From Deltaproteobacteria bacterium (GTDB lineage: Bacteria > Desulfobacterota > Binatia > UBA1149 > CAYXZP01), in the NCBI GenBank assembly GCA_046583395.1, contig JAYGCK010000079.1, positions 1 through 63,296 of the forward strand: a stretch of DNA of 63,296 nt, in the 5' to 3' direction. A model generated the notes under the pieces. That model searched no databases. It saw only the letters and a list, made by a program, of their open reading frames with translations, and was not told the DNA's origin. Each line of letters opens with the position of its first letter. The first letter of the stretch is position 1. The position numbers and the translations under genes are program-made. Positions 1-63,296 of the stretch are shown one piece after another.

Positions 1-875
1 CAGTTGGGACGCCGTTTGAGCGCCCTCTCGAGCATGCGGATGGCCTCCTCGCTGCGTTCCGCCGATTCGAGCAGATCGACCTTGGCCAGGAGGGCCGGAA
101 CGAAGTCGGGACTGTCCTGGAGAATCCGGTCGAGTAGGGGAAGACGTTCCTCTATCGGCGACCCCAGGGAGGCCTCAAAGCGGGCACCATCCAGGCGGTT
201 CCTCTCGCGTTGGTCGCCGGGACGGACCGCCAGCACCCGTTCTTGAACCTCGGCGGCTCGCTGCCAGCTACCATGGTCAAAAAGGACGTCGCGCAGTGCC
301 ACCAGTATCGGCGGGCTGGCCGGGTGGAGCGACAGTGCTCTTTCCAGTGCAGTGCCGGCGGCCAGAAGGTCGCCGCCCGCCCGGCAGGCCGAACCCAGGG
401 CGACCAGGAGAGATGCGTCGTTACCGAAGTCGGCCAGGCCTTTTTCCAGGGTCTGGCGGGCCGAGCCGTGGTCGCCCTCGGCCGAGAAGGTCCCGGCATA
501 GGCAATCACATCGCAGGCTGCGGCCTCCTCGCCCTTTATCGCCTTGGCCAACAGCGCCCGCGCTCGACGGTGTTCGCCGGCCACGGTCAGTGCCATGCCG
601 TCGGTTCGAAGCTGGGCTGTACGGTCGGCCGAAGCTATGCCGCGGCGCGCTCGCCATTCGCGCAGAGCCCGTCTTCCCTCGCGCAGCATGCTGGCCAGGA
701 ACACGAGCAGGCCGCCGGCCAGGGCCGACCCGACGATCAGGATCCCGAGCGGGAGTTCGAGGTCGTAGACCCGCGACAGTCTCAGCGAGCTTTCGTCAGG
801 GTTGAGGTAGACTAGCAGGCCGGCTGCGGCGACCAGCGCGACGGACAAAAGGAAGGTGAACAAACGGCGTAGCAT
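1..875 (-). CDS. LapA-domain + tetratricopeptide-repeat membrane protein (LapA/LapB-like), 3' end runs off the window
   Basis: Not in the ORF track because it has no stop inside the window. Manual translation from ATG 875: MLRRLFTFLLSVALVAAAGLLVYLNPDESSLRLSRVYDLELPLGILIVGSALAGGLLVFLASMLRE... This gives two TM segments with the LapA-like N-x-PL pattern, followed by helical TPR-like repeats (LLVALGSACRAGGDLLAAGTALERALSLHP). Confidence 0.7.
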   Translation of the reverse strand, partial: MLRRLFTFLLSVALVAAAGLLVYLNPDESSLRLSRVYDLELPLGILIVGSALAGGLLVFLASMLREGRRALREWRARRGIASADRTAQLRTDGMALTVAGEHRRARALLAKAIKGEEAAACDVIAYAGTFSAEGDHGSARQTLEKGLADFGNDASLLVALGSACRAGGDLLAAGTALERALSLHPASPPILVALRDVLFDHGSWQRAAEVQERVLAVRPGDQRERNRLDGARFEASLGSPIEERLPLLDRILQDSPDFVPALLAKVDLLESAERSEEAIRMLERALKRRPN

Positions 876-899
876 CGTAGCCTTCGACCGAGTCGTCCC

Positions 900-1271
900 T
901 CATCCGTTACCGGCCTCGGCGGTATAGGGCCAGCTTGGCGCGGCGCCCCATAGCCGTTCGAGGTCGTAGTGGTCGCGGGTGGCCTCAAAGAACACGTGAA
1001 CGACTACCGAGCCGTAGTCCAGCAATCCCCAGTGGCCGTGGTCGACTCCCTCCTGGGAGAGCGCCCGGTGGCCGGCCTGGGTCAGGCCGGTATTGATGCG
1101 CTCGCATATGGCGCGTACCTGGATGTCGCTTCGCCCGCTGCAAATAACGAAGTAATCGGCGATCGACGAGCGGCCACGCAGGTCGACGATGGTAACGTTA
1201 GCGGCCTTGCGGTCACTGGCCAGTTCGGCGGCCATTCCGGCCAAGTCTTGTGCGGTCCGTCCGGCGGTCAA
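900..1271 (-). CDS. rsfS: Ribosome silencing factor RsfS (Iojap family)
   Basis: Motifs IADYFVICSGRSDIQVRAI, WGLLDYGSVVVHVF, YDLERLW. Lies downstream of nadD as usual. Confidence 0.95.
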   Translation of the reverse strand: MTAGRTAQDLAGMAAELASDRKAANVTIVDLRGRSSIADYFVICSGRSDIQVRAICERINTGLTQAGHRALSQEGVDHGHWGLLDYGSVVVHVFFEATRDHYDLERLWGAAPSWPYTAEAGNG

Positions 1272-1276
1272 TTTAG

Positions 1277-1951
1277 TCAGCTTTGGTATAGCGAGTTGTC
1301 GTCGATGAAGCGTCCGACCTTCTCGGGCACAAGTCCGGCGAGCCGGCCGGGCCCGTCCCCCTCGAGGGCCCTATGGCGAATAGAGGAGGCGGATATGTCG
1401 GGTGTGTCAATCTCGTGAAGGACGAGGACATGGCCGCTGCTGTGGACGTAACAGCCGATTCCCGAATCATAACAAGGCCCGCCAAGTGCGGCAACGCACC
1501 CCGCAACATCCTCGACGTCCGCGTAACCCGGACGGCTGGTAACTATCATGTTGACCCGTTCGAGGATTTCGGCGCTCCTGTGCCAGCTGGTGATCTCGGC
1601 AAAGGCGTCCATGCCAATGATGAGGTGTAGTTCGGTGTCGGGTTGCGCCCGACTGAGCGAGACCATGGTGTCGTAGGTGTAGGAGGGGCCGGCGCGGTCG
1701 ACCTCGATACGGCTGGCCACAAGGACGGGGTCGCCGGCAGTGGCCAGGTCGAGCATCACCGCCCGTGCCTCGATGCTTGCACTGGCCCTTCCGCTCCGGT
1801 GCGGCGGGCGCGCCGACAGCACCAGCAGTACACGTTCGAGCGAGAATGCGGTGGCAACCGCACGCGCGCTTGCCAGATGACCGTGGTGTATCGGGTCGAA
1901 GGTGCCACCGAGCACCCCGACCCGCCGCTTGTCAGGCGGCGCCGGTATCAG
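1277..1951 (-). CDS. nadD: Nicotinate-nucleotide adenylyltransferase (probable CTG start at 1951; track starts at GTG 1915)
   Basis: GGTFDPIHHGH (HxGH), SYTYDT, IIGMD and ISASSIR motifs. The conserved RVGV strand lies upstream of the track start. Confidence 0.93.
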   Translation of the reverse strand: MIPAPPDKRRVGVLGGTFDPIHHGHLASARAVATAFSLERVLLVLSARPPHRSGRASASIEARAVMLDLATAGDPVLVASRIEVDRAGPSYTYDTMVSLSRAQPDTELHLIIGMDAFAEITSWHRSAEILERVNMIVTSRPGYADVEDVAGCVAALGGPCYDSGIGCYVHSSGHVLVLHEIDTPDISASSIRHRALEGDGPGRLAGLVPEKVGRFIDDNSLYQS

Positions 1952-3204
1952 CGAACCTGCCCCTGGCCGCGGACAACGTACTTGTAGGTGGTCAGTTCGC
2001 GCAGCCCCATGGGCCCGCGTGCGTGAAGGCGGTTGGTCGAGATGCCGACCTCGGCACCGAACCCGAACTCATAGCCGTCGTTGAAACGGGTCGAGGCGTT
2101 CTCGAAGACCACGGCCGAATCGACCGCGGCCAGGAAACGCCCGGCCCGCTGCTCGTCGCTGGCCACGATGCAATCGGAGTGACCCGAACCGTGGGTGTTG
2201 ATGAAATCGATGGCGCTATCCAAGGAATCGACGACCTTGACGGCCAGGATGAGGTCGAGGTACTCGGCCGTCCAGTCTTCCTCGTTGGCCGCGGCGGTTT
2301 CGGGGAGCAGTTCGCGGGTGCGCTCACAGCCGCGCAGCTCAACGCCTGCCGCAATCAAACGTTCGGATATCAGGGGGAGGAAGGCGGTCGCGGCGTCTTC
2401 GTGGACCAGCAGGTTCTCCATCGCGTTGCATACGCCGGGGCGCTGGACCTTGGCGTTGAAGGCGATGTCTGCGGCCATGCCGAGGTCGGCGCTGCTGTCG
2501 ACATAGGTATGGCAGACCCCCTCGTAGTGTTTGATGACGGGGATGCGCGAATGTTCGGCGATGGCACGGACCAGCCCGGGCCCGCCTCTGGGGATTATGA
2601 GGTCGATGAGTTCGTCCTGTGCGAGCATGACATGGGTGGCCTCGCGTTCGACCGAACGCACCAGCTGTGCGGTATGGGCGGGGAGTCCGGCAGCGTCTAG
2701 CTCCTCGATGAACAGGTCGGCAATCACCGAGTTGCTGCCTATGGCCTCCTTGCCTCCCTTTAGCAGGACCGCGTTGCCCGATTTGATGCACAAGGAAGCG
2801 GCGTCGGCGGTTACGTTGGGACGCGATTCGTAGATTATCGCGACCACACCGATTGGTATGGGCGTACGGGCTATTTCGAGTCCGGCTTCGGTACGCCACT
2901 GCTCGAGCGTGCCGGCCAACGGATCGTCGAGCGCGGCAACGGTCTCAACTCCGGCCGCCATTGCTTCGATACGTGGTCCGTCGAGCCGTAGGCGGTCCAT
3001 GAGCGCAGTGCTGAGACCGGCCTCACGTCCGGCCGCCAGGTCGGCCTCGTTCTCGGCGATGATACGGCCGGTCTCCGCGCGCATCCTGCGCGCGGCCGCG
3101 ACCAGGGCTGCGCTACGGTTCTCGTCGTCGATTCCGGCCAGCTGGCGAGCGGCGGCCTTGGCCGCGCTGCACATTGCCGTGATGTCCTTGGTCATCTCGC
3201 TCAT
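1948..3204 (-). CDS. proA: Gamma-glutamyl phosphate reductase
   Basis: IYESRPNVT, CIKSGNAVLLKGGKEA, VCNAMENLLVH, NASTRFNDG, GISTNRLHARGPMGL. Confidence 0.97.
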   Translation of the reverse strand: MSEMTKDITAMCSAAKAAARQLAGIDDENRSAALVAAARRMRAETGRIIAENEADLAAGREAGLSTALMDRLRLDGPRIEAMAAGVETVAALDDPLAGTLEQWRTEAGLEIARTPIPIGVVAIIYESRPNVTADAASLCIKSGNAVLLKGGKEAIGSNSVIADLFIEELDAAGLPAHTAQLVRSVEREATHVMLAQDELIDLIIPRGGPGLVRAIAEHSRIPVIKHYEGVCHTYVDSSADLGMAADIAFNAKVQRPGVCNAMENLLVHEDAATAFLPLISERLIAAGVELRGCERTRELLPETAAANEEDWTAEYLDLILAVKVVDSLDSAIDFINTHGSGHSDCIVASDEQRAGRFLAAVDSAVVFENASTRFNDGYEFGFGAEVGISTNRLHARGPMGLRELTTYKYVVRGQGQVR

Positions 3205-3211
3205 TAGCCCG

Positions 3212-4366
3212 TCACGCTCCGCTAGCGTCGTCGAGTACGACGAGGTCGTCCCGGTGTATCACCTCGTCGCTGACGTGGTAACCCAGCCGTGACTCGATTG
3301 ACCCGCTCGCCGTTCCCACCAGCTTGCCGCAGTCGGCGGCCTCGTACGCGACTAGGCCACGGGCGAACTCAGTTCCGTGCTGGTCGCAGATGCTTACGGC
3401 GTCGCCCGCGGTAAAATCGCCCTCGACCTTGACCATTCCGATGGGCAAGAGGCTGGCGCCGCCGGCCAACGCGCGCCGGGCGCCGTCGTCGATAATGATG
3501 CGGCCGCGAGTCTGTATGCCGTATGCAATCCAGTGTTTGCGGTTCGACATGGGCTCGTCTGAGCCGAGCACCAGGGTTCCGGCCGACGCCGTGGGGTCGA
3601 CGATGGCCGCCAATACGCCCGCCTCGAGCCCGCTGGCTATAACCGACGGGATGCCGCGCTTGGCCGCCGTGCGGGCCGCTTCGAGCTTACTGGCCATGCC
3701 GCCGGTGCCGAGCGTTGCCGGGTTTGCCGGGCCGCTTGGCGTGACGGTGACGGTATCGTCGATGACTGCAACCAGCTCGCTCTTTCCGGGCTCGCCCTCG
3801 TAGACCCCGTCGACGTCTGTCAGCAACACCAGCAGGTCGGCTTCGGCCAGTCCGGCCACCAGCGCCGATAACCGGTCGTTGTCGCCGAACTTGAGCTCCT
3901 CGATGGCCACCGAATCGTTCTCGTTGACGACCGGGATGATGCCGTGGTCGAGGAGGTGGGCCAGCGTGTGGCGGGCATTGAGGTAACGGGTCCGGTCGGC
4001 GATATCGCCTGCGGTCAGCAGCACCTGCCCGACGTGTTTTCCGTGGTCGGCAAAGAACTCCTCGTACAATGCCATCAGGCTTATCTGGCCGATTGCCGCC
4101 GCAGCCTGTTGTTCGGCTATGGTCGAGGGAATCCGCTCCAGACCCAGTCTCGCCAGACCGGCCGCACGCGCCCCCGAGCTGACCACGATTATCTGGTAAC
4201 CGTCCTCGTGCAGGCGGGCCAGTTCGGCGGCCAAACGTCCGATGCGTTCACGCTCGAGGGCGTCGGCCGTGGTGACCACGCTGCTGCCCAGCTTGACCAC
4301 GAGGCGCTTGGCCCCGGCCAGGATGCGGCCCTTGTGGGCGGTCTGTTGCTTGCCGACGTCACTCAT
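3212..4366 (-). CDS. proB: Glutamate 5-kinase with C-terminal PUA domain
   Basis: VVKLGSS, NENDSV, FGDNDRLSA, GTGGMASK, RKHWIA, IHRDDL. Confidence 0.97.
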   Translation of the reverse strand: MSDVGKQQTAHKGRILAGAKRLVVKLGSSVVTTADALERERIGRLAAELARLHEDGYQIIVVSSGARAAGLARLGLERIPSTIAEQQAAAAIGQISLMALYEEFFADHGKHVGQVLLTAGDIADRTRYLNARHTLAHLLDHGIIPVVNENDSVAIEELKFGDNDRLSALVAGLAEADLLVLLTDVDGVYEGEPGKSELVAVIDDTVTVTPSGPANPATLGTGGMASKLEAARTAAKRGIPSVIASGLEAGVLAAIVDPTASAGTLVLGSDEPMSNRKHWIAYGIQTRGRIIIDDGARRALAGGASLLPIGMVKVEGDFTAGDAVSICDQHGTEFARGLVAYEAADCGKLVGTASGSIESRLGYHVSDEVIHRDDLVVLDDASGA

Positions 4367-4370
4367 CTTC

Positions 4371-5372
4371 TCATCCGCCGGCCAGCCGGCGGGCGACCGC
4401 GGCCACTAGTTTTTCGATACCGTCGCCGCTGGCGGCCGAGACCGTATGAACCTCGATGTTGCGGTCCTCGAGGGCTTTTCGCAAGGCGGGGGCTTGCTTG
4501 CGGACCTCGCTGAGGTCGCATTTGGACAGTACTGCCAGCTGGGGCTTTCCGGCTAGCCCGGCCGAGTGCGCGGCAAGTTCGGCGGTGACTGTCTCGAACG
4601 CGGCAAGGGAGCCGGCCTGGTCGGTCATCGAACAGTCGAGCAGATGGACCAGCAGGCGCGTGCGCGACAGGTGCCGGAGGAACTTAAGGCCCAGCCCGCT
4701 ACCGCGGCTGGCACCGGCGATCAGTCCCGGAACGTCGGCCAACACGAAACTTGATTCTGCACCGGCCCGCACCACCCCCAGGGCCGGTTCCAGTGTGGTG
4801 AAGGGGTAGTCGGCGACCTTGGGCCGGGCCGCGGACACACGGGTCAGAAGGCTCGATTTGCCGGCATTTGGCAGTCCGACCAATCCGGCATCGGCCAGCA
4901 GACGAAGTTCGAGGACCAGGTCACGAGCCTGCCCGCAACGGCCCTTTTCGGCCTGTCGGGGGGCCTGATGGGTTGGGGTCGCAAAACGGGCGTTGCCGCG
5001 TCCGCCGTGGCCGCCGGCCGCAAGCACTGCGGCTTGCCCGGCTCGCACGAGATCGACGGTGAGCTCGGGGGCGCCTGGGCGCCGCACCTGTGTGCCCACA
5101 GGCATACGGATGACCGTGTCGGTCCCGGCACGTCCGTGGCGTGACTTGCCGCGCCCGTCCTGTCCGCGCTCGCCGCGGAACACGCGGCGCAGGCTGACGT
5201 CGAGCAGGGTGGTCAGTCCGGGGTCCGCACATGCAACGATATCGCCGCCGTGTCCGCCGTCACCGCCTGCCGGCCCGCCGTTGGGTCTGAACTTCTCTCT
5301 TAGGAACGCGATACACCCGTCGCCGCCGTCGCCAGCTTCGACGCGGATGTGCGCCTCGTCGATGAACTTCAC
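4371..5372 (-). CDS. obgE: GTPase ObgE/CgtA (no OCT domain)
   Basis: MKFIDEA, GGPAGGDGG, G1 GLPNAGKS, YPFTTL, DVPGL. Follows rplU-rpmA. Confidence 0.97.
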   Translation of the reverse strand: MKFIDEAHIRVEAGDGGDGCIAFLREKFRPNGGPAGGDGGHGGDIVACADPGLTTLLDVSLRRVFRGERGQDGRGKSRHGRAGTDTVIRMPVGTQVRRPGAPELTVDLVRAGQAAVLAAGGHGGRGNARFATPTHQAPRQAEKGRCGQARDLVLELRLLADAGLVGLPNAGKSSLLTRVSAARPKVADYPFTTLEPALGVVRAGAESSFVLADVPGLIAGASRGSGLGLKFLRHLSRTRLLVHLLDCSMTDQAGSLAAFETVTAELAAHSAGLAGKPQLAVLSKCDLSEVRKQAPALRKALEDRNIEVHTVSAASGDGIEKLVAAVARRLAGG

Positions 5373-5381
5373 GCCGCCCGG

Positions 5382-5636
5382 CTATGCCGGGTGCACGCGG
5401 ACGCGTTTGCGTCCTTGGGGCGCATTTTCGTACTTGACCACGCCGTCGATAAGCGCGAACAGCGTGTAGTCCCGCCCCATGCCGACACCGTTTCCAGGAT
5501 GGACGCGCGTGCCAAGTTGGCGGACGAGGATATTGCCGGCCTTGACGGTCTCACCGGCGAAGACCTTGACGCCACGGCGCTGACCGCGGCTGTCCCGCCC
5601 GTTGCGGGTGCTTCCCTGACCTTTCTTGTGGGCCAT
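5382..5636 (-). CDS. rpmA: 50S ribosomal protein L27
   Basis: [16 protein letters not shown]...[13 protein letters not shown] at 5636 with an upstream GAGGAAG SD-like sequence. Confidence 0.97.
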
Positions 5637-5655
5637 TAGGTCTTCCTCGTTCCTG

Positions 5656-5985
5656 TCAGGCGGTCGCGGTCTCGCCCGCAACCTCGGTCACTCGCACGGT
5701 GGTCTCCCACTGGCGATGGCCGAAACGGCGACGATAGTTTTTGCGGCGTTTCTTCTTGAAACCACTTATGCGTGGGCCACGCCCCTGCCTGACGATGACG
5801 GCCTTGACGCTTACGCCTTCCACGATTGGTTGGCCGACCTCGATTCCGGCGCTCTTGCCACAAAGCAGCACCTGGTCGAAATCGACGGCATCGCCGGGCT
5901 CCCCGTCCAGCTTCTCAATGGTGAGCACGCTCCCGGGGCTTACCCGGTACTGCTTGCCACCCGTTCGTATTACAGCATAGGCCAT
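5656..5985 (-). CDS. rplU: 50S ribosomal protein L21
   Basis: [15 protein letters not shown]...[16 protein letters not shown]. Confidence 0.97.
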
Positions 5986-6008
5986 CTGGAACCTGTTTCG
6001 AGCCCGCC

Positions 6009-6037
6009 ACTTTTGCCACTTCGGCCCGGCTTGTCAA
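6009..6037 (-). promoter_or_regulatory. Candidate sigma70 promoter of the rplU-rpmA-obgE operon
   Basis: Perfect TTGACA (6037-6032), 17-nt spacer, weak -10 AAAAGT. Found by manual inspection only. Confidence 0.4.
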
Positions 6038-6074
6038 TCAGATTTTGGGAGGCCGGGCGGGACGTCCGGGCGCC

Positions 6075-6103
6075 TTGCCCACGGAAAGTGTGCGGGAGAG
6101 AAT
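6075..6103 (+). promoter_or_regulatory. Candidate sigma70 promoter of the DUF2064...ruvCAB-ntrY-REC/lpxC operon
   Basis: TTGCCC-17 nt-GAGAAT, ending 15 nt before GTG 6119. Divergent from the rplU promoter. Confidence 0.35.
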
Positions 6104-6118
6104 CGGTCGAACTGACCC

Positions 6119-6805
6119 GTGCTGCCACTGACCGACACTGCGATTGTCTACTTGTTCGCCAAAGAGCCGGTGCCGGGCCGGGTCAAGACCCGGCTCTCCC
6201 CCCCGCTGACCCGCGAGCAGGCCGCCGATTGTTATCGCGCCTTTCTACGCGACACCCTCGAACGCATCGTTGAGGCGACCGGGGTCGAGGTCCGGGTCGC
6301 GGTGGCCGAACGGCCCGCGCCCTTCGTCGAGGGTCTTTGCGCCGGGCTCGGCCTCGAGCTGCGAGAGCAGGGGCCGGGTGACCTCGGGCAGCGCATGAAG
6401 AGGGCAATGGAGGCTCACGCGACCGACCGGCGTGGCGTGATACTGCTGGCCTCCGACGTTCCCGATCTTCCCCTGGAACTGCTCGAAAGCGCGGCTGCCG
6501 TGCTCAAGACCGGTCGGGTCGTCGTCGGGCCCGGCAACGACGGCGGGTATTATCTTATCGGTGCCAGCACAGGGCCGCCTCCCGTATTCGACCTTGAGGT
6601 GGCTTGGGGTGGTCCGGACGTGCTCGGCGAGACCCTGGCGCGTCTGGAGCGCGCCGGTCTGGCGGTGGAGCTACTGCCCGAGTGGGCCGATGTTGATGAC
6701 TATCAGGGGCTTTGCCGCTTGGCCGGGCGCATCTCGGGCAAGCGGGTTCCCCGGCACAGCGCGGCCCTTATCGCCAGTTTGCCGCTTACCGAGGTGCGGG
6801 GTTGA
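6119..6805 (+). CDS. DUF2064/TIGR04282-family glycosyltransferase-like (CofC-like nucleotidyltransferase fold) protein
   Basis: LFAKEPVPGRVKTRL, QGPGDLGQRM, SDVPDL, GPGNDGGYYLIG, DVDD. Confidence 0.8.
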   Translation: MLPLTDTAIVYLFAKEPVPGRVKTRLSPPLTREQAADCYRAFLRDTLERIVEATGVEVRVAVAERPAPFVEGLCAGLGLELREQGPGDLGQRMKRAMEAHATDRRGVILLASDVPDLPLELLESAAAVLKTGRVVVGPGNDGGYYLIGASTGPPPVFDLEVAWGGPDVLGETLARLERAGLAVELLPEWADVDDYQGLCRLAGRISGKRVPRHSAALIASLPLTEVRG

Positions 6806-7869
6806 GCGGTCCGGGTGCGCCGGGCAAGGCCGGCGGCGGTATCCGGAGGGCCTTTCGTTGGGACATCGACAAGACCTACCTTGCAACCGACTTCGAGTCC
6901 TTGCGGCGGATGCTGCGGGTCCCCTTCGAGAGCGCCAGCGACAAGGTCGCCATAGCCGGAGCCTCGGTTCTTATCGGCGAGCTTCGACGGGTCGCTCATG
7001 CGCGCGGCGAATCGTCCACGGTCAGCTTCATTACCGCTTCCCCCCGGCAGATAGCCGGCCCAATTCTTGCCAAGCTCGCACTCGACGGTGTCGAGCACGA
7101 CGGTGTGGTCTTCAAGGAACAGATGCATCACCTTGTCAGGGGGCGGTTCGCGGTTCTGCGCGAGCAGGTCGGCTTCAAGTTGGCCCAACTCTTGGCTGGC
7201 GCGGTTGCGGCCGGTCCCGATACCCACGAGCTGCTCTTCGGTGACGACTGGGAATCGGACCCTTTTGTCTATTCGCTCTATGCCGACATTCTCGCAGGCC
7301 GGCTCGACCAGGCCGATACGCTGGAGCTTTTGGCCATGTGCGGGGTCCATCGGCACTACGGTGACCGAATCCTGGCCTCTCTCGGGCGTCTGCCCCCCGT
7401 GGACGCCCGTTCGCGGGTGGGCTCGGTTCTTATACTTAGGCAGCGGATGGTGCCGGCCTCCAGACTCGCGGTCTTTGGTCCGCGGCTGGTCTGGTTCGAC
7501 GATTATCTCGAATGTTCCTTGGACCTGTTTCTGCTCGGACTGCTCGACCGCGAAGCGGTGCTCGCCGTCGCGCGTGCAACCGGTCGACCGGCGGACACGG
7601 TTTCGGCGATATTCGATGCGGTGTGTTCCAGGGGCCAGGGGCTGCGCGAGCGGCTCTCCCCGGTCAGGGCTGCGTTGTTGGCCGAGGGTTTGATGGACGA
7701 GGTGGCGGCCGGCAGCGGCCTAAAACGCCTACGGGCGGCCCTGGCGCGCAGGCGCGGCTCGTTTGGCGGCCGGGCGGCAGGGCCGGGGGCCCCGGGTAGC
7801 GAGGCCGGGCCGCTTCCCGACTATCAAGCACTGGTAGTCGACTGGTCGAAGCGACGCCGCAAGGAGTAA
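6802..7869 (+). CDS. HAD-superfamily phosphatase, App1/DUF2183-like
   Basis: HAD motif I WDIDKT (DxDxT), motif II FITASP, and the acidic motif LFGDDWESD. Likely TTG start at 6802, overlapping the upstream TGA (track start 6712 is probably over-extended). Confidence 0.6.
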   Translation: MSGPGAPGKAGGGIRRAFRWDIDKTYLATDFESLRRMLRVPFESASDKVAIAGASVLIGELRRVAHARGESSTVSFITASPRQIAGPILAKLALDGVEHDGVVFKEQMHHLVRGRFAVLREQVGFKLAQLLAGAVAAGPDTHELLFGDDWESDPFVYSLYADILAGRLDQADTLELLAMCGVHRHYGDRILASLGRLPPVDARSRVGSVLILRQRMVPASRLAVFGPRLVWFDDYLECSLDLFLLGLLDREAVLAVARATGRPADTVSAIFDAVCSRGQGLRERLSPVRAALLAEGLMDEVAAGSGLKRLRAALARRRGSFGGRAAGPGAPGSEAGPLPDYQALVVDWSKRRRKE

Positions 7870-7877
7870 GGACCGAC

Positions 7878-8216
7878 ATGGCCGATAACGCAGCCTCAGC
7901 TATCATCATCTTGACGACCGCGGGCGATAAGGACGCCGCAGACCGCCTGGCCCGGGCCCTGGTCGAGGACGGCATGGCCGCCTGCGTGGCCCGCTTTCCG
8001 GTCCGCTCGACCTACCGTTGGCAGGGCGCGGTCGAGGAGGCCCAGGAGTGGCAGTTGATGATCAAAACGACCACGGCGATGCGCGATGCGGTCGAGGATG
8101 CGCTCAAGAAGGTCGGCGGTTACGACCTGCCTGAGTTTGTCGTCATCGACGAGGGGGTGTCGGCCTCGGCGGCCTATCTGGCCTGGATGCTGGAGAGTTG
8201 CAGCCACGATACATAG
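7878..8216 (+). CDS. cutA: Divalent-cation tolerance protein CutA
   Basis: LARALVEDGMAACV, RSTYRWQGAVE, IKTT, YDLPE. Confidence 0.9.
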   Translation: MADNAASAIIILTTAGDKDAADRLARALVEDGMAACVARFPVRSTYRWQGAVEEAQEWQLMIKTTTAMRDAVEDALKKVGGYDLPEFVVIDEGVSASAAYLAWMLESCSHDT

Positions 8217-8279
8217 ACTAGCCGGGCCGCCTGTGGTCTACTGGGCTTCTGGCCCTCAGCGGCGTTCGGAGCAAGGAAG

Positions 8280-9023
8280 TTGTCAGGCCACTCAAAGTGG
8301 CATTCAATCCGCCACAAGAAGGCGGTCAAGGACGCCCGCCGCGGAAAGCTCTTCACCAAGCTCATCAAGGAACTCACCGTGGCCGCCCGCATGGGAGGCG
8401 GTGACCCCGAGGGCAACCCGCGCCTTCGTGCCGCAGTAGCGGCCGCGCGGGCCAACAGCATGCCCGTCGATAACATCGACCGGGCCATCAAGAAGGGGTC
8501 GGGCGAACTAGAGGGCGTCAACTACGAGGACGTCAGCTACGAAGGCTACGGGCCAGGCGGCATGGCCGTGCTCATCGAGTGCGTCACCGACAACCGCAAC
8601 CGTACCGTGGCCGAGGTCAGGCACCTGTTCGACAAGCACGGCGGCAATCTCGGAGAGAACGGTTGTGTGGCTTGGATGTTCGATCGGGTCGGACAGATTC
8701 GAGTGGCCGGTGCCGACGAAGAGTCCGTGTTTACTGCGGCAGCCGATGCGGGTGCCAGCGATGTTCAGGACGAGGGTGGGGTCTGCGTGGTGACCACCGC
8801 CCCCGAAGATCTCGAACGCGTGCGTGTCCGCCTGGATTTGGAAGGGATGTCCATCGACAGCGCCGAGATTGTTCTCGAGCCCAAGAGCACAGTGGAGCTG
8901 TCGGGGGGCGATGCCGGACGCGCACTAAAGCTCATCGACTTGCTCGACGACCACGAGGACGTTCAGCGCGTCTCGGCCAACTTCGATATCGACGACGAAG
9001 AGCTTGCCGGTTTGTCGGCGTGA
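8280..9023 (+). CDS. yebC: YebC/PmpR-family protein
   Basis: MSGHSKWHSIRHKK, NPRLR, YEGYGPGG, TDNRNRT. Lies upstream of ruvC. Confidence 0.96.
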   Translation: MSGHSKWHSIRHKKAVKDARRGKLFTKLIKELTVAARMGGGDPEGNPRLRAAVAAARANSMPVDNIDRAIKKGSGELEGVNYEDVSYEGYGPGGMAVLIECVTDNRNRTVAEVRHLFDKHGGNLGENGCVAWMFDRVGQIRVAGADEESVFTAAADAGASDVQDEGGVCVVTTAPEDLERVRVRLDLEGMSIDSAEIVLEPKSTVELSGGDAGRALKLIDLLDDHEDVQRVSANFDIDDEELAGLSA

Positions 9024-9036
9024 ACGGGTTGTTTGT

Positions 9037-9552
9037 ATGAGAATACTCGGCATCGACCCCGGAACCATAAAGACCGGATGGGGGGTGATTGAGTTGGACG
9101 GTTCGCGGCTCCAGCACCTCGGCTCGGGCACCCTGGCGTTGGGGCGTGGCGAGCTTTCGGCGCGACTTGCCGGTATCTACCAGGGGATTGTCGGGGTCAT
9201 TGATGAGCACGGGCCGGACGAGGCCAGCATCGAGCGCAATTTTCTGGCGCGCAACGTCAAGAGCGCCTTTCGCCTGGGCGAAGGCCGGGGCGTAGCGATG
9301 GCGGCTGCCGCAGGCCGCGGCCTGCCGGTCGGAGAGTACGCGCCGGCGACCATCAAGAAGGCGGTCGTCGGTTACGGCCGTGCCGACAAGAACCAGGTCC
9401 AGGAGGCGGTAATGCGTATGCTCGGGCTCGACGACAAGCCCGACGAGGATGCCGCCGACGCCCTGGCCACGGCCCTGTGCCACGCGCTCAGCCGGTCTTG
9501 GGACGGCAAGCTTGCCGTGGCTCTCGGTGCGGCTGGAGCAGGACCTAGATGA
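9037..9552 (+). CDS. ruvC: Holliday junction resolvase RuvC
   Basis: MRILGIDPG, IKKAVVGYGRADK, DAADALA. ATG at 9037. Confidence 0.96.
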   Translation: MRILGIDPGTIKTGWGVIELDGSRLQHLGSGTLALGRGELSARLAGIYQGIVGVIDEHGPDEASIERNFLARNVKSAFRLGEGRGVAMAAAAGRGLPVGEYAPATIKKAVVGYGRADKNQVQEAVMRMLGLDDKPDEDAADALATALCHALSRSWDGKLAVALGAAGAGPR

Positions 9553-10130
9553 TCGGGCGCCTCAAGGGCCTGCTCGACGAGAAATCCCCCGGCGAGGTGC
9601 TGGTCGATGTTGGGGGGGTCGGCTATCAGGCGGCTATCCCGCTGACGACCTTCTACCGTTTGCCCGAAGCCGGCCAGGCGGTCGACCTGTTTGTTTCTAC
9701 CAACTTGCGCGAGAATGCACTCGAGCTTTTCGCTTTTGCCGACCGCAAGGACCGGGACTTGTTCAATCTCTTGCGAAGCGTGTCGGGAATCGGCCCACGT
9801 TTGGCTTTGACCGTACTTTCCGGTGTCGAAGCGCCCGAGCTGTTCGAAATAATGAACACCGAGGACCACGCCCGCCTGGTGTCGATTCCCGGCATCGGGC
9901 GTAAGACGGCCGAGCGGATGATAGTCGAGCTCAAGGACAAAATGGGCAAGGTGGACGCCGCTGCCAGCGCCGGTGCGGACGGGGCCGGGCCCGAGCGCGA
10001 TGCGGTGCTGGCCCTGGTATCTCTCGGTTATTCGCGCAAGGATTCCGAGGCCGCCGTCAAGCAGGTCCGCGGGGAGGGTGACGGTGCTCTCGAGGGCATC
10101 ATACGGCGCTCTCTGGCCAAGCTGTCATGA
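9549..10130 (+). CDS. ruvA: Holliday junction branch migration protein RuvA
   Basis: [47 protein letters not shown]. Confidence 0.97.
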
Positions 10131-11173
10131 ACGATAAGGCCGCAACCATCGAAAGCGATCCGGTAAGCCCGCTTCGTTCGCCCGACGACAGCAGCGGCGA
10201 GGCCGGGCTCAGGCCTATCACCCTTGCCGAGTACGTTGGCCAGGCGCATCTGTGCGACAATCTGTCAATCGCTATCGAAGCGGCGCGCGGACGGGGTGAG
10301 ACCCTCGACCATGTGCTGCTTTCCGGTCCGCCTGGACTGGGCAAGACCTCGATGGCCCATGTCGTGGCGACCGAACTGGGGACGGGCATTCACCAGACCA
10401 GCGGACCGGTCATAGAGAAGGCCGGCGATCTTGCGGCGATACTGACCGCGGTCGAGCGCGGTCAGGTCCTGTTCATCGACGAGATCCACCGGCTCGGGCG
10501 TATCGTCGAGGAGATTCTGTATCCGGCCATGGAGGAGTTCCGCATAGACATAGTCGTGGGCGAGGGGCCCTCGGCGCGTTCGATCTCGCTCGACCTGGAA
10601 CCCTTCACCCTGGTGGGTGCCACCACCAGGGCCGGCCTGCTGACAGCTCCGCTGCGTTCGCGATTCGGGCACGCGTTCGCCCTCGAGTATTACGAGACCG
10701 AAGAGCTGCAACGCATTGTCGAGCGCTCGGCCTCGCTTCTCGGTGTCGGGCTCGACCGCGAGGCGGCCGTCGAGATTGCCGGGCGTTCACGGGGGACCCC
10801 GCGGATAGCCAACCGTCTGCTCAGACGTTTGCGCGACTATGCGGAGGTCAAGGCCTCGGGCCGCATTACCACCGAGGTCGTAGGCTTCGGGCTCGAGATG
10901 CTGGGCGTTGATGAGGCGGGTTTCGACAACATGGACCGCCGTCTGATCTCGGCGATTATCGACAAGTTCGACGGGGGACCGGTGGGGCTCGACACCCTTG
11001 CCGCCGCGGTCGGCGAGGATGCCGGCACCCTGGAGGAGGTCTACGAGCCCTATCTTCTGCGCATCGGCTTCATCCAACGCACCGCGCGCGGGCGCGTGGC
11101 CACCCGCCATGCCTACGAACACTTCGGGCGTAAGCCGCCGGGCGACGGCACCCAGCCCGTTCTTTTCGAGTGA
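10127..11173 (+). CDS. ruvB: Holliday junction helicase RuvB
   Basis: Walker [40 protein letters not shown]. Confidence 0.98.
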
Positions 11174-13368
11174 GCGGTCTGCCCGACGACGAACGGCGGC
11201 GCCGCCGGCGAGAGGCCATGGTCATATTGGCCGCCGGTCTGGCGGTCCTGGTGTTTACCGTGTGGGAAGCGCGCCGTCCGGGCGACGAGACAGCGCTGGG
11301 CAACGTCTTCTCCTTCCTGCTGATCAACCTCAACATCGTTCTGCTGCTGGTCCTGGTCTTCCTGGTCCTACGTAACGTCGTAAAGCTCATCATCGAACGC
11401 CGGCGCCGTGTGATGGGAAGCCATCTGCGCAGCCGACTGGTCGCCGCCTTCGTGGTAATCTCGCTGTTCCCGGCCGGTGTCATGGCCCTGGTGTCCGTGC
11501 AGTTCATCAGCAACAGCATCGACGGCTGGTTCAGTGCCGAGGTCGAGTCCTCGTTGAGGGGGGCGCACCGTCTTGCCGCGACCTATTACGGTAGTTCCGC
11601 CGACCAGGCGGTTGTGCACGCGCGCGCTATCGCCGGGCGCTTGGACGGGACCGAGGACCAGTCCAGCCCGGGCACCAAGGAGATGCTCCGGGACTACCAA
11701 CAGACCTACGGAATCGGCACGGTGCAGGTGGTCGATGACCAGGGCCGCCAGGTTCTGGCCTTGTTCAACGAAAAGCTCCCGACCGGGGTCCCGGTGAGCA
11801 CCGACCTCGAGTTCATTGACGAAACACTGGAAACGGGCACAGCCACCCGCGTCGAAAGTCTCGGTACTGCCGATGTCATACGCGGCGCGGCTCCAATCCT
11901 GTCGGCCGGCGGCGGCCGGGCCGTGGTCATAGTCGATTACGTCGTCGATCCGAGTGCCAGGCTCTGGAGCCGCTCCATCCTCGATTCCTTTAGGCAGTAT
12001 CGTCAACTCGAGCTCAACAAACGGCCCTTCAAGAACCTCTATGTCCTGACCATGGGCTTGGCCACGTTGGTCGTGGTCTTTTCGGCCGCCTGGTTGGGGC
12101 TATATCTGGCCCGCGGCATCACCGGTCCGCTCGGCCGCCTGGCCGACGCGACCAACGCGGTTGCCGGGGGCAAGTGGGACGTGGAACTCCAGGAGGAGGG
12201 TGGCGACGAGGTCGGGGCGGTGGTTCGCGCGTTCAAGAGCATGACCATGCAACTCAAGGCTAGTCACGACGCCCTTGACGAACGGCGTCGTTACATCGAA
12301 GCCGTTCTTGCCAACATCGATGCCGGCGTGGTCTCGGTCGACGAGGAAGGCGTGATAACCACCGTCAACCTGGCTGCGATGACGCTGCTTTCGCTCGACC
12401 CCGCCGGTGTGGTTGGCCAGAAGGCGGAGCCCGTGTTCGATGCCTGCGGTTACGGCGAGGTCGCCGGTATGCTCACCGGGCTCGGCAGTGGAGAGACCGG
12501 CGCCAGCCTCAACGTTGAGAACGAGGCGGCCGGCCGGACCTTGGCGGTAACGGCCAGCGGTCTGGTGCGGCGTTCGGGAAAACGCAGCGGATGGATACTG
12601 TTCTTCGAGGATGTTTCGCGATTGGCCGAGGCCCAGCGCACCGAGGCCTGGAAGGAGGTCGCCCGCCGCATTGCCCACGAGATAAAGAACCCGCTTACGC
12701 CGATCCAGCTGTCGGCCCAGCGGATGGGGCGGCGCCTGGCCGGCCGTTTGCCCGCCGAGGATGCCGAGCTGGTCGAGGATTGCATCGGCACGATTATCGG
12801 AGAGGTTGACGAGCTGAAGGGACTGGTAAACGAGTTCTCCCAGTTCACTCGCAGCGGCGGCGGCGACAAGCGGGCGCAGTGTCTCAACCGGGTGGTTGAG
12901 GAGACCCTGCCGCTTTACAGGCAGGCTCACCCCGACATTGCCATGGACTTCAAGGCCGCCGCTGGCCTACCCGAAGTATTGATGAACCGGGAGGCTGTGC
13001 GCCGTGCGCTGGTAAATCTGCTCGACAACGCGGTTGCCGCTCTGGGGCCGGAGCCGGGGGTCGAGCGGCCGTCGGTCCGGCGGATTACGGTGGCCACTCG
13101 CTCGGAACAAGAACTGTCAAGGGTCATTCTCGAGGTCGCCGACACCGGCCCCGGCGTTCCGGCCGAGCAGCGCGCACGCATCTTTGAACCGTACTATTCC
13201 ACCAAGGAAGACGGCACCGGTCTCGGTCTGGCGGTGGTCGCTTCGGTGGCCCAAGACCACCAGGCCTACGTGCGGCTTCATGACAACGCACCAACCGGCA
13301 CTCGGTTCGTCATCGAGTTCCCGGTCGCGAGCGACGAAGGTGACGAGGCGCAGGCGTCACCCGCTTGA
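11170..13368 (+). CDS. ntrY: NtrY-type membrane sensor histidine kinase (TM-periplasmic-TM-HAMP-PAS-HisKA-HATPase)
   Basis: H-box [20 protein letters not shown] (NtrY signature), N-box NLLDNA, G1 DTGPG, F/G2 [16 protein letters not shown]. Multiple N-terminal TM helices and a HAMP segment ITGPLGRL...GGDEVG. Confidence 0.88.
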
Positions 13369-14651
13369 GCTATCCTATGGAGACGATGCAGAAGGTTCTG
13401 ATAGTCGACGACGATGCCGCCGTGCGCGAGACCATCGGCGGGGTGCTGAGCGACGAAGGCTTCGACATCAGTACTGCCGCCAGCGGGGAGGAGGCCCAAC
13501 GGCGGATGTCGGTCGAAACGCCCGATCTCGTGCTGGTCGATGTGTGGATGCCCGACATGGACGGGATTGAGCTTCTGTCGAGGATACGGGGGGCGGGCTC
13601 GAACATGCCCGTCATCGTTGTTTCGGGGCACGGCAGCGTCGAGCTGGCTGTCACCGCCACCCGGCTCGGCGCGGTCGATTTCATCGAGAAGCCCTTTTCG
13701 ATTGAGGGACTCCTGCAATCGGTCAACCGGGCCCTCGGCAAGGCGACCACCGGCACCGGCTCGCGGTCCGAGGTGGCGCCGGCAGACCGTCGCCGGGTAG
13801 GCGATACCGGATTGCTCGTGGCCGAACGGACGGTTGCCAGGAGTGTGACCAGTAGCGGGCTTGGTCTCCATAGCGGCCAGCGCACCGGAATCATCCTCCA
13901 CCCGCTACCGCCCGGCAGCGGAATACGTTTTGGGAGTGTGGCCGGCGAGGGTGTGGTCGAGGCCTCCGTCGACAACGTCGATTCGACCGGCTACGCGACC
14001 ACTTTGTTCAAGGACGGGACGTCGGTGCGTACCGTGGAGCATCTCATGGCTGCTTTGCATGCCTATGGGGTCACCAATCTCCTGGTCAAGGTGGAAGGGG
14101 AGGTGCCCATCCTCGACGGTTCGGCTGTTGAGCTGTGTGCGCTTCTCGACAACGCGGGCATCGAGGACCAGGGCAGCGAAACGCCGGCTGTAGCGGTGGC
14201 CGACCTGGTACGTCTGGAGCCTGGGCCCGATCAGTTCATCGAGGCCAGGCCCTATGACGGGTTGAGGATTACCTACGAGCTTGCCTACCCGGAACCTGTC
14301 GGAGAACAGACCTACTGTTTCGAGTTCGACGGGCCCGGCTCGTTCCGTTCGGAAATCGCGCCGGCCCGCACCTTCGGCTTTGTTGAAGAGATTCGTGCAC
14401 TCGAGCAGGCCGGTCTCGGGCAGGGGGGCCAGCTCGGCAACTTCATTCTCATCGGGGACAGCGGGTTCGTGAACACCGAACTACGATTTCCCGAGGAACT
14501 GGCCCGGCACAAGATTCTCGATCTGATGGGCGACCTGTACCTGCTCGGCGCTCCGCTCAAGGGGCAGTTCCATGCGCGCAAGACCGGCCATACGCACAAT
14601 GTGGAGCTGGCCCGCGCGATTCGGGATTCCTTGCTAGCGAACGGCGCTTAG
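13365..14651 (+). CDS. lpxC: Fusion of an NtrX-type response-regulator receiver domain and UDP-3-O-acyl-GlcNAc deacetylase LpxC
   Basis: aa ~8-125 are REC (VDDD, phospho-Asp59 in DVWMP, SGHG, EKPF). aa ~153-428 are LpxC (ERT, GLGLHSG, TVEHL, EVPILDGSA, ARTFGF, RHKILD, GH). One continuous frame; the start may be TTG 13365 or ATG 13377/13386. Confidence 0.92.
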   Translation: MSYPMETMQKVLIVDDDAAVRETIGGVLSDEGFDISTAASGEEAQRRMSVETPDLVLVDVWMPDMDGIELLSRIRGAGSNMPVIVVSGHGSVELAVTATRLGAVDFIEKPFSIEGLLQSVNRALGKATTGTGSRSEVAPADRRRVGDTGLLVAERTVARSVTSSGLGLHSGQRTGIILHPLPPGSGIRFGSVAGEGVVEASVDNVDSTGYATTLFKDGTSVRTVEHLMAALHAYGVTNLLVKVEGEVPILDGSAVELCALLDNAGIEDQGSETPAVAVADLVRLEPGPDQFIEARPYDGLRITYELAYPEPVGEQTYCFEFDGPGSFRSEIAPARTFGFVEEIRALEQAGLGQGGQLGNFILIGDSGFVNTELRFPEELARHKILDLMGDLYLLGAPLKGQFHARKTGHTHNVELARAIRDSLLANGA

Positions 14652-15479
14652 TTGCGGACGGCTCGCAGCCCCCGAAAGTTGGTAGTGCCGCCAGCCCTCA
14701 GGATCGGCTACGGCTTCGGGCAGGAGGCCTGCAATCATCTTGCCGCGCGGCCTTTCATCGCGGATCCGTACGGCCAGTCGTCCCTCGATCAGCAAGGACC
14801 CCGCCCGCCGGAACACCGTGGCCGCCGGAAGTCGCCATTGGATGCCTTCGGCCTCTGCCGTCGAGCCGTCAAGTACCAGGGCCGGCCCATCGAGGCTGGC
14901 CTCCAGGTCGACGGCGGAAAGCTCGAAAGCGGCTAGGGCGATCGAGCCAGGCCCGGTGCCCGAGAACCTGGCGTTACGGCCTTCAATACTGATTTTGCCT
15001 TCGCGCACGGCCGTTCCGACCGGCCCGCTGCTCTGGCCGCGGCCGATGCCGCGCAGTGCCAGCGCCCCGCCGAAACGACCTTCAAGGTGGCCATGGGACA
15101 GGACGAGGCAACGTTCGGGTTCGACGCCGGTAAAGGTCAGTCCGAAGCGACGGCCACGCTGTAGCTTGCCTCGCCACGAACCACCGCAGGCATCGCCTTC
15201 GATATCGACCCCGCCGCGCAGCCCGAAACCGAGATAGAGGGTGTCGATGCTCATGGTGTCGCTGTTGCGGGCAAGCCGGATGCCCCGCAGCAGGTAGCCC
15301 GGCGGCGACACCGACATCCGCGCAATCTTGGGCCAGCGCGGCTCCACACTTTCGATGGAGGAGGCCACGCCGGCCCTTGCCAGTGCTGTTCTTACCAGGC
15401 GTTCGACAACCAGTTTATGCGGAAAGGTCCAGACGAAGCAGACGATGGTAAGCGCCACGAACAGCGCGGGCCGCCTCAC
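14634..15479 (-). CDS. gspN: Type II secretion system protein GspN-like
   Basis: N-terminal TM ending in WTFP, last gene after gspM in a C-to-M cluster. Assigned largely by position. Confidence 0.6.
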   Translation of the reverse strand: MRRPALFVALTIVCFVWTFPHKLVVERLVRTALARAGVASSIESVEPRWPKIARMSVSPPGYLLRGIRLARNSDTMSIDTLYLGFGLRGGVDIEGDACGGSWRGKLQRGRRFGLTFTGVEPERCLVLSHGHLEGRFGGALALRGIGRGQSSGPVGTAVREGKISIEGRNARFSGTGPGSIALAAFELSAVDLEASLDGPALVLDGSTAEAEGIQWRLPAATVFRRAGSLLIEGRLAVRIRDERPRGKMIAGLLPEAVADPEGWRHYQLSGAASRPQLSAVR

Positions 15480-16027
15480 GACCCCTCCGCGCTCGAGGCA
15501 ACGGTCAGCGAGGCGTCAAAGCGGGCGCTGTCCTCGTAGCGGCGTTTGAGGTCGAGATGGAGCACCCGAATGGCCCCCTTTTGCGCTTCGATTCTTCCCA
15601 GAAGTTCGACCAGTTGGCCGAGAGAGATGCCACCTAGACGCAGGTCCACACGTGAGCCTCGCGCCCGCCGCTTGTCCGGACCCTTGTCGGGAACTATCGA
15701 CTCGACCGACCCCGGGGGCACGGTGGCAGACGTCAATCGGTCGACCAGCGCAAACAACGAGCCCTCGCCGGCGGTCACGGCCTCGCGTTTGTCGATGCGT
15801 TCCTGGATGGCCTCGATTCGCGTGGCAAGCGAGCCGATGGCCGCCATATCGCGTGTCAAGGTCGTGATGCGGCTCTCCATGGAGCCGCGCCTGGCCACCA
15901 CCGGCTCAACGACCAGCGTGTATAGTGCGGTCACGGAAATAATCGCGGTAAATGCCACCAGCAGACGCCGCTCGCGCAGGCTCAGACGCTCGAGAACGGG
16001 GAGTAGTATATCGGCCGGTGTTCGCAT
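15476..16027 (-). CDS. gspM: Type II secretion system protein GspM
   Basis: LSLRERRLL followed by a TM helix, coiled coil and ferredoxin-like C-terminus (ISLGQLVELLGRIE). Follows gspL. Confidence 0.8.
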   Translation of the reverse strand: MRTPADILLPVLERLSLRERRLLVAFTAIISVTALYTLVVEPVVARRGSMESRITTLTRDMAAIGSLATRIEAIQERIDKREAVTAGEGSLFALVDRLTSATVPPGSVESIVPDKGPDKRRARGSRVDLRLGGISLGQLVELLGRIEAQKGAIRVLHLDLKRRYEDSARFDASLTVASSAEGS

Positions 16028-17413
16028 CTAACTGTTGTGCGCTGTTCCCGGGATGGCCAGGGTAAGCTCGAGGCGAAAGTCGACACCTTCGCCGGCGATA
16101 TTGGCACGGACCTCTATGACCTCGACCGCCGAGAAGTCCCGGTGGGCGCGCAGCGCTTCTTCGAGCTTGGTCACGGCTTCGTAATCGCTACCGTGGCCGG
16201 CCAGTCGAATGGACGGAGGGTCGTATTGATAGGATTCGAGCTCGACCTTTATCTCGGCCGGCACGGTGGCCGACATCGCCACCAGGGCCGCAAGCGGGGA
16301 GGCATAGCCTGCGGTTGTCGGGTGCTGGCCTACGCGCCCTTCGAGTTCGGAGAGACGCATCTCTAGCTTTAACTTGCGGCCGCCGTGTCCGGCCGCCGAA
16401 GGCATCGCGCGGGCGGTAATCTGGTCGGCCTGCCGGATCAGGTCCGCGTGTTTGCGGCCGAGGCGTATGTGGTCGACTGCGGTGGCGGTAATCAGCAAGA
16501 GACCGGCCGCCGCCGCCCAGCGGCCCAACTGACCAAAGCCGGCCTCCTCCATGCCCGCGGCCGAGGGCGCGGCGCTGCCATGCTGGAAGGCCACCGACGG
16601 TCTTCCGCACTCGCCGCCGGCCGTTGCTACCAGCCCTAGGAGTGTAGTGTGCTCGGTCCACTGTTCGGCCAGCAGTTCGGGGGCCTCGACCGGACAGTCC
16701 CCGGCCAGGCGTTCGAGCTGGTGTCCGGCCAGGCGTGAGGACAGTTCTTCCATGCTCTCGTCGGCGGCCGGCCCGGCGCACACGACCCGTTCTATGTCGG
16801 GGGCCAACGATGCCACGGCCCACGCGACGTCGCGTGCCGTGCGCTGGCCGGAACCGGGACCGATGACCCTCAGTCCGCTGAGCACGCCTTCGCGAACGGC
16901 GGCGACGGTGGTCGATGTGGCCGAATTGTTGACGGCGATGTAGCTCGACCCTTCGGCCAAGGAACGTGAGAAGCATTCCAGCGCTGCGGTCGGGGTCCAT
17001 ACCAACTCGGCCTGTTCGATGTCCATGGCGGCCAGGCGGCGGCGAACTGAGTCGAGGCGCGTGCGCGGAGCTATCACGGCCAGAATCTGGCCGTGGTGGC
17101 CGGGGCTTGTGCGGTCCCAGGCGGTTTCGCCGTCTTCGAGCGAAAACGGGACGTGGTCCTCGAGGGCCACCCCTGCGGTCCGTTTGATGCGTCTTTTGTC
17201 GTTGAACGGGAGTTCCAGGAAACGGAAGGCCGCTGCGCCGGCTGCCAATCCCACCGTTACACGGTCCCAACGCGTACCACCCAACGTGCCCGCGAACTCG
17301 CTGTCATCGAGTTCGTGTATCTCGCTGATGCTGAAGCGCCTCAGGGTCGATTCGACCACCGCGGCGCGAAGCCCATCAGTGCCGAGTTCGAGCGCTAGGA
17401 CGCGTCCGGCCAT
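16028..17413 (-). CDS. gspL: Type II secretion system protein GspL (actin-like cytoplasmic domain, TM, PilN-like periplasmic domain)
   Basis: VLALELGTDGLRAA, FLELPFNDKRRIK...LEDHVPF, a late TM helix. Lies between gspK and gspM. Confidence 0.8.
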   Translation of the reverse strand: MAGRVLALELGTDGLRAAVVESTLRRFSISEIHELDDSEFAGTLGGTRWDRVTVGLAAGAAAFRFLELPFNDKRRIKRTAGVALEDHVPFSLEDGETAWDRTSPGHHGQILAVIAPRTRLDSVRRRLAAMDIEQAELVWTPTAALECFSRSLAEGSSYIAVNNSATSTTVAAVREGVLSGLRVIGPGSGQRTARDVAWAVASLAPDIERVVCAGPAADESMEELSSRLAGHQLERLAGDCPVEAPELLAEQWTEHTTLLGLVATAGGECGRPSVAFQHGSAAPSAAGMEEAGFGQLGRWAAAAGLLLITATAVDHIRLGRKHADLIRQADQITARAMPSAAGHGGRKLKLEMRLSELEGRVGQHPTTAGYASPLAALVAMSATVPAEIKVELESYQYDPPSIRLAGHGSDYEAVTKLEEALRAHRDFSAVEVIEVRANIAGEGVDFRLELTLAIPGTAHNS

Positions 17414-18411
17414 GACAGTTCGTTAAGGCGGGTCGGCACCGACGTGTCAACGCCGGCTATCGTCGGAACGTTTCGTTCGAGCCTGTAAACGGTGCGGCTT
17501 TTGCCATTCTCGCGAGTGACCAGGGCCTCGAGCGAACGGTGGATGCCGTCGATAGAACCCACCGTTCTGACGCGAAAGTACTTGCTCGAATAGCCGACCA
17601 GGGATGCAATCGGGACTTCGGCCAGCCCCGGGATGCTTTCTAGGTCGGCTCGCCCACTAATCGCGCGCCGGGCCCGGCGTTCGAGCAAACGGCCTATCAA
17701 ACGCTCGTCCTCCATGCGCGGATGGAGAGCGCGCAGCACCTTCTCAGGGGCCGTGTTGATGTTTATCCGCCGTTCACCGGCGGGCAGGACTGCGGCGACC
17801 TTGGCCAGTTTGAGCAGTTGCTTTGGGCCCAAGCCGCGTACCAGCACCGATTCACGTAGGGTCAGCATCGGCGCGTTGCGCGGCGCGTATGGCGGCACGG
17901 TGTCGCGGTATTGGGGAGCTTCGGCGCCTTCGGGACCAAAGCGGACCTTGGAGTCGGCATCGATCCAGTCGGCCAGCGGAGCGACGAGACGGGGGTCCAC
18001 GCCGGCCAGTTCGAGTAGGCGTGCGAACCTTGCGGTCTCGCCGGCCGAGGCGCTACGCAGGCGGTTGATGTTGTAACGGCCCTGCTCGTCATCGATGCGG
18101 ATGGCCAGCAGTCCGCCTCCTGGAGCCTCTATCGGAGGAAAGGGCAGGGCCCAGGGCTCGGTCAGCGCGTCGGTCTTGCCGGCACGCGCATCGAGTTCCA
18201 AGAGGACCTCGGCCAGCACCAGTCCTGACTCGGCCAGACCGGCAGCCCTGCGGGCCTTGAGCCAGTGGGCGGCACGGCGATGGTCGACCTGGACTTCATA
18301 GGTGAACTGAACGACCAGGATGGTCAGCAGCGCCACAGCCATCAGCGTGATGACCAGGGCCACACCCCGTTCGCCGTTCCTGGCGCCGATGGTCGCCGGT
18401 CCTTCAGTCAT
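17395..18411 (-). CDS. gspK: Minor pseudopilin GspK
   Basis: RGVALVITL, DEQGRYNINRL, LADWIDAD, RININTA, SKYFRV. Likely ATG at 18411. Confidence 0.9.
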   Translation of the reverse strand: MTEGPATIGARNGERGVALVITLMAVALLTILVVQFTYEVQVDHRRAAHWLKARRAAGLAESGLVLAEVLLELDARAGKTDALTEPWALPFPPIEAPGGGLLAIRIDDEQGRYNINRLRSASAGETARFARLLELAGVDPRLVAPLADWIDADSKVRFGPEGAEAPQYRDTVPPYAPRNAPMLTLRESVLVRGLGPKQLLKLAKVAAVLPAGERRININTAPEKVLRALHPRMEDERLIGRLLERRARRAISGRADLESIPGLAEVPIASLVGYSSKYFRVRTVGSIDGIHRSLEALVTRENGKSRTVYRLERNVPTIAGVDTSVPTRLNELSWPDAS

Positions 18412-19087
18412 GGGCCAGTGCCGGTATTTGGGTGGAACTTGACAGCACAAGAGGCTCGCCGCCGAGCTTGTCGGTGAACCCCAGCCGGATCTCTGCGGCC
18501 TCCGGTGCCCGCCGTTGGGCTGCTTGCCCGGCCCAGCGGGCTTGCCAGCGCTTGCCGTCGAAGAAACGTATTTCGAGCCAGCCCAGCCCCGATGCCACGA
18601 CGGTCCGAACGCTGCTGTCGTCGTCGATGGGTCCGGGGGGGCGGCGTTCGTAGCGAATCAGGTCCATGCCGTCCGAACCGGTGGCCAGGCGGTAGGCCAC
18701 GCGAGCCTGGTCGGCGCGGTCGTCGGGCGGGAGCGGCCCCAGGCCCTCGACCGGTGTCGTCCCGCGTGCGCTAAGAAGGGTCAGGTCGAGGACGGTGGTC
18801 TCCGCGTCCGCCGCAATGGTCGAGTTGGCGCTGATGTCGGCCCAAAAGCGGGGCATGGCCGCGGGCAGGTTGCCGGTGGCAAAGCTGCCACGCAGGTCGC
18901 GTTCCAGCCAAGAAAAGGCTGAACGCGCCTCGGCGAACACCTCGGCACGCGCCAGCGCATGGTCGCGCGCGGCCGCAGTGCGGGCGAAGCTGCCGTAGAC
19001 TATCGCGGTTACCACGGCCAGCACCGAGACGGCCACCATCAGTTCGACCAGCGACATGCCGGCCTGGCCACGCCACCGCCCGTTCAC
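18404..19087 (-). CDS. gspJ: Minor pseudopilin GspJ
   Basis: Prepilin motif G|MSLVELMVA, then LERDL, and C-terminal EIRFFDG...W...W...PEAAEI. Confidence 0.85.
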   Translation of the reverse strand: MNGRWRGQAGMSLVELMVAVSVLAVVTAIVYGSFARTAAARDHALARAEVFAEARSAFSWLERDLRGSFATGNLPAAMPRFWADISANSTIAADAETTVLDLTLLSARGTTPVEGLGPLPPDDRADQARVAYRLATGSDGMDLIRYERRPPGPIDDDSSVRTVVASGLGWLEIRFFDGKRWQARWAGQAAQRRAPEAAEIRLGFTDKLGGEPLVLSSSTQIPALAHD

Positions 19088-19455
19088 CTGGCCGCACTCC
19101 TGAGCAGGAAGACGAGATCGGCCAGGACGTCACCGCCGGCGCCAGTCGGGCCGCGGGCGACCTCGATACGGACCTGATGCAGTCCCGGGAGCCCGGTGGG
19201 CGCTACGTCGCGTTTCCACGAAAAGCGCGCGGCCCTATCATCAATCGCGGTCTGGCCCCGGGTGGTTCCCAGGCTCGGAAAGGCCCCGGTCTTGGCGGTG
19301 GTCGCCAGGCGTGAGGCCAACAGGCCGGCCTCGGTCAGTTCCTGGGTGTCGGCCACCAGCCGCAGGTTGCGTCCGTGGAGGCCGAGCAGGCTGACCATGG
19401 CGACCGCAAGAACGGCCGTTGCGACCAGGACCTCGAGCAGCGTGAAGCCTTTCAT
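19084..19455 (-). CDS. gspI: Minor pseudopilin GspI
   Basis: MKG|FTLLEVLVATAVLA prepilin motif; 123 aa. Confidence 0.85.
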   Translation of the reverse strand: MKGFTLLEVLVATAVLAVAMVSLLGLHGRNLRLVADTQELTEAGLLASRLATTAKTGAFPSLGTTRGQTAIDDRAARFSWKRDVAPTGLPGLHQVRIEVARGPTGAGGDVLADLVFLLRSAAR

Positions 19456-19973
19456 GGCAGGAACTCCACGCGTCCGCTGCGTCCGTTCATCGATAGGCTG
19501 GCGCTGCGGCCCGGTTCGCCTTCAAGAGTCACAAGCAGTTGGCCGATCAAGCCATCGGGCCTGAAATCGATATGCGCTGTTCCGCTGGTGGTACGGACCC
19601 CGCCGGCCTCGACCACGGCGAAACTGACCCCGTCGGGCAAACGGTTGGGCGAGGAGTGCGGGTCCCAGTTGGGCAAAAAGCCCACGGTGGCGGCGCCCTC
19701 TGCGGCCACGGCGTTGAACGCGGACCAGTAACGGTTCTCGTCAAAGTCGAGGGTGAGGCGGTAGACCCTCCCCCTGAGGGAGGCCTCGTCGTGGAGATAG
19801 GAACTCAGGGTGCCGATGCGCCGAAGCGCGCCCTCGAGACGGGTGGCCCCCAGGTCGGGCAGACGCGGGACTAGAAGGGCGGCGATTATGCCTATGATGA
19901 GTATGACAAGGCTCAGCTCGATGAGCGTGAACCCCGCCGGCTCTTTGCCGGGTTCAGAAATCGCGCGAGTCAA
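19452..19973 (-). CDS. gspH: Minor pseudopilin GspH
   Basis: AG|FTLIELSLVILIIG and the C-terminal IDFRPDG. Likely TTG start at 19973 (the track start 20033 lies inside gspG). Confidence 0.8.
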   Translation of the reverse strand: MTRAISEPGKEPAGFTLIELSLVILIIGIIAALLVPRLPDLGATRLEGALRRIGTLSSYLHDEASLRGRVYRLTLDFDENRYWSAFNAVAAEGAATVGFLPNWDPHSSPNRLPDGVSFAVVEAGGVRTTSGTAHIDFRPDGLIGQLLVTLEGEPGRSASLSMNGRSGRVEFLP

Positions 19974-20367
19974 TGTCGGCGTCCACGCCCTCGCCGGCCT
20001 CTTCGCCGTCGGCGCCCAGACTACGCAGGACATAGCTCTTGCCGTCGCTTGCGAATACCAGTTCGTTGCCCCAGGGGTCGCGCGGGACCCGTTCCAGGTA
20101 TCCGTTGTTTCGCCAACGCCTCGGCAGTGGCCGCACGGTCGGTTCTTCGACCAGGGCCACCAGTCCCTGTTCGCTGGTCGGGTAATTACCGGAGTCGAGC
20201 TTGTACAAGGCCAGGCCCCCCTCGATGGCCTTCATGTCGGCCATGGCCATGGTGACCTTGGCCTCGTCGGCGCGGCCGATGATCCGGGGAGCGACCATCG
20301 ACACCAGGAGCCCGAGAATCATCACGACGATGAGGATTTCAAGAAGGGTGAAGCCGCCGCTACGCAC
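19954..20367 (-). CDS. gspG: Major pseudopilin GspG
   Basis: GG|FTLLEILIVV, LYKLDSGNYPTSEQGL, DPWGN, SLGADG, DADI. Confidence 0.95.
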   Translation of the reverse strand: MRSGGFTLLEILIVVMILGLLVSMVAPRIIGRADEAKVTMAMADMKAIEGGLALYKLDSGNYPTSEQGLVALVEEPTVRPLPRRWRNNGYLERVPRDPWGNELVFASDGKSYVLRSLGADGEEAGEGVDADIDSRDF

Positions 20368-20376
20368 CCGGCAATC

Positions 20377-21591
20377 CTAACGAACGAGCTGGTTCATCTC
20401 AAAGATGGGGAGCAGGATGGCCAGTACGACGAACAGCACGACGCCGGCCATGGCTACGACTATGGCCGGCTCGAGCACCGCGGCCGCCATGTCCAGGCGC
20501 AAACGTATCTCTTCGTCGAGGCTATTGGCGGCGCTGTTCAGCATGTTCTCGAGGTCCGAGCTTTTCTCGCCGACCCGTATCATATCGACGGCCATCGGAC
20601 TGAGTACCGCGCTGGCTTCCAGGGACGATGCCAGCGGGCGCCCCTCGGAAATCTCGGTTCGGGCCAGCTCGACCGCATCGGCGAACAGGCCTTGGCCGGC
20701 CGCCGAACGGCAGGCCGCAAGGGCCGCGACCACGGTAACGCCTCCGCCGAGAAGGGTGGCCAAGGTATGTGTCACCCGGGCGGTCTGAACGTCGCGGCTC
20801 AACCTTCCGACCCAGGGGGTGGCAAGTACTACCTTTTCCATTCGTCGTTTGGCGGTTGGGTTGGCCCAGGCCAGGCGTGCGCCGAGGGTGGCGGCTAGCC
20901 CGACCAGGAGCGCGGCCGGTCCGAAAGCGGAGATGGCCTGGCCGAGCGACATCAGCACACGGGTAGGAAGCGGTAGGCCATGCCCAGCCTCGGCGAACAC
21001 GCGGCTGACCTGAGGGACCACATAGGCCAGTAGGAAGGTCACGATTCCGCTACCGATGATGGCCATAATCGCCGGGTAGGCCAGGGCCCCTTGGACCTTG
21101 GCGCGCAGGCGCGCAGCCGATTCGGCGTGGTCGGCGATGCGCAGCAACACCTTGTCGAGGGCCCCGCTGGTCTCACCGGCTTCGACCATGCCGGCGTAGA
21201 TGGGAGGAAAGACGGCCGGCATGGTCGACATCGCCTGAGCCAGACCGGCGCCCTCGACAATCTGGGCGCGAAGGGTAGTAAGCGAGGCCTGCATCCGTGG
21301 CCGCATCCCGCGTGTCAGTAGCGAGTCGAGGGCCTCGACGACCGGCCAGCCGGCCGCCAACAGGGTGGCCAGTTGACGCAAGGTGCGTCCGAGCTCGGCC
21401 GCCCCCACGCTTTGTCCGGGCCTGCGGACCGCGAGGCCGGCCCGGCCTGATGCCGCCGCCTCGTGGAGCTCGGACGCGAAGACCGAGCGTTCCCTGAGCC
21501 GGGCCCGTGCGGCGCGCGGGCTCTCGGCCTCCACGGTGCCGCTGACGTTACGCCCGGAAGCGGCCACACCTTTGTATGCGTAGGACGGCAA
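20377..21591 (-). CDS. gspF: Type II secretion inner-membrane platform protein GspF
   Basis: MPSYAYKG, RQLATLLAAG, GETSGALD, ALAYP, GEKSSDL, LEPAIVV, ILLPIF. Confidence 0.95.
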   Translation of the reverse strand: MPSYAYKGVAASGRNVSGTVEAESPRAARARLRERSVFASELHEAAASGRAGLAVRRPGQSVGAAELGRTLRQLATLLAAGWPVVEALDSLLTRGMRPRMQASLTTLRAQIVEGAGLAQAMSTMPAVFPPIYAGMVEAGETSGALDKVLLRIADHAESAARLRAKVQGALAYPAIMAIIGSGIVTFLLAYVVPQVSRVFAEAGHGLPLPTRVLMSLGQAISAFGPAALLVGLAATLGARLAWANPTAKRRMEKVVLATPWVGRLSRDVQTARVTHTLATLLGGGVTVVAALAACRSAAGQGLFADAVELARTEISEGRPLASSLEASAVLSPMAVDMIRVGEKSSDLENMLNSAANSLDEEIRLRLDMAAAVLEPAIVVAMAGVVLFVVLAILLPIFEMNQLVR

Positions 21592-21601
21592 GGTCGGGCG
21601 G

Positions 21602-23371
21602 TCAGCCGGTGTCCTCGGTGGTCACCCGCAAGACCTCGGCGACCGAGGTCAGGCCACTTCGTGCCTTGGCGGCACCTTCGGCACGCATGGTCGGCATTCC
21701 ACGTGCGACCGAGAGTTCTTCGAGGGTGCGCGCATCGGTACGTTCCATGATGTAGGGCCGGATGGTGTCGTCGATGGGGAGTATCTCGTGGATTGACGTG
21801 CGGCCGTGGTAGCCCGTGCCGCGACACCCGTCACAACCATCGCCGGCCCGTCTTAGTCCGCTGTTGTCGCCGAGCAAGTAGCCCACGCCGAGTTCGGCCA
21901 AGCCGCTTTCCTCGGCCGTGGTCGGTTGGCTGCAGGAGGGGCACAGACGCCGGACCAGACGTTGGGCCACTATTCCGGCGACCGATGAGGACACCAGGAA
22001 GGGTTCGACGTCCATATCGAGAAGCCGTGTTACCGCACTGAATGCGTCGTTGGTGTGTAGCGTGCTCATTACCAGATGACCGGTCATTGCGGCCTGTATG
22101 GCTATTCGCGCGGTCTCGGTATCGCGAATCTCGCCGACCATAATCACGTCGGGGTCCTGGCGTAGCACCGAGCGCAGGCCGCCGGCGAAATCGAGGTCGA
22201 TCTTCGGGTTGACCTGTATCTGACCGATGCCGCGCAACTGGTACTCGACCGGGTCCTCGATGGTTATGATGTTCTTCTCGGGCGAGTTGATCTCCGACAG
22301 GGCCGCATAAAGCGTGGTGGTCTTGCCGCTTCCGGTCGGTCCGGTCACCAGCAGGATGCCGTGACTTTGGCGAATCATCCGGCGAAGTGTGGTCAAGTTG
22401 TCGCCCGCGAACCCGAGCTCGGTAAGGCCGAGAAGCGTTGCGCTACGGTCGAGCAAGCGCATGACCACGCGTTCGCCGAAGGTGGTCGGGATGGTCGATA
22501 CGCGCACATCGAGTTCTCTGGTGGCCACCCGGGCGCGGATGCCGCCGTCCTGGGGGAGTCGCTTCTCGGCGATATCCATGCCCGCCATGACCTTGATGCG
22601 CGAGACCATGGCGGCGTGGATGCGGCGGTCGGGCGCGAGCATCTCCACCAACATTCCGTCGATACGCATGCGGACCGAGGAGTTCCGTTCGTAGGGCTCT
22701 ATGTGAATATCGCTGGCACGGTCTTTGGCGGCCTTGAACAAGAGCGAGTTGACCAAGCGTATGATGGGGGCCTCGTCGTCGGCCTCGAGCAGGTCGGGCA
22801 CCTCGAGCGCGCCGGCGTCGAGGATGAAGGCGTCGGCCTCGGCAATCTCGTCTATTACGTCCGCGGACAGCGTCGCGGCACGGTCGAATGCACGGTCGAT
22901 ACCTTGGGCCAATGCCGGGGCCGGGACGACGATTGGATCGATGTCGAGGCCGTAGAGTGCGCGCAGGTCGTCGAAGGGTCCCGGGGCCAGCGGGTCCGAG
23001 GTCGCCACCGATACGCGTTCCTCGTCGGCGTTTATCGGAAGAATCCGGTTGCGCCGGCAGTATCCGATCGTGAGCGGTTCGAGCACCTGGGGCTGTAGAG
23101 CGTCGTCGTCTATGTCGGCCACAAAGGGGAGCCCGGTTCGTTCGGCAAGCAGTGCGGCAAAACGTGCCTGAGACAGACCGGAAACCTTTTCTATGCTCGC
23201 AGCCAGGTCACCGTCCGAGCTGCGCCGGGCCTCCGATATCTGTTCGGCGCTCAGGCCGGCGCGCAAAAGGAGATTATCGACGGTGCTGTCGCTCGTCTCG
23301 CTCACGGCCTCACGGGCGCTCACCGGACGGGGGGTCGGCAGGCCAGAGCGGGAAGCGCTCGGCCGCGTCAT
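21602..23371 (-). CDS. gspE: Type II secretion ATPase GspE
   Basis: ASDIHIEP, RLPQDG, Walker A GPTGSGKTTT, EDPVEY, LRQDPDVIMVGEIRD, Cys motif CPSC...CDGC. Confidence 0.96.
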   Translation of the reverse strand: MTRPSASRSGLPTPRPVSAREAVSETSDSTVDNLLLRAGLSAEQISEARRSSDGDLAASIEKVSGLSQARFAALLAERTGLPFVADIDDDALQPQVLEPLTIGYCRRNRILPINADEERVSVATSDPLAPGPFDDLRALYGLDIDPIVVPAPALAQGIDRAFDRAATLSADVIDEIAEADAFILDAGALEVPDLLEADDEAPIIRLVNSLLFKAAKDRASDIHIEPYERNSSVRMRIDGMLVEMLAPDRRIHAAMVSRIKVMAGMDIAEKRLPQDGGIRARVATRELDVRVSTIPTTFGERVVMRLLDRSATLLGLTELGFAGDNLTTLRRMIRQSHGILLVTGPTGSGKTTTLYAALSEINSPEKNIITIEDPVEYQLRGIGQIQVNPKIDLDFAGGLRSVLRQDPDVIMVGEIRDTETARIAIQAAMTGHLVMSTLHTNDAFSAVTRLLDMDVEPFLVSSSVAGIVAQRLVRRLCPSCSQPTTAEESGLAELGVGYLLGDNSGLRRAGDGCDGCRGTGYHGRTSIHEILPIDDTIRPYIMERTDARTLEELSVARGMPTMRAEGAAKARSGLTSVAEVLRVTTEDTG

Positions 23372-25304
23372 CGTCTTCGTCGAGGTCCTCGAGCGCGGGC
23401 GCGCGTCCGGGGCTTGCGTCTCGGCGGGGTTGGCCGGAGGGAACCGCCTGACGGAAGCGTCCCTCGAGCCGCTTCGACGAGGCCTCGAGTGCGGCGGCGC
23501 TACGGATGATGTGGGGGGTCAGGAAGACGACCAGGTTGACCTTTGAGTTTCTGTCGGAGTCGGCGCGGAACAAACGGCCGATAAAGGGCAGGTCGCCTAG
23601 TATCGGGACCTTGGCCGTGCGCCGGGTCACGGCATCGCTTATGAGCCCTCCAATGATCGCGGTACGGCCGTTGTGGACACTGACGGTAGTGGACGCTGAG
23701 CGCACGGTCGTAGTGGGACCGACCAGGGATTCGTCGAGCACGGCGCTGGGTACTACGCTCGAGACCTCCTGGTGCACCTCGAGGATGACCGTGTCGGCCT
23801 CGCCGACCTGCGGCTTGATGCGTAACTTTATTCCCACATCGTGGCGTTCCACCGTTGTAAAGACATTGCTCACGGCCGAAAGGTCCACACCGCGACCGGT
23901 GATGAAGGGCACGTTCTCACCTACGATAATCTCGGCCTCCTGGTTGTCGAGCGTGAGCAAGGTCGGTGCCGACAGCACTTCGATGTCGGTGTCGGTGGCA
24001 AGGGCCTGAAACAGGGCGACCTGTGCGGACACCTCGGTTCCGTCGGGCAGCACCACGGTGCGGTCGCTGGTCGCGGCAAGGATGAGCCCGGCGAGGCTGG
24101 CCGGGTTCGACATGGCCGCGTTGAGATTGGCCAGGCTTGCTCGCCCGATGGCCACTCCGTTGCCTACATCGCCGCCGGTCTGGAACTCAAAGCCCACCTC
24201 TTGCGAGCGGTCCACCGAAATCTCGGCGATGATGGCCTCGACCAGCACTTGCGGCCTTTCTATGTCGAGGCGGGCCAAGAGTCCGGCGATGGTCTTGTAG
24301 TCCTGCGAGGAAGCGCTGATGATTACGGCATTGGTGGCGGGGTCGGACGTCATGGCTACCTCGTCGGCCAGGCCCGCCGTGGCGCCCGCCACCGAGGTGC
24401 TCTTTCCCTTGGTCTGGACCCTGCGGTTGGAGACGACCAGGCCCGAGAGCACGTTGACCAGTTCTTTGGCGTCCGCGTGCTTGGCGTAATAGACGTGAAG
24501 CCGTTCGTCGCCTGGGGCCAGCGGGCGGTCGAGTCCTTCGACCAGCCGCTGTATCCGGTGTGTGTCGGCCGGTGCCGCCACCACGACCAGCGAGTTGGTC
24601 CTTTCGTCGGGGACTATCCTCATGCGCCGCTCGTCCTTGGCGGCCTTGTCCGAGTCGGACCAGAGTATCTTTTGCAGTTCGGCGGCCAGAACGCCGGCAT
24701 TGGCGTGGGCCAAGGCGATGACCTCCACCTGTTCCTCGTGTCCGGGAACATCGAGGGTGGCCACGATGGCCGCCATGCGCGCGACATTGTTGGCCAGGTC
24801 GCTGACGATGAGCGTGTTGCTGGGTCCGTAGGGCAGCAAGGAGCCGTCCTTGGAAACGAGCGGGGACAGGGTCTTGGCGATATCTTCGGCGCCAATGTGG
24901 TCCAAGGGGATGAGCCGTGTGGTAAATCCGACTGCGCGAGGTCCCTTCGAAATTACCGAGCCGCCGGCTGTGCGCGCGTCCTTGATTGGTACAATGCGTA
25001 TGAGCACACCGTCATCGACCGTGGTCAGTCCCCGTACCGCCAATGCGGACTCGAGCACGGCGAAGGCCTCGTCTACGCTAACCGGGGTGGGGGAGATGAC
25101 GGTCACATAACCGGCCACCTTCTCGGCGAACACGAAGTTACGCCCGGTGGCCTTGCTTATGAACTTGACGAACACGGGCAGTTCGACCTTGTCGAAGTTG
25201 ATGGTCAAACCGCCGTCGCCGGCAGCCCGGCCGGTGGCCGCGGGACCGACGAGCAGTAGGCTCAGGAGGAACACGAAGAGCAGGATTTTGTGTGGTGTGG
25301 GCAC
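23310..25304 (-). CDS. gspD: Secretin GspD
   Basis: Signal peptide, N0 domain INFDKVELPVFVK, repeated N domains, QVLVEAIIAEI, LSAPTLLTLDNQEA, KVPILGDLPFIGRLF. Likely GTG start at 25304. Confidence 0.95.
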   Translation of the reverse strand: MPTPHKILLFVFLLSLLLVGPAATGRAAGDGGLTINFDKVELPVFVKFISKATGRNFVFAEKVAGYVTVISPTPVSVDEAFAVLESALAVRGLTTVDDGVLIRIVPIKDARTAGGSVISKGPRAVGFTTRLIPLDHIGAEDIAKTLSPLVSKDGSLLPYGPSNTLIVSDLANNVARMAAIVATLDVPGHEEQVEVIALAHANAGVLAAELQKILWSDSDKAAKDERRMRIVPDERTNSLVVVAAPADTHRIQRLVEGLDRPLAPGDERLHVYYAKHADAKELVNVLSGLVVSNRRVQTKGKSTSVAGATAGLADEVAMTSDPATNAVIISASSQDYKTIAGLLARLDIERPQVLVEAIIAEISVDRSQEVGFEFQTGGDVGNGVAIGRASLANLNAAMSNPASLAGLILAATSDRTVVLPDGTEVSAQVALFQALATDTDIEVLSAPTLLTLDNQEAEIIVGENVPFITGRGVDLSAVSNVFTTVERHDVGIKLRIKPQVGEADTVILEVHQEVSSVVPSAVLDESLVGPTTTVRSASTTVSVHNGRTAIIGGLISDAVTRRTAKVPILGDLPFIGRLFRADSDRNSKVNLVVFLTPHIIRSAAALEASSKRLEGRFRQAVPSGQPRRDASPGRAPALEDLDEDDDAAERFPLWPADPPSGERP

Positions 25305-25311
25305 TGCGTGG

Positions 25312-26175
25312 TTACCGGATGTCGTAAATGAGGGTCGTGGGCTTGTTCTTTCGTAGAAGGTCAACGGTCAACCGGTCGGCCGTGCGTAGGTCTTCCAGCA
25401 TGGCCAGGGCCTTGGACGGTTCGTCGAGGGCCACGCCGTTGACGCTCTGGACGACATCGCCGTTGGCTAGCCCCATGCGGTCTATCACGGAACCGGGGCG
25501 GATGTTGAAGATTCTGAACCCGAGGCTTTTGCCGTCCTTTATCAGGGGCACGGCACGCAGTTCGGTCACCACCTTGTTGAGGTTGTCGATGGAGTGGTCG
25601 ACCTCGCGGCGGTCGACCAAAAAGCGGCCCGGAGCGGTGTTGCGAATCGCGCCGGTGGCACCGGTGCTGGGAGCTCGGGCGGCCGCGTTCTCTAACTCGA
25701 TCGTGTAGCGGCGTCCGGCGGCTACCACGACCACGGCCGAGTCGCGTACTTCGACCAGTTCAGGGCCGTCGAATATGCGCTCGCCGAGGCTGAACACGTC
25801 CTGACGCTTGCTGCCGCTTTCCTGGAACACTGCGTATCGTACCGCACCCGATGCCGCGGTGCCTCGAAGAATCAGCTCGGGCACGACCTCGGCGGCTGCT
25901 ATATCGACCGCGCTGCCACCGTCGTCGGCTGCCGGGGCCGGCTCGGAGCCGAACAGGTTGCGGCGCAATATAGCGGAGGTGTCACCGGCAGTGGCGCTGG
26001 CCGCCGCTGCCGCAACCGGGGTAGAGCGGTGGACGGGCGGTTCGTCGGGCATGCTCGATTCGAGCCACAGTGCGATGCCTGAATTGGAGGCTAGCGCGAC
26101 CGAGTAGGCGGTAAGTGCCATCAGTGCGACGCGCGCGGTGGCTGCGGCGCGTCTGAACAGGGCCCGCTGCCGCAC
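25312..26175 (-). CDS. gspC: Type II secretion system protein GspC with PDZ domain
   Basis: N-terminal TM, HR domain LILRGT...YAVF, PDZ GFRIFNIRPGSVIDRMGLANGDVV. Confidence 0.9.
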   Translation of the reverse strand: MRQRALFRRAAATARVALMALTAYSVALASNSGIALWLESSMPDEPPVHRSTPVAAAAASATAGDTSAILRRNLFGSEPAPAADDGGSAVDIAAAEVVPELILRGTAASGAVRYAVFQESGSKRQDVFSLGERIFDGPELVEVRDSAVVVVAAGRRYTIELENAAARAPSTGATGAIRNTAPGRFLVDRREVDHSIDNLNKVVTELRAVPLIKDGKSLGFRIFNIRPGSVIDRMGLANGDVVQSVNGVALDEPSKALAMLEDLRTADRLTVDLLRKNKPTTLIYDIR

Positions 26176-26183
26176 GGCCGCCG

Positions 26184-26212
26184 AGCCTAGGGAAATCCCC
26201 CCAGCAATTCAA
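26184..26212 (-). promoter_or_regulatory. Candidate sigma70 promoter of the gsp operon
   Basis: TTGAAT (26212-26207)-17 nt-TAGGCT (26189-26184). The predicted +1 falls 1-3 nt before the gspC GTG. Confidence 0.45.
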
Positions 26213-26243
26213 CCGCTTGGGGAGCGCCGGCTGCTTACCCCGG

Positions 26244-26272
26244 TTGACCTCATGTAGGGGGCGAGTTAGACA
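26244..26272 (+). promoter_or_regulatory. Candidate sigma70 promoter of the lysS-lol-bam-lpx operon
   Basis: TTGACC-17 nt-TAGACA; the -10 is weak. Confidence 0.3.
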
Positions 26273-26312
26273 GGCCAACGCCAGCGGCCGCCCGGCCGCG
26301 CCCCCTCATCAA

Positions 26313-27848
26313 GTGACCGGCCGTGGTGCAGACAAGGATGCGCAACAGGCCGGCGGTAGCGATAGCCCGGTAGAGACCGAACAGGTCGAGGCCCGCCTGG
26401 CAAAGTTGGCCAAGCTCGGCGAACTCCGGGAACAGGTCTACCCCAACGATTTCACCCCCGATACCACGACGGCCGGGCTCATCGCAGAGCTCGGCCAGCT
26501 CGATGGCGACGAGTTGGAATCCCGTAGCGGGACCTACCGCTTGGCCGGCAGGGTGATGGCCGTGCGTGATTTCGGCAAGACCTCCTTCTTGTCACTGAGG
26601 GACGCCAGCGGCGCCTTGCAGGTCTACGTTCGCCGCAAGGATCTCGAGGCCGGTGATGCCGAACAGATGGGCTGCCTGGACACCGGCGATATCGTCGGTT
26701 GTCAGGGGCCGGTGTTCAGGACCCGCACCGGGGAGCTGACGTTGCGGGCCGACAAGCTGGTCCTGCTGGCAAAATGTCTGAGGCCTTTGCCGGAGAAATG
26801 GCACGGGTTGACCGACGTCGAGACCCGCTATCGCCGCCGCTATCTCGACCTCATCGTCAACGAAGAGGCCCGCCAGCGGTTCATGCTTCGCACGGCGATA
26901 GTCGGCGCGGTTCGTGAGTTCCTTGCGGGGCGGGGGTTCGTCGAGGTCGAGACGCCGATGATGCAGGCTCTGGCCGGGGGCGCTGCGGCCAAGCCGTTCG
27001 TCACCCATCACAACGCCCTGTCCACCGACCTGCACCTGCGTGTGGCCCCCGAACTCTACCTCAAGCGCCTGGTGGTCGGTGGTTTCGAAAAGGTCTTCGA
27101 GCTCAACCGCAACTTTCGCAACGAGGGACTATCGACCGAACACAACCCCGAGTTCACGATGTGTGAGTTCTACCAGACCTACGCCACCTACGAAGACCTC
27201 ATGTCGCTAACCGAGGAGCTGTTCGCCAGCCTCTCGGAGGTGGTGGGCACGAGCAAGGTCGTACAGGGCGAACACGAGATAGATTTGGGCGCCCCCTTCG
27301 AGCGCATGACGATGGCCGAGGCCGTGGCCAAGCACAGCCGTCTCTCGGCCACACAGGCAACCGACCTCGGCGAACTCGAGGCATTGGCCGACGAGTTCGA
27401 GATAGACCCGGACAAACGCAGTCCGGGGCTCGGGTTGCTCGCCGACCTGTTCGAACGAACCGCCGAACCGCATCTCATACAACCGACCTTCATCACGGGT
27501 TTTCCGGTGGAGGTCTCACCGCTGGCCCGCGCTAGCGATAATCAGCCCGGGTTCGTCGATCGTTTCGAGCTCTTCGCCGGCGGCCGCGAGTTAGCCAACG
27601 GATTTTCCGAACTCAACGACCCGGCCGAACAGAAGGCGCGCTTCCTGGAACAGTTGCGGCTGCGCGAGGCCGGCGACGATGAGGCCCATGCCATGGACGA
27701 GGACTTCGTCCGTGCGCTCGAATACGGCATGCCGCCGACCGCCGGTGAGGGGATAGGCATCGACCGTGTGGTCATGCTCCTTACCGGGACCACATCGATA
27801 CGTGACGTAATCCTCTTCCCGCAGATGCGGCCGGGCGGCAGGCGCTAG
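26313..27848 (+). CDS. lysS: Lysyl-tRNA synthetase (class II)
   Basis: LRPLPEKWHGLTDVETRYRRRYLDLI, FVEVETPMM, RNFRNEG...HNPEFT, RFELF, YGMPPTAGEGIGIDR. Start uncertain (GTG 26313 preferred over track TTG 26217). Confidence 0.97.
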   Translation: MTGRGADKDAQQAGGSDSPVETEQVEARLAKLAKLGELREQVYPNDFTPDTTTAGLIAELGQLDGDELESRSGTYRLAGRVMAVRDFGKTSFLSLRDASGALQVYVRRKDLEAGDAEQMGCLDTGDIVGCQGPVFRTRTGELTLRADKLVLLAKCLRPLPEKWHGLTDVETRYRRRYLDLIVNEEARQRFMLRTAIVGAVREFLAGRGFVEVETPMMQALAGGAAAKPFVTHHNALSTDLHLRVAPELYLKRLVVGGFEKVFELNRNFRNEGLSTEHNPEFTMCEFYQTYATYEDLMSLTEELFASLSEVVGTSKVVQGEHEIDLGAPFERMTMAEAVAKHSRLSATQATDLGELEALADEFEIDPDKRSPGLGLLADLFERTAEPHLIQPTFITGFPVEVSPLARASDNQPGFVDRFELFAGGRELANGFSELNDPAEQKARFLEQLRLREAGDDEAHAMDEDFVRALEYGMPPTAGEGIGIDRVVMLLTGTTSIRDVILFPQMRPGGRR

Positions 27849-27864
27849 GTCGGAGCACCGGAGT

Positions 27865-29109
27865 ATGTCCTGGGAGCTTTTCGCCGGGATGCGCTACTTG
27901 CGTTCCAGGCGCCGTGAGGCCTTCGTCTCGGTCATAACCGCGATTTCGGTGATGAGCGTACTGGTCGGCGTGATGGTGCTGACCGTGGTGCTGGCCGTAA
28001 TGACCGGGTTCGAGGAGGACCTGCGTGACCGTATCCTCGGGCTCCATCCGCATCTGCGCGTGACCAGCCCGTTCGGCGGTTCGGTCGAGCCCGAACTCGA
28101 CCGCCTGTTGGCCGAGGTCGGCGGGCACCAGGACGTGGTCGAGGCCGCTCCCGTACTCGGCGGACAGTACATGGTGCGCTCGGGTGAGGCGATGGCCGGT
28201 GTATACGGCCGCGGCGTGGACCCGGCGCGCAACGGCAGCACCTCGGGGGTCGCGCCATTCGTGGTCGAGGGTGCGGCGGCTGCACTTGCCGGCCGCCACA
28301 GTTTCAAGGGAGCGATGCTCCCCGGCCTTATGATCGGCCGTGAACTAGGCCGGCGTTTGGGTCTCGAGCTAGGCGACGTGGTGACCCTGATGGCCCCCGG
28401 TGCCAGCCCGAGTCCGCTCGGACTTTTGCCCAGGAGCAAACGTTTTGTGGTCGTGGCCGTCTATGACTCGGGGATGGCCGAATACGATGCCGGATTGGTC
28501 TATCTCAACATCGACGATGCCGGCCGTCTGCTGGGGGAGGGCGGCGGGCAAAAGGGCATAGAGGCCACCACGACGGACCCCTATCAGGCACCCAGGATAG
28601 CGCGTGAGCTCAACGCCGCGCTCGGGATGCCCTATTGGGTGGAGAGTTGGACCGAGGTCCATCGTAACGTGTTCGAGGCCCTGGCCTTGGAGAAGACGGT
28701 CTACTTCTTGGTGCTGATGCTCATCGTCCTGGTGTCCGCGTTCACGATAGTGGCATCCCTTTATATGGTCGTGATGGAGAAACGGCGCGACATCGCCGTG
28801 CTCAAGGCCATGGGCGCAGCCGACGGCAGCGTGGCACGTATCTTTCTCTACAAAGGTCTGGCGGTCGGTCTGTTCGGCACCGTGGCGGGCGTGCTGTTCG
28901 GGTACCTCCTTTGTTTGGGCCTCGACCGCTATGAGTTCATCGACCTGCCGACCGGCGTGTTCTACGTATCGACCCTGCCGGTGCGCATAGTGCCCGGCAA
29001 CTTTATAGTAGTCGCCGCCGCTTCGTTCTTGGTTTGCCTGGCGGCCTGTCTGTTCCCGGCCTGGAAGGCGGCGCGTGTCGTGCCGGCCGATGTGCTTCGT
29101 TATGAGTAA
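27865..29109 (+). CDS. lolE: Lipoprotein-releasing ABC transporter permease (single LolC/E/F-type subunit)
   Basis: RYLRSRRREAFVS, VMTGFEEDLRDRILG, MVVMEKRRDIAVLKAMGA, PAWKAA. Adjacent to lolD. Confidence 0.92.
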   Translation: MSWELFAGMRYLRSRRREAFVSVITAISVMSVLVGVMVLTVVLAVMTGFEEDLRDRILGLHPHLRVTSPFGGSVEPELDRLLAEVGGHQDVVEAAPVLGGQYMVRSGEAMAGVYGRGVDPARNGSTSGVAPFVVEGAAAALAGRHSFKGAMLPGLMIGRELGRRLGLELGDVVTLMAPGASPSPLGLLPRSKRFVVVAVYDSGMAEYDAGLVYLNIDDAGRLLGEGGGQKGIEATTTDPYQAPRIARELNAALGMPYWVESWTEVHRNVFEALALEKTVYFLVLMLIVLVSAFTIVASLYMVVMEKRRDIAVLKAMGAADGSVARIFLYKGLAVGLFGTVAGVLFGYLLCLGLDRYEFIDLPTGVFYVSTLPVRIVPGNFIVVAAASFLVCLAACLFPAWKAARVVPADVLRYE

Positions 29110-29809
29110 CGGCAGCTCCCGGGCTGAACCTGCGGTGCTCGAAGCGCGAGGGATTGGCCGGCGTTTTGGGCACAATCCCCCGCTCGTGGTCCTGGGCGGC
29201 CTCGACCTCACAGTGGAGGGGGGGCAGAGCGTGGCCGTATTGGGCGAGTCGGGGGTGGGCAAGAGCACCCTGCTGCACGTGCTTGCCGCCATTGATCCGG
29301 CCGACGAGGGTGATGTTCTCGTCGAGGGCCGCTCCCTATCCGAAATGACGGGTTCGGAACTGGCCCATATGCGCAGCCGCTCGATAGGACTGATCTTTCA
29401 GTTCCACAATTTGCTTGGCGATTTTGACGCGGTCGAGAACGTGATGCTGCCGTTGCTGGTCGGCGGCCAGGGGCGTGCTGTTGCGCGCCGGCGGGCCCTG
29501 GAGGCCCTCGATCAGGTCGGTCTTAGCGAGCGGATGTCGCACCGTCCTGGCCAGCTCTCGGGCGGCGAACAACAACGCGTGGCGGTGGCCCGCGCGGTGG
29601 CCGTCCGCCCCCGGCTGCTCCTGGCCGATGAGCCCACCGGGAACCTCGACCCGGCCTCGGCCGCGAGGGTGCACGAACTGCTCCTTGAGGTGCAGGCCGA
29701 ACTGGCCTGTGCGCTGGTGGTGGCCACACACAGCACGGCTCTGGCCGGCCTCATGCAACGCTCGCTGCGTCTGGCCGGCGGCCGTCTTTCCGAAGAGGCT
29801 TCTGCGTGA
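29102..29809 (+). CDS. lolD: Lipoprotein-releasing ABC transporter ATP-binding protein
   Basis: Walker [40 protein letters not shown] at 29102. Confidence 0.93.
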
Positions 29810-32127
29810 GGCGGGGCTTGGTATTGGCCGTACTTGCGGTCCTTGCCGCGCCCCTCGTTGCCGAGGCCGGCCGTTCGGTTGCCAAGGTCCGCTTGGAGGG
29901 CAATTCCCGGGTCGAGGCTGCGGCTATCCGCGTGCACATCGGTCAGCCCACCGGTGCTCCACTCGACGAGGACCGCATCGACCGCGATATCAAGGCCATC
30001 TACGGCATGGGCTTTTTTGACGACGTCTGGGTCAGCACCAAGCCTTCGCCGCAGGGCCCGGTGCTCGTTTATCACGTAAAAGAACGTCCCTACGTGACGG
30101 GTATCGAGTTCGAGGGTATCGACAAGGTTATCCGTGAGGACGTCGAAGCGGTCATCAACGTTCGCGAACGGAACGTATTCGATCCCCGGCAGGCTTGACT
30201 GGGCATCCAGCAGGCGCGCAAGCTCTACACCAGCGAGGGTTATCCCGACGCATCTATCGAGTACGAGCTACGGCCGGGCGAGGACAACACCGCCGAGATT
30301 GTCTACTCGATCGAAGAGGGTCCGTTGGTTCGCGTGGCCGACATACGTTTGGAGGGGGTTCGCGTCTTCAAGCAGCGGGCGCTTCGCAAGCTCATGACCA
30401 CACGCAGCGAATGGATGTTGTCGTGGCTTACCGGGGCCGGGCTGCTCAACGAGGACGAACTTGCCACCGACGTTGAGCGCCTTACCGCCTACTATTACGA
30501 TAACGGTTACATTCATGTCCGGGTCGACGAGCCTTTCATCGAACGGGTCGACGACGGAATGGTGGTCACCATCCGTATCGAGGAGGGGCCGCTCTTCAAG
30601 ATTGGAGAGATAACCTTTGCCGGCCAACTCCTGCTCCCCGAAGACCGGCTGCTGGCCATAAGCCGGCTTACGGCGGGCGGCGTGTTTAGGGCCAGCGAGT
30701 TGCGCGAGGCGATATTCGCCTTGACCGAGGCATACGGGGACCTGGGCCACGCCTTTGCCGATGTGGTTCCCGGCACCCGGGTACGGGCCGAGGACGAAGA
30801 GGTCGATATCGCGTTCGAATTCGACGGCGGCCCCGTTGTCGCCGTTCGCCGCATTGAGATACGCGGCAACACCAAGACCCGTGACCATGTCGTTCGCCGC
30901 GCACTGCGACTGCAGGAGGGGCAGCGCTTTTCCGGGTCGGGACTGACCCGCTCGAAGGTCCGCATACAGCGAAGCGGCCACTTTGAAACGGTCGAACTTT
31001 CGACCAAACGGACCGGGACCGAAGACGAGGTCGACCTGCTGGTCGAAGTCAAGGAGGGCCGGACCGGCTCCTTTTCGGCCGGCGCGGGCTACAGTTCGGA
31101 CGACGAGGTGTTGTTCAATGCGCGAATCGCCGAGCGCAATCTGTTCGGTCGTGGACAGTCGCTGGTCGTTAACACCGACATGGGCACGATACGGCAGAAC
31201 TTCCAGTTCTCCTTCACCGAACCCTGGTTCGGCGGCCGCCCGCTCAGCCTCGGCTTCGACCTGTTCGACTGGCAGTTGGAGTTCGACCGCTTTGTGCGTG
31301 GTGGCCGCGGCTTTGCCGTGCGGCTGTCCTACCCGCTCGAGGAACTGGGGCTGTACCGGCTCGCCCGCCTGTCGCTGCGCGATGTGCGGGCAGGCATAGA
31401 ATATCGCCTCGAGGAGAGCGAGATTGACGGCATCCGGCGGGCGGCCCCACCGAGCGTTAAAGCGGAGGAGGGCGCGCGGATGACCAGCAGCGTGAAGCCG
31501 GTCATCACCCGCAACACGCTCGACCATCCCTTCGACCCTACCCGGGGGTCGCGGCAGATTCTGTCGGCCGAGTTTGCCGGGCTGGGCGGCGATACCGACT
31601 TTCTTAAAATAGAGGCCAGCAGCCGCTGGTTCTGGCCAGTCTATGCGACCAAGGCCGGCCGCCGCTTGGTCCATTCGCTGGGTGTCCGGCTGGGGTTCGG
31701 GCTCGGCGATAGCGGGGCCAGCGGGGAAGAGCTGCCGTTGTTTAAGCGCTATTTCCCGGGCGGGATTAACTCGGTTCGGGGCTACGATACTCGCAGCCTC
31801 GGCCCCGAGGAGGAATTTCGCGAAGACGACGGGGTCAGCTACGTCAAAGAGGCGATAGGGGGAAGCCAGCAGCTCATCATTACCAACGAGCTCATATTTC
31901 CGGTCCTGGCCGATGCCGGGCTCAAGGCCGTAGTGTTTGTAGATGCCGGCAACGCGTTCACCGCATCGGGCGGTATAGACCTAGGGGACCTCAGGTACGC
32001 CGCGGGTTGGGGCATACGTTGGTTGTCACCAATGGGACCGCTGCGTATAGAGGTGGGCTACCCGCTCGACCCCAAGGACGGCGAGGACTCGAGTATCGTC
32101 CAGTTCTCTCTGGGTGCACCGTTCTGA
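29806..32127 (+). CDS. bamA: Outer membrane protein assembly factor BamA, interrupted by one in-frame TGA at 30196-30198
   Basis: Track ORFs 29806-30198 and 30325-32127 are in the same frame, and the sequence between them is open ([15 protein letters not shown]). Signal peptide, POTRA repeats ([12 protein letters not shown]), NLFGRGQ, VRGY loop-6 motif, terminal Phe. 773 codons in total. Confidence 0.93.
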
Positions 32128-32141
32128 AAAAGGGAGACCGT

Positions 32142-32675
32142 ATGAGAAAGACCGCCGCTTCGATTCTGACGCTGTTTGTTCTTGCCGCATTGCCGGTGGC
32201 CGGGGCGTCAGCCGCCGATCTCAATATAGGCTATATAATGGTTCCCCGCTTGCTTGCCGAGACCAAGTTTGGTCAGGCCGCAGCCCGGGAACTGCAAGGC
32301 AAGAAAGCATCGATGCAGAAGGAGCTCGATAGTAAACTGGCCGAGATCAAGGACTTTGAGGCCGATGTGCGCAAACGTGCGACCGTGTTGAGCGAACAGG
32401 AGCGCAAACGCGCGGCCGAAGAGCTTGAACGGCAGATGCGCGAGGCCAAGCGTCTTCAGGAGGATTTCCAACTCAGCCTGCAGCGCACCGAGACTGCCGT
32501 TATGGGCCGCTTTAACCGCCAATTCCAGAAAATCATCCGTGCCTATGGTGCCGACAAGAACTACGACCTTGTGCTCGACTATTCGGTCCTGCTTTACGCG
32601 TCCTCGACGCCTGATATCACCGATGCCGTGATTGCCGAGGCGGACAAAGCCTTCGAAGCAGGGGAGGGCCGCTAG
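32142..32675 (+). CDS. skp: Periplasmic chaperone Skp/OmpH
   Basis: Signal peptide, coiled-coil body, C-terminal YDLVLD...LLYA...DITDAVI. AGGGAG SD before ATG 32142. Confidence 0.9.
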   Translation: MRKTAASILTLFVLAALPVAGASAADLNIGYIMVPRLLAETKFGQAAARELQGKKASMQKELDSKLAEIKDFEADVRKRATVLSEQERKRAAEELERQMREAKRLQEDFQLSLQRTETAVMGRFNRQFQKIIRAYGADKNYDLVLDYSVLLYASSTPDITDAVIAEADKAFEAGEGR

Positions 32676-32678
32676 CTC

Positions 32679-33458
32679 TTGGCCGACGGCATCCACGCGA
32701 CCGCAATCATCTCCAAGGAGGCCCGGCTCGCTCGGGATGTGAGAGTGGGCCCCTATTCCGTTGTAGGGGCCGGGGTCGAGATTGGGGCCGGCTGCTCGTT
32801 GGGCTCACAGGTGACCGTTGAAGGCCCGACCAGTATCGGCGAGAATAACAGCATCTTCCAGTTCGCGAGTATCGGTGCGCCGCCCCAGGACCTCAAGTAC
32901 GCCGGTGAGGACACCCGCCTGGAGATCGGCACGGGCAATACGATTCGGGAGTTCGCTACACTCAACCGTGGGACCGTTGGGGGAGGTGGGACGACGCGGG
33001 TCGGAGATAACTGCCTGTTGATGGCCTACTCGCACGTCGCCCATGACTGCACGCTCGGTGACGGTGTGGTTATGGCCAATGCTGCCACCTTGGCCGGCCA
33101 CGTGACGATAGAGGACTACGGCATAGTTGGTGGTCTTGCCGCTATCCACCAGCATGTCAGGATAGGGAGTTCGGCCATTCTTGGCGGCGGCGCGATGGTC
33201 AGTCTTGACGTTCCGCCTTTCTGCATGGCTGCGGGGGACAGGGCTCGTCTCCAGGGACTCAACGTTGTCGGGCTCAAGCGGCGCGGCCTCTCCAGGGATT
33301 CGATACGTAAGTTGCGCAAGGCCTACCGCACTCTGTTCCAATCCTCTCTCAGGCTCAGCGATGCCGTGGCCGAGCTTGCCCACGACCGCAGCTCGAGTTC
33401 GGAGGTTGGCCAGCTCCTCGACTTCGTCGAGTCCTCCGAGCGTGGGATCTGTCGCTGA
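32679..33458 (+). CDS. lpxA: UDP-N-acetylglucosamine acyltransferase
   Basis: IHATAII, hexapeptide repeats, PQDLKY, IREFATLNRGT, HVAHDC, HQHVRIG, GLNVVGLKRRG. Confidence 0.96.
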   Translation: MADGIHATAIISKEARLARDVRVGPYSVVGAGVEIGAGCSLGSQVTVEGPTSIGENNSIFQFASIGAPPQDLKYAGEDTRLEIGTGNTIREFATLNRGTVGGGGTTRVGDNCLLMAYSHVAHDCTLGDGVVMANAATLAGHVTIEDYGIVGGLAAIHQHVRIGSSAILGGGAMVSLDVPPFCMAAGDRARLQGLNVVGLKRRGLSRDSIRKLRKAYRTLFQSSLRLSDAVAELAHDRSSSSEVGQLLDFVESSERGICR

Positions 33459-33471
33459 GGACGGATGCCTG

Positions 33472-34281
33472 ATGGAACTTATCGGTCTCATCGCCGGTAA
33501 CGGTGGTTTCCCGCTGACCTTTGCGCGAGAGGCTCGTAGGCGGGGGTTTCGCGTGGCGGCCGTTGCCCACCACGACGAGACCGATCCGGCGCTCGAGGCC
33601 GAGGTTGACTCGGTCACTTGGGTGCGAGTCGGCCAGCTCGGCAAGCTCATCGGTGCGCTCAAGGCCGGCGGTGTCGAGCGTACGGTCATGGCTGGCGGCA
33701 TCAACAAGGCCCGCTCGCTGCTTTCGCTCCGGCCCGATGCCCGTGGGGCCAAGGCGCTGGCCCGTGCCGCGGTGCTCGGTGATGATAATATTCTTCGCGC
33801 GGTAGCCGACGAGATCGAGCAGGAGGGAATCTCCGTGATTCCCTCGACGATTTTTCTCGAGAGCCTTCTAGCTCCCGCCGGTCCCATCGCGGGTCCGGCA
33901 CCGAGTCCCGAGGCGCTCGAGGATGTGAACCGTGGTTTTGAACTACTCACCGTGCTCGGTCCCCACGACGTTGGCCAGGGTGTGATGTTGGAGTCCGGGG
34001 CCGTGCTGGCCATAGAGGCCGTAGAGGGAACCGATGCGATGATTTGCCGTGGCGCGGCGTTCGCCAAGGGCCAAGCCGTGGTGGTCAAGGCGGCCAAAGC
34101 GGGCCAGGACATGCGCTTTGATGTTCCTGCGGTGGGTCCGCAAACCCTGGCGGCGATGTCCGAGTCCGGTGCCGGCACATTGGCCATCGAGACCGGCAGC
34201 AGCATCATTCTTGACCGCGCGGCCTTCGACCAACAGGCCGCCGGGCTAGGGATAGCCGTGATAGGCGTTACAAATGACTGA
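33472..34281 (+). CDS. lpxI: UDP-2,3-diacylglucosamine pyrophosphatase LpxI (DUF1009)
   Basis: IGLIAGNGGFP, VRVGQLG, DVGQ, AIEAVEGTD, KAGQDMRFDVPAVG. ATG at 33472. Confidence 0.9.
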   Translation: MELIGLIAGNGGFPLTFAREARRRGFRVAAVAHHDETDPALEAEVDSVTWVRVGQLGKLIGALKAGGVERTVMAGGINKARSLLSLRPDARGAKALARAAVLGDDNILRAVADEIEQEGISVIPSTIFLESLLAPAGPIAGPAPSPEALEDVNRGFELLTVLGPHDVGQGVMLESGAVLAIEAVEGTDAMICRGAAFAKGQAVVVKAAKAGQDMRFDVPAVGPQTLAAMSESGAGTLAIETGSSIILDRAAFDQQAAGLGIAVIGVTND

Positions 34282-35218
34282 ACGCTTGCGTGTCGGGGTC
34301 ATCGGGGTTGGCCATCTCGGACGGCTCCACGCCGAGAAGTATCACGCCCACGGCGGCGTCGAACTTGTCGGTGTCTATGACAGTGACCGACAACGGGCCG
34401 CCGAGGTGGCGGCCGCACAGGAATGCCGGGCGCCGGAAACGTTGGATTCCCTGCTCGCCGGTGTAGATGCGGTCAGTATTGCGGTGCCGACTGCGGCTCA
34501 TCTGGAAACCGGACTGAGGGTGGCCGCCGCGGGCGTCGATATGCTGATGGAAAAGCCCATGGCGGCCGGTTCAATCGAGGCCAAACGCTTGGCCGATGCC
34601 GCGGCCGGGAAGGGGGCCTTGGTGCAGGTCGGCCATCTTGAACGCTTCAACCCGGTGTTCGACGAGATGCGCGCGCTGGTCTCGGAGCCGAAGTTCATCG
34701 AATGCCATCGTCTGTCGCCCTTTGCGGGGCGTGGCGATGACACCAACGTTGTCTATGATGTGATGATTCATGACCTCGACATCATTTCCTTGCTGGCCGG
34801 CGCCGCTGTCGAAAGTGTTGATGCTATTGGCGTGCCGGTGCTAAGCGAGCACGCTGACATCGCCAACGCACGGCTACGGATGCAGGGCGGTTGCACGGCC
34901 AACGTGACCGCGAGCCGTGTGTCGTTAAAGCGGGAACGAAAGATGCGCATATTTCAGGAGGACGCCTACGTCTCTCTCGACTTCGATTTGCGCAACATGG
35001 TGATGGCCCGCCGTGACCCCGGGGCCGCCGGGCCGGACCCGATGTCGGCGATTTCCATCGAAGAGCGTGACCTCGAGGACGGCGACCCGCTGGCCCGCCA
35101 GATCGCGGCTTTCATAGAGTGCGTCGTTACCCGACGGCCGCCCGCTGTCGGACCGGCCGAAGGCATCGCGGCCCTCGAGCTTGCCGACCGGGTGTTGGCT
35201 GCGATGGGGGCTCCCTGA
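34274..35218 (+). CDS. Gfo/Idh/MocA oxidoreductase, GnnA-like (UDP-GlcNAc 3-dehydrogenase candidate)
   Basis: GVIGVGHLG Rossmann motif, EKPM, VGHLERFNP, DVMIHDLD. Its position between lpxA/lpxI and lpxB is the characteristic gnnA position. Confidence 0.75.
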   Translation: MTERLRVGVIGVGHLGRLHAEKYHAHGGVELVGVYDSDRQRAAEVAAAQECRAPETLDSLLAGVDAVSIAVPTAAHLETGLRVAAAGVDMLMEKPMAAGSIEAKRLADAAAGKGALVQVGHLERFNPVFDEMRALVSEPKFIECHRLSPFAGRGDDTNVVYDVMIHDLDIISLLAGAAVESVDAIGVPVLSEHADIANARLRMQGGCTANVTASRVSLKRERKMRIFQEDAYVSLDFDLRNMVMARRDPGAAGPDPMSAISIEERDLEDGDPLARQIAAFIECVVTRRPPAVGPAEGIAALELADRVLAAMGAP

Positions 35219-35222
35219 GCCC

Positions 35223-36350
35223 TTGGCGGGCCGCCGCGTAATGATGGTCGCCGGAGAGGCCTCCGGCGATGCGCAGGCGGCCAAGCTGGCCGCTGCCATG
35301 CACAAGCGCGACCCAAACCTCGAAATTTTCGGGGTAGGGGGTCCGGCCATGCGCCGTGCGGGCGTAGATACCCGATTCGATTCGACGGAGCTGTCCATCA
35401 TGGGCTTTACCGAGGCGCTTGGCGCCCTGGCCCGGGTCAGACGCTGCTATCGCCATCTCAAGGAAACGCTTCGCGGCCCCGGCCGTCCCGACCTTCTCGT
35501 GTTGATCGATTTTCCCGACTTCAACATACCCTTGGCCGGCGTTGCGAGCCGGACCGCAGTTCCGGTGCTCTACTATGTTGGGCCGCAGGTCTGGGCATGG
35601 CGCCGTGGGCGGATTGCCAAGCTGGCACGCCGGATCGACCGAATGATAGTGGTCTTTCCCTTCGAGGCCGAGCTGTACCGGGCACGGGGCATGGACGCGC
35701 ACTTCGTCGGCAATCCGCTCGCCGAGGACGTCAGGCCCAGCGGCCGTGAGGGCGCACTGGCCGGCCTTGGGACCGATGACGAACGTCCCCTGGTTGCGTT
35801 GCTGCCCGGCAGCCGCCGTAAGGAGGTCACCCGGGTCTTACCGGTCATGCTCGAGGCCGCCCGAGCGCTCGAGGACCGGGCCCGCTTTGCCATTGCCGCC
35901 GCCCCAGGCCTCGACCGGAGACTTCTCGAAGCTCTGGTCGGGCACAGTGGCGTGGAAGCGCCTATAATAGGGGGGGAGACATACGACCTGGTCGCGGCCA
36001 GCCGGGCGGTCGCGGTGACCTCGGGTACGGCGACCGTCGAGTGTGCGCTGCTGGGCACGCCGATGGTGGTGCTCTACCGGATGTCCGCGCTTTCCTACTT
36101 GGTGGCGCGTAGCCTGATCGATGTTCCCCATATGGCGATGCCCAACATCATTCTCGAGGAAAGAGCGGTTCCCGAGCTGTTACAGGGAGAGCTGACCGCC
36201 GACCGCCTCTGCGCCGAGTTGAGCCGTCTTCTCGAGGGCGGACCGGCGATTGACCGTTTGCGTGAGAAATTGGCCACCGTGCGCGACCGCCTGGTGCGCC
36301 CCGGGGCCGCCGCCGAGGCGGCCCGCCTGGCCTTGGAGTTGCTGCCGTGA
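35223..36350 (+). CDS. lpxB: Lipid-A-disaccharide synthase
   Basis: VAGEASGD, IDFPDFN, YYVGPQVWAWR, FPFE, LLPGSRRKE, SGTATVE, MPNII, VPELLQ. Likely TTG start at 35223. Confidence 0.96.
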   Translation: MAGRRVMMVAGEASGDAQAAKLAAAMHKRDPNLEIFGVGGPAMRRAGVDTRFDSTELSIMGFTEALGALARVRRCYRHLKETLRGPGRPDLLVLIDFPDFNIPLAGVASRTAVPVLYYVGPQVWAWRRGRIAKLARRIDRMIVVFPFEAELYRARGMDAHFVGNPLAEDVRPSGREGALAGLGTDDERPLVALLPGSRRKEVTRVLPVMLEAARALEDRARFAIAAAPGLDRRLLEALVGHSGVEAPIIGGETYDLVAASRAVAVTSGTATVECALLGTPMVVLYRMSALSYLVARSLIDVPHMAMPNIILEERAVPELLQGELTADRLCAELSRLLEGGPAIDRLREKLATVRDRLVRPGAAAEAARLALELLP

Positions 36351-38083
36351 GCGGCACCAGCACGGGCCGGCGCTTGCTGGCCTATCTCCGGCCTTACGTG
36401 TGGCCCTATTTCGTTGGCGCGTTGCTGTGCATGACCGCTTACAGCGCGACCGCGGGCATCGTGCCCTTTCTTGTCCACAGCTTGGTCGACAAGGTTTTTC
36501 AAGCCGGCGACAACTCGGTGTTGCGGATACTTCCGGCCGTCATTGCCGCGACCTTTGTCGTCCGTGCGGCGGTCAACTTCGGACAAGCCTATCTCGGCGA
36601 GTACGTCGGCCAACACATAGTCTTCGACCTCAGGCGCGGGCTCGACGAGCATATCCAGCATCTCCCGATAGCCTACTTCGACAAGGTGGCTAGCTCGGGG
36701 ATACTCTCGCGAGTTACGACCGACGTCCTGCTGGTTCGCGAGGCCTTGACCGAAGGTGTGGCCGCGATGATTCGCGACACGACCACCGTGCTGGTGCTCC
36801 TGGTCGTGGCTCTCTACCTCGACCACGTGCTTGCCTTCGTTACCCTGGTGGTCTTTCCGAGTGTGGTCCTGCCTCTGCAGAGACTGTCACGGCGGATGCG
36901 ACGGCTCAGCCGCGAAGGGCTCGATACGCTGGGAGCGCTTGCCGCTCTCCTGCAAGAGACCATTCTCGGCAACCGGGTTGTAAAGGCCTTTGGCATGGAG
37001 GGCTACGAAAAAGCGCGGTTCAGCGCCGAGAACACCCGCTTGCTCGGACTGTACATGCGGGCGGCCAAGATCAAGGCCTTCACCACGCCGCTGATGGAAG
37101 TTGCGGCCGCCGTGGGCATTGCCGCAACACTATGGATCGGGGGGGCATCGGTCATCGGCGGAGAGAGAACCGCGGGCGATTTCATGGCCTTCATTACGGC
37201 CCTGGTGCTGCTCTACGAACCGTTCAAGAAGGTGGTTCGCACCAACAATATCCTGCAGACCGGTCTTGGTGCGGCCGAGCGTATCTTTGAGCTGATGGAC
37301 ATCGAGCCCGAGCCGGCCGGCCTGGGCGGGAGCAGGCTTGGGGGTTTTTCAGGAGGGATTCGCTTCGAGGGTGTGAGCTTCGCATACGGTGAGGAGCGCG
37401 TGGTCCACAACGTCGACCTCGAGTTGGCCGCCGGGCAAACGCTGGCGCTGGTCGGACCGAGCGGAGGTGGCAAGAGCACTCTGGCCGATCTCATCCCGCG
37501 CTTTTACGAAGTGGACTCGGGCCGGATTACCATAGACGGCCGGGACCTGCGCGAGATTGAGACGGCGTCCTTGCGCGGACTGATGTCGGTGGTCACGCAG
37601 TTTACCTTCCTTTTCAATGATTCGGTTCGTAACAACATCGCCTACGGAAGGCCTGGCACCGCCGACGAGGACGTGGTCGAGGCGGCAAAGGCGGCCAACG
37701 CCGACGAGTTCATTCGCGGCCTGCCCCGGGGGTACGACACGGTCGTGGGGGAACTCGGGGTGCAGCTGTCGGGCGGGCAGAGACAACGCGTCGCGATTGC
37801 GCGTGCGCTGCTCAAGAACGCGCCCATACTCATACTCGACGAGGCCACCAGCGCGCTCGACAGTGAGTCCGAGCGTCTGGTGCAGGCCGCGGTAGAGGCG
37901 TTGATGGAAGGCCGGACAACGCTCGTCATTGCCCATCGCTTTTCGACGGTGAGGCGAGCCGACCGCATCGCCGTTATCGCCGGGGGAAGGGTAATCGAAT
38001 CCGGGACGCACGAAGAGCTGCTTGAGGGGGGCGAGGTCTACAAGCGTCTTCACGACATGCAGTTCCGGGACGACGCGCCCTGA
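36347..38083 (+). CDS. msbA: Lipid A flippase MsbA (ABC transporter)
   Basis: Six-TM domain, GPSGGGKST, LSGGQRQR, ILDEATSALD, IAHR. Embedded in the lpx cluster. Confidence 0.9.
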   Translation: MSGTSTGRRLLAYLRPYVWPYFVGALLCMTAYSATAGIVPFLVHSLVDKVFQAGDNSVLRILPAVIAATFVVRAAVNFGQAYLGEYVGQHIVFDLRRGLDEHIQHLPIAYFDKVASSGILSRVTTDVLLVREALTEGVAAMIRDTTTVLVLLVVALYLDHVLAFVTLVVFPSVVLPLQRLSRRMRRLSREGLDTLGALAALLQETILGNRVVKAFGMEGYEKARFSAENTRLLGLYMRAAKIKAFTTPLMEVAAAVGIAATLWIGGASVIGGERTAGDFMAFITALVLLYEPFKKVVRTNNILQTGLGAAERIFELMDIEPEPAGLGGSRLGGFSGGIRFEGVSFAYGEERVVHNVDLELAAGQTLALVGPSGGGKSTLADLIPRFYEVDSGRITIDGRDLREIETASLRGLMSVVTQFTFLFNDSVRNNIAYGRPGTADEDVVEAAKAANADEFIRGLPRGYDTVVGELGVQLSGGQRQRVAIARALLKNAPILILDEATSALDSESERLVQAAVEALMEGRTTLVIAHRFSTVRRADRIAVIAGGRVIESGTHEELLEGGEVYKRLHDMQFRDDAP

Positions 38084-38093
38084 GCCGGCGGAT

Positions 38094-38786
38094 ATGCTGA
38101 GGCGACTGCGACGCAACGCGCGCTTTGCGCGGGCCGAGATAGCCGTGCTCGGCTCTTTGGCGCTGGGCCTGATGCGTTTTCTCAGGATGACGACCCGGAT
38201 GACCGTGCACAACGGCGAAGTTCTCGAGGAAAACTGGCGGCGCGGCCGCGCGATGGTCTTCGTGAGCTGGCACGGCCGTTCGATCATGTTGCCGTTCACG
38301 TATCGGGGGCACAGTGTTCACATACTCAACAGCACCCATCGTGACGGCCAGATTATCACGCGCGCTCTACTGCGACTGGGCATGAAGACCTCGCCGGGTT
38401 CGTCGACCCGGCGTGCGATAGCCGGTACCCTCGGTCTGGTCCGCGCGCTGGCCGCCGGCGGCGATGTCGCACTTGTTACCGACGGGCCCCGCGGTCCGGC
38501 CGGCGTGGCCAAGCCCGGTGCGGTCGAGTTGGCGATGAGGGCAGGGGCGCCGGTCGTGCCCATGGCCTTTAGCGCCAGACCGGCGCTGCGCTTGAGCGGG
38601 TGGGACCGGATGATGCTCCCGGTCCCGGGCGGCAAGGTCGTCTGTGTGGTCGGTGAACCGATAGAGGTCGGCAAGGGCCGCGACCCGGTCCTGCGCGAGT
38701 CCTTGCGTGCCGAGGTCGAGCGAAGACTGGCCGAGCTGTGCCGCCACGCCGACCGGCTTGCCGGTAGACCCGAAGAGCCGGTATGA
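38094..38786 (+). CDS. DUF374 lysophospholipid-acyltransferase-family protein (LpxJ-like late lipid A acyltransferase candidate)
   Basis: SWHG, STHRDG, GSSTR, VTDGPRGP...KPG, WDRMMLP. Lies between msbA and waaA; ATG at 38094. Confidence 0.75.
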   Translation: MLRRLRRNARFARAEIAVLGSLALGLMRFLRMTTRMTVHNGEVLEENWRRGRAMVFVSWHGRSIMLPFTYRGHSVHILNSTHRDGQIITRALLRLGMKTSPGSSTRRAIAGTLGLVRALAAGGDVALVTDGPRGPAGVAKPGAVELAMRAGAPVVPMAFSARPALRLSGWDRMMLPVPGGKVVCVVGEPIEVGKGRDPVLRESLRAEVERRLAELCRHADRLAGRPEEPV

Positions 38787-40075
38787 GCGGACCGGAGCGA
38801 GCCAGGGGTGCTGTGGCGAGTCTACAGGCGGCCGCTTATCGCGGGGCTGCAGCTTGGGTGCTTCTCTATCATCGAGTGGCGGCCGGCTTGGGCGATGAAC
38901 CGCGCCGGACCCGCTACTCCGAACGTTTGGGACGATGGGCCGGGTTCGAGGCCTCGGCCGGGCCTCTGGTGTGGGTCCACGCGGCCTCGGTCGGCGAGGT
39001 CGCGGTCGCGGCCGTTCTGATTGGCGGACTGCGGCGGACGCGCTCCGGCCTCCGCGTCCTTTTGACCTGCAACACCGCTACCGGTCGTGCGGCCGCCCAA
39101 ACAGCGGGTGCCGACGAGACACGCTACCTTCCCCTCGACCACCCGCGAATCGTTCGTGCGGTCATTGAGCGGGTCTGTCCCACACTGTTCATCTTCGTGG
39201 AGACCGAGATATGGCCCCATCTCCTGGCCGAGCTCGGACGACGCGGCATTCCCAAGGTGATGGTCAACGCACGTATATCCGAGCGCAGCTATCTGCGTTA
39301 CCTACGGGTGCGCGCCATGCTTCGTGGAGCGCTTGGCGGGGTCGAGCTGTTCTGTGTTCGCGACCCGGAGTCGGCTGCACGCCTGGAGCGGCTCGGTGCG
39401 TCGGCCCAACGCTTGCTGACGACCGGTGATATGAAGTTTGATGCCATCGAGGAGGCCGGCTCGGAGGACCTGCTCGGTCCTCTCGCCGGCGGCGACGCGG
39501 TCGTGGTCGCGGCTTCGACCAGGGAAGGTGAGGAGGCGCTCTTGCTCGAGGCCTTCGCGCCGTTGGCGGGCCAGGGCTTGCGCCTGGTCTTGGCCCCTCG
39601 CCATCCCGAACGAGCTCGGGCCGTCTCTCGTCTTGCCATCGAACGTGGTCTCAGGGTGCTGGCTTGGAGCACGGCGGTCGGGACCGGGGAGCAGCCGGTA
39701 TCGCAATGGCAGGTGCTCGTAGTCGATAGCGTCGGCCAGTTGCGTGGTTTTATGAAGGCCGCTCGCGGTGTTTTCGTGGGCGGGACCTTGGTGCCGGTCG
39801 GCGGACACAATCTCCTTGAGCCCGCCTCTTTCGGTGTCCCGGTCGCCGTTGGCCCTCATCTGGCCAACGTCCGCTCCCAGGCCGCGTCCTTGGCGGCCAA
39901 CGATGCGCTTTCGGTCGTCGATGGCCCCGAGGCGCTTTCCGCGCTCTGGGTCGATTGGTTGGCCCGTCCCGAGATGGCTCGTGCCAACGGGCGGCGCGCC
40001 CTCGAGGTGGTAGAGCAGGGCAGGGGGGCGCTAAAACGGACGCTGGAGGCGCTGACTCCCTACCTGGGGGCATGA
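38783..40075 (+). CDS. waaA: Kdo transferase
   Basis: WVHAASVGEV, YLPLD, ETEIWP, NARIS...Y, GDMKFD, LAPRHPER, GGHNLLEPA. Confidence 0.95.
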   Translation: MSGPERARGAVASLQAAAYRGAAAWVLLYHRVAAGLGDEPRRTRYSERLGRWAGFEASAGPLVWVHAASVGEVAVAAVLIGGLRRTRSGLRVLLTCNTATGRAAAQTAGADETRYLPLDHPRIVRAVIERVCPTLFIFVETEIWPHLLAELGRRGIPKVMVNARISERSYLRYLRVRAMLRGALGGVELFCVRDPESAARLERLGASAQRLLTTGDMKFDAIEEAGSEDLLGPLAGGDAVVVAASTREGEEALLLEAFAPLAGQGLRLVLAPRHPERARAVSRLAIERGLRVLAWSTAVGTGEQPVSQWQVLVVDSVGQLRGFMKAARGVFVGGTLVPVGGHNLLEPASFGVPVAVGPHLANVRSQAASLAANDALSVVDGPEALSALWVDWLARPEMARANGRRALEVVEQGRGALKRTLEALTPYLGA

Positions 40076-41088
40076 CCCTGATGCGTCGTTCGATAATGGC
40101 CGCCCTGTTGGCCCTGTGGTACCCGGGCCCCGGTGGTAACGGCCCGGCCCTCTTCCTTGCCCGTCTACTGCTGTTACCCCTGAGCCTTGTTTACGGGGTT
40201 GTGGTCCTCTTGCGCGGGCTGCTCTACGACGCGGGTCTGTTGCGCGTGTTCGACGTCGGTGTGCCGGTGGTCAGCGTCGGTTCAATCTCGGTCGGTGGCG
40301 CCGGTAAGACGCCGCTGGTGATTTGGTTGATCGAACGATGCCGCGCGCTGGGCAGAACGCCCGTGGTAGTAAGCCGTGGCTATGGCGCGGCCGGCGAGGG
40401 GGTCACTGTAATCGAGACCGGTTCGAGGCAGGGCGCCGACGAAGCGCTGATGGTGGTGGCCAGGACCGGGTGTCCGGTGGTTACTGCGGCAGACCGGGTC
40501 GCGGCCGGTCGCACGGCCATCGAACGTTTCGCCCCAGATCTCATCATCATCGATGATGGTTTCCAGCACCGTCGCATGTCGCGGTCGGTCGATCTGGTGC
40601 TGGCGCCCGTCCCCGACGAAAGGTTGCTGCTTCCTGCCGGACCGCTGCGAGAACCGCGCCGGGCCCTGGGCCGGGCCGGTCTCGTGGTCAGGACGGAAAC
40701 CCGGACGGTCGGCCTTGTGGCAAGCGCGAGCGACCCGGACAGCCGGGCCGGCGCCGTGGCCGGGCTTGCCGGCCGGCGGGTGTTGGCGGTGGCCGGACTT
40801 GCCCGGCCCGAGGCTTTTTTGGCCTCCGTTCGGGACTCCGGGGCCAGCGAGGTCCTGCCGCTCCTATTCCCAGACCATCAGGTCTACGGGGAAAGAGAGG
40901 TCGGGATGATTCGTCGCAGCGCCGCGGCCTGTGATCTTATTGTGACCACCGAGAAGGACCTGGTGAAACTCGAAGATGCGGACCTCGGTGGGAGTTCAGT
41001 GGTAGCTTTGCGTGTCCGGTCTCTGCCGGACGCGGCTGAAAAGCTCGACGAACTCATTGCCGGACTTGACCGGAACCGAGGCCACTAG
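40072..41088 (+). CDS. lpxK: Tetraacyldisaccharide 4'-kinase
   Basis: VSVGSISVGGAGKTP, SRGYG, DDGFQH, LLPAGPLRE, FPDH, TTEKD. ATG at 40072. Confidence 0.93.
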   Translation: MTLMRRSIMAALLALWYPGPGGNGPALFLARLLLLPLSLVYGVVVLLRGLLYDAGLLRVFDVGVPVVSVGSISVGGAGKTPLVIWLIERCRALGRTPVVVSRGYGAAGEGVTVIETGSRQGADEALMVVARTGCPVVTAADRVAAGRTAIERFAPDLIIIDDGFQHRRMSRSVDLVLAPVPDERLLLPAGPLREPRRALGRAGLVVRTETRTVGLVASASDPDSRAGAVAGLAGRRVLAVAGLARPEAFLASVRDSGASEVLPLLFPDHQVYGEREVGMIRRSAAACDLIVTTEKDLVKLEDADLGGSSVVALRVRSLPDAAEKLDELIAGLDRNRGH

Positions 41089-41126
41089 CATCATCGCATG
41101 AGCCGTCGTTCGGGCGGCCCCACACC

Positions 41127-42068
41127 ATGAAAGCTCTCGTAACCGGTGCCGCGGGGTTTGTCGGCTCGCATCTCTGCGAGGGGCTATTGGCAGAGGGCCA
41201 CGAGGTCAGAGGTGTCGATTGTTTTCTGCCTTACTACCCGCGCAGCATAAAGGAGGCCAATCTGGCCGGTGCACGTGGCCATTCCTCGTTCGAGTTCCAC
41301 GAAGCCGACCTGGTGACCGCCGATCTGGCACCGCTGCTCGATGGCATCGACTGTGTCTTCCACCTGGCCGCGCAGGCCGGAGTGCGGACCAGCTGGGGTG
41401 AGGACTTTCGAATCTACAGCGACAACAACGTGTATGCCACGCAACGTCTGCTCGAGGCATGCAAGGGGAGCGGGGGACCGGGCCGTTTCGTCTATGCCTC
41501 ATCCTCCTCGGTCTATGGTGATAGCGAGGACCTCCCCGTCAGCGAGTCCTCGCCGACGCGTCCGGTCTCGCCCTACGGGGTCACCAAGTTGGCGGCCGAG
41601 CATCTGGCCTGGCTCTACTGGAAGAACTATGAGGTTCCGACCGTGTCGCTGCGATACTTCACGGTCTACGGGCCGCGCCAGCGCCCCGATATGGCGTTCC
41701 ATCGCTTTATCTCGGCGGCGCTCGGGGGCGACACGGTCTCGCTTTACGGCGACGGGTCGCAGTCGCGCGATTTCACCTTCGTTGCGGACATAGTTGCCGC
41801 CAATATCGCGGCGGCAACGGCCGACGCGGTGGGCCGGAGCTTTAATATCGGGGGAGGGACCCGCGCCACGGTCAACGAGGTTCTCGAGACGGTCGGTCGT
41901 ATCGTCGGAAATCCGGTTCCGGTCACACGCCATGACGTTCAAAAGGGTGATGTCAGACACACTGCCGCCGATACCTCGGCGGCGCGCTCCGCGCTAGGCT
42001 TCGCGCCGGCGGTGGGCTTGGAAGAAGGTCTATCGCGGCACGCCGATTCTCTCAAGGACAGCGCCTGA
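41127..42068 (+). CDS. NAD-dependent nucleotide-sugar epimerase (UDP-glucuronate 4-epimerase-like extended SDR)
   Basis: TGAAGFVG, HLAAQAGVR, ASSSSVYG, YGVTK, FTVYGPRQRPDMA, RDFTFV. Confidence 0.85.
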   Translation: MKALVTGAAGFVGSHLCEGLLAEGHEVRGVDCFLPYYPRSIKEANLAGARGHSSFEFHEADLVTADLAPLLDGIDCVFHLAAQAGVRTSWGEDFRIYSDNNVYATQRLLEACKGSGGPGRFVYASSSSVYGDSEDLPVSESSPTRPVSPYGVTKLAAEHLAWLYWKNYEVPTVSLRYFTVYGPRQRPDMAFHRFISAALGGDTVSLYGDGSQSRDFTFVADIVAANIAAATADAVGRSFNIGGGTRATVNEVLETVGRIVGNPVPVTRHDVQKGDVRHTAADTSAARSALGFAPAVGLEEGLSRHADSLKDSA

Positions 42069-42090
42069 GCGGCGGGGGTTCCGACCCGTC

Positions 42091-42810
42091 GTGAAGCTCC
42101 CCCACGGTTACGCCGAGCGCCAACAGGGGTCGTTGCGCGTTATCGCCCGGCCGCCGGAGCTGGACGAAATGGCGGCGCTGTTGACCGGTCCTGCTCGCAG
42201 TCTGGCGCAACACTCCGAGGGTCAAGAGGACGGGCTGGGCCGCGGTGCGGCCCAGCGTTTTCTACTGTCGGGGGGCGGGGCTGTGTACGTTCGTAAATAT
42301 TTGCGCGGCGGCATGGTCCGTCATTTCAACCGGGACCGTTACTTGAGACGCCCACCGCGCCCGGTTCGGGAACTTATAGTGACCGAGCAGGCTCGCGCGG
42401 CTGGTTGTCCGGTGCCGGCCGTGATGGCCGCCTGTGTGGAGGCGGCCGGTCTCTTTTACCGTGGCTGGCTGGTCACCCGGGCCATCGAGCCCGCGCTCAC
42501 CCTTTTTGCCGCCCTCGATGCCGCACCGGACCGGCAAGAACGTGGCGCTATTCTCGAGGCGGCCGGAGTCGCGGTACGCTCGCTTCACTCGGCCGGCGTC
42601 TACCATCCCGACCTGACTGGCGATAATCTGTTGGTCGGCCCGGGCAACGCGGTAAGCGTGATAGACCTCGACCGGGCCTTTACCGGGCGTGTCGGGTCAT
42701 CTCGATTGGCCGAGCGGGGGCTGGCCCGGCTGTGGCGGTCCTTGGAAAAGGGCGGCGGGGCCATGGCGGACGAAGAAAGGCGTTGGCTCGAAAGGGGTTA
42801 TCGGGGGTAG
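42091..42810 (+). CDS. kdkA: Kdo kinase (KdkA)/LPS kinase family protein
   Basis: VRKYLRGG, DRY...REL, YRGWLVT, catalytic YHPDLTGDNLL, VIDLDR. Confidence 0.75.
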   Translation: MKLPHGYAERQQGSLRVIARPPELDEMAALLTGPARSLAQHSEGQEDGLGRGAAQRFLLSGGGAVYVRKYLRGGMVRHFNRDRYLRRPPRPVRELIVTEQARAAGCPVPAVMAACVEAAGLFYRGWLVTRAIEPALTLFAALDAAPDRQERGAILEAAGVAVRSLHSAGVYHPDLTGDNLLVGPGNAVSVIDLDRAFTGRVGSSRLAERGLARLWRSLEKGGGAMADEERRWLERGYRG

Positions 42811-42822
42811 GATGCAGCCGCG

Positions 42823-43695
42823 ATGAAGAGCATGACCGGGTATGGGAGTTCTGAGGGGGTTTCGGGGCAGGCAGGCCTGTTCGTCGAGGTGCGGTCGGTC
42901 AACCAGCGCTTCCTCGATGTAAAGCTGTCGGCTCCCAAGGAGTACGGGCCTTGGGAGGCCGAATTGCGCCGGCGCGTGGGTGCGGTGGTGTCACGCGGAA
43001 GGGTCGATGTCTACATCGGGCGCAACGGCGGGGTCCGCAGGGGCAAGGTCGAGATCAACCGGGACGCCGCGGCTGAATGGGTCAAGGTGTGGAAGAAGTT
43101 AAAACGTGAGTTCGGGCTTGCCGGGGAACTCGATCTCGCGCTCTTGCAGGGGCGCAGCGAGGTGTTCCAAAGCGGCGAGCGGAAGCGTCCCTCGGCCGCG
43201 GAGCTTCGCGAGCTAAAGCGCGTGCTCGACGAGGCGCTGGCCGACCACGCCGAGCAGCGTGAGCGCGAAGGCGCCCATCTGTGCCGGGACATGTTGAGGA
43301 GTCTCCGTGCGCTAAAATCGCTGACCGGCAAGACCAGCCGGCGCACGGCCGGACACGCGGCAAGGACACGCAAGCGGATCGAGACAAGGGTCCGCGAATT
43401 GGTGGGTAACGGCAATATCGACAACGCGCGTTTGGTGCAGGAGGCGGCGGTGTTGGCCGACCGCGCCGACGTCAACGAGGAACTGGTGCGTTTGGCCAAC
43501 CACCTCGACGCGCTCGAAGATCTGCTCGGCAGCGACCGCGCGGCGGGCAAGAAAATCGATTTCGTTCTTCAAGAGGTCAACCGCGAGCTCAACACCGTTG
43601 CATCGAAGGCCGACGACCTCGTTGTGACAAATCTGATGGTCGACGCCAAGGCCGAGGTCGAACGCTTGCGCGAGCAGGTCCAGAACCTGGAATAG
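42823..43695 (+). CDS. yicC: YicC/YloC-family endoribonuclease
   Basis: MKSMTGYG, EVRSVNQRFLD, RGRVD, DVNEELVRL, GKKIDFVLQEVNRELNT, REQVQNLE. Confidence 0.93.
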   Translation: MKSMTGYGSSEGVSGQAGLFVEVRSVNQRFLDVKLSAPKEYGPWEAELRRRVGAVVSRGRVDVYIGRNGGVRRGKVEINRDAAAEWVKVWKKLKREFGLAGELDLALLQGRSEVFQSGERKRPSAAELRELKRVLDEALADHAEQREREGAHLCRDMLRSLRALKSLTGKTSRRTAGHAARTRKRIETRVRELVGNGNIDNARLVQEAAVLADRADVNEELVRLANHLDALEDLLGSDRAAGKKIDFVLQEVNRELNTVASKADDLVVTNLMVDAKAEVERLREQVQNLE

Positions 43696-43699
43696 CAGC

Positions 43700-44338
43700 G
43701 TGTCCCGCCGCGACACCGCGCGCCCCGGCCTCTATATCGTCTCCGGTCCTTCGGGGGCGGGCAAGACCAGTGTGTGTGGCCCTTTGCTGGCCAGCATCGG
43801 TTCGGTGGAGCCCGGGGTCTCCGTGACGACCCGCCGGGCCCGTGCCGGCGAACGCGAGGGTCAGGACTACCGTTTCGTCGATGCCGCGACCTTTGATGCG
43901 ATGGTGGCCGCCGGTGAGTTTGCCGAGTGGGCTGAGGTGCACGGGAATCGCTACGGGACCACCTGTCGTTCCATTGAGGAGCCGGTCGAGGGCGGCCGCG
44001 CGGTCCTGCTCGACATCGATGTTCAGGGGGCACGTCAACTGCGAGCGCTTTACCCGGACGCGGTCACGGTCTTCCTGATGCCGCCTTCCCCGGAGGTTCT
44101 CGAGCAGCGTCTTGCTGCCCGCGGGACCGAGGCCCACGCCGATCTGGAACTGCGGTTGGCCACGGCTTGTAGCGAGATTGCCGAGGCGGCCAATTACGAT
44201 TACGTGATAGTCAACGACGACCTCGACACCGCGGCCGGCGAGTTGAGGTCCCTGGTGGTCGATGGTCCGGACCGCCAGTCGCGCCACCCTTCGGAACGTA
44301 TTCGGGGCCTTGTTGCAGCGTTTGGGGCGCGCCGGTGA
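43700..44338 (+). CDS. gmk: Guanylate kinase
   Basis: SGPSGAGKT, VTTRRARAGEREGQDYRF, EWAEVHGNRYGT, DIDVQGA, YDYVIVND. Confidence 0.96.
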   Translation: MSRRDTARPGLYIVSGPSGAGKTSVCGPLLASIGSVEPGVSVTTRRARAGEREGQDYRFVDAATFDAMVAAGEFAEWAEVHGNRYGTTCRSIEEPVEGGRAVLLDIDVQGARQLRALYPDAVTVFLMPPSPEVLEQRLAARGTEAHADLELRLATACSEIAEAANYDYVIVNDDLDTAAGELRSLVVDGPDRQSRHPSERIRGLVAAFGARR

Positions 44339-46500
44339 GCGTTCAGGGCCTCATCGGGGCCATCCACGCATACAACCCCGATGCCGACCGTGGGTTGGTC
44401 GAGCACGCCTATCGCTTTTCGGCCAGGGTCCACGAAGGCCAGAAGCGTGCGTCGGGCGAGCCGTATCTCACGCACCCGTTGGCCGTGGCCACCATCCTGG
44501 CCGAACTCAGGCTCGATACCGCCACGGTCATCACGGGACTTCTTCACGATACGGTCGAGGATACCTTGGTCACCTTGGAGGAACTGCGCGACGAGTTCGG
44601 TGGTGAGGTTGCGGCCCTCGTCGACGGGGTCACCAAGATAAGTCTGATGGAGGCCGGTCACGACGAGCAGGGGAGAGTCGAGGCCGAGAGCGTTCGCAAG
44701 ATGTTCCTGGCCAGTGCCCGCGATGCGCGTGTGCTTCTGGTCAAGCTGGCCGACCGGGCCCACAACATGCGGACCATCGACCACCTGCCTGATGAAAAGC
44801 AGGAGCGGGTCGCGCAAGAGACCCTCGATCTCTACGCCCCACTGGCCCACCGGTTGGGTGTTCACTGGCTAAAGACCGAGCTCGAGGAGACGGCCTTCCG
44901 GGTGCTGTGGGCCGAGCAGTACGCCGCTATCGGGGAGTATCTAGCCAACCGGCGGGTCGAACGGGAAGGTTATATCGCAGAGGTCTCGGGCTTGCTTGCC
45001 AAGCAACTCGAACAGGGCGGAATCGAGGCCGAGGTCAGTGGACGGCCAAAGAGTCCTTACTCTATTTTTTGCAAAATGGAGGAGCAGGGCCTCGGTTACG
45101 AGGAACTCCATGACCTGGTCGCGTTCCGCGTGCTCGTTGATTCCGAACGCGATTGCTACGACGCCCTCGGTGTAGTCCATATCAACTGGCGGCCGGTGCC
45201 GGGACGTTTCCGCGATTACGTCGCTCTGCCCAAGACCAACCTTTATCAGTCGCTCCACACCACCGTTATCGGTCCCTACGGCGAGCGCATGGAGGTGCAG
45301 TTTCGCACCCATGAGATGCACAGGGTGGCCGAGCACGGACTGGCCGCTCATTGGCGTTACAAGGGGGGGCGTTCGGACAACGGTTCGGGCCATGGCCAAG
45401 GAGAAGCGGCCGAGCAGACCGATTGGTTGCAGCGTCTTCTCGAATCGCCCCAGCAGGTCGATGACCCCCGACAGTTCCTCGACACCGTCAAGGAGGACCT
45501 GTTTGCCGACGAGATAATGGTGTTTACCCCGAAGGGCGAGCCCCTGAGCTTCCCCAAGGGCCACACGGTCGTCGACTTTGCCTACCGTATTCACAGTGAC
45601 ATTGGCGACCATTGTGCGGGCGCTCGTGTCAACGGGCAGCTGACCGCGCTTCGCTACCGTTTGCAGCCGGGCGACACGGTCGAGGTCCTTACTACCGAAG
45701 ACCAGCAGCCTTCGCGCGATTGGCTCAAGTTCGTGAGGTCGGGCAGGGCGCGGGCGCGGATAACGGCCATGCTTCGCCAGGTCGAACGGCGCAAGGCGAT
45801 TGCGCTAGGCCGTGAGATCCTCGAACGCGACCTGGCCCGCCATCAGCTCGACCTGGCCCGTTTGCGGCGCGAGGGCCGCATGGCCGAGGTCCTGAAGCGG
45901 TTCAAGCGTCCCGACGAAGAGTCCTTCTACGAGGCCGTCGGCTTTGGCCGTACTACGGCCCGCCAGGTCATCGAGTTCCTGCTGCCGGGGCAGGCCGAGG
46001 AGGCCTCCCGGTCGCGGAGCAAACTAAAGACCTTGTTCGGGTTGTTCGAGCGACGACCGCGCAAGGGGGTCGTTATCGCCGCCGACGAGGACCTGGTCAT
46101 ACGTTTCGGCAAATGTTGCGAGCCTCTTCCGGGGGAAGGTATCGTCGGTTTTCTCACGCGCGGTTCGGGCGTGACCGTGCATGCGGTTGGTTGCCAGAGG
46201 TTCACGGGTACCAATCCCGACCGCCGTGTGGAGGTCAGTTGGGAGAAAGCGGCGAGGGCGCCCCGGCGGGTGAAGATTCAGGTCACCTCGCGCGACCGCC
46301 CGGGTATGCTGGCCGGGATGAGCCAGGCTATCGCGGCTGCGGGGGTCAACATAGACAAGGTCCATACAAAGAAGGGGGGAGAGGGGGCCGCGATGAACGT
46401 GTTCGAACTGACACTGTTCAACGTCAGCGAGTTCGAGCGTATAGAGCGTAACCTCAGGCGTGTTCCGGGGGTCAAGAGCGTGGAAAGGCTGCGGACCTAG
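44335..46500 (+). CDS. spoT: Bifunctional (p)ppGpp synthetase/hydrolase (long RSH)
   Basis: Intact hydrolase HD motif (LLHDTVED), synthetase GRPKS...YQSLHT...EVQFRT, TGS (DFAYRIH), CCEPLPG, C-terminal ACT. Confidence 0.96.
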   Translation: MSVQGLIGAIHAYNPDADRGLVEHAYRFSARVHEGQKRASGEPYLTHPLAVATILAELRLDTATVITGLLHDTVEDTLVTLEELRDEFGGEVAALVDGVTKISLMEAGHDEQGRVEAESVRKMFLASARDARVLLVKLADRAHNMRTIDHLPDEKQERVAQETLDLYAPLAHRLGVHWLKTELEETAFRVLWAEQYAAIGEYLANRRVEREGYIAEVSGLLAKQLEQGGIEAEVSGRPKSPYSIFCKMEEQGLGYEELHDLVAFRVLVDSERDCYDALGVVHINWRPVPGRFRDYVALPKTNLYQSLHTTVIGPYGERMEVQFRTHEMHRVAEHGLAAHWRYKGGRSDNGSGHGQGEAAEQTDWLQRLLESPQQVDDPRQFLDTVKEDLFADEIMVFTPKGEPLSFPKGHTVVDFAYRIHSDIGDHCAGARVNGQLTALRYRLQPGDTVEVLTTEDQQPSRDWLKFVRSGRARARITAMLRQVERRKAIALGREILERDLARHQLDLARLRREGRMAEVLKRFKRPDEESFYEAVGFGRTTARQVIEFLLPGQAEEASRSRSKLKTLFGLFERRPRKGVVIAADEDLVIRFGKCCEPLPGEGIVGFLTRGSGVTVHAVGCQRFTGTNPDRRVEVSWEKAARAPRRVKIQVTSRDRPGMLAGMSQAIAAAGVNIDKVHTKKGGEGAAMNVFELTLFNVSEFERIERNLRRVPGVKSVERLRT

Positions 46501-46895
46501 TGGGCTCCCAGCGAAAACGTCCGGTCGACACCGGCGATGCTCCTGCGGCCATAGGGCCCTATTCGCAGGCGGTCGCAGCCGGGGGCTGGCTTTTTTGCTC
46601 CGGCCAGCTCGGCTTGGACCCGGCCACCGGTGAGCTGGTCCCGGGGGGGATTGAGGAACAGGGGCGTCGCGCGATGGCCAATCTCGGAGCCGTGCTCGAA
46701 GCGGCCGGTTTGGCCTTCGAGGACCTGGCCAAGCTCACGGTTTACATCACAGACATGTCCGGCTTCGCGGCCTTTAATGAGGTCTATGCGGAGTTCTTGT
46801 CGCAACCCTGGCCCGCACGTGCGGTCGTGGGGGCGGCCGCTTTGCCGAAGGGCGCCTTGGTGGAGATAGAGGGAGTAGCCCTGTTGCGTGACTGA
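46500..46895 (+). CDS. ridA: RidA/YjgF enamine-imine deaminase
   Basis: APAAIGPYSQA, FCSGQL, FNEVYAEF, PARAVV, LPKGALVEIE. Confidence 0.93.
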   Translation: MGSQRKRPVDTGDAPAAIGPYSQAVAAGGWLFCSGQLGLDPATGELVPGGIEEQGRRAMANLGAVLEAAGLAFEDLAKLTVYITDMSGFAAFNEVYAEFLSQPWPARAVVGAAALPKGALVEIEGVALLRD

Positions 46896-46899
46896 GAGG

Positions 46900-47091
46900 T
46901 CAGGCCGCCTTTACGACGCGGCCCGAGCGAATACAGCGAGTACAGACCAGAATGGTCTTTGTGGCGCCGTTGATGGTGGCCCGGACCTTCTGCAGGTTGG
47001 GGCTCCAGGTTCTCTTGGTCTTGTTGTTGGCGTGCGAGACCTTGTTCCCGACGCCGCGCCGCTTTGCGCATATCTGACATGTACGAGCCAC
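46900..47091 (-). CDS. rpmB: 50S ribosomal protein L28 (Cys-containing form)
   Basis: ARTCQIC...[20 protein letters not shown]...VCTRC. GTG at 47091 with a GGAG SD. Confidence 0.96.
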
Positions 47092-47122
47092 TTGTTTACT
47101 CCGTCCCCGACCGTGTCCCGGT

Positions 47123-47173
47123 TGGCTACCACGCACAGTCCTGATTGTAAATATCTATGAGCGCTGGTATCGC
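47123..47173. promoter_or_regulatory. Candidate overlapping divergent sigma70 promoters for rpmB and pgi
   Basis: AT-rich island. Plus strand: TTGTAA(47145)-17-TG.TATCGC. Minus strand: TTTACA(47151)-17-TG.TAGCCA. The two -35 boxes overlap. Confidence 0.35.
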
Positions 47174-47179
47174 CGCGAC

Positions 47180-48583
47180 GTGTCGGCGACCGCGTCTGCA
47201 GTCACGCTCGACGTCAACGGGCTCTTTGATCACATGATAGGTGACGGCGGTCTGGCCCGGGCCGACCTCGAGGGGGTATCGGACCGGGCGCTCGCCGTGG
47301 TCGGCGATATCGCCGACCGTCGTGGCCGGGGCGAGCTTCCGTTCCTCGATCTTCCTTACGACCAGCCGGCCATCGCAGAGGCTATCGACGAGGGTCGCCG
47401 TCTGTCCGGCAGGTTCTCGCGTATGCTGGTGCTCGGCATCGGCGGTTCCGCGCTTGGAACCCGTGCCGTCCTCGAGGCAATCTCGGCTTCGGCGCGCGGT
47501 GACGGCCTCGAGGTCGTTGTCCTAGATAACGTTGACCCGGCCTCGGTGATGGCCGCCATCGGCTCGTCTGACGGTAGCGGACTCGACGACTGTTGTGTCA
47601 ACGTGGTCTCCAAATCCGGTGTCACGGTCGAGACGATGGCCCAGTTCGCAATCGTACGTGAGCGGCTTGTCGCGCGTTTTGGCCAGGACGGTTATCGCGA
47701 AAGGATCGTGGCCACGACCGACCCTTCCGGCGGTACGCTCCGCGCGCTCGCTGACCGCGACGGACTTCGTTGTCTTCCGGTGCTGGCCGGGGTCGGCGGC
47801 CGTTTCTCGGTGCTGTCGGCGGTCGGCCTGATGCCGATAGCCGCGGCTGGTGTCGATGTCGAGGCCCTATGCGAGGGGGCTCGTGCCAGCGACCCGGCAG
47901 CTGCTGGCGTCCTGCTCGATGATGCGGCGGCCACCCACGCCGCGGTCCTTTATCTGGCGCTGACGCGGCTGGGGGCCAGCACCCAGGTCCTTATGCCCTA
48001 TGCCGACGGGCTGGCGGGCCTGGCCGACTGGTACGTACAGCTATGGGCCGAAAGTCTGGGCAAGAAGACCGCGCTCGACGGTTCTACCGTTGAGGCCGGA
48101 CAGACCCCGCTTGCCGCCCGTGGCGCGGCCGACCAGCACTCGCAACTGCAGCTGTTCATCGATGGACCTCGCGACAAGGTCGTCAGTTTTGTGCGGGTTG
48201 CGGAACACCCGGCAGGGGTTGCGATACCCGAGGGGACCGGCGGCATAGAAGACCTCGAGTGCTTGGCCGGTAGAGAGCTGGGCGAACTTTTGAACATTGA
48301 ACAGCGCGCCACTGAACTCGCGCTTGCCGACCAGCGGCGTCCAACGACCGTACTGGAGATTGCGCGGCTCGACGAGCGAAGTCTCGGCGGGCTGTTCTAT
48401 TTCCTCGAACGGCAAACCTTGGTCATGGCCGGGCTTCTCGGAATCGACCCTCTCGGCCAGCCGGGCGTCGAGAGCGGCAAACGGCTTGCCTACGCGATGG
48501 CCGGGCACGAAGCGCACGCCGAACTCAGAGTTTCGACCGAGCGTAGGCTCGCCGCCAAAAAGGCCGATCTTGTCCTTGCGTAG
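47180..48583 (+). CDS. pgi: Glucose-6-phosphate isomerase (short type)
   Basis: LGIGGSALG, SKSGVTVET, GGRFSVLS, QLWAESLGK, DQHSQLQLF, QPGVESGK. Confidence 0.94.
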   Translation: MSATASAVTLDVNGLFDHMIGDGGLARADLEGVSDRALAVVGDIADRRGRGELPFLDLPYDQPAIAEAIDEGRRLSGRFSRMLVLGIGGSALGTRAVLEAISASARGDGLEVVVLDNVDPASVMAAIGSSDGSGLDDCCVNVVSKSGVTVETMAQFAIVRERLVARFGQDGYRERIVATTDPSGGTLRALADRDGLRCLPVLAGVGGRFSVLSAVGLMPIAAAGVDVEALCEGARASDPAAAGVLLDDAAATHAAVLYLALTRLGASTQVLMPYADGLAGLADWYVQLWAESLGKKTALDGSTVEAGQTPLAARGAADQHSQLQLFIDGPRDKVVSFVRVAEHPAGVAIPEGTGGIEDLECLAGRELGELLNIEQRATELALADQRRPTTVLEIARLDERSLGGLFYFLERQTLVMAGLLGIDPLGQPGVESGKRLAYAMAGHEAHAELRVSTERRLAAKKADLVLA

Positions 48584-50378
48584 TTCGATAGAACTTCTTC
48601 CGCCTGATGCTATCGCGGGCATCGCCGCGGGTGAGGTCGTGGAACGGCCCGCCTCGGTGGTCAAGGAATTGGTGGAGAACTCTCTCGATGCCGGGGCCAC
48701 GCGTATCGGGGTCGTCTATGACGACAACAGCGTGCAGCGTATCGAGGTGTCCGACAACGGTTCGGGTATCCCGGCCCCCGAGGTGGGCCTGGCCTTCGAC
48801 CGGCATGCCACTAGCAAGCTTCGCAGCTTGTCCGGGCTCCCGGCGGTAGCAACCTTCGGATTTCGTGGAGAAGCCCTGCCTAGCATAGCGGCCGTGAGCG
48901 GGGTCGAGATGATTACCCGGTCGGCCGGGGAAGAGGCCGGGACGCGTGTTGCGGCAGGTCCCGGAGGCACCGAAAGGCCGTCGGCGGCCCCCTCGCCGGC
49001 CGGCACCCGGGTCGTGGTCGCCGACCTGTTCTCGGACACGCCGGCCCGCCGGAAGTTTCTGCGCTCGAAGAACGCCGAATACGGCCAGGTCGCCGACACC
49101 GTGCGCCGCTTCGCCTTGTTGCGTCCGGATGTCCATCTCGAATTGCGTCACAACGGGCGCCTGAGCTTCGAACTGCCGGCCACCTCCGCCCTGGTCGAAC
49201 GTGTTGGTCAGGTCTGGGGGCCGGAATCGGGAACCGGCCTGGTCGCTGTCGAGGCCCGCCACGCAGGCATGATGCTCGACGGTCTGGTTGGAACCATGGG
49301 CGGCGGGAACGGGACCGCGCGCAGGGTCGGAATGTTCATTAACGGCAGGTGGGTTCGTGACCGGCTGTTGTTCCGTGCGCTGATGGACGCTTGCCGTGGT
49401 CACCTGGTCAAGGGGCGCTACCCAATCGCTTGCCTGTTTCTCGGGGTCGAACCGGCGACCGTGGATGTCAACGTGCACCCTGCCAAGCTCGAGGTCCGTT
49501 TCAGCCAGCCCGATACGGTGGGCCGCTTCCTCACCGAGGGGGTGGGCGAGGCACTGCGTAACGGGTTCGGGCCACTTGGCCGCCCAGCCACCGCTGAGGC
49601 TCCGGGCTACCGGCTGCGCGAGAGTACAACCGCCGGCCAGGTCCGGGGTGGGTCGTCCCGGCCGGCATTGCCGGAGCACCCCGTGCCGCCCGGCGCCGGT
49701 TCGGAGCCCGTGGGCTACCGCCCGGCCGAGGTCGAACCTGTGGTGGTCACCGGCAGCTCCGAGCTGGCCGCCGAGCCTTTGCCGGGGATAGTTGGCGCGG
49801 GGGCCACGATGGGGGGTTTAGAGGTGGTCGGCCAGGTCTTTGACGGCTATCTGGTCTGTCAGGCTCCCGAAGAGCTGTTGCTTGTCGACCAGCACGCTCT
49901 CCACGAACGCATCCTCTACGAGCGGCTCATGGCCGCATACGAACGGACGGCCATAGAGAGCCAGCCGCTGCTGGTTCCGGTCACCGTTAGGGTCGGGGCC
50001 GACGGGGTCGAGGCGGTTGAGAGATACGCCGGTGCTTTGGGTGGCGCCGGTTGGGAGCTCGAAGCCTTCGGTACCGACGATGTAATTGTTCGGGCGGTGC
50101 CGGCCCTGCTCACCGATGCCGATACCGCAAGCATGGTCGAACGTACCGTGGCCGATCTAGTCCGTGCCCGTTCGGGCACGGCGGACGCGGTCCGCACCGC
50201 CATGGCATCGGCCGCATGCCATGCGGCGGTTCGCGTCGGGCGGCATATGGAACGGACAGAGGCTCGCGCTCTCCTCGAGGATGCCGCCAGCGTGAACTAC
50301 TCGGCGACCTGCCCGCACGGACGCCCCGTGTCTAAACGTTTTGGGCGGGCCGAAGTGGAGCGCATGTTCGGTCGCTGA
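48576..50378 (+). CDS. mutL: DNA mismatch repair protein MutL
   Basis: IAAGEVVERPASVVKELVENSLDAG, RHATSK, TFGFRGEALPSI, DVNVHPAK, DQHALHER, ACHAAV, CPHGRP. Likely TTG start at 48576. Confidence 0.96.
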   Translation: MRSSIELLPPDAIAGIAAGEVVERPASVVKELVENSLDAGATRIGVVYDDNSVQRIEVSDNGSGIPAPEVGLAFDRHATSKLRSLSGLPAVATFGFRGEALPSIAAVSGVEMITRSAGEEAGTRVAAGPGGTERPSAAPSPAGTRVVVADLFSDTPARRKFLRSKNAEYGQVADTVRRFALLRPDVHLELRHNGRLSFELPATSALVERVGQVWGPESGTGLVAVEARHAGMMLDGLVGTMGGGNGTARRVGMFINGRWVRDRLLFRALMDACRGHLVKGRYPIACLFLGVEPATVDVNVHPAKLEVRFSQPDTVGRFLTEGVGEALRNGFGPLGRPATAEAPGYRLRESTTAGQVRGGSSRPALPEHPVPPGAGSEPVGYRPAEVEPVVVTGSSELAAEPLPGIVGAGATMGGLEVVGQVFDGYLVCQAPEELLLVDQHALHERILYERLMAAYERTAIESQPLLVPVTVRVGADGVEAVERYAGALGGAGWELEAFGTDDVIVRAVPALLTDADTASMVERTVADLVRARSGTADAVRTAMASAACHAAVRVGRHMERTEARALLEDAASVNYSATCPHGRPVSKRFGRAEVERMFGR

Positions 50379-50382
50379 GGCG

Positions 50383-51327
50383 GTGACCGAAACGACCGCC
50401 ATACTCCCCGAGCGTGTTCTTGTCGTCGTCGGGCCGACCGCGGTAGGCAAAACCGACCTTGCGGCCGAGCTTGCCAGGAGGCTCGATGCCGAGGTGGTTG
50501 GTGCAGATTCCCGCCAGGTATACCGCCACATGGATGTCGGCACCGCCAAACCGGACCGCCTATTGCTCGGCGAGATACGCCATCACATGGTCGATGTGGT
50601 CGCTCCCGACGAGCACTTCGATGTCGCTCGCTGGCGTGAGGGCGTGACCGCGGCCCTGGCCGGCATCCAGCGGCGCGGCAAACGCGCCATCCTTTGCGGC
50701 GGTACCGGCCTGTACCTGCGGTCCATATTCAGGGGGCTGTTCAGAGGCCCGGGTGCCGACATCGAGTTGCGCAAGACCTTGGTCGAGCGCGAGCGCGCCG
50801 AAGCCGGTTGGTTGCGGGCGCGCCTTCTCGAGCGCGACCCGGATTCAGCCGCGCGCATACACGCCAACGACCAGGTCCGTACCATTCGTGCGCTCGAAGT
50901 GCTGGAGCTGACCGGCCGGCGGCTGTCGGAGTGGCATCGCTCGGACCGTGGCACCGCCGCTCCGTTCGGTACCGGGGTCGTGCAGGTGTCCTGCGACCGC
51001 GAGGCCCTCTATCGCCGGATAGAACGCCGTAGCCAGGGGATGGTCGCGGCCGGACTTGTCGATGAACTGCGCGGGCTCTACGCCGATGGCTATGCCCCCG
51101 GGCTAAAGGCCTTTTCGGCGATCGGTTACCGTGAAGCCGCACAATGCATAGAAGGTTCGCTCGACAGTGCCGACCTCGTTGGGGCGGTCTCGAGAGCGAC
51201 CAAGCGTTATGCTAAACGGCAGTCGACCTGGCTGCGTCACCAGTTACCGGCCGGGCCCCGGACCGAGGTCGCACCCGGGGGGCACGAAGAGGCTCTGACC
51301 TGGTCGGGCCGTTACTTCGATGCGTGA
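50383..51327 (+). CDS. miaA: tRNA dimethylallyltransferase
   Basis: GPTAVGKT, DSRQVY...GTAKP, GGTGLY, AIGY, YAKRQ.TW. Likely GTG start at 50383. Confidence 0.96.
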   Translation: MTETTAILPERVLVVVGPTAVGKTDLAAELARRLDAEVVGADSRQVYRHMDVGTAKPDRLLLGEIRHHMVDVVAPDEHFDVARWREGVTAALAGIQRRGKRAILCGGTGLYLRSIFRGLFRGPGADIELRKTLVERERAEAGWLRARLLERDPDSAARIHANDQVRTIRALEVLELTGRRLSEWHRSDRGTAAPFGTGVVQVSCDREALYRRIERRSQGMVAAGLVDELRGLYADGYAPGLKAFSAIGYREAAQCIEGSLDSADLVGAVSRATKRYAKRQSTWLRHQLPAGPRTEVAPGGHEEALTWSGRYFDA

Positions 51328-51387
51328 CAGCGTCGAGCGGTGCTCGTTGAGACTTCGCGCCATATGCGGTACGCAGCCGATGGTCCG

Positions 51388-52467
51388 GTGGCAAAGAAAA
51401 AGACACTGACGGAGTTGCGCCGCGCGGTTGACGATATCGACCAGCGCCTACTCCGGCTTCTCTCGCGGCGCGGGCGCGTTGCCAACGAGATAGGGCAGGC
51501 CAAGAGCCGTGGCTCGCGTGCGGTCCTCGACGCGGGCCGGGAGCGGGCGGTCATCCGTAGTGTTCTCGACGCCAATCCCGGCCCCTTGTCCGATGCGAGC
51601 ATCGAGGCGGTCTTCCGTGAGGTCATATCGGCTTGTCGCAGCAGTCAGGAACCCGCGCCGGTCGCGTTCCTGGGACCGGAGGGGAGCTTCTCGCACGACG
51701 CCGCGACCAGGCAGTTCGGCGGCGCGGCGGCCCTCGAGCCCGTTCAGACCATCGGTGACGTTTTCGCCGCTGTCGAGGCCGGGCGTGCGGCCTATGGGGT
51801 GGTTCCCCTGGAGAACACCATAGAGGGGGCCGTGACGCCGACCCTGGACTGCATGGTCGAGACCGGCGTTTCGATACTGGCCGAGCTCAAGATGAAGGTC
51901 GATCTCCATCTGATGTCGCGCGACGGCAAGGCGGGCAAGCTCCGGGCCATCGTATCTCATCCTCAGCCCCTTGCGCAGGCCCGGCGGACGCTGGCCTCAC
52001 GCTTTCCCGGGCTACGTCTGGAGACCGCTGCGAGCACTGCGGCCGCAGCTGAGTTGGCCTCCAAGCGAGCTACTACGGCCGCGTTGGCGGGCCCGCTGGC
52101 AGCCAAACGCTATGGCTTGAATATCGTTGCCCGTTCGTTGCAGGACGACCCTGGCAACGTCACGCGTTTTGTCGTGGTCGGCAAGGGGCAGGGGGCCAAA
52201 CGTACACGAAACGACCGCACTTCCCTGGTCGTGTCCGTGCGCGACGAGGTGGGGGTTCTCGAAAAGGTCCTTCGCCCGTTCGCGGCGAACTCCGTTAATC
52301 TTTCGATGATCGAATCACGACCGCTCTACGGACGTCCATGGGAGTACAGCTTCTACATCGAGGTCAGCGGGCACACTGACGACGGGCGTGTGAAAAAGGC
52401 CTTGGCTGGCCTGTCGCGTGTTGCCATTCACACGAAGGTGCTGGGATCCTATCCGATCGCTGAATGA
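51388..52467 (+). CDS. pheA: Chorismate mutase/prephenate dehydratase (P-protein)
   Basis: CM domain LRRAVDDIDQRLL, FLGPEGSFS, VPLENTIEG, SHPQPLAQ, NVTRF, ACT IESRP. Likely GTG start at 51388. Confidence 0.95.
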   Translation: MAKKKTLTELRRAVDDIDQRLLRLLSRRGRVANEIGQAKSRGSRAVLDAGRERAVIRSVLDANPGPLSDASIEAVFREVISACRSSQEPAPVAFLGPEGSFSHDAATRQFGGAAALEPVQTIGDVFAAVEAGRAAYGVVPLENTIEGAVTPTLDCMVETGVSILAELKMKVDLHLMSRDGKAGKLRAIVSHPQPLAQARRTLASRFPGLRLETAASTAAAAELASKRATTAALAGPLAAKRYGLNIVARSLQDDPGNVTRFVVVGKGQGAKRTRNDRTSLVVSVRDEVGVLEKVLRPFAANSVNLSMIESRPLYGRPWEYSFYIEVSGHTDDGRVKKALAGLSRVAIHTKVLGSYPIAE

Positions 52468-52471
52468 GCAC

Positions 52472-53623
52472 GTGAAACCGAAGGTCCCGAGTCGCGTACT
52501 AGAGATCGAGCCCTACGAACCGGGAAGACCGGTTGAGGACGTCGAACGTGAGTTGGGCATTGCCGGAAGTATCAAGCTGGCCTCCAATGAAAATCCGCTC
52601 GGTCCTTCGCCGGCCGCACTGTCGGTGCTACGCGAGGCCGCGGCGAAGGCCCCAAGCGACATTCACCGTTATCCGGACGGCAACGGCACCGTGTTGCGCA
52701 ACGCTCTGGCGGCGTTTGCCGGTGTCGAGACCGAACAGGTGGTCATCGGCAACGGTTCCAACGAGGTCATAGAGCTGTTGCTGCGCACCTTCGTCAGCGA
52801 AGGCGACGAGGTGCTGATGTCCGAGGAGGCCTTCCTGATCTATCGCCTTGCTTCGCTGGCGTCGGGGGCCCGCCCGGTAACGGCACCCTCGAGCAATTAC
52901 CGGCACGACCTCCGGGCCATCGCCGACCGCATAGGTCCGGCCACACGGATGGTGTTTCTGGCCAATCCGAACAATCCCACCGGCACCATCTACACCACGC
53001 CCGAGTGGGAGAGTTTCCTGTTGCGTGTTCCCGGCGATGTGTTGGTGGCGGTCGATGAGGCCTACTTCGAGTACGCTGACGCCGCTGACTACCCGCGCGC
53101 GTTGGGCTATCTGGGCTCCCACCCCGGCTTGGTGGTCATGAGGACCTTTTCGAAGGCATACGGCCTGGCCGGACTCCGTGTGGGCTATGGCGTTGGCTCG
53201 GCCGAACTCGTTGGTGCGATGCAACGCGTTCGCCAGCCGTTCAACGTGGGTTCCTTGGCTCAGGCGGCCGCAGTGGCCGCGCTCGGGGACAACGAACACA
53301 TAGCCGCCTCGCAGCGCGTGGCCGGCCAGGCGCGCCGGGCCTATGAGGACGCCTTTGCCGGTCTCGGGCTGGACTTCGTGCCGAGTCAGGCCAACTTCGT
53401 TCTGGTCGAGGTCGGCGACGGCAAGGCCGTCAGTTCCGAGATGATGCGGCGTGGGGTGATTATACGTTCGATGGAAGCCTACGGGATGCCAAGCAAGGTG
53501 CGGATAAGTTTCGGGACCGAGCTAGAGAACGACAGATGCATAGAGGCGCTCGGTGCGGTCCTCGGCCAGCGTGCCGGGAAAGCGCGGGCAGGGCAGACGG
53601 GCCCTCGACATGCGGCCAGTTGA
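52472..53623 (+). CDS. hisC: Histidinol-phosphate aminotransferase
   Basis: YEPG, KLASNENPLG, YPD, GNGSNE, NPNNPTG, DEAY, RTFSKAYGLAGLRVGY. Likely GTG start at 52472. Confidence 0.95.
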   Translation: MKPKVPSRVLEIEPYEPGRPVEDVERELGIAGSIKLASNENPLGPSPAALSVLREAAAKAPSDIHRYPDGNGTVLRNALAAFAGVETEQVVIGNGSNEVIELLLRTFVSEGDEVLMSEEAFLIYRLASLASGARPVTAPSSNYRHDLRAIADRIGPATRMVFLANPNNPTGTIYTTPEWESFLLRVPGDVLVAVDEAYFEYADAADYPRALGYLGSHPGLVVMRTFSKAYGLAGLRVGYGVGSAELVGAMQRVRQPFNVGSLAQAAAVAALGDNEHIAASQRVAGQARRAYEDAFAGLGLDFVPSQANFVLVEVGDGKAVSSEMMRRGVIIRSMEAYGMPSKVRISFGTELENDRCIEALGAVLGQRAGKARAGQTGPRHAAS

Positions 53624-54461
53624 AAGGCTGGTCATCGTCGGCGTTGGCCTGGTCGGCGGCTCCCTGGCCGCGGCCCTGGCCGAGCGCGGCCTTGCCCGCA
53701 ATATCGTCGGGGTCGGGCGCAGCGCCGATAATCTTGCACGCGCGCTCGGCGATGGTCTGATTACCGAATCCACCAGTGAGTTGGCCGTGGCCCTTGAAGG
53801 CGCCGATCTGGTGATATTGGCAACCCCGGTCGGGACCGCGCTCGAGATTTTACCCGAGTTGGCGGCCGCAGCCGGCCCCGACACGCTCATAAGCGACGTC
53901 GGCAGCGTCAAGGGACCAATCTGTGCGCTCGCAGAGGACCTCGGGGTAGGCGACCGTTTCGTGGGCGGGCATCCGCTGGCCGGCGGCATCGCCACAGGGG
54001 CGTCGGCGGCGCGTGCCGGTCTGTTCGAGGGTACCGATGTCGTTCTCTGTAGAGCCGCCGCTACTGGGGCTAGCTACGAGAGGATCGCCGAACTATGGCA
54101 GGCAGTCGGTGCGCGGGTGTCCGAACTTGGGGCCGCCCATCACGACCGCGCCTTGGCGGTGACGAGCCATCTCCCGCAGCTACTTGCCTCGGCCTTGGCC
54201 TTGACCGCCGGGCGTACAGATATCGACGACCTCGGGTTTGCCGGTCCGGCGTTAGATGAAATGACCAGGGTCGCGGCTTCCGACACTGAGATGTGGCGAC
54301 AAATCTGCCGGGCCAACCAGGGCGAGCTTAGCGGAGCACTTGGCGGGTTCGCCGCAGTGCTGACCGAATTAAGCGAGGCGATAGAGCGTGGTGACGATGA
54401 GCGTTTGGCCCAACTGTTCGAGGAGGCCCGGCTCTGGCGCCAGCGGGCCAAGGCCAAGTGA
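53610..54461 (+). CDS. tyrA: Prephenate/arogenate dehydrogenase
   Basis: GVGLVGGS, DVGSVK, GGHPLAG, HDRALAVTSHLPQ, TRVAAS...MW. ATG at 53610. Confidence 0.92.
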   Translation: MRPVERLVIVGVGLVGGSLAAALAERGLARNIVGVGRSADNLARALGDGLITESTSELAVALEGADLVILATPVGTALEILPELAAAAGPDTLISDVGSVKGPICALAEDLGVGDRFVGGHPLAGGIATGASAARAGLFEGTDVVLCRAAATGASYERIAELWQAVGARVSELGAAHHDRALAVTSHLPQLLASALALTAGRTDIDDLGFAGPALDEMTRVAASDTEMWRQICRANQGELSGALGGFAAVLTELSEAIERGDDERLAQLFEEARLWRQRAKAK

Positions 54462-54468
54462 CCGGCCG

Positions 54469-55743
54469 ATGTTGACTGTGGCCCCGGCCGACGGGCCGCT
54501 TTTGGGCCATCTGAAGGTGCCGGGTGACAAATCAATCTCTCATCGAGCGCTAATACTCGCGGCTGCGGCCGAGGGCGTGTCCCGGCTCGGGGGCCTCGGG
54601 CAGGGCGCCGATCTGGTCTCGACGCGTGCGGCAATGGAACGGCTTGGCGCCGGTATCGAAGAGGGTAAGGAGGGCATCGAAATAAGCGGCTGCGGTCTTC
54701 GCTTTGACGAGCCCGGCGCTGTGCTCGATTGCGGGAACTCCGGCACTACCATGCGACTCCTGACCGGGCTTCTGGCAGGGCAACCCTTTGGTTCTACGCT
54801 CGATGGCGACAACTCTTTGCGCTCGCGCCCGATGGAGCGTGTGGCCGGCCCGCTCGAAGGGATGGGGGCAAGTATACGGACCAATGGCGGCCGGGCCCCG
54901 CTTCACATTCAAGGGCGGCGCCTGGCCGGGGCCTGTCATGCGCTCGACATACCCAGCGCTCAGCTCAAATCGGCCCTGCTCTTGGCCGGACTTCAGGCCG
55001 AGGGCCTGACCGAGGTCAGCGAACCGCGGGCCTCACGTGACCATACTGAACGGATGTTGCAGTTCATGGGCGTTGCGCTCGAACGGCGCGGCCTGACGGT
55101 CTCGCTGGGCGGTCCGGCCATTCCCCAGGCGCGCGATATATCGGTGCCCGGTGACCCGTCGTCGGCGGCTTTTCTGATACTAGCCGCGGTTCTGGTGCCC
55201 GGTTCTACGGTGACCATCGATGGGGTGTGCCTCAATCCGACCCGGACCGGTTTCATTGCGGTGCTCAAGCGAATGGGAGCGGACCTCGAAGTCGACACGT
55301 CCGGGGAGTCGTGCGGCGAGACCGTGGGGACTATCACGGCGCGGGCGTCAGAGCTGACCGGAACCGACGTGGGTGCTGACGAGATACCGGCGACCATAGA
55401 CGAGCTGCCTGCCCTGGCGGTGGCCGCTGCGGCAGCAAAGGGGGAGACCCGGGTGTGGGGAGCCGGCGAGCTGCGGGTCAAGGAAAGCGACCGCATCGCT
55501 GCTATCGGCTCCATGCTGACTTGCATGGGGGTCCGCGTTGAAGAGCACGAGGACGGATTGACGGTAGAAGGGGGTCGGTTGCGCGGAGACTGCGAGTTCG
55601 ATGCCATGGGCGATCATCGCATGGCGATGTCGGCTGCGGTTGCCGCACTCGTGGCCGACGGTCCGGTGGCCATCGTGGGTGCCGAGGCGGCCGATGTGTC
55701 CTACCCCGGATTCTTCAAGGTATTGGAGGGGCTGCGCCGATGA
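54469..55743 (+). CDS. aroA: EPSP synthase
   Basis: PGDKSISHR, DCGNSGTT, RPM, SAQLKS, RDHTERM, PGDPSSAAF, KESDRI, DHRMAM. ATG at 54469. Confidence 0.97.
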   Translation: MLTVAPADGPLLGHLKVPGDKSISHRALILAAAAEGVSRLGGLGQGADLVSTRAAMERLGAGIEEGKEGIEISGCGLRFDEPGAVLDCGNSGTTMRLLTGLLAGQPFGSTLDGDNSLRSRPMERVAGPLEGMGASIRTNGGRAPLHIQGRRLAGACHALDIPSAQLKSALLLAGLQAEGLTEVSEPRASRDHTERMLQFMGVALERRGLTVSLGGPAIPQARDISVPGDPSSAAFLILAAVLVPGSTVTIDGVCLNPTRTGFIAVLKRMGADLEVDTSGESCGETVGTITARASELTGTDVGADEIPATIDELPALAVAAAAAKGETRVWGAGELRVKESDRIAAIGSMLTCMGVRVEEHEDGLTVEGGRLRGDCEFDAMGDHRMAMSAAVAALVADGPVAIVGAEAADVSYPGFFKVLEGLRR

Positions 55744-56432
55744 CGCCGGATGCGCGTGCCCCCTTTATCATAGCCATCGACGGTCCTTCGGCGGCGGGCA
55801 AGTCCACGGTCGCCCGTTTGGTGGCCGAACGCCTCGGGCTGCCTTATCTGGATTCCGGTGCGCTCTATCGCACCGTGGCCCTGGCCGCGCTCGAGGCCGG
55901 TGTCGGCCTCGAGGATGGCGACGCCGTGGCCAGGTTTGCCGCAGGCTTGGACATCGAGCCGATTGATGGGGGAACTCGCGTTCTCCTGGCCGGTCAGGAC
56001 GTCACCGGGCGTTTGCGTAGTTTCGAGGTCAGCGAGGCCGCGTCCCGGGTGTCGGCCGTGGCCGGTGTGCGCCAGATTCTGCGCGAACTGCAACGGGCCG
56101 CGGTGGGCGACTACGGCGCCGTGGCCGAGGGCCGGGATATGGGTACGGTTATCTTCCCCAACGCAGCACTCAAGGTCTTTTTGGACGCTGAACCCGGTGA
56201 AAGGGCCCGGCGGCGTGCCGCAGAGAGGTCGCAACCCCCATCCGGGGTCGAGGCGGTGGGCCGCGAACTGGCCCGCCGTGATCGCCGTGACCGTGACCGC
56301 AAGGTCGCACCGCTCGAGGTCGCTCCAGACGCGGTCCGCATCGACTCCACCACGCTCAATATTGAGGAGGTGGTCGCCTCGATAATCGCCAAGGCGACCG
56401 AGCTGGGGTTCTCGGCAGAGAAAAAGTTCTGA
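55740..56432 (+). CDS. cmk: Cytidylate kinase
   Basis: IAIDGPSAAGKST, LDSGALYR, AEGRDMGT, RDRRD. Confidence 0.96.
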   Translation: MTPDARAPFIIAIDGPSAAGKSTVARLVAERLGLPYLDSGALYRTVALAALEAGVGLEDGDAVARFAAGLDIEPIDGGTRVLLAGQDVTGRLRSFEVSEAASRVSAVAGVRQILRELQRAAVGDYGAVAEGRDMGTVIFPNAALKVFLDAEPGERARRRAAERSQPPSGVEAVGRELARRDRRDRDRKVAPLEVAPDAVRIDSTTLNIEEVVASIIAKATELGFSAEKKF

Positions 56433-56518
56433 AAAATTACGGGTTTCCCTTGAAAATAAGCGCGCGTGGCGATATTCAGCTGGGGCAACGCGCGCACGCC
56501 GCGCCACTACTGCGGTAC

Positions 56519-58216
56519 ATGGAGAGCTTTCGCGATATCGTCGACGATGCCGTCCAGCCCCCACGGACGGGCGACTACGTGGCCGGCCGTGTGGTTGCGG
56601 TCGATGATGACGGCGTTACGGTCGATATCGGGTGCAAGTCCGAGGGCATCGTTCCAATCGCCGAGTTCGTTGACGCAGCCGGCGATCTCAAGGTTGTCGA
56701 AGGCGACGAGATAGAGGTTTATGTGGAGGCGCTCGGGGCCGACGGCGCCGAGGTCAAGCTTTCCTACTCCTACGCACGCGAGTCCTCGATTTGGCGTGAA
56801 ATCGAGAGCGCGTATCAGAGCGGCGGAAGCATAGAGGGCAAGATTATCGGGTCCGTCAAGGGCGGGCTCAAGGTCGATGTCGGTGTCCTGGCCTTCCTGC
56901 CCGGCTCGCATGTCGATATACGCCCGCACGGTTCGCTCGAACGCTACGTAGGAGACCAGGCCTCTTTTGCCGTTCTCAAGTTCAACCGCACCCGTGGCAA
57001 TGTCGTCGTCTCCCGCAAGTTGCTGTTGGAGAAAGAACGTGAGGCCGAGCGCGGAGAGACCCTCAAGCTTCTCGAAGAGGGCGTCATTCTCGAGGGTGTC
57101 GTAAAGAACGTCACCGACTACGGTGCTTTTGTCGACCTCGGCGGTGTGGACGGACTTTTACATGTAACCGATATGTCTTGGGGGCGGGTAGGCCGGCCCT
57201 CCGAGGTCGTGTCGTCGGGCGACCAAATAAAGGTCGTGGTGCTCAAGTACGATGCCGATGGTTCACGGATATCACTGGGGCTGAAGCAATTGAGCCCCGA
57301 CCCTTGGAGCACCGTGGCCGACCGCCTCTTTCCTGGAAGCCGCGTGGGCGGGAAGGTCATGAGCCTAACCGACTATGGGGCCTTCGTCGAGGTCGAAGAT
57401 GGCATAGAGGGGCTGGTCCACGTTTCGGAGATGTCGTGGACCGGCAGGATTGCGCACCCATCCAAGGTCGTTTCCGTCGGTCAGGAGGTCGAGGTGGTGG
57501 TACTGGCCCTGGACTCGGACAACCGCCGTATCTCACTGGGCCTCAAGCAGGCCACCGCAAATCCCTGGGAACAACTTCCCATCGATCATCCGGTCGGCAG
57601 CCGGGTCACTGGCAAGGTCACCAGCCTCACCGATTTTGGTGCTTTCGTGAGCGTGGCCGAGGGTATCGACGGCCTGATTCATATCTCCGACCTCCACTGG
57701 ACCCGCAAGCTTCGCCACCCCTCCGAGTTGCTCGAGAAGGGGCAAGAGGTCGAGGCGGTGGTCATGAGCATCGATGTTGCCAGTGAACGCCTCTCGCTCG
57801 GCCTCAAGCAGACCAATGGCGACCCCTGGAGCAGCATGGAATCGAGTTGTCGCCCGGGGGCGCGGGTTAGCGGCAAGATTACCAACGTTACCGACTTCGG
57901 CGTGTTCGTAGAGATTGGGGACGGGCTCGAAGGAATGGTCCATGTCTCGGAATTGTCGAGCGAGCGTACCGACGACCCGCGCGAGAAGTTCAAGGCCGGA
58001 GAGGAGGTCGAAGCCGTGGTCCTCCAGGTGGACCCCCGTGAAAAACGCATATCGCTCAGCATCAAGTCGCTCTTGAGCGCGTCCGACCAGAAAGAGGCCG
58101 GGCAGTACTCGGGGGAGGCCGTCACGGCCTCGAACACCTCGTTGGGCGACCTCATCAATAAAGAATTGGCCAAGAGTGCCGACGCCGACGCGTCCGAGGA
58201 CGGGGAGCAGGATTAG
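56519..58216 (+). CDS. rpsA: 30S ribosomal protein S1
   Basis: Six S1 repeats (TDYGAFV, GLLHVTDMSW, ISLGLKQ). Likely ATG at 56519; the track TTG 56450 coincides with a TTGAAA -35-like box. Confidence 0.97.
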   Translation: MESFRDIVDDAVQPPRTGDYVAGRVVAVDDDGVTVDIGCKSEGIVPIAEFVDAAGDLKVVEGDEIEVYVEALGADGAEVKLSYSYARESSIWREIESAYQSGGSIEGKIIGSVKGGLKVDVGVLAFLPGSHVDIRPHGSLERYVGDQASFAVLKFNRTRGNVVVSRKLLLEKEREAERGETLKLLEEGVILEGVVKNVTDYGAFVDLGGVDGLLHVTDMSWGRVGRPSEVVSSGDQIKVVVLKYDADGSRISLGLKQLSPDPWSTVADRLFPGSRVGGKVMSLTDYGAFVEVEDGIEGLVHVSEMSWTGRIAHPSKVVSVGQEVEVVVLALDSDNRRISLGLKQATANPWEQLPIDHPVGSRVTGKVTSLTDFGAFVSVAEGIDGLIHISDLHWTRKLRHPSELLEKGQEVEAVVMSIDVASERLSLGLKQTNGDPWSSMESSCRPGARVSGKITNVTDFGVFVEIGDGLEGMVHVSELSSERTDDPREKFKAGEEVEAVVLQVDPREKRISLSIKSLLSASDQKEAGQYSGEAVTASNTSLGDLINKELAKSADADASEDGEQD

Positions 58217-58223
58217 TCCGGGC

Positions 58224-58556
58224 ATGACCAAGCGCGAACTTATCGACGAGGTGGTGGGCTTGCATCCCCTGTATTCGCGCCGTGACGCTGAGGTCATCGT
58301 TAACGCCGTCTTCGAGTTCATGACCGAGGCCCTGTGCGCCGGACAGCGGATTGAGATACGCGGGTTCGGTAGTTTTGTGGTCAAGCAGCGGCGAGCCCGG
58401 GAGGGGCGCAACCCCAAGACCGGCGAGATTGTCGCCGTGGCAGCCAAAAGAGTGCCGTTCTTCAAGGTCGGCAAGGACCTCAAGCGGCGTGTGGACGATG
58501 GTGTTTCCGACGGCGAGGTCGGCGATGGCGCCGACCGGGAAGCATCCTCGGGCTGA
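58224..58556 (+). CDS. ihfB: Integration host factor subunit beta
   Basis: MTKRELI, RIEIRGFGSF, GRNPKTGE, PFFKVGK. Lies downstream of rpsA. Confidence 0.9.
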   Translation: MTKRELIDEVVGLHPLYSRRDAEVIVNAVFEFMTEALCAGQRIEIRGFGSFVVKQRRAREGRNPKTGEIVAVAAKRVPFFKVGKDLKRRVDDGVSDGEVGDGADREASSG

Positions 58557-58562
58557 GCACGC

Positions 58563-59072
58563 GTGAGGGTCTTGTGGGCGCCCTGGCGTCTTTCTTACGT
58601 CGAGAGAACCGAAAAGAACCAAAGCTGCATCTTTTGTGATAAGCCCGTTTTAACGGGACCCGCCGAACGTCGCGAAGCGCTCGTGCTCCACAGCGACCCC
58701 CACAGTTCGGTCATCATCAACAAGTTCCCTTACACCAACGGCAACCTGATGGTCTCACCGCGGACCCACACTGCCGACCTCCCGGGTCTCGATGCTGTCG
58801 GTTCGACCGCGCTCCTGGAGACCGTCAAGCTGGCGGTCAGCGCCCTCGAGGAGGTCTACTCGCCCCAGGGGTTCAACATAGGGATGAACCTCGGCCGCTC
58901 GGCCGGAGCGGGCATCGACGAGCACCTCCATTGGCACGTGGTTCCGCGCTGGGAAGGGGACACTAACTTTATGCCGCTTCTTGCCGAGACCAGGGTCATC
59001 CCCGAGCATCTCGAGGATTGTTACGACCGTTTGCTGCCCGTGTTCGAGCGGGCATCCAAAAGTTTGCAATGA
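58563..59072 (+). CDS. HIT-family hydrolase (Ap4A phosphorylase-like)
   Basis: LWAPWR.SY, CIFC, NKFPYTNG, GFNIGMNLGRSAGAG, HLHWHVVPRW.GD.NFM. Confidence 0.9.
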   Translation: MRVLWAPWRLSYVERTEKNQSCIFCDKPVLTGPAERREALVLHSDPHSSVIINKFPYTNGNLMVSPRTHTADLPGLDAVGSTALLETVKLAVSALEEVYSPQGFNIGMNLGRSAGAGIDEHLHWHVVPRWEGDTNFMPLLAETRVIPEHLEDCYDRLLPVFERASKSLQ

Positions 59073-61633
59073 TGGAACCGGGGGCTGGCGCGACAATGGG
59101 CGGCTACAAACTGACCCCTGTCATGCGCCAATATCTCGAGGTCAAAGGCGCCCACGAGGACGCGGTCCTGTTCTTCAGGATGGGCGATTTCTACGAGATG
59201 TTCTTCGAGGATGCCGAGCGCGCCTCTTCCGTGCTCGACATCGCACTGACCACTCGCAACCGCAACGATGAACGGCCAATCCCGATGTGCGGGATTCCAT
59301 GCCATTCGGTCAGGCCCTATGTGGCCCGGCTCCTGGAAGCCGGGATAAAGGTGGCAATCTGCGACCAGGTCGAACAGCCCGAGCGCGGGCTTGCACGGCG
59401 AAAGGTCACGCGCGTGATAACGCCGGGCACGGCGCTGGACGAAGAAAGCCTGGTGGCCGAAGAGCCCAACTATCTGGCCGCGGCTGCAGAGAGCGGTGGC
59501 CGGATTGGCCTGGCCTGGACCGAGTTCTCGACCGGCGAACTGCGTTTTACCGAGACCGGCGGCATGGACGAGTTCTCCGAAGAACTGGTCGGCGTGGGAC
59601 CGAGCGAACTGGTCGTCACCAGGGACGGCCAGCAGACCCTCGGCCAGCGGGGGTGCCAGTTGTTGGGCGGGGTCCATCTGAGCCTTGTCGATAATCAGGC
59701 GCTCGGCCGGGGCGGCGCCGGGGAAGCGGCCCTGGTACTCTTGACCGGTTATCTCGCTCGAACTTGGCCGGGGCACGACGGACACCTTCGCCCGGCGCAG
59801 CGTTATGAGGTCGGTAGCCTGATGCGCATCGACGCTGCCACGCGGGTCAATCTCGAACTTATCGAGGGCGCGCGTGGCGGCCGGCAGGGCTCGCTGTTGG
59901 CGGTCATCGATTCATCGGTCACCGCGATGGGCGGGCGTCTGCTCCACCGCTGGGTATCGAGCCCCTTGGCCGATGCGGCCGCCATAGGGCGCAGACTCGA
60001 CGGGGTCGAAGAACTGGTCGATGGGGGGGAGCTTCGCAGAGCCGTCCGCGAATTGTTGGGGGGGGTGGGCGATCTGGAGCGATTGTGCGGGCGGGTTGGG
60101 GCCGGGACCGCCAGTGCGCGTGACCTGGCGGCCGTGGCCGATTCGTTGGGGGTGGTCGCCGAGCTCATCGGGCTACTTGGCCGGCCAGAACTGGGCGCAA
60201 TCCTCGGTGCAAGCCTCGAAGAGTTGGACTCTTTGCCGGAGCTTCGCGCCGGACTTGTTGATGCGCTTGCCGCCGAGCTGCCCGGCGGCAGCGTACGTTT
60301 GGGGGTAATCCGTGACGGATACAATGACGAGGTCGATCGTCTACGCACCATCAGCCGTGACGGCAAGGGGTGGATAGTCGCTTTTGAGAAAGAAGAGCGC
60401 GAACGCACCGGCATCGGCACCCTCAAGGTCGGTTACAACAAGGTGTTCGGTTATTACATCGAGGTGGCTCGTGCGGCCGCCGACCGGGTTCCGTCCGATT
60501 ACGAGCGTAAACAGACGCTGACCAACGCAGAACGGTACGCTACAACCGAGCTCAAACAGCGCGAGGCCGAGGTGCTTGGCGCCGAAGAGCGCCTAGCCAG
60601 GCTGGAGTCACACCTGTTTTCCGAGCTGACCGCTACCGTCCTGGAGATGGTCGATGCTCTCGGTCGTACGGCAGTTGCGGTGGCACGAATCGATGCTCTG
60701 GCCGGCCTGGCCGAGACCGCCGTCAGACGCGGATACGTTCGTCCCGAGCTCGCCTCCGGCGGGCCGATGCAAATCAGCGAAGGCCGGCACCCAGTCGTGG
60801 AAGCCGCGGCCGGCGTGCGCTTTGTTCCCAACGATTGTTGTCTGGGCGATGACGACGGGGCCAGTTTGCTCGTGATTACCGGCCCCAACATGGCCGGCAA
60901 ATCGACCTATCTCAGACAGACGGCGCTGATTGGTCTGATGGCCCATTGCGGGTCCTTTGTTCCCGCCGCCGCCGCGCGCATTCCGTTGCTTGACCGTATC
61001 TTCACGCGTATCGGCGCAAGCGATGATTTGGCCGGCGGCCGTTCGACCTTCATGGTCGAGATGACCGAAACGGCCACCATCCTGGCCAACATGACCGATA
61101 GGAGCCTGGTGGTGCTTGACGAAATCGGCCGGGGCACCTCGACCTTCGACGGGATATCGATCGCCTGGGCGGTGGCCGAGGCCATGGTCGATGCGGGCGT
61201 AAAGACTCTGTTCGCGACCCACTATCACGAACTGGCCGCTTTGGCCGGGGTCCACGAACGCGTGGCCAATCTGTCGGTGGCGGTGCGCCGTTACCGCGGA
61301 GAGATAGTCTTCCTTTACCGGGTAATCGAAGGAGCGGCCAGTGGAAGTTACGGTATCGAGGTCGCCAAATTGGCCGGGCTGCCCGATCATGTGACCGGGC
61401 GCGCACGAGAGCTGCTTGCCGGGTTCGAAGAGCGGGCCGGTGAGGTCGACCGCGACCTTGCCTCCGGGCAGCTCGGGCTCTTCACCGCCACCTCCGGAGG
61501 CGGCGGTGAACTCGCAGGGGCCGCCCGACAGCTCTTGGCCGAGCTTGCCGGCACCGAGGTCGACCGGCTAACGCCTCTCGAGGCGCTCGCGCTGCTCGAC
61601 ACGTTTGTCCGCGCCGCACGCCAGGGGCAATAA
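59069..61633 (+). CDS. mutS: DNA mismatch repair protein MutS
   Basis: TPVMRQY, FFRMGDFYEMF, GPNMAGKST, STFMVEM, DEIGRGTST, FATHYHEL, SYGIEVAKLAGLP. Confidence 0.97.
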   Translation: MMEPGAGATMGGYKLTPVMRQYLEVKGAHEDAVLFFRMGDFYEMFFEDAERASSVLDIALTTRNRNDERPIPMCGIPCHSVRPYVARLLEAGIKVAICDQVEQPERGLARRKVTRVITPGTALDEESLVAEEPNYLAAAAESGGRIGLAWTEFSTGELRFTETGGMDEFSEELVGVGPSELVVTRDGQQTLGQRGCQLLGGVHLSLVDNQALGRGGAGEAALVLLTGYLARTWPGHDGHLRPAQRYEVGSLMRIDAATRVNLELIEGARGGRQGSLLAVIDSSVTAMGGRLLHRWVSSPLADAAAIGRRLDGVEELVDGGELRRAVRELLGGVGDLERLCGRVGAGTASARDLAAVADSLGVVAELIGLLGRPELGAILGASLEELDSLPELRAGLVDALAAELPGGSVRLGVIRDGYNDEVDRLRTISRDGKGWIVAFEKEERERTGIGTLKVGYNKVFGYYIEVARAAADRVPSDYERKQTLTNAERYATTELKQREAEVLGAEERLARLESHLFSELTATVLEMVDALGRTAVAVARIDALAGLAETAVRRGYVRPELASGGPMQISEGRHPVVEAAAGVRFVPNDCCLGDDDGASLLVITGPNMAGKSTYLRQTALIGLMAHCGSFVPAAAARIPLLDRIFTRIGASDDLAGGRSTFMVEMTETATILANMTDRSLVVLDEIGRGTSTFDGISIAWAVAEAMVDAGVKTLFATHYHELAALAGVHERVANLSVAVRRYRGEIVFLYRVIEGAASGSYGIEVAKLAGLPDHVTGRARELLAGFEERAGEVDRDLASGQLGLFTATSGGGGELAGAARQLLAELAGTEVDRLTPLEALALLDTFVRAARQGQ

Positions 61634-61664
61634 TGCTCGATAAGGGTCCCGCGGGGCCTGGCTC

Positions 61665-62852
61665 ATGAGAGGTCTGTCGCTAGCCCTAGTAGCTTGTCTG
61701 GCGCTGCTTGCGCCGGCCGCACCCGTGCAAGCGGCCGAGCCCATCCGTATCGTGCGTGTCAGGCACGCCAGCGCCGATGAATACACCCGGATAGTCATCG
61801 ACCTTAGCCGGCATGCCGGTTTCAAATGGGGCGAGCTTCCCGCCGATTCCGAGCGCGCTCTGCCGGGCCGGGTATATGTCGATCTTAACGGCGTTGTGCT
61901 CGAAGACGGCCGCGTTCTCGGTCTCAGGCCCGCCGACGGGCGCGTACGCCTGCTAAGGGCCGGGCAGCACAAGGCCGATGCCGCTCGTATCGTGGTCGAA
62001 CTGGAGTCCGAGGCCAAGGCCAAGGTCTTTTCCCTGCCGCAGCCCGCGCGCATCGTCATCGACCTCAGCGGTCCGAGAAAGGCCGTGGTTGCCAAAGACG
62101 AGCCCGAGCAGGCACCGGAGGTCCTGCCCTCGGTACGCACCGACGAGAAATTGCGAATCATCATCGACCCCGGGCACGGCGGCCGTGACCCCGGTGCCCG
62201 CGGCCGTGGGGGCCTGTCCGAGAAGAGCGTTGTCCTGGAGGTCGCGCAGCGGTTGGCGGCCAAGATTCGTCTCGGTGTGCCGGCCGAGGTGGATTTGACC
62301 CGCTACGGCGACAGCTTTGCGGCGCTTGGAGAGCGCAAGGACCTGGCCAACGATCGCAAGGCCGATTTTTTCATTTCCATCCACGCAAATGCGAGCGACA
62401 CTCGGCGAGTGCGGGGCATCGAGACCTATTATCTCAAGAATACCGATGACCGGGCGACCTTGCGTCTGGCCAGTCTGGAGAACGGTGTGGACATGATTTT
62501 GCGTGACGGTGACGCCAGCGCCGATGCCGACCTGCCCTACATCATCTCGGATCTAGCACAGGGGCATAAGGAACAGGAGTCCTTGCGCTTGGCCCGCCAC
62601 GTGCAATCGGAGTTGGTCCGGCATCTAAGGACACGGTACTCCGGGGTGGACAGCCTTGGGGACAAGCAGGGGCCGTTTCTGGTGCTGGATGGGACCCACA
62701 TGCCGTCCATCCTGGTTGAAATAGGATTTCTGACCCACGAGGTGGAGGGGGCACGTCTGGGTTCGCCCGCCTACCGCGAGGCCGTTGCCGAGGGACTTTA
62801 CCGGGGTCTGCGAAGCTATCTGGCCGAAGACCTCGGTCGTACGCAGCCATGA
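61665..62852 (+). CDS. N-acetylmuramoyl-L-alanine amidase (AMIN + Amidase_3; AmiC-like)
   Basis: Signal peptide, AMIN-like repeats (YTRIVIDL, ARIVVEL, RIVIDL), IIDPGHGGRDPGA, EK, FISIHANA, VEIGF. Confidence 0.92.
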   Translation: MRGLSLALVACLALLAPAAPVQAAEPIRIVRVRHASADEYTRIVIDLSRHAGFKWGELPADSERALPGRVYVDLNGVVLEDGRVLGLRPADGRVRLLRAGQHKADAARIVVELESEAKAKVFSLPQPARIVIDLSGPRKAVVAKDEPEQAPEVLPSVRTDEKLRIIIDPGHGGRDPGARGRGGLSEKSVVLEVAQRLAAKIRLGVPAEVDLTRYGDSFAALGERKDLANDRKADFFISIHANASDTRRVRGIETYYLKNTDDRATLRLASLENGVDMILRDGDASADADLPYIISDLAQGHKEQESLRLARHVQSELVRHLRTRYSGVDSLGDKQGPFLVLDGTHMPSILVEIGFLTHEVEGARLGSPAYREAVAEGLYRGLRSYLAEDLGRTQP

Positions 62853-63296
62853 GCGATAAAGGTCCCGGCCAGCGCCCGAGCCCGGACGAAGGGGCGATGC
62901 TGCTGCCGTCGGGGGCTAGTGCCGGCGGCAGGTTGCGCGAGATTTCCAGCGATTACGTTGTCGCCGTGCGCGAGCGGCTTGAGGCCGACCACTGGGCCGG
63001 CGCGAGCGGGGTGGAGACCGCTCTGCGGTTTAGCGCGGCCATCGACAACCTGGTTCGTTTTGTGGTCGATGCGGGGACCGAAAGGTTCGTTCGCCGCTAT
63101 GCCCGCGCCCACCAGAGGTGCGCTGTAATCGCACAGGGTGGATACGGACGCCGCGAGATGAACCCATGGTCGGATGTCGACCTGCTGGTGATGTATCCCG
63201 GCCGCATAACCCCTTACGTCGAGACCATCAACGAGTTGCTCATCCAGACATTGTTCGACGCCGGGCTTCAGGTCGGGTGGGCGGTTCGAACCGCCC
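62849..63296 (+). CDS. glnD: [Protein-PII] uridylyltransferase, 5' part (runs off the window)
   Basis: Manual translation from ATG 62849 (ATGA overlap with the amidase stop) gives AVIAQGGYGRREMNPWSDVDLL...LFDAGLQVGWAVR. Not in the track. Confidence 0.88.
   Translation, partial: MSDKGPGQRPSPDEGAMLLPSGASAGGRLREISSDYVVAVRERLEADHWAGASGVETALRFSAAIDNLVRFVVDAGTERFVRRYARAHQRCAVIAQGGYGRREMNPWSDVDLLVMYPGRITPYVETINELLIQTLFDAGLQVGWAVRTA

Follow-up and report, generated by a model that had tools for sequence, protein, structure and literature searches.

A putative two-component pair with an enzyme output: an NtrY-type kinase and a receiver–LpxC fusion

LpxC commits the cell to making outer-membrane lipid A. 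In the window, by which we mean the whole 63,296-nucleotide stretch of deltaproteobacterial DNA analysed here, the gene for a sensor histidine kinase is followed by a gene in which a receiver (REC) domain is joined to LpxC. Do these two genes form a signalling pair, and if so, what would the kinase control? A preliminary description of this DNA had proposed that a periplasmic or membrane signal is relayed straight to LPS flux, post-translationally. The features on which our analysis rests are as follows.

10127–11173, + strand: ruvB (Pfam RuvB_N, AAA_lid_4 and RuvB_C; ORF coordinates), context only
11170–13368, + strand: NtrY-type sensor histidine kinase, 732 aa, GTG start (Pfam, hydropathy, motifs)
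11494–12042, + strand: predicted periplasmic sensor loop of the kinase, residues ~109–291, ~180 aa (hydropathy)
12652–12861, + strand: DHp (HisKA) domain; phospho-accepting His503 at 12676–12678, in the H-box AHEIKNP
13365–13368, + strand: TTGA, kinase stop TGA (13366–13368) overlapping an in-frame TTG that is the earliest candidate start for the fusion
13386–14651, + strand: REC–LpxC fusion gene from the ATG favoured by homology (MQKVLIVDDD), 421 aa; alternative starts ATG 13377 and TTG 13365
13395–13724, + strand: receiver domain of NtrX type (Pfam Response_reg, 110 bits; structure match; signature)
13746–13826, + strand: low-complexity linker from REC to LpxC (AlphaFold2; comparison with long forms)
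13827–14621, + strand: LpxC deacetylase domain (Pfam LpxC, 272 bits; alignment to 4fw3)
15476–18450, − strand: type II secretion genes gspM, gspL and gspK (Pfam T2SSM, GspL_C/PilN and T2SSK), convergent with the fusion gene
32007–40075, + strand: skp, lpxA, lpxI, an oxidoreductase gene, lpxB, an msbA-like ABC exporter gene, a DUF374 gene and kdtA (Pfam)

The kinase, the fusion protein and their surroundings

The reading frame at 11170–13368 encodes a complete NtrY-type histidine kinase, the only one of its type in the genome. Its Pfam domains are NtrY_N (residues 18–177), which scored 29.8 bits against a cut-off of 23.2, and HAMP (313–363), PAS (376–482), HisKA (495–564) and HATPase_c (607–720), all four of which exceeded their cut-offs. 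The H-box AHEIKNP with His503 is accompanied by an N-box (DNA, 619), a G1 box (DTGPG, 658) and a G2 box (GTGLGL, 682); HExxN is the phosphatase motif of HisKA. Hydropathy analysis revealed four hydrophobic segments, at residues 16–34, 49–67, 90–108 and 292–310. With the topology taken from these four transmembrane segments and the positively charged N-terminus, the predicted layout is three transmembrane segments, a periplasmic loop, a fourth segment, HAMP, PAS, DHp and the catalytic ATP-binding domain. Pfam, motif and hydropathy searches thus recovered everything that the preliminary description had listed for the kinase (intact H-box, ATP boxes, periplasmic sensor region, HAMP and PAS), the periplasmic placement being a prediction. 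The kinase is predicted to autophosphorylate and to transfer phosphate to the receiver of its fusion partner.

The only Pfam domains found on the fusion protein were Response_reg and LpxC, the latter covering profile positions 2–266 of 268; neither the AAA+ domain of the sigma-54 interaction type nor HTH_8 was detected. Numbered from ATG 13386, the phospho-acceptor aspartate is D52 (13539–13541). Across 65 homologues D8, D9, D52 and K102 do not vary at all, and S80 hardly does. Among solved structures the receiver best matched the Brucella NtrX receiver (4d6x/5m7n, E = 5e-26), and it carries an NtrX signature (DEG, D[IV]W, SGHG, DF[IL]EKP) that the nine other receivers of the genome lack. In a receiver tree, a weak one of 116 columns with one long-branch paralogue inside the fused clade, it grouped with NtrX receivers (96/91), apart from eight of those nine.

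The LpxC domain could be aligned over its full length to LpxC of Pseudomonas aeruginosa (4fw3, E = 1e-48) and contains the motifs TVEHL, HKILDxxGD and GH. Its zinc-binding and catalytic residues E218/H219, T329, H375, K376, D379, D383 and H402 are intact, as they are in all 65 fused homologues; we take E218, H219, H375, D379 and H402 to correspond to E78, H79, H238, D242 and H265 of E. coli LpxC. By these residues the domain appears catalytically intact and is predicted to be an active deacetylase, and it is the only LpxC in the genome. AlphaFold2 modelled it with pLDDT mostly above 90. The linker of ~25 aa is disordered (pLDDT below 50 for residues 121–138), and stands in the place of the degenerate AAA+ module, with an HTH or lacking it, that is present in sister lineages. 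Despite this linker the model of the fusion reached a pTM of 0.88, which, in a model that has no error map for domain placement, hints faintly at a defined interface between REC and LpxC.

The preliminary description had taken the two genes to be coupled through the TTGA at 13365–13368. The reading frames and their overlap are as it stated, a fusion frame opened at this TTG running from 13365 to 14651 on the + strand (428 aa); that the TTG is the actual start is doubtful. All orthologues of the fusion start M-x-K-[IV]L[IV]VDD, and in a same-genus relative CTGA replaces TTGA while the ATGs at +8 and +17 are kept, so that ATG 13377 or ATG 13386 is at least as likely a start as TTG 13365. An in-frame ATGA or GTGA overlap of stop and start occurs at this junction in 5 of 12 class relatives, in one of which it provides the only possible fusion start. 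The two genes are thus tightly coupled whichever start is used, the gap in the window being −4 to +17 nt.

Upstream, the kinase follows the co-directional string yebC-ruvA-ruvB, and its GTG start overlaps the ruvB stop (GTGA, 11170–11173). No AAA+/HTH regulator was detected by Pfam among the neighbouring genes, in agreement with the preliminary description; the neighbours are yebC-ruvA-ruvB on one side and gspM, gspL and gspK on the other. A type II secretion gene, gspC (Pfam T2SSC), also follows ntrX in one unfused relative (L054). The rest of the lipid A pathway lies further along the window, called from the Pfam families OmpH, Acetyltransf_11/Hexapep, LpxI_N/C, LpxB, ABC_membrane plus ABC_tran, and Glycos_transf_N, and shows that lipid A is made by this organism. 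No receiver of NtrX type occurs elsewhere in the genome. Three sigma-54 activators are encoded, all with receivers that are not of NtrX type; two adjoin their own kinase, and one, at C125:21714-23120, has no kinase beside it. DUF4390, a third component of the PlrP type encoded ahead of ntrY in many relatives, could not be detected here.

Pairing of kinase and fusion across genomes

In 38 of the 41 class genomes the kinase gene immediately precedes REC–LpxC and is read from the same strand, with kinase identities ranging from 41 to 81% and fusion identities from 47 to 81%. The gap between the genes was −4 to +38 nt at the loci read from 12 class relatives, and each relative gave only one LpxC match. 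Beyond the class set we examined 43 genomes with fused LpxC, 42 from other classes and one (G007) from the order of the window; exactly one NtrY-type kinase was present in all except G007, which has none. In G007 the receiver of the fusion sits on a long branch and its SGHG motif is changed to SEPA.

In most other classes the fusion is not adjacent to the kinase (13 of 14 short forms, 8 of 14 long ones). REC–LpxC genes unlinked to ntrY had been named beforehand as evidence that would count against a dedicated pair. They do not refute the pairing, since the unlinked kinase has no receiver gene within ~3.5 kb (17 of 17 loci read), the fusion has no adjacent kinase, and the two co-occur one to one; in these classes the assignment is made from co-occurrence and conserved specificity regions. 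Helix alpha-1 of the DHp domain (AW[RK]...) is nearly invariant among NtrY kinases of the phylum, whether partnered with NtrX, NtrX–LpxC or REC–LpxC. Covariation of specificity residues has no power as a test, given how little variation the DHp and receiver alpha-1 regions show. The earlier proposal that the kinase is cognate to the adjacent receiver is supported by the 38/41 linkage, by the one-kinase co-occurrence and by an NtrX-like receiver that is unique in the genome, and these genomic patterns favour the kinase and REC–LpxC as a cognate pair.

Origin of the fusion

Genomes of the same phylum present a series of arrangements. In some, an unfused lpxC stands behind a sigma-54 promoter, often beside DUF4390-ntrY-ntrX; in others ntrY is followed by a full NtrX::LpxC fusion with a dead AAA+ domain, or by such a fusion that also lacks the HTH; in yet others, as in the window, REC::LpxC is found. 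Of 18 kinase loci read from genomes with unfused lpxC, 10 have the order lpxC-DUF4390-ntrY-ntrX, and the NtrX regulator there has intact Walker A, GAFTGA, Walker B and HTH_8, as expected of a sigma-54 activator. A sigma-54 −24/−12 element was found 25–140 nt upstream of unfused lpxC at 30 of 33 loci (background 0.2 per kb per strand); upstream of fused genes there were two weak matches among 33. In the long REC-AAA+-(HTH)-LpxC fusions, an architecture seen in over 120 protein clusters, neither GAFTGA nor the DE of Walker B has survived, and the arginine-finger region is deleted. All fused LpxC domains fall into one clade (100/100), within which long and short forms are interleaved. The regulator is joined to LpxC in about a quarter of the sampled genomes.

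Published work provides a likely counterpart of the unfused arrangement. In Desulfovibrio vulgaris, lpxC is the one binding target of the sigma-54 regulator DVU2934, whose gene lies in the same operon as that of the kinase DVU2931, and in Syntrophobacter fumaroxidans lpxC lies directly upstream of the operon orthologous to DVU2931–DVU2934 (PMC3333781). DVU2934 is probably the equivalent of the unfused regulator in our set. In the alphaproteobacteria R. sphaeroides and Caulobacter, both the level of lpxC transcripts and the composition of the envelope are under NtrYX control (PMC7240162, PMC12444477).

The relatives thus present the receiver as the remnant of a former activator of lpxC transcription. 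In the ancestor, NtrY would have phosphorylated a sigma-54 activator (REC-AAA+-HTH), which would have switched on the sigma-54 promoter ahead of lpxC. This regulator would then have become fused to its own target enzyme, after which the AAA+ and HTH parts would have decayed and been deleted, leaving REC–LpxC. The phylum series and the single fused clade, together with the link between DVU2934 and lpxC, suggest that a dedicated transcriptional circuit for lpxC has probably collapsed into a two-protein, post-translational one. The preliminary description had envisaged deletion of the AAA+/HTH part from an ancestral ntrY-ntrX-lpxC string. The loss of these parts is supported by the decayed full-length fusions in sister lineages and by the single clade; the gene order is not, as unfused sister lineages have lpxC-(DUF4390)-ntrY-ntrX instead.

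Output of the pair and comparison with known systems

We consider it likely that the two genes constitute a two-component pair with an enzyme output, in which NtrY phosphorylates REC and thereby changes LpxC output post-translationally. The membrane kinase would sense a periplasmic or membrane signal and set the phosphorylation state of Asp52, in a receiver joined covalently to the cell's only LpxC; this state would in turn change LpxC output after translation. Since the receiver appears to be what remains of the former lpxC regulator, LpxC is probably now under direct control by phosphorylation. That phosphorylation would alter LpxC activity is suggested indirectly by the conserved pocket, the conserved kinase linkage and the pTM of the model, and the likeliest route would be docking and undocking of the receiver, or receiver-driven dimerisation, acting on catalysis. 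As to the sign of the effect, we lean towards LpxC being favoured when REC is phosphorylated, since sigma-54 activators, the class to which the ancestral regulator belonged, only switch genes on.

The receiver might instead set the amount of LpxC, phosphorylation exposing or hiding a degradation signal or recruiting FtsH, Lon or ClpXP. Regulated proteolysis of LpxC operates in E. coli and is probable for some alphaproteobacteria (PMC12444477), and a long, disordered linker would suit a protease entry site. We regard this as unlikely, given that no degron was found in the sequence, that the pair has no linked gene for an adaptor or protease in any of the 41 class genomes, and that the modelled pTM suggests a docked receiver, not a free tag. 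Less probable still is that the receiver is a leftover with no regulatory role, or one phosphorylated by small-molecule donors or another kinase, with adjacency to ntrY being merely inherited gene order. The unlinked fusions of most other classes fit such a reading, as does the ability of the Bordetella NtrX homologue PlrR to take phosphate from another donor (PMC13001219). Against it, the phospho-acceptor pocket does not vary among 65 homologues with identities down to 40%, close adjacency is kept class-wide, and the receiver has departed from the NtrX signature in G007, the only genome without NtrY. One would moreover expect an essential enzyme to shed a useless 120-aa domain, or that domain to decay in the way the AAA+ module did.

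Single-domain and enzyme-linked receivers can serve as phosphate sinks in other systems. Information might accordingly flow in reverse, with LpxC reporting its substrate or product occupancy to REC and the fusion acting as a phosphate sink or modulator of NtrY signalling to some other output, for which the sigma-54 activator without an adjacent kinase would be a candidate. We judge this very improbable: the receiver of that activator is not NtrX-like, the genome has no second receiver of that type, and lpxC was the target, not the input, of the ancestral circuit. Phosphorylation control of LpxC by NtrY remains our preferred reading. A literature search found no paper describing a REC–LpxC fusion, and a 2025 review of lipid A regulation includes no such mechanism, the words 'receiver', 'fusion' and 'fused' being absent from it.

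A broader idea, which we put forward tentatively and think rather less likely than its opposite, is that NtrY-family systems are at root sensors of lipid A and outer-membrane homeostasis, the periplasmic domain reading an envelope- or LPS-related signal and gating LpxC by phosphorylation. If so, the pair would act as a feedback loop of two proteins that needs no proteolysis and fills the role which YejM-LapB-FtsH has in E. coli. As a 'Rosetta stone', the fusion would then imply functional, and perhaps physical, coupling of NtrX and LpxC even where they are separate proteins, and this might account for the fact that some proteobacteria cannot do without NtrX~P.

The kinase shares its architecture (NtrY_N, HAMP, PAS, HisKA, HATPase) with those of the NtrY/NtrX systems of Brucella, Rhodobacter/Cereibacter sphaeroides and Caulobacter and of PlrS/PlrR in Bordetella. 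Unlike NtrX, its partner here lacks AAA+ and HTH and is joined to LpxC, so that the output would be an enzyme and not transcription; the DUF4390/PlrP third component of the Bordetella system (PMC13001219) is missing from what could be detected in this genome. In the DVU2931–DVU2934 system of D. vulgaris Hildenborough (Rajeev et al. 2011, PMC3333781), a kinase and a sigma-54-type regulator with lpxC as its one mapped target, control is transcriptional and the proteins are separate. This system, and the place of lpxC upstream of its S. fumaroxidans counterpart, match the lpxC-ntrY-ntrX order and the sigma-54 promoters of the unfused relatives. Receivers are likewise covalently joined to enzymes in the CheB methylesterase, the PleD and WspR diguanylate cyclases and the HD-GYP protein RpfG, in which phosphorylation changes activity by relieving occlusion or driving dimerisation; LpxC, in contrast to these, is not a signalling enzyme. 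Finally, known post-translational control of LpxC works through proteolysis (FtsH/LapB/YejM in E. coli) or through a protein partner (activation by MurA in Pseudomonas aeruginosa), whereas the signal proposed here is the phosphorylation, by a membrane sensor kinase, of a receiver fused to the enzyme.

The kinase and the fusion protein

The gene pair was read from the ORF listing and by translation, which gave the following frames.

11170-13368, + strand: kinase ORF, GTG start, 732 aa
13365-14651, + strand: fusion ORF, TTG start, 428 aa

Pfam searches identified NtrY_N, HAMP, PAS, HisKA and HATPase_c domains in the kinase, and Response_reg and LpxC domains in the fusion protein. The H-box of the kinase reads AHEIKNP (His503), N, G1 and G2 boxes were also found, and a loop of approximately 180 aa lies between hydrophobic segments 3 and 4 of four, as in NtrY. 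The H-box, ATP boxes, HAMP and PAS domains of the preliminary description were thus all found. HEIKN also matches H-E-x-x-N, the phosphatase motif of HisKA kinases, and the protein probably acts in both directions, as kinase and phosphatase.

The genes upstream of the kinase are yebC, ruvA and ruvB, and those downstream of the fusion, on the opposite strand, are gspM, gspL and gspK. Pfam searches of the neighbouring genes revealed no AAA+ or HTH regulator near the gene pair, as had been noted before. The stop codon of ruvB (10127-11173) overlaps the GTG start of the kinase at 11170 (GTGA), so that yebC, ruvA, ruvB, ntrY and REC-lpxC form one tight co-directional string. In unfused relatives the position of ruvB before ntrY is occupied by DUF4390, or by lpxC and DUF4390; tblastn with two DUF4390 proteins of relatives as queries gave no match at E <= 1 in the window genome. 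A 281-aa ORF without a Pfam match (14634-15479, - strand), just after gspM, is convergent with the fusion gene and overlaps its 3′ end by 18 nt; it may be another secretion-system gene, or no gene at all. The fusion is flanked by gspK, gspL and gspM (15476-18450), and in a relative with separate genes the type II secretion gene gspC comes after ntrX (L054, 8297-9184). The ntrY locus may therefore have kept its position beside the secretion cluster.

The sequence at 13360-13369 is cccgcTTGAg, in which the kinase stop codon, TGA (13366-13368), overlaps an in-frame TTG. The TTGA overlap described at 13365-13368 is therefore present; as the true start, TTG lost ground to ATG, which the orthologues favour. 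All orthologues start M-x-K-[IV]L[IV]VDD, 3-5 residues ahead of the first beta-strand, a pattern matched in the window by ATG 13386 (MQKVLIVDDD) or ATG 13377. A relative of the same genus has CTGA in place of TTGA and retains both ATGs. That the overlap is irrelevant is less likely in view of the in-frame ATGA or GTGA overlaps that 5 of the 12 class relatives read have at exactly this site; at one locus (L010) the stop-start overlap is the sole possible start of the fusion. Direct reading revealed no well-spaced ribosome-binding site at any candidate start in the window. The distance from kinase stop to fusion start was -4 to +38 nt at the 12 relatives' loci, which makes translational coupling plausible for each of the candidate starts; a TTG start specifically is not established.

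The fusion is the sole LpxC of the window genome, which is 98.7% complete. Counting from ATG 13386, the acidic pair D8 and D9, the phospho-acceptor D52 and K102 of the receiver are invariant among 65 fused homologues, down to 40% identity, and E218, H219, T329, H375, K376, D379, D383 and H402 of the LpxC domain are kept in the same set. The LpxC part can be aligned with solved LpxC structures over its full length, and the best solved-structure match of the receiver is the Brucella NtrX receiver (4d6x, 5m7n). An AlphaFold2 model of the fusion had a mean pLDDT of 88 and a pTM of 0.88, with a disordered linker at residues 121-138; the high pTM is a hint, and only that, that the receiver may dock on LpxC. 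The remaining lipid A genes lie 18 kb downstream, behind bamA and skp, in the following cluster.

29806-40075: lipid A/outer-membrane cluster; bamA, skp, lpxA, lpxI, GFO/IDH/MocA oxidoreductase, lpxB, msbA-like ABC exporter, DUF374, kdtA

It carries lpxI and not lpxH, and neither lpxD nor fabZ was seen between skp and lpxA.

Probable pairing of kinase and receiver

In 38 of 41 genomes of the class the kinase gene immediately precedes REC-LpxC, on the same strand; two of the other three are too fragmented to judge, and the third, G007, has the fusion without NtrY. The window genome encodes about nine kinases and ten receiver proteins. Of the three sigma-54 activators in this genome, none of which has an NtrX-type receiver, two are encoded with a kinase of their own and the third lacks an adjacent one. 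Helix alpha-1 of the NtrY DHp domain (AW[RK][23 protein letters not shown]) hardly varies within the phylum, whether the kinase is partnered by an NtrX protein on its own, by a long NtrX-LpxC fusion or by REC-LpxC. The signature DEG, D[IV]W.P, SGHG, DF[IL]EKP is likewise common to all three kinds of receiver. Kinase-receiver covariation was uninformative, since DHp alpha-1 and receiver alpha-1 are almost invariant across partner types and leave nothing to covary. In G007 the branch of the receiver is long and SEPA stands in place of SGHG, which is what co-dependence of kinase and receiver predicts. This genome (locus L051, contig C185) is the only one of the window's order without a detectable NtrY; its fast-evolving receiver has an insertion after alpha-2, and its LpxC domain is ordinary.

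Fusions were also found outside the class. Among 201 sampled genomes of the phylum, about 34 had the short form, REC-LpxC, and 14 a long form. The long forms, of 685-795 aa, contain a receiver, a sigma-54-type AAA+ domain, an AAA lid, in most cases an HTH, and LpxC. This architecture is represented in more than 120 protein clusters, labelled by annotators as 'NtrX' in some cases and 'LpxC' in others. Open frames of 700-830 aa, considered as possible high-GC artefacts, proved to be real REC-AAA+-LpxC genes; frames of at least 1000 aa in high-GC genomes were artefacts. A scan of named genomes with the REC-LpxC alignment, whose patterns lie mostly in LpxC, returned at least 80 loci, nearly all of them ordinary LpxC from many phyla; among the matches listed was one further full-length fusion, on the 1.09-Mb chromosome of a 'Deltaproteobacteria' MAG (L072). 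NCBI submitters label the members as Binatia, Deltaproteobacteria or Desulfobacterota/Thermodesulfobacteriota. A locus from a 'Nitrospira sp.' MAG (L099), considered as a fusion with an insert, was rejected because the NarL-type regulator is encoded by a gene of its own, ahead of lpxC. Here unfused lpxC is immediately preceded by genes for a HisKA_3 kinase and a response regulator of NarL/GerE type (2393-5435), placing another two-component family beside lpxC in another phylum.

Linkage of REC-LpxC to ntrY, whose absence was to count against the pairing according to the preliminary description, is mostly absent beyond the class: the short fusion has ntrY directly before it in only 1 of 14 genomes there, and the long fusion in 6 of 14. 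Exactly one NtrY-type kinase was present in 42 of 43 genomes examined, and no receiver gene was found within about 3.5 kb of the kinase at any of the 17 unlinked kinase loci read. Unlinked fusion and kinase therefore co-occur one to one, neither with an adjacent partner, which argues for the pairing and not against it.

The unfused circuit and the probable origin of the fusion

Of the 201 genomes, 183 have one copy of the NtrY-type kinase. In genomes with unfused lpxC, 10 of 18 kinase loci read had the order lpxC, usually DUF4390, ntrY, and a REC-AAA+-HTH_8 regulator. Walker A, GAFTGA, Walker B and the arginine-finger region are all intact in this regulator, which on these motifs is predicted to function as a sigma-54 activator. 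The long fusions no longer contain GAFTGA or the acidic pair of Walker B, a deletion covers their arginine-finger region, and two of them (family f68) have lost the HTH as well. At locus L058 (7504-9339) ntrX is followed by a gene for a Ser/Thr protein kinase with PEGA domains, an arrangement seen in two unfused relatives of family f15.

Upstream regions were searched for a -24/-12 element (TGGCAY-N5-TTGC, at most 2 mismatches, GG and GC fixed). The element was found 25-140 nt upstream of unfused lpxC at 11 of 13 ntrY-linked and 19 of 20 unlinked loci, against a background of 0.2 per kb per strand, or less than one match expected in total. Upstream of 33 fused genes there were two weak matches. 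On the strength of these elements, unfused lpxC is predicted to be a sigma-54-dependent gene across the phylum. This fits the report that Desulfovibrio vulgaris DVU2934, in an operon with the kinase DVU2931, binds a single target, lpxC; according to the same authors, lpxC lies directly upstream of the orthologous operon in Syntrophobacter fumaroxidans (PMC3333781). DVU2931/DVU2934 is a putative counterpart of the NtrY/NtrX-type pair described here.

A maximum-likelihood tree of 46 LpxC domains placed all fused LpxC, short and long, on one side of a branch with 100/100 support, with the unfused LpxC of the same phylum on the other. Long and short forms are interleaved on the fused side, the f68 long forms, for example, grouping with f14/f70 short forms (88/83); the tree requires two changes for the long form, and three for the short form outside the class. 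Because the forms interleave, and regain of an AAA+ module at the same site is unlikely, the simplest reading is a single NtrX::LpxC fusion, then decay of AAA+/HTH, then at least two or three independent deletions, a rough count, as it is taken from the LpxC-domain tree and the backbone of the fused clade is poorly supported there. Of the origin proposed earlier, loss of AAA+/HTH from an ancestral ntrY-ntrX-lpxC string, the loss is borne out by long fusions with decayed AAA+; the gene order is not, since lpxC lies upstream of ntrY at unfused loci. Its shift to the 3′ end of ntrX could, as speculation, reflect tandem duplication of lpxC-ntrY-ntrX, after which the outer copies were lost. One genome, G074 (loci L050, contig C33, and L023, contig C11), combines two forms: an unfused lpxC that immediately precedes ntrY and has a perfect sigma-54 promoter, the kinase not being followed by ntrX, and, elsewhere, a REC-LpxC that is very divergent (end branch 1.55). 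G074 may be an intermediate, or may hold a paralogue gaining a new function.

Proposed control of LpxC

From the sequences, we infer that NtrY would set the phospho-state of D52 in the receiver, and that this state would alter LpxC output after translation. As sigma-54 activators only turn genes on, the ancestral logic is 'kinase on, more LpxC', and on that basis we lean weakly towards the phosphorylated receiver favouring LpxC activity. The opposite sign is reported at the transcript level in alphaproteobacteria (PMC7240162, PMC12444477). Control by the receiver of LpxC stability, and not of catalysis, is an unlikely alternative to this scheme. That the receiver is a relic seems less probable still, and a reversed flow of information would be very surprising.

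The step that commits a cell to lipid A synthesis, usually an essential one, is carried out by LpxC, a major target for antibiotics; the enzyme is known to be controlled by regulated proteolysis, by a protein activator and by transcription. Full-text searches found no description of a REC-LpxC or NtrX-LpxC architecture in the literature, and the fusion proteins are already in public databases, annotated as LpxC or NtrX. In a 2025 review of lipid A regulation NtrYX appears only as a transcriptional regulator of lpxC, and the words 'receiver', 'fusion' and 'fused' are absent. The relatives form an unusually complete record of how a regulator was joined to the product of the gene that it regulated and afterwards shed its transcription machinery, and they provide the NtrY/NtrX family, widespread but poorly understood, with lpxC as a concrete target in the ancestor within this phylum. 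We class the fusion as a response regulator with an enzymatic output and as a probable new mode of LpxC control. A receiver on the sole LpxC, with the kinase beside it throughout the class, would, if true, add direct two-component control of the enzyme to the modes already known.

Follow-up and report, generated by a model that had tools for sequence, protein, structure and literature searches.

The stretch of DNA analysed here, hereafter the window, comprises 63,296 nucleotides from a Deltaproteobacteria bacterium and carries on its forward strand a gene encoding an NtrY-type sensor histidine kinase of 732 amino acids (positions 11170–13368), which runs into a second gene (13365–14651) encoding a response-regulator receiver (REC) domain fused to LpxC, the UDP-3-O-acyl-GlcNAc deacetylase. 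The kinase is matched by the Pfam families NtrY_N (PF19312; 29.8 bits against a cut-off of 23.2), HAMP, PAS, HisKA and HATPase_c; a hydropathy scan indicates four hydrophobic segments and an extracytoplasmic loop of ~175 residues between residues ~112 and ~291, after which the domains follow in the order HAMP, PAS, HisKA (H-box, ...503) and HATPase_c. No other kinase in the genome matches this N-terminal sensor part, the protein being the sole NtrY-type kinase, and a search of the genome for an intact ntrX found no separate NtrX.

The fusion gene consists, as proposed in the first-pass annotation, of one uninterrupted frame of 428 codons in which Pfam recognizes both Response_reg and LpxC; the frame begins with a TTG that overlaps the stop codon of the kinase by 4 nt (TTGA). 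The true start is more likely the ATG at 13386–13388 (M8), which has a GGAG 3 nt upstream, or the ATG at 13377, because residues 1–7 are without counterpart in the relatives, whose sequences align only from about M8. The choice of start codon leaves both domains unaffected.

The REC domain extends over residues 11–120 (13395–13724), is NtrX-like and matches Response_reg (PF00072) with an E-value of 6.5e-32 and 110 bits, against a cut-off of 30.2. All the residues named at first reading lie where they had been placed, namely D15–D17, the predicted phospho-acceptor D59 within DVWMP (codon 13539–13541), S87 within SGHG and K109 within EKP in the receiver, and E225/H226 (VEHL), H382/D386 (HKILD) and H409 in LpxC. 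Also present is the polar linker of ~25 amino acids described between REC and a full LpxC; it occupies residues ~125–150 (13737–13814), is unconserved (column conservation 0.16–0.4) and is predicted to be disordered, the AF2 pLDDT being <50 for residues 128–147 and 92–97 over most of REC.

The LpxC domain covers residues 155–419 (13827–14621; Pfam E-value 5.8e-81) and matches PF03331 with 272 bits (cut-off 27) over profile positions 2–266 of 268 and TIGR00325, the NCBIfam lpxC equivalog, with 240 bits (cut-off 187). For the AF2 model Foldseek yields target-normalised TM-scores of 0.76–0.88 against the LpxCs of A. aeolicus (up to 0.88) and P. aeruginosa, with E ~1e-30. Alignment and conservation predict Glu225 as the catalytic residue and His226 as a Zn ligand (VEHL, 14037–14042), with further Zn ligands in His382 and Asp386 of the HKILD motif (14508–14522), which also contains Lys383. 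Indeed, H226, H382, D386, E225, H409, T336 and K383 align with the TVEHL, HKILD, SGH and ARTFGF motifs of P. aeruginosa LpxC, His409 (14589–14591) corresponding to the conserved C-terminal His of SGH; D390 is likewise present, and all catalytic residues are invariant across 121 REC-LpxC clusters.

A single LpxC match was obtained in the whole genome, a metagenome-derived assembly of 131 contigs that is 98.7% complete; the search for a second, stand-alone lpxC found none, and 44 of the 47 fusion-bearing genomes (33 genera) likewise have no LpxC besides the fused one. A lipid A cluster (32679–41088, forward strand) follows bamA-skp 18 kb downstream of the fusion gene and consists, according to a Pfam scan, of lpxA, lpxI, a GFO/IDH/MocA oxidoreductase gene, lpxB, an MsbA-like ABC exporter gene, a DUF374 gene, waaA and lpxK, lpxC being absent from it in the same scan. 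The fusion can be regarded as the housekeeping LpxC of the organism, serving as the output domain of an NtrX-derived response regulator; since its catalytic residues do not vary and no second LpxC is present, catalysis is presumably the function for which the domain has been selected.

Ancestry of the receiver and spread of the fusion

The assignment of the receiver to the NtrX type, already made at first reading, is corroborated in three ways: among NCBIfam models it matches NtrX best (RssB being among the weaker receiver matches), the closest solved structures are those of Brucella NtrX (4d6x and 5m7n) and the kinase encoded upstream carries NtrY_N. Against the NtrX model NF051870 the fusion protein obtains 131 bits, over the receiver only, compared with an equivalog cut-off of 600 bits; as far as its sequence tells, the protein is derived from NtrX yet is not an NtrX, the AAA+ and HTH domains being absent. 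The resolution of a receiver-domain tree (119 columns) was too poor to show where the fused receivers branch with respect to NtrX, and their NtrX ancestry is suggested by the profile matches and by the long forms described below.

The REC-LpxC architecture is common to at least 120 protein clusters (55–97% identity) and, when its phylogenetic spread was followed, it was found in all six sampled genomes of the host's class, in many families of the host's phylum and, as a long form, in 28 of the 33 Nitrospinota genomes that were sampled. The initial premise that LpxC is normally a stand-alone enzyme does not hold in the host's class, where the fused state is the rule, or in Nitrospinota, where it is nearly so. 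A search of genome contigs for related loci was dominated by Sphingomonadales NtrX receivers with the pattern DVWMPDMD and returned 5 fusion loci. The gene order ruvCAB-ntrY-REC_LpxC is kept in relatives at 63–70% identity, and in 17 of 29 related loci the fusion gene is immediately preceded by an orthologue of the kinase gene; in the remaining 12, which include all medium-length forms, no kinase gene adjoins it.

Besides the short form of the window, the family comprises medium forms, in which a linker of 40–60 residues separates REC from LpxC, and long forms of ~730 amino acids, in which REC is followed by AAA+ (Sigma54_activat/AAA_lid), a three-helix HTH and LpxC. The long forms cover positions 3–452 of the 452 of the NtrX model, yet score only 282 bits (cut-off 600); they are without GAFTGA and they too adjoin NtrY. 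Two further architectures were rejected: single chains uniting kinase, REC and LpxC in open frames of 1000–1400 amino acids in three relatives are a high-GC artefact, the kinase ending in another frame just upstream, and AAA+-LpxC proteins without receiver (P0230, P0237 and others) start inside the receiver, at FLEKPFS, and are truncated gene calls.

In a tree of LpxC domains the fused ones all group together (SH-aLRT 99) and are separated from the 20 stand-alone LpxCs compared from the same phylum. This clade, which points to a single origin, has signature residues of its own, among them K242 (mostly E in stand-alone enzymes), H232-A233-Y234 and C258. Near these 20 stand-alone genes, ntrY is found in 8 cases 0.25–1.3 kb downstream of lpxC on the same strand, and in 5 of these 8 it is followed by ntrX. 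Because long, full NtrX-like forms exist and the fused LpxCs constitute one clade, LpxC was probably first joined to NtrX, with AAA+ and HTH being lost later. The idea that LpxC replaced the output of NtrX thus stands as regards the derivation from NtrX, but the history was probably not a simple swap. Furthermore, the long forms and the linkage of ntrY in unfused relatives argue that the connection between NtrY/NtrX and LpxC is old and that the host lineage would have kept only the receiver.

Control of LpxC through the receiver

Pseudo-receivers usually lose the residues required for phosphorylation. In the fused proteins D15, D16, D59 and K109 are invariant across the 121 clusters (55–97% identity), residue 87 is S in 120 of them and T in one, and the phosphorylation residues are conserved also in 118 long forms. 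The kinase and the fused receiver are taken to be cognate, adjacency being the basis of this pairing. The reading that we favor, and consider reasonably probable, is that the kinase phosphorylates D59 and thereby directly switches the activity of LpxC; it is supported by the invariance of the phospho-acceptor residues, by the neighboring kinase gene and by the absence of a second LpxC. The upstream NtrY-type membrane kinase would transfer a phosphate to Asp59 and the phosphorylated receiver would directly change the catalytic output of LpxC, either through an altered intramolecular REC-LpxC contact or through receiver-driven dimerization. A dedicated sensor would then adjust the flux into lipid A at the level of the enzyme itself, a transcription factor or adaptor-mediated proteolysis not being needed. 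Since a sole, essential LpxC cannot be fully off, either the enzyme would have to be active by default or its control would have to be gradual.

Structure prediction supports a direct action of the receiver on LpxC and is compatible with occlusion, allostery and dimerization alike. The AF2 pTM is 0.83 for the short form and 0.53 for the long form, and simple arithmetic sets a bound of ~0.65 on the value expected if only the 278 residues of LpxC were well placed; because the short form exceeds this bound, the model suggests that REC is confidently placed against LpxC in a defined contact. On the other hand, an unconserved and apparently disordered linker would fit a tether and offers no argument for a rigid transmission element.

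A receiver might instead govern the amount of LpxC, its phosphorylation exposing or hiding a degron or recruiting FtsH, Lon or ClpXP; proteolysis of LpxC would then be triggered by a two-component signal. Proteolysis is the established control of LpxC in E. coli, an alphaproteobacterial LpxC is degraded by Lon when expressed in E. coli (PMC12444477), and receivers can gate proteolysis, RssB being among the weaker receiver matches mentioned above. Moreover, a membrane TPR protein encoded ~12.5 kb away (window positions 3–875) has a sub-threshold match to LapA_dom and keeps its position in a relative from the same taxonomic order; it scores, however, 22 bits against the cut-off of 363 of the LapB model, and its complete homologue is without the LapB rubredoxin domain. 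The best match in the genome to this model (NF008757), which among the controls passes only for E. coli, reaches 29 bits, and PF18073 is not LapB-specific, as it matches RadA zinc ribbons and gives matches in Gram-positive controls as well; a canonical LapB was not detected in the genome with these profiles. Response regulators with enzymatic outputs are mostly regulated in activity, and the high AF2 pTM again speaks for a defined REC-LpxC contact, so that control of LpxC amount appears unlikely.

It is still more doubtful, and in our estimation improbable, that LpxC acts also as an input, its substrate- or product-bound state feeding back on phosphorylation or dephosphorylation of the receiver, in the long forms also on DNA binding, and reporting the status of lipid A precursors to NtrY/NtrX. 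Operons of the type lpxC-ntrY-ntrX do exist, and the long forms keep the three-helix HTH right before LpxC, an arrangement in which a transcriptional output depending on the state of the enzyme would be plausible; in the fusion considered here, however, AAA+ and HTH are gone and LpxC is the sole remaining output, with invariant catalytic residues and no second LpxC in the genome.

Alternatively, the receiver could be a constitutive dimerization or scaffold module devoid of signalling, the fusion being a frozen accident. NtrX receivers reportedly dimerise, as the work on 4d6x and 5m7n is said to indicate, and the 12 of 29 loci without an adjacent kinase would fit this possibility, to which we nevertheless give very little credence in view of the retention of D15, D16, D59, S/T87 and K109 over the 121 clusters and the 118 long forms, the overlap of the kinase gene with the fusion gene and the lack of any other NtrX-type partner in the genome. 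Finally, a chimeric assembly, or a frameshift or deletion that joined two genes in this genome only, for which there is no more than the prior attached to a metagenome-derived assembly of 131 contigs, can be dismissed as practically excluded, because the architecture is shared by many independent assemblies: a 97%-identical protein occurs in other assemblies, at least 120 clusters have the same layout, synteny is kept on contigs of 88–365 kb and the 6 genomes sampled from the class all carry the fusion.

Returning to the phosphorylation switch, it can be tentatively extended, with somewhat less than even confidence, to a two-protein lipid A homeostat in which NtrY senses the envelope or LPS status through its extracytoplasmic/membrane module and throttles LpxC via D59, doing the job that YejM, LapB and FtsH do in E. 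coli. If this were true, NtrY/NtrX-lpxC would be an ancient module occurring in three guises, namely the lpxC-ntrY-ntrX operon, the NtrX-LpxC protein of Nitrospinota and many Desulfobacterota-type lineages, and the REC-LpxC found here, and the envelope and LPS phenotypes of alphaproteobacterial NtrYX mutants would find an explanation. By the logic of gene fusion, the series of forms argues, in any event, for NtrY/NtrX being fundamentally a regulator of envelope and LPS, a view relevant to the puzzling pleiotropy of alphaproteobacterial NtrYX. Taken as a whole, the fusion points to a direct control by phosphorylation of outer-membrane lipid synthesis. It is used by whole lineages, namely the host's class, many families in the phylum and the majority of the Nitrospinota sampled, and would offer a simple, testable system for a signal controlling lipid A flux, in which a single kinase would act on a single enzyme through one aspartate.

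Comparison with known regulatory systems

The initial statement that no characterised REC-LpxC protein was known agrees with the literature, inasmuch as no description of such a fusion was found in full-text articles or in a 2025 review of LpxC regulation (PMC12444477). All modes of control reported in that review act through another factor: LpxC is degraded via LapB/FtsH or Lon, activated by MurA, localised by a homologue of LapB or regulated in its transcription (PMC12444477). A receiver placed on the sole LpxC would represent the first case of in-cis control of this enzyme by phosphorylation.

The similarity with NtrY/NtrX concerns both partners, the kinase having the order NtrY_N-HAMP-PAS-HisKA-HATPase and the receiver the motifs DVWMP, SGHG and EKP; unlike NtrX, the fusion protein lacks AAA+ and HTH, and the enzyme covalently joined to it is its sole output. 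The biological target is nevertheless shared, as NtrYX represses the lpxC transcript and LPS levels in R. sphaeroides and C. crescentus (PMC7240162; PMC12444477), an effect that is transcriptional, indirect and exerted within a regulon of dozens of genes. A dedicated two-component control of lpxC is represented in a deltaproteobacterial sulfate reducer by the response regulator DVU2934 of D. vulgaris (kinase DVU2931), of which lpxC is the only mapped DNA target (PMC3333781); unlike the fusion, this regulator acts on transcription through DNA binding, and it is not described in that paper as an NtrX orthologue.

With stand-alone LpxC the fused enzyme has in common the catalytic residues, the fold and the requirement that lipid A synthesis be kept in balance with that of phospholipid and peptidoglycan. 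The stand-alone enzymes are controlled by LapB/YciM-FtsH together with YejM in E. coli, by MurA activation in P. aeruginosa and by Lon in some alphaproteobacteria, whereas control of the fused enzyme would be exerted in cis by its own receiver. The only other LpxC fusion that was named at first reading and has an NCBIfam model, the LpxC-FabZ of Bacteroidota (NF009667), has its partner at the C-terminus, and this partner is an enzyme related to the pathway and not a signalling domain; the present protein contains no FabZ domain and scores 187 bits against NF009667, over the LpxC part only, the cut-off being 465.

A receiver at the N-terminus, joined through a flexible linker to a catalytic domain at the C-terminus, is also the layout of CheB (REC with a methylesterase), of the REC-GGDEF proteins PleD and WspR and of the REC-HD-GYP protein RpfG. 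The outputs are unrelated, LpxC being an essential biosynthetic enzyme and not a signalling one, unlike those of CheB, PleD and RpfG. By analogy, the logic of these regulators, in which phosphorylation alters catalytic output, provides the best working model, and REC could either inhibit LpxC, as in CheB, or activate it by dimerization, as in PleD.

The fused gene and its place in lipid A synthesis

The frame at 13365–14651 (+) of the window is free of stops over 428 codons and encodes a receiver domain (Response_reg, PF00072; residues 11–120, Pfam E 6.5e-32) followed by LpxC (PF03331; residues 155–419, E 5.8e-81), the protein scoring 240 bits against the NCBIfam lpxC equivalog TIGR00325 (cut-off 187). 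Alignment to P. aeruginosa LpxC identifies the catalytic motifs TVEHL, ARTFGF, HKILD and SGH, with E225/H226, T336, H382/K383/D386 and H409; indeed, every receiver and LpxC residue named in the first-pass annotation, which had proposed a phosphorylation-controlled LpxC, is found at its expected position. The TTG at 13365 shares TTGA with the stop codon of the preceding kinase gene; since the relatives' alignment begins only at about residue 8 of the window protein and a GGAG lies 3 nt 5' of the ATG at 13386, the latter codon is, on sequence grounds, more likely to be the true start.

A search of 5.8 billion proteins yielded both PF00072 and PF03331 in all of the best 120 clusters of homologues (55–97% identity), from NCBI, JGI, ENA and Logan assemblies, so that the architecture sought on the advice of the first-pass annotation proved to be widespread. 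The fusion also occurs in 6/6 sampled genomes of the window's class, and two other contigs, one of 88 kb (70% identity) and one of 365 kb labelled Candidatus Binatia (63% identity), preserve the gene series ruvC-ruvA-ruvB-ntrY-REC_LpxC with a convergent type II secretion operon behind it; in the face of these independent assemblies the earlier reservation that the fusion might be private or misassembled falls, and the probability of an artefact is negligible. Throughout 121 clusters D15, D16, D59, K109, E225, H226, T336, H382, K383, D386, D390 and H409 are invariant and position 87 holds S in 120 clusters and T in the other, while identity in linker columns 125–150 is just 0.16–0.4. This invariance of the functional residues beside a drifting linker argues that both halves are under selection for their usual chemistry.

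The assembly (2.13 Mb, 131 contigs, 63.5% GC) is 98.7% complete and contains exactly one LpxC match, the fused gene, the second stand-alone lpxC whose existence had been considered being absent from it. About 18 kb downstream of the fusion, after bamA, a lipid A/LPS cluster (32007–41088, +) comprises, in this order, skp (OmpH), lpxA, lpxI, a GFO/IDH/MocA oxidoreductase, lpxB, an MsbA-like ABC exporter, DUF374, waaA, lpxK and an NAD-dependent epimerase. Given the single LpxC and this cluster, the gene content implies that the organism makes lipid A and must carry out the deacetylation step with the fused protein; the presence of lpxI likewise indicates that LpxI, and not LpxH, cleaves UDP-2,3-diacylglucosamine. 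The oxidoreductase located between lpxI and lpxB is reminiscent of GnnA, known from the GlcN3N-lipid A route. The bamA region (29806–32127, +) appears as two frames in the ORF list, 29075–29809 and 30325–32127.

Two neighbours of the fusion merit mention. At the contig start, which truncates it, a gene at 3–875 (−) encodes a TPR-repeat membrane protein whose N-terminus carries two hydrophobic helices and which matches LapA_dom at 24 bits, below the cut-off of 28. To judge from its sequence, this protein may belong to the LapA/LapB-like envelope factors; it is not a canonical LapB, scoring 22 bits against that model (cut-off 363), and its complete homologue in a genome of the same taxonomic order (L146, ~397 aa), which keeps the ~12–14 kb distance to the REC-LpxC gene, has a C-terminal end devoid of rubredoxin or CxxC motif. 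Directly after the fusion, the first gene of the convergent secretion operon (14634–15479, −) encodes 281 aa with no Pfam match, has conserved counterparts of 284 and 269 aa at the corresponding position in relatives and precedes the T2SS genes M, L, K, J, I, H, G, F, E and D.

Distribution and history of the fusion

Taxon labels used here (Binatia, Deltaproteobacteria, Myxococcales, Thermodesulfobacteriota, Nitrospinota) are the submitters' own. In a phylum sample of 201 genomes, 24 match the query over both domains and a further 23 carry the LpxC part within open frames of 450–837 aa, seven of which were read directly, the other 16 being assigned by frame length and family only. Four of those read are long forms (~700–740 aa) consisting of receiver, Sigma54_activat, AAA_lid_14, a helical segment and LpxC, and three are medium forms (~445–460 aa) in which receiver and LpxC are joined by a helical linker of 40–60 residues. 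Among the 47 fusion-bearing genomes (33 genera) 44 lack any other LpxC; of the remaining three, one owes its second hit to the fused gene being divided at a contig end, while two possess an extra stand-alone copy. The long form is found in 28/33 sampled Nitrospinota genomes, in open frames mostly of 674–868 aa, and is the only LpxC in the one checked; a second large search brought up at least 120 clusters of the long form, some annotated by JGI as NtrX, others annotated as LpxC.

The long form's first 452 residues cover positions 3–452 of the 452 of the NCBIfam NtrX model at 282 bits, the best score among activator models yet under the 600-bit cut-off. Its Walker A motif is conserved, in contrast to the Walker B and GAFTGA regions, and AF2 predicts three helices immediately before LpxC (406–449, pLDDT 83–93), as expected of a Fis-type HTH. 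In a maximum-likelihood tree built from 98 LpxC domains, one clade (SH-aLRT 99) holds all fused LpxCs and is distinct from the 20 stand-alone enzymes included from the same phylum. The window's clade has 34 rows (30 short forms, i.e., receiver, brief linker and LpxC, and four medium), and five medium forms of three families (f17, f19, f37) fall within the long-form clade (97). Seven rows of the fused clade listed as LpxC alone are truncated gene calls, not true stand-alone enzymes. These sequence data fit a history in which LpxC joined once the C-terminus of an NtrX-like regulator whose AAA+/HTH module was then lost at least twice. The direction of loss depends chiefly on the long form matching NtrX from end to end, since the tree does not fix the root inside the fused clade, and a tree of the receivers, having too few columns, contributes nothing further.

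A comparison of the flanks of the 20 stand-alone lpxC genes revealed an NtrY-type kinase gene 0.25–1.3 kb downstream, on the same strand, at eight loci (eight families), with a sensor part 28–49% identical to that of the fused-type kinases; at 5/8 a complete NtrX-like gene follows. From this linkage at unfused loci, the tie between NtrY/NtrX and lpxC is judged to predate the fusion and to extend beyond it. Two of these eight loci, both without ntrX after ntrY, belong to the two genomes, G034 and G199, having a fused copy elsewhere; their lpxC (L143 on G034:C33, L144 on G199:C232) is highly canonical, scoring 369–373 bits to Pfam, and no kinase gene adjoins the fused copy of G034 (L101). These gene orders could represent a state in which the fused protein took over as the kinase's partner; alternatively, one copy could be due to contamination of the bins, the figures for which are 1% and 5%.

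Proposed control of the fused enzyme

The gene preceding the fusion (11170–13368, +) encodes an NtrY-type histidine kinase (NtrY_N, HAMP, PAS, HisKA and HATPase_c in Pfam) with four hydrophobic segments, a predicted extracytoplasmic loop of ~175 residues and the H-box histidine at residue 503; a kinase of this type also lies directly upstream of long-form genes. No other kinase of the window's genome matches over the NtrY sensor part. Three sigma-54 activators of the ordinary kind are encoded, but no NtrX-like paralogue, the intact ntrX that the first-pass annotation had thought worth looking for being thus absent; among the remaining receivers, the nearest is that of a FixJ/LuxR-type regulator. 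The simplest interpretation is a route from sensor to enzyme in which NtrY would phosphorylate D59 and the phosphorylated receiver would alter LpxC output.

AF2 on the 121-row alignment gave a mean pLDDT of 84.4 and a pTM of 0.83 for the window protein, with linker residues 128–147 below 50 and hence predicted disordered. As pTM could reach only ~0.65 by simple arithmetic if good placement were confined to the 278 residues of LpxC, the model docks the receiver confidently onto LpxC; the pTM of the long form is 0.53. Foldseek matched the LpxC part alone (target-normalised TM-score up to 0.88) and returned no solved chain spanning both domains. Residues invariant in the fused clade, which include K242 (E in 16/21 stand-alone enzymes), H232-A233-Y234, C258, Y392 and T407, are candidates for the contact surface. 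Within LpxC the lowest pLDDT (56–63) is seen at residues 341–370 (window ~14385–14474), nearly invariant in sequence (EEIRALExAGLGQGGQLGNFILIG) and matched by a confidence dip at residues ~651–690 of the long form; this stretch, which we take to lie in or beside the insert lining the acyl-chain passage, may be a mobile element.

A direct switch of LpxC activity by the receiver is, in our opinion, the probable mechanism. Control of LpxC stability by the receiver appears unlikely; still harder to credit, to about the same degree, are a feedback in which the enzyme acts as the sensor and a silent scaffold role for the receiver, in which the phospho-acceptor is invariant.

Relation to known systems

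Full-text literature searches found no description of the REC-LpxC architecture, the proteins being already public in databases under automatic names. A review of how lipid A is regulated, published in JBC in 2025 (PMC12444477), deals with proteolysis, MurA, Lon, a LapB homologue and control of transcription by NtrYX and ChvGI; neither "fusion" nor "receiver" occurs in its text. When NtrYX is lost in R. sphaeroides, the lpxC transcript rises ~9-fold and LPS ~2-fold (PMC7240162). By analogy, drawn across phyla and across mechanisms, the phosphorylated state would be the low-LpxC state.

Concerning the switch itself, two models can be envisaged. The best-understood analogue is CheB, in which the receiver occludes the catalytic domain until phosphorylated; such an occlusion is one option for REC-LpxC, the alternative being activation by dimerisation as in PleD. 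The predicted intramolecular docking weakly favours the CheB-like over the PleD-like mechanism.
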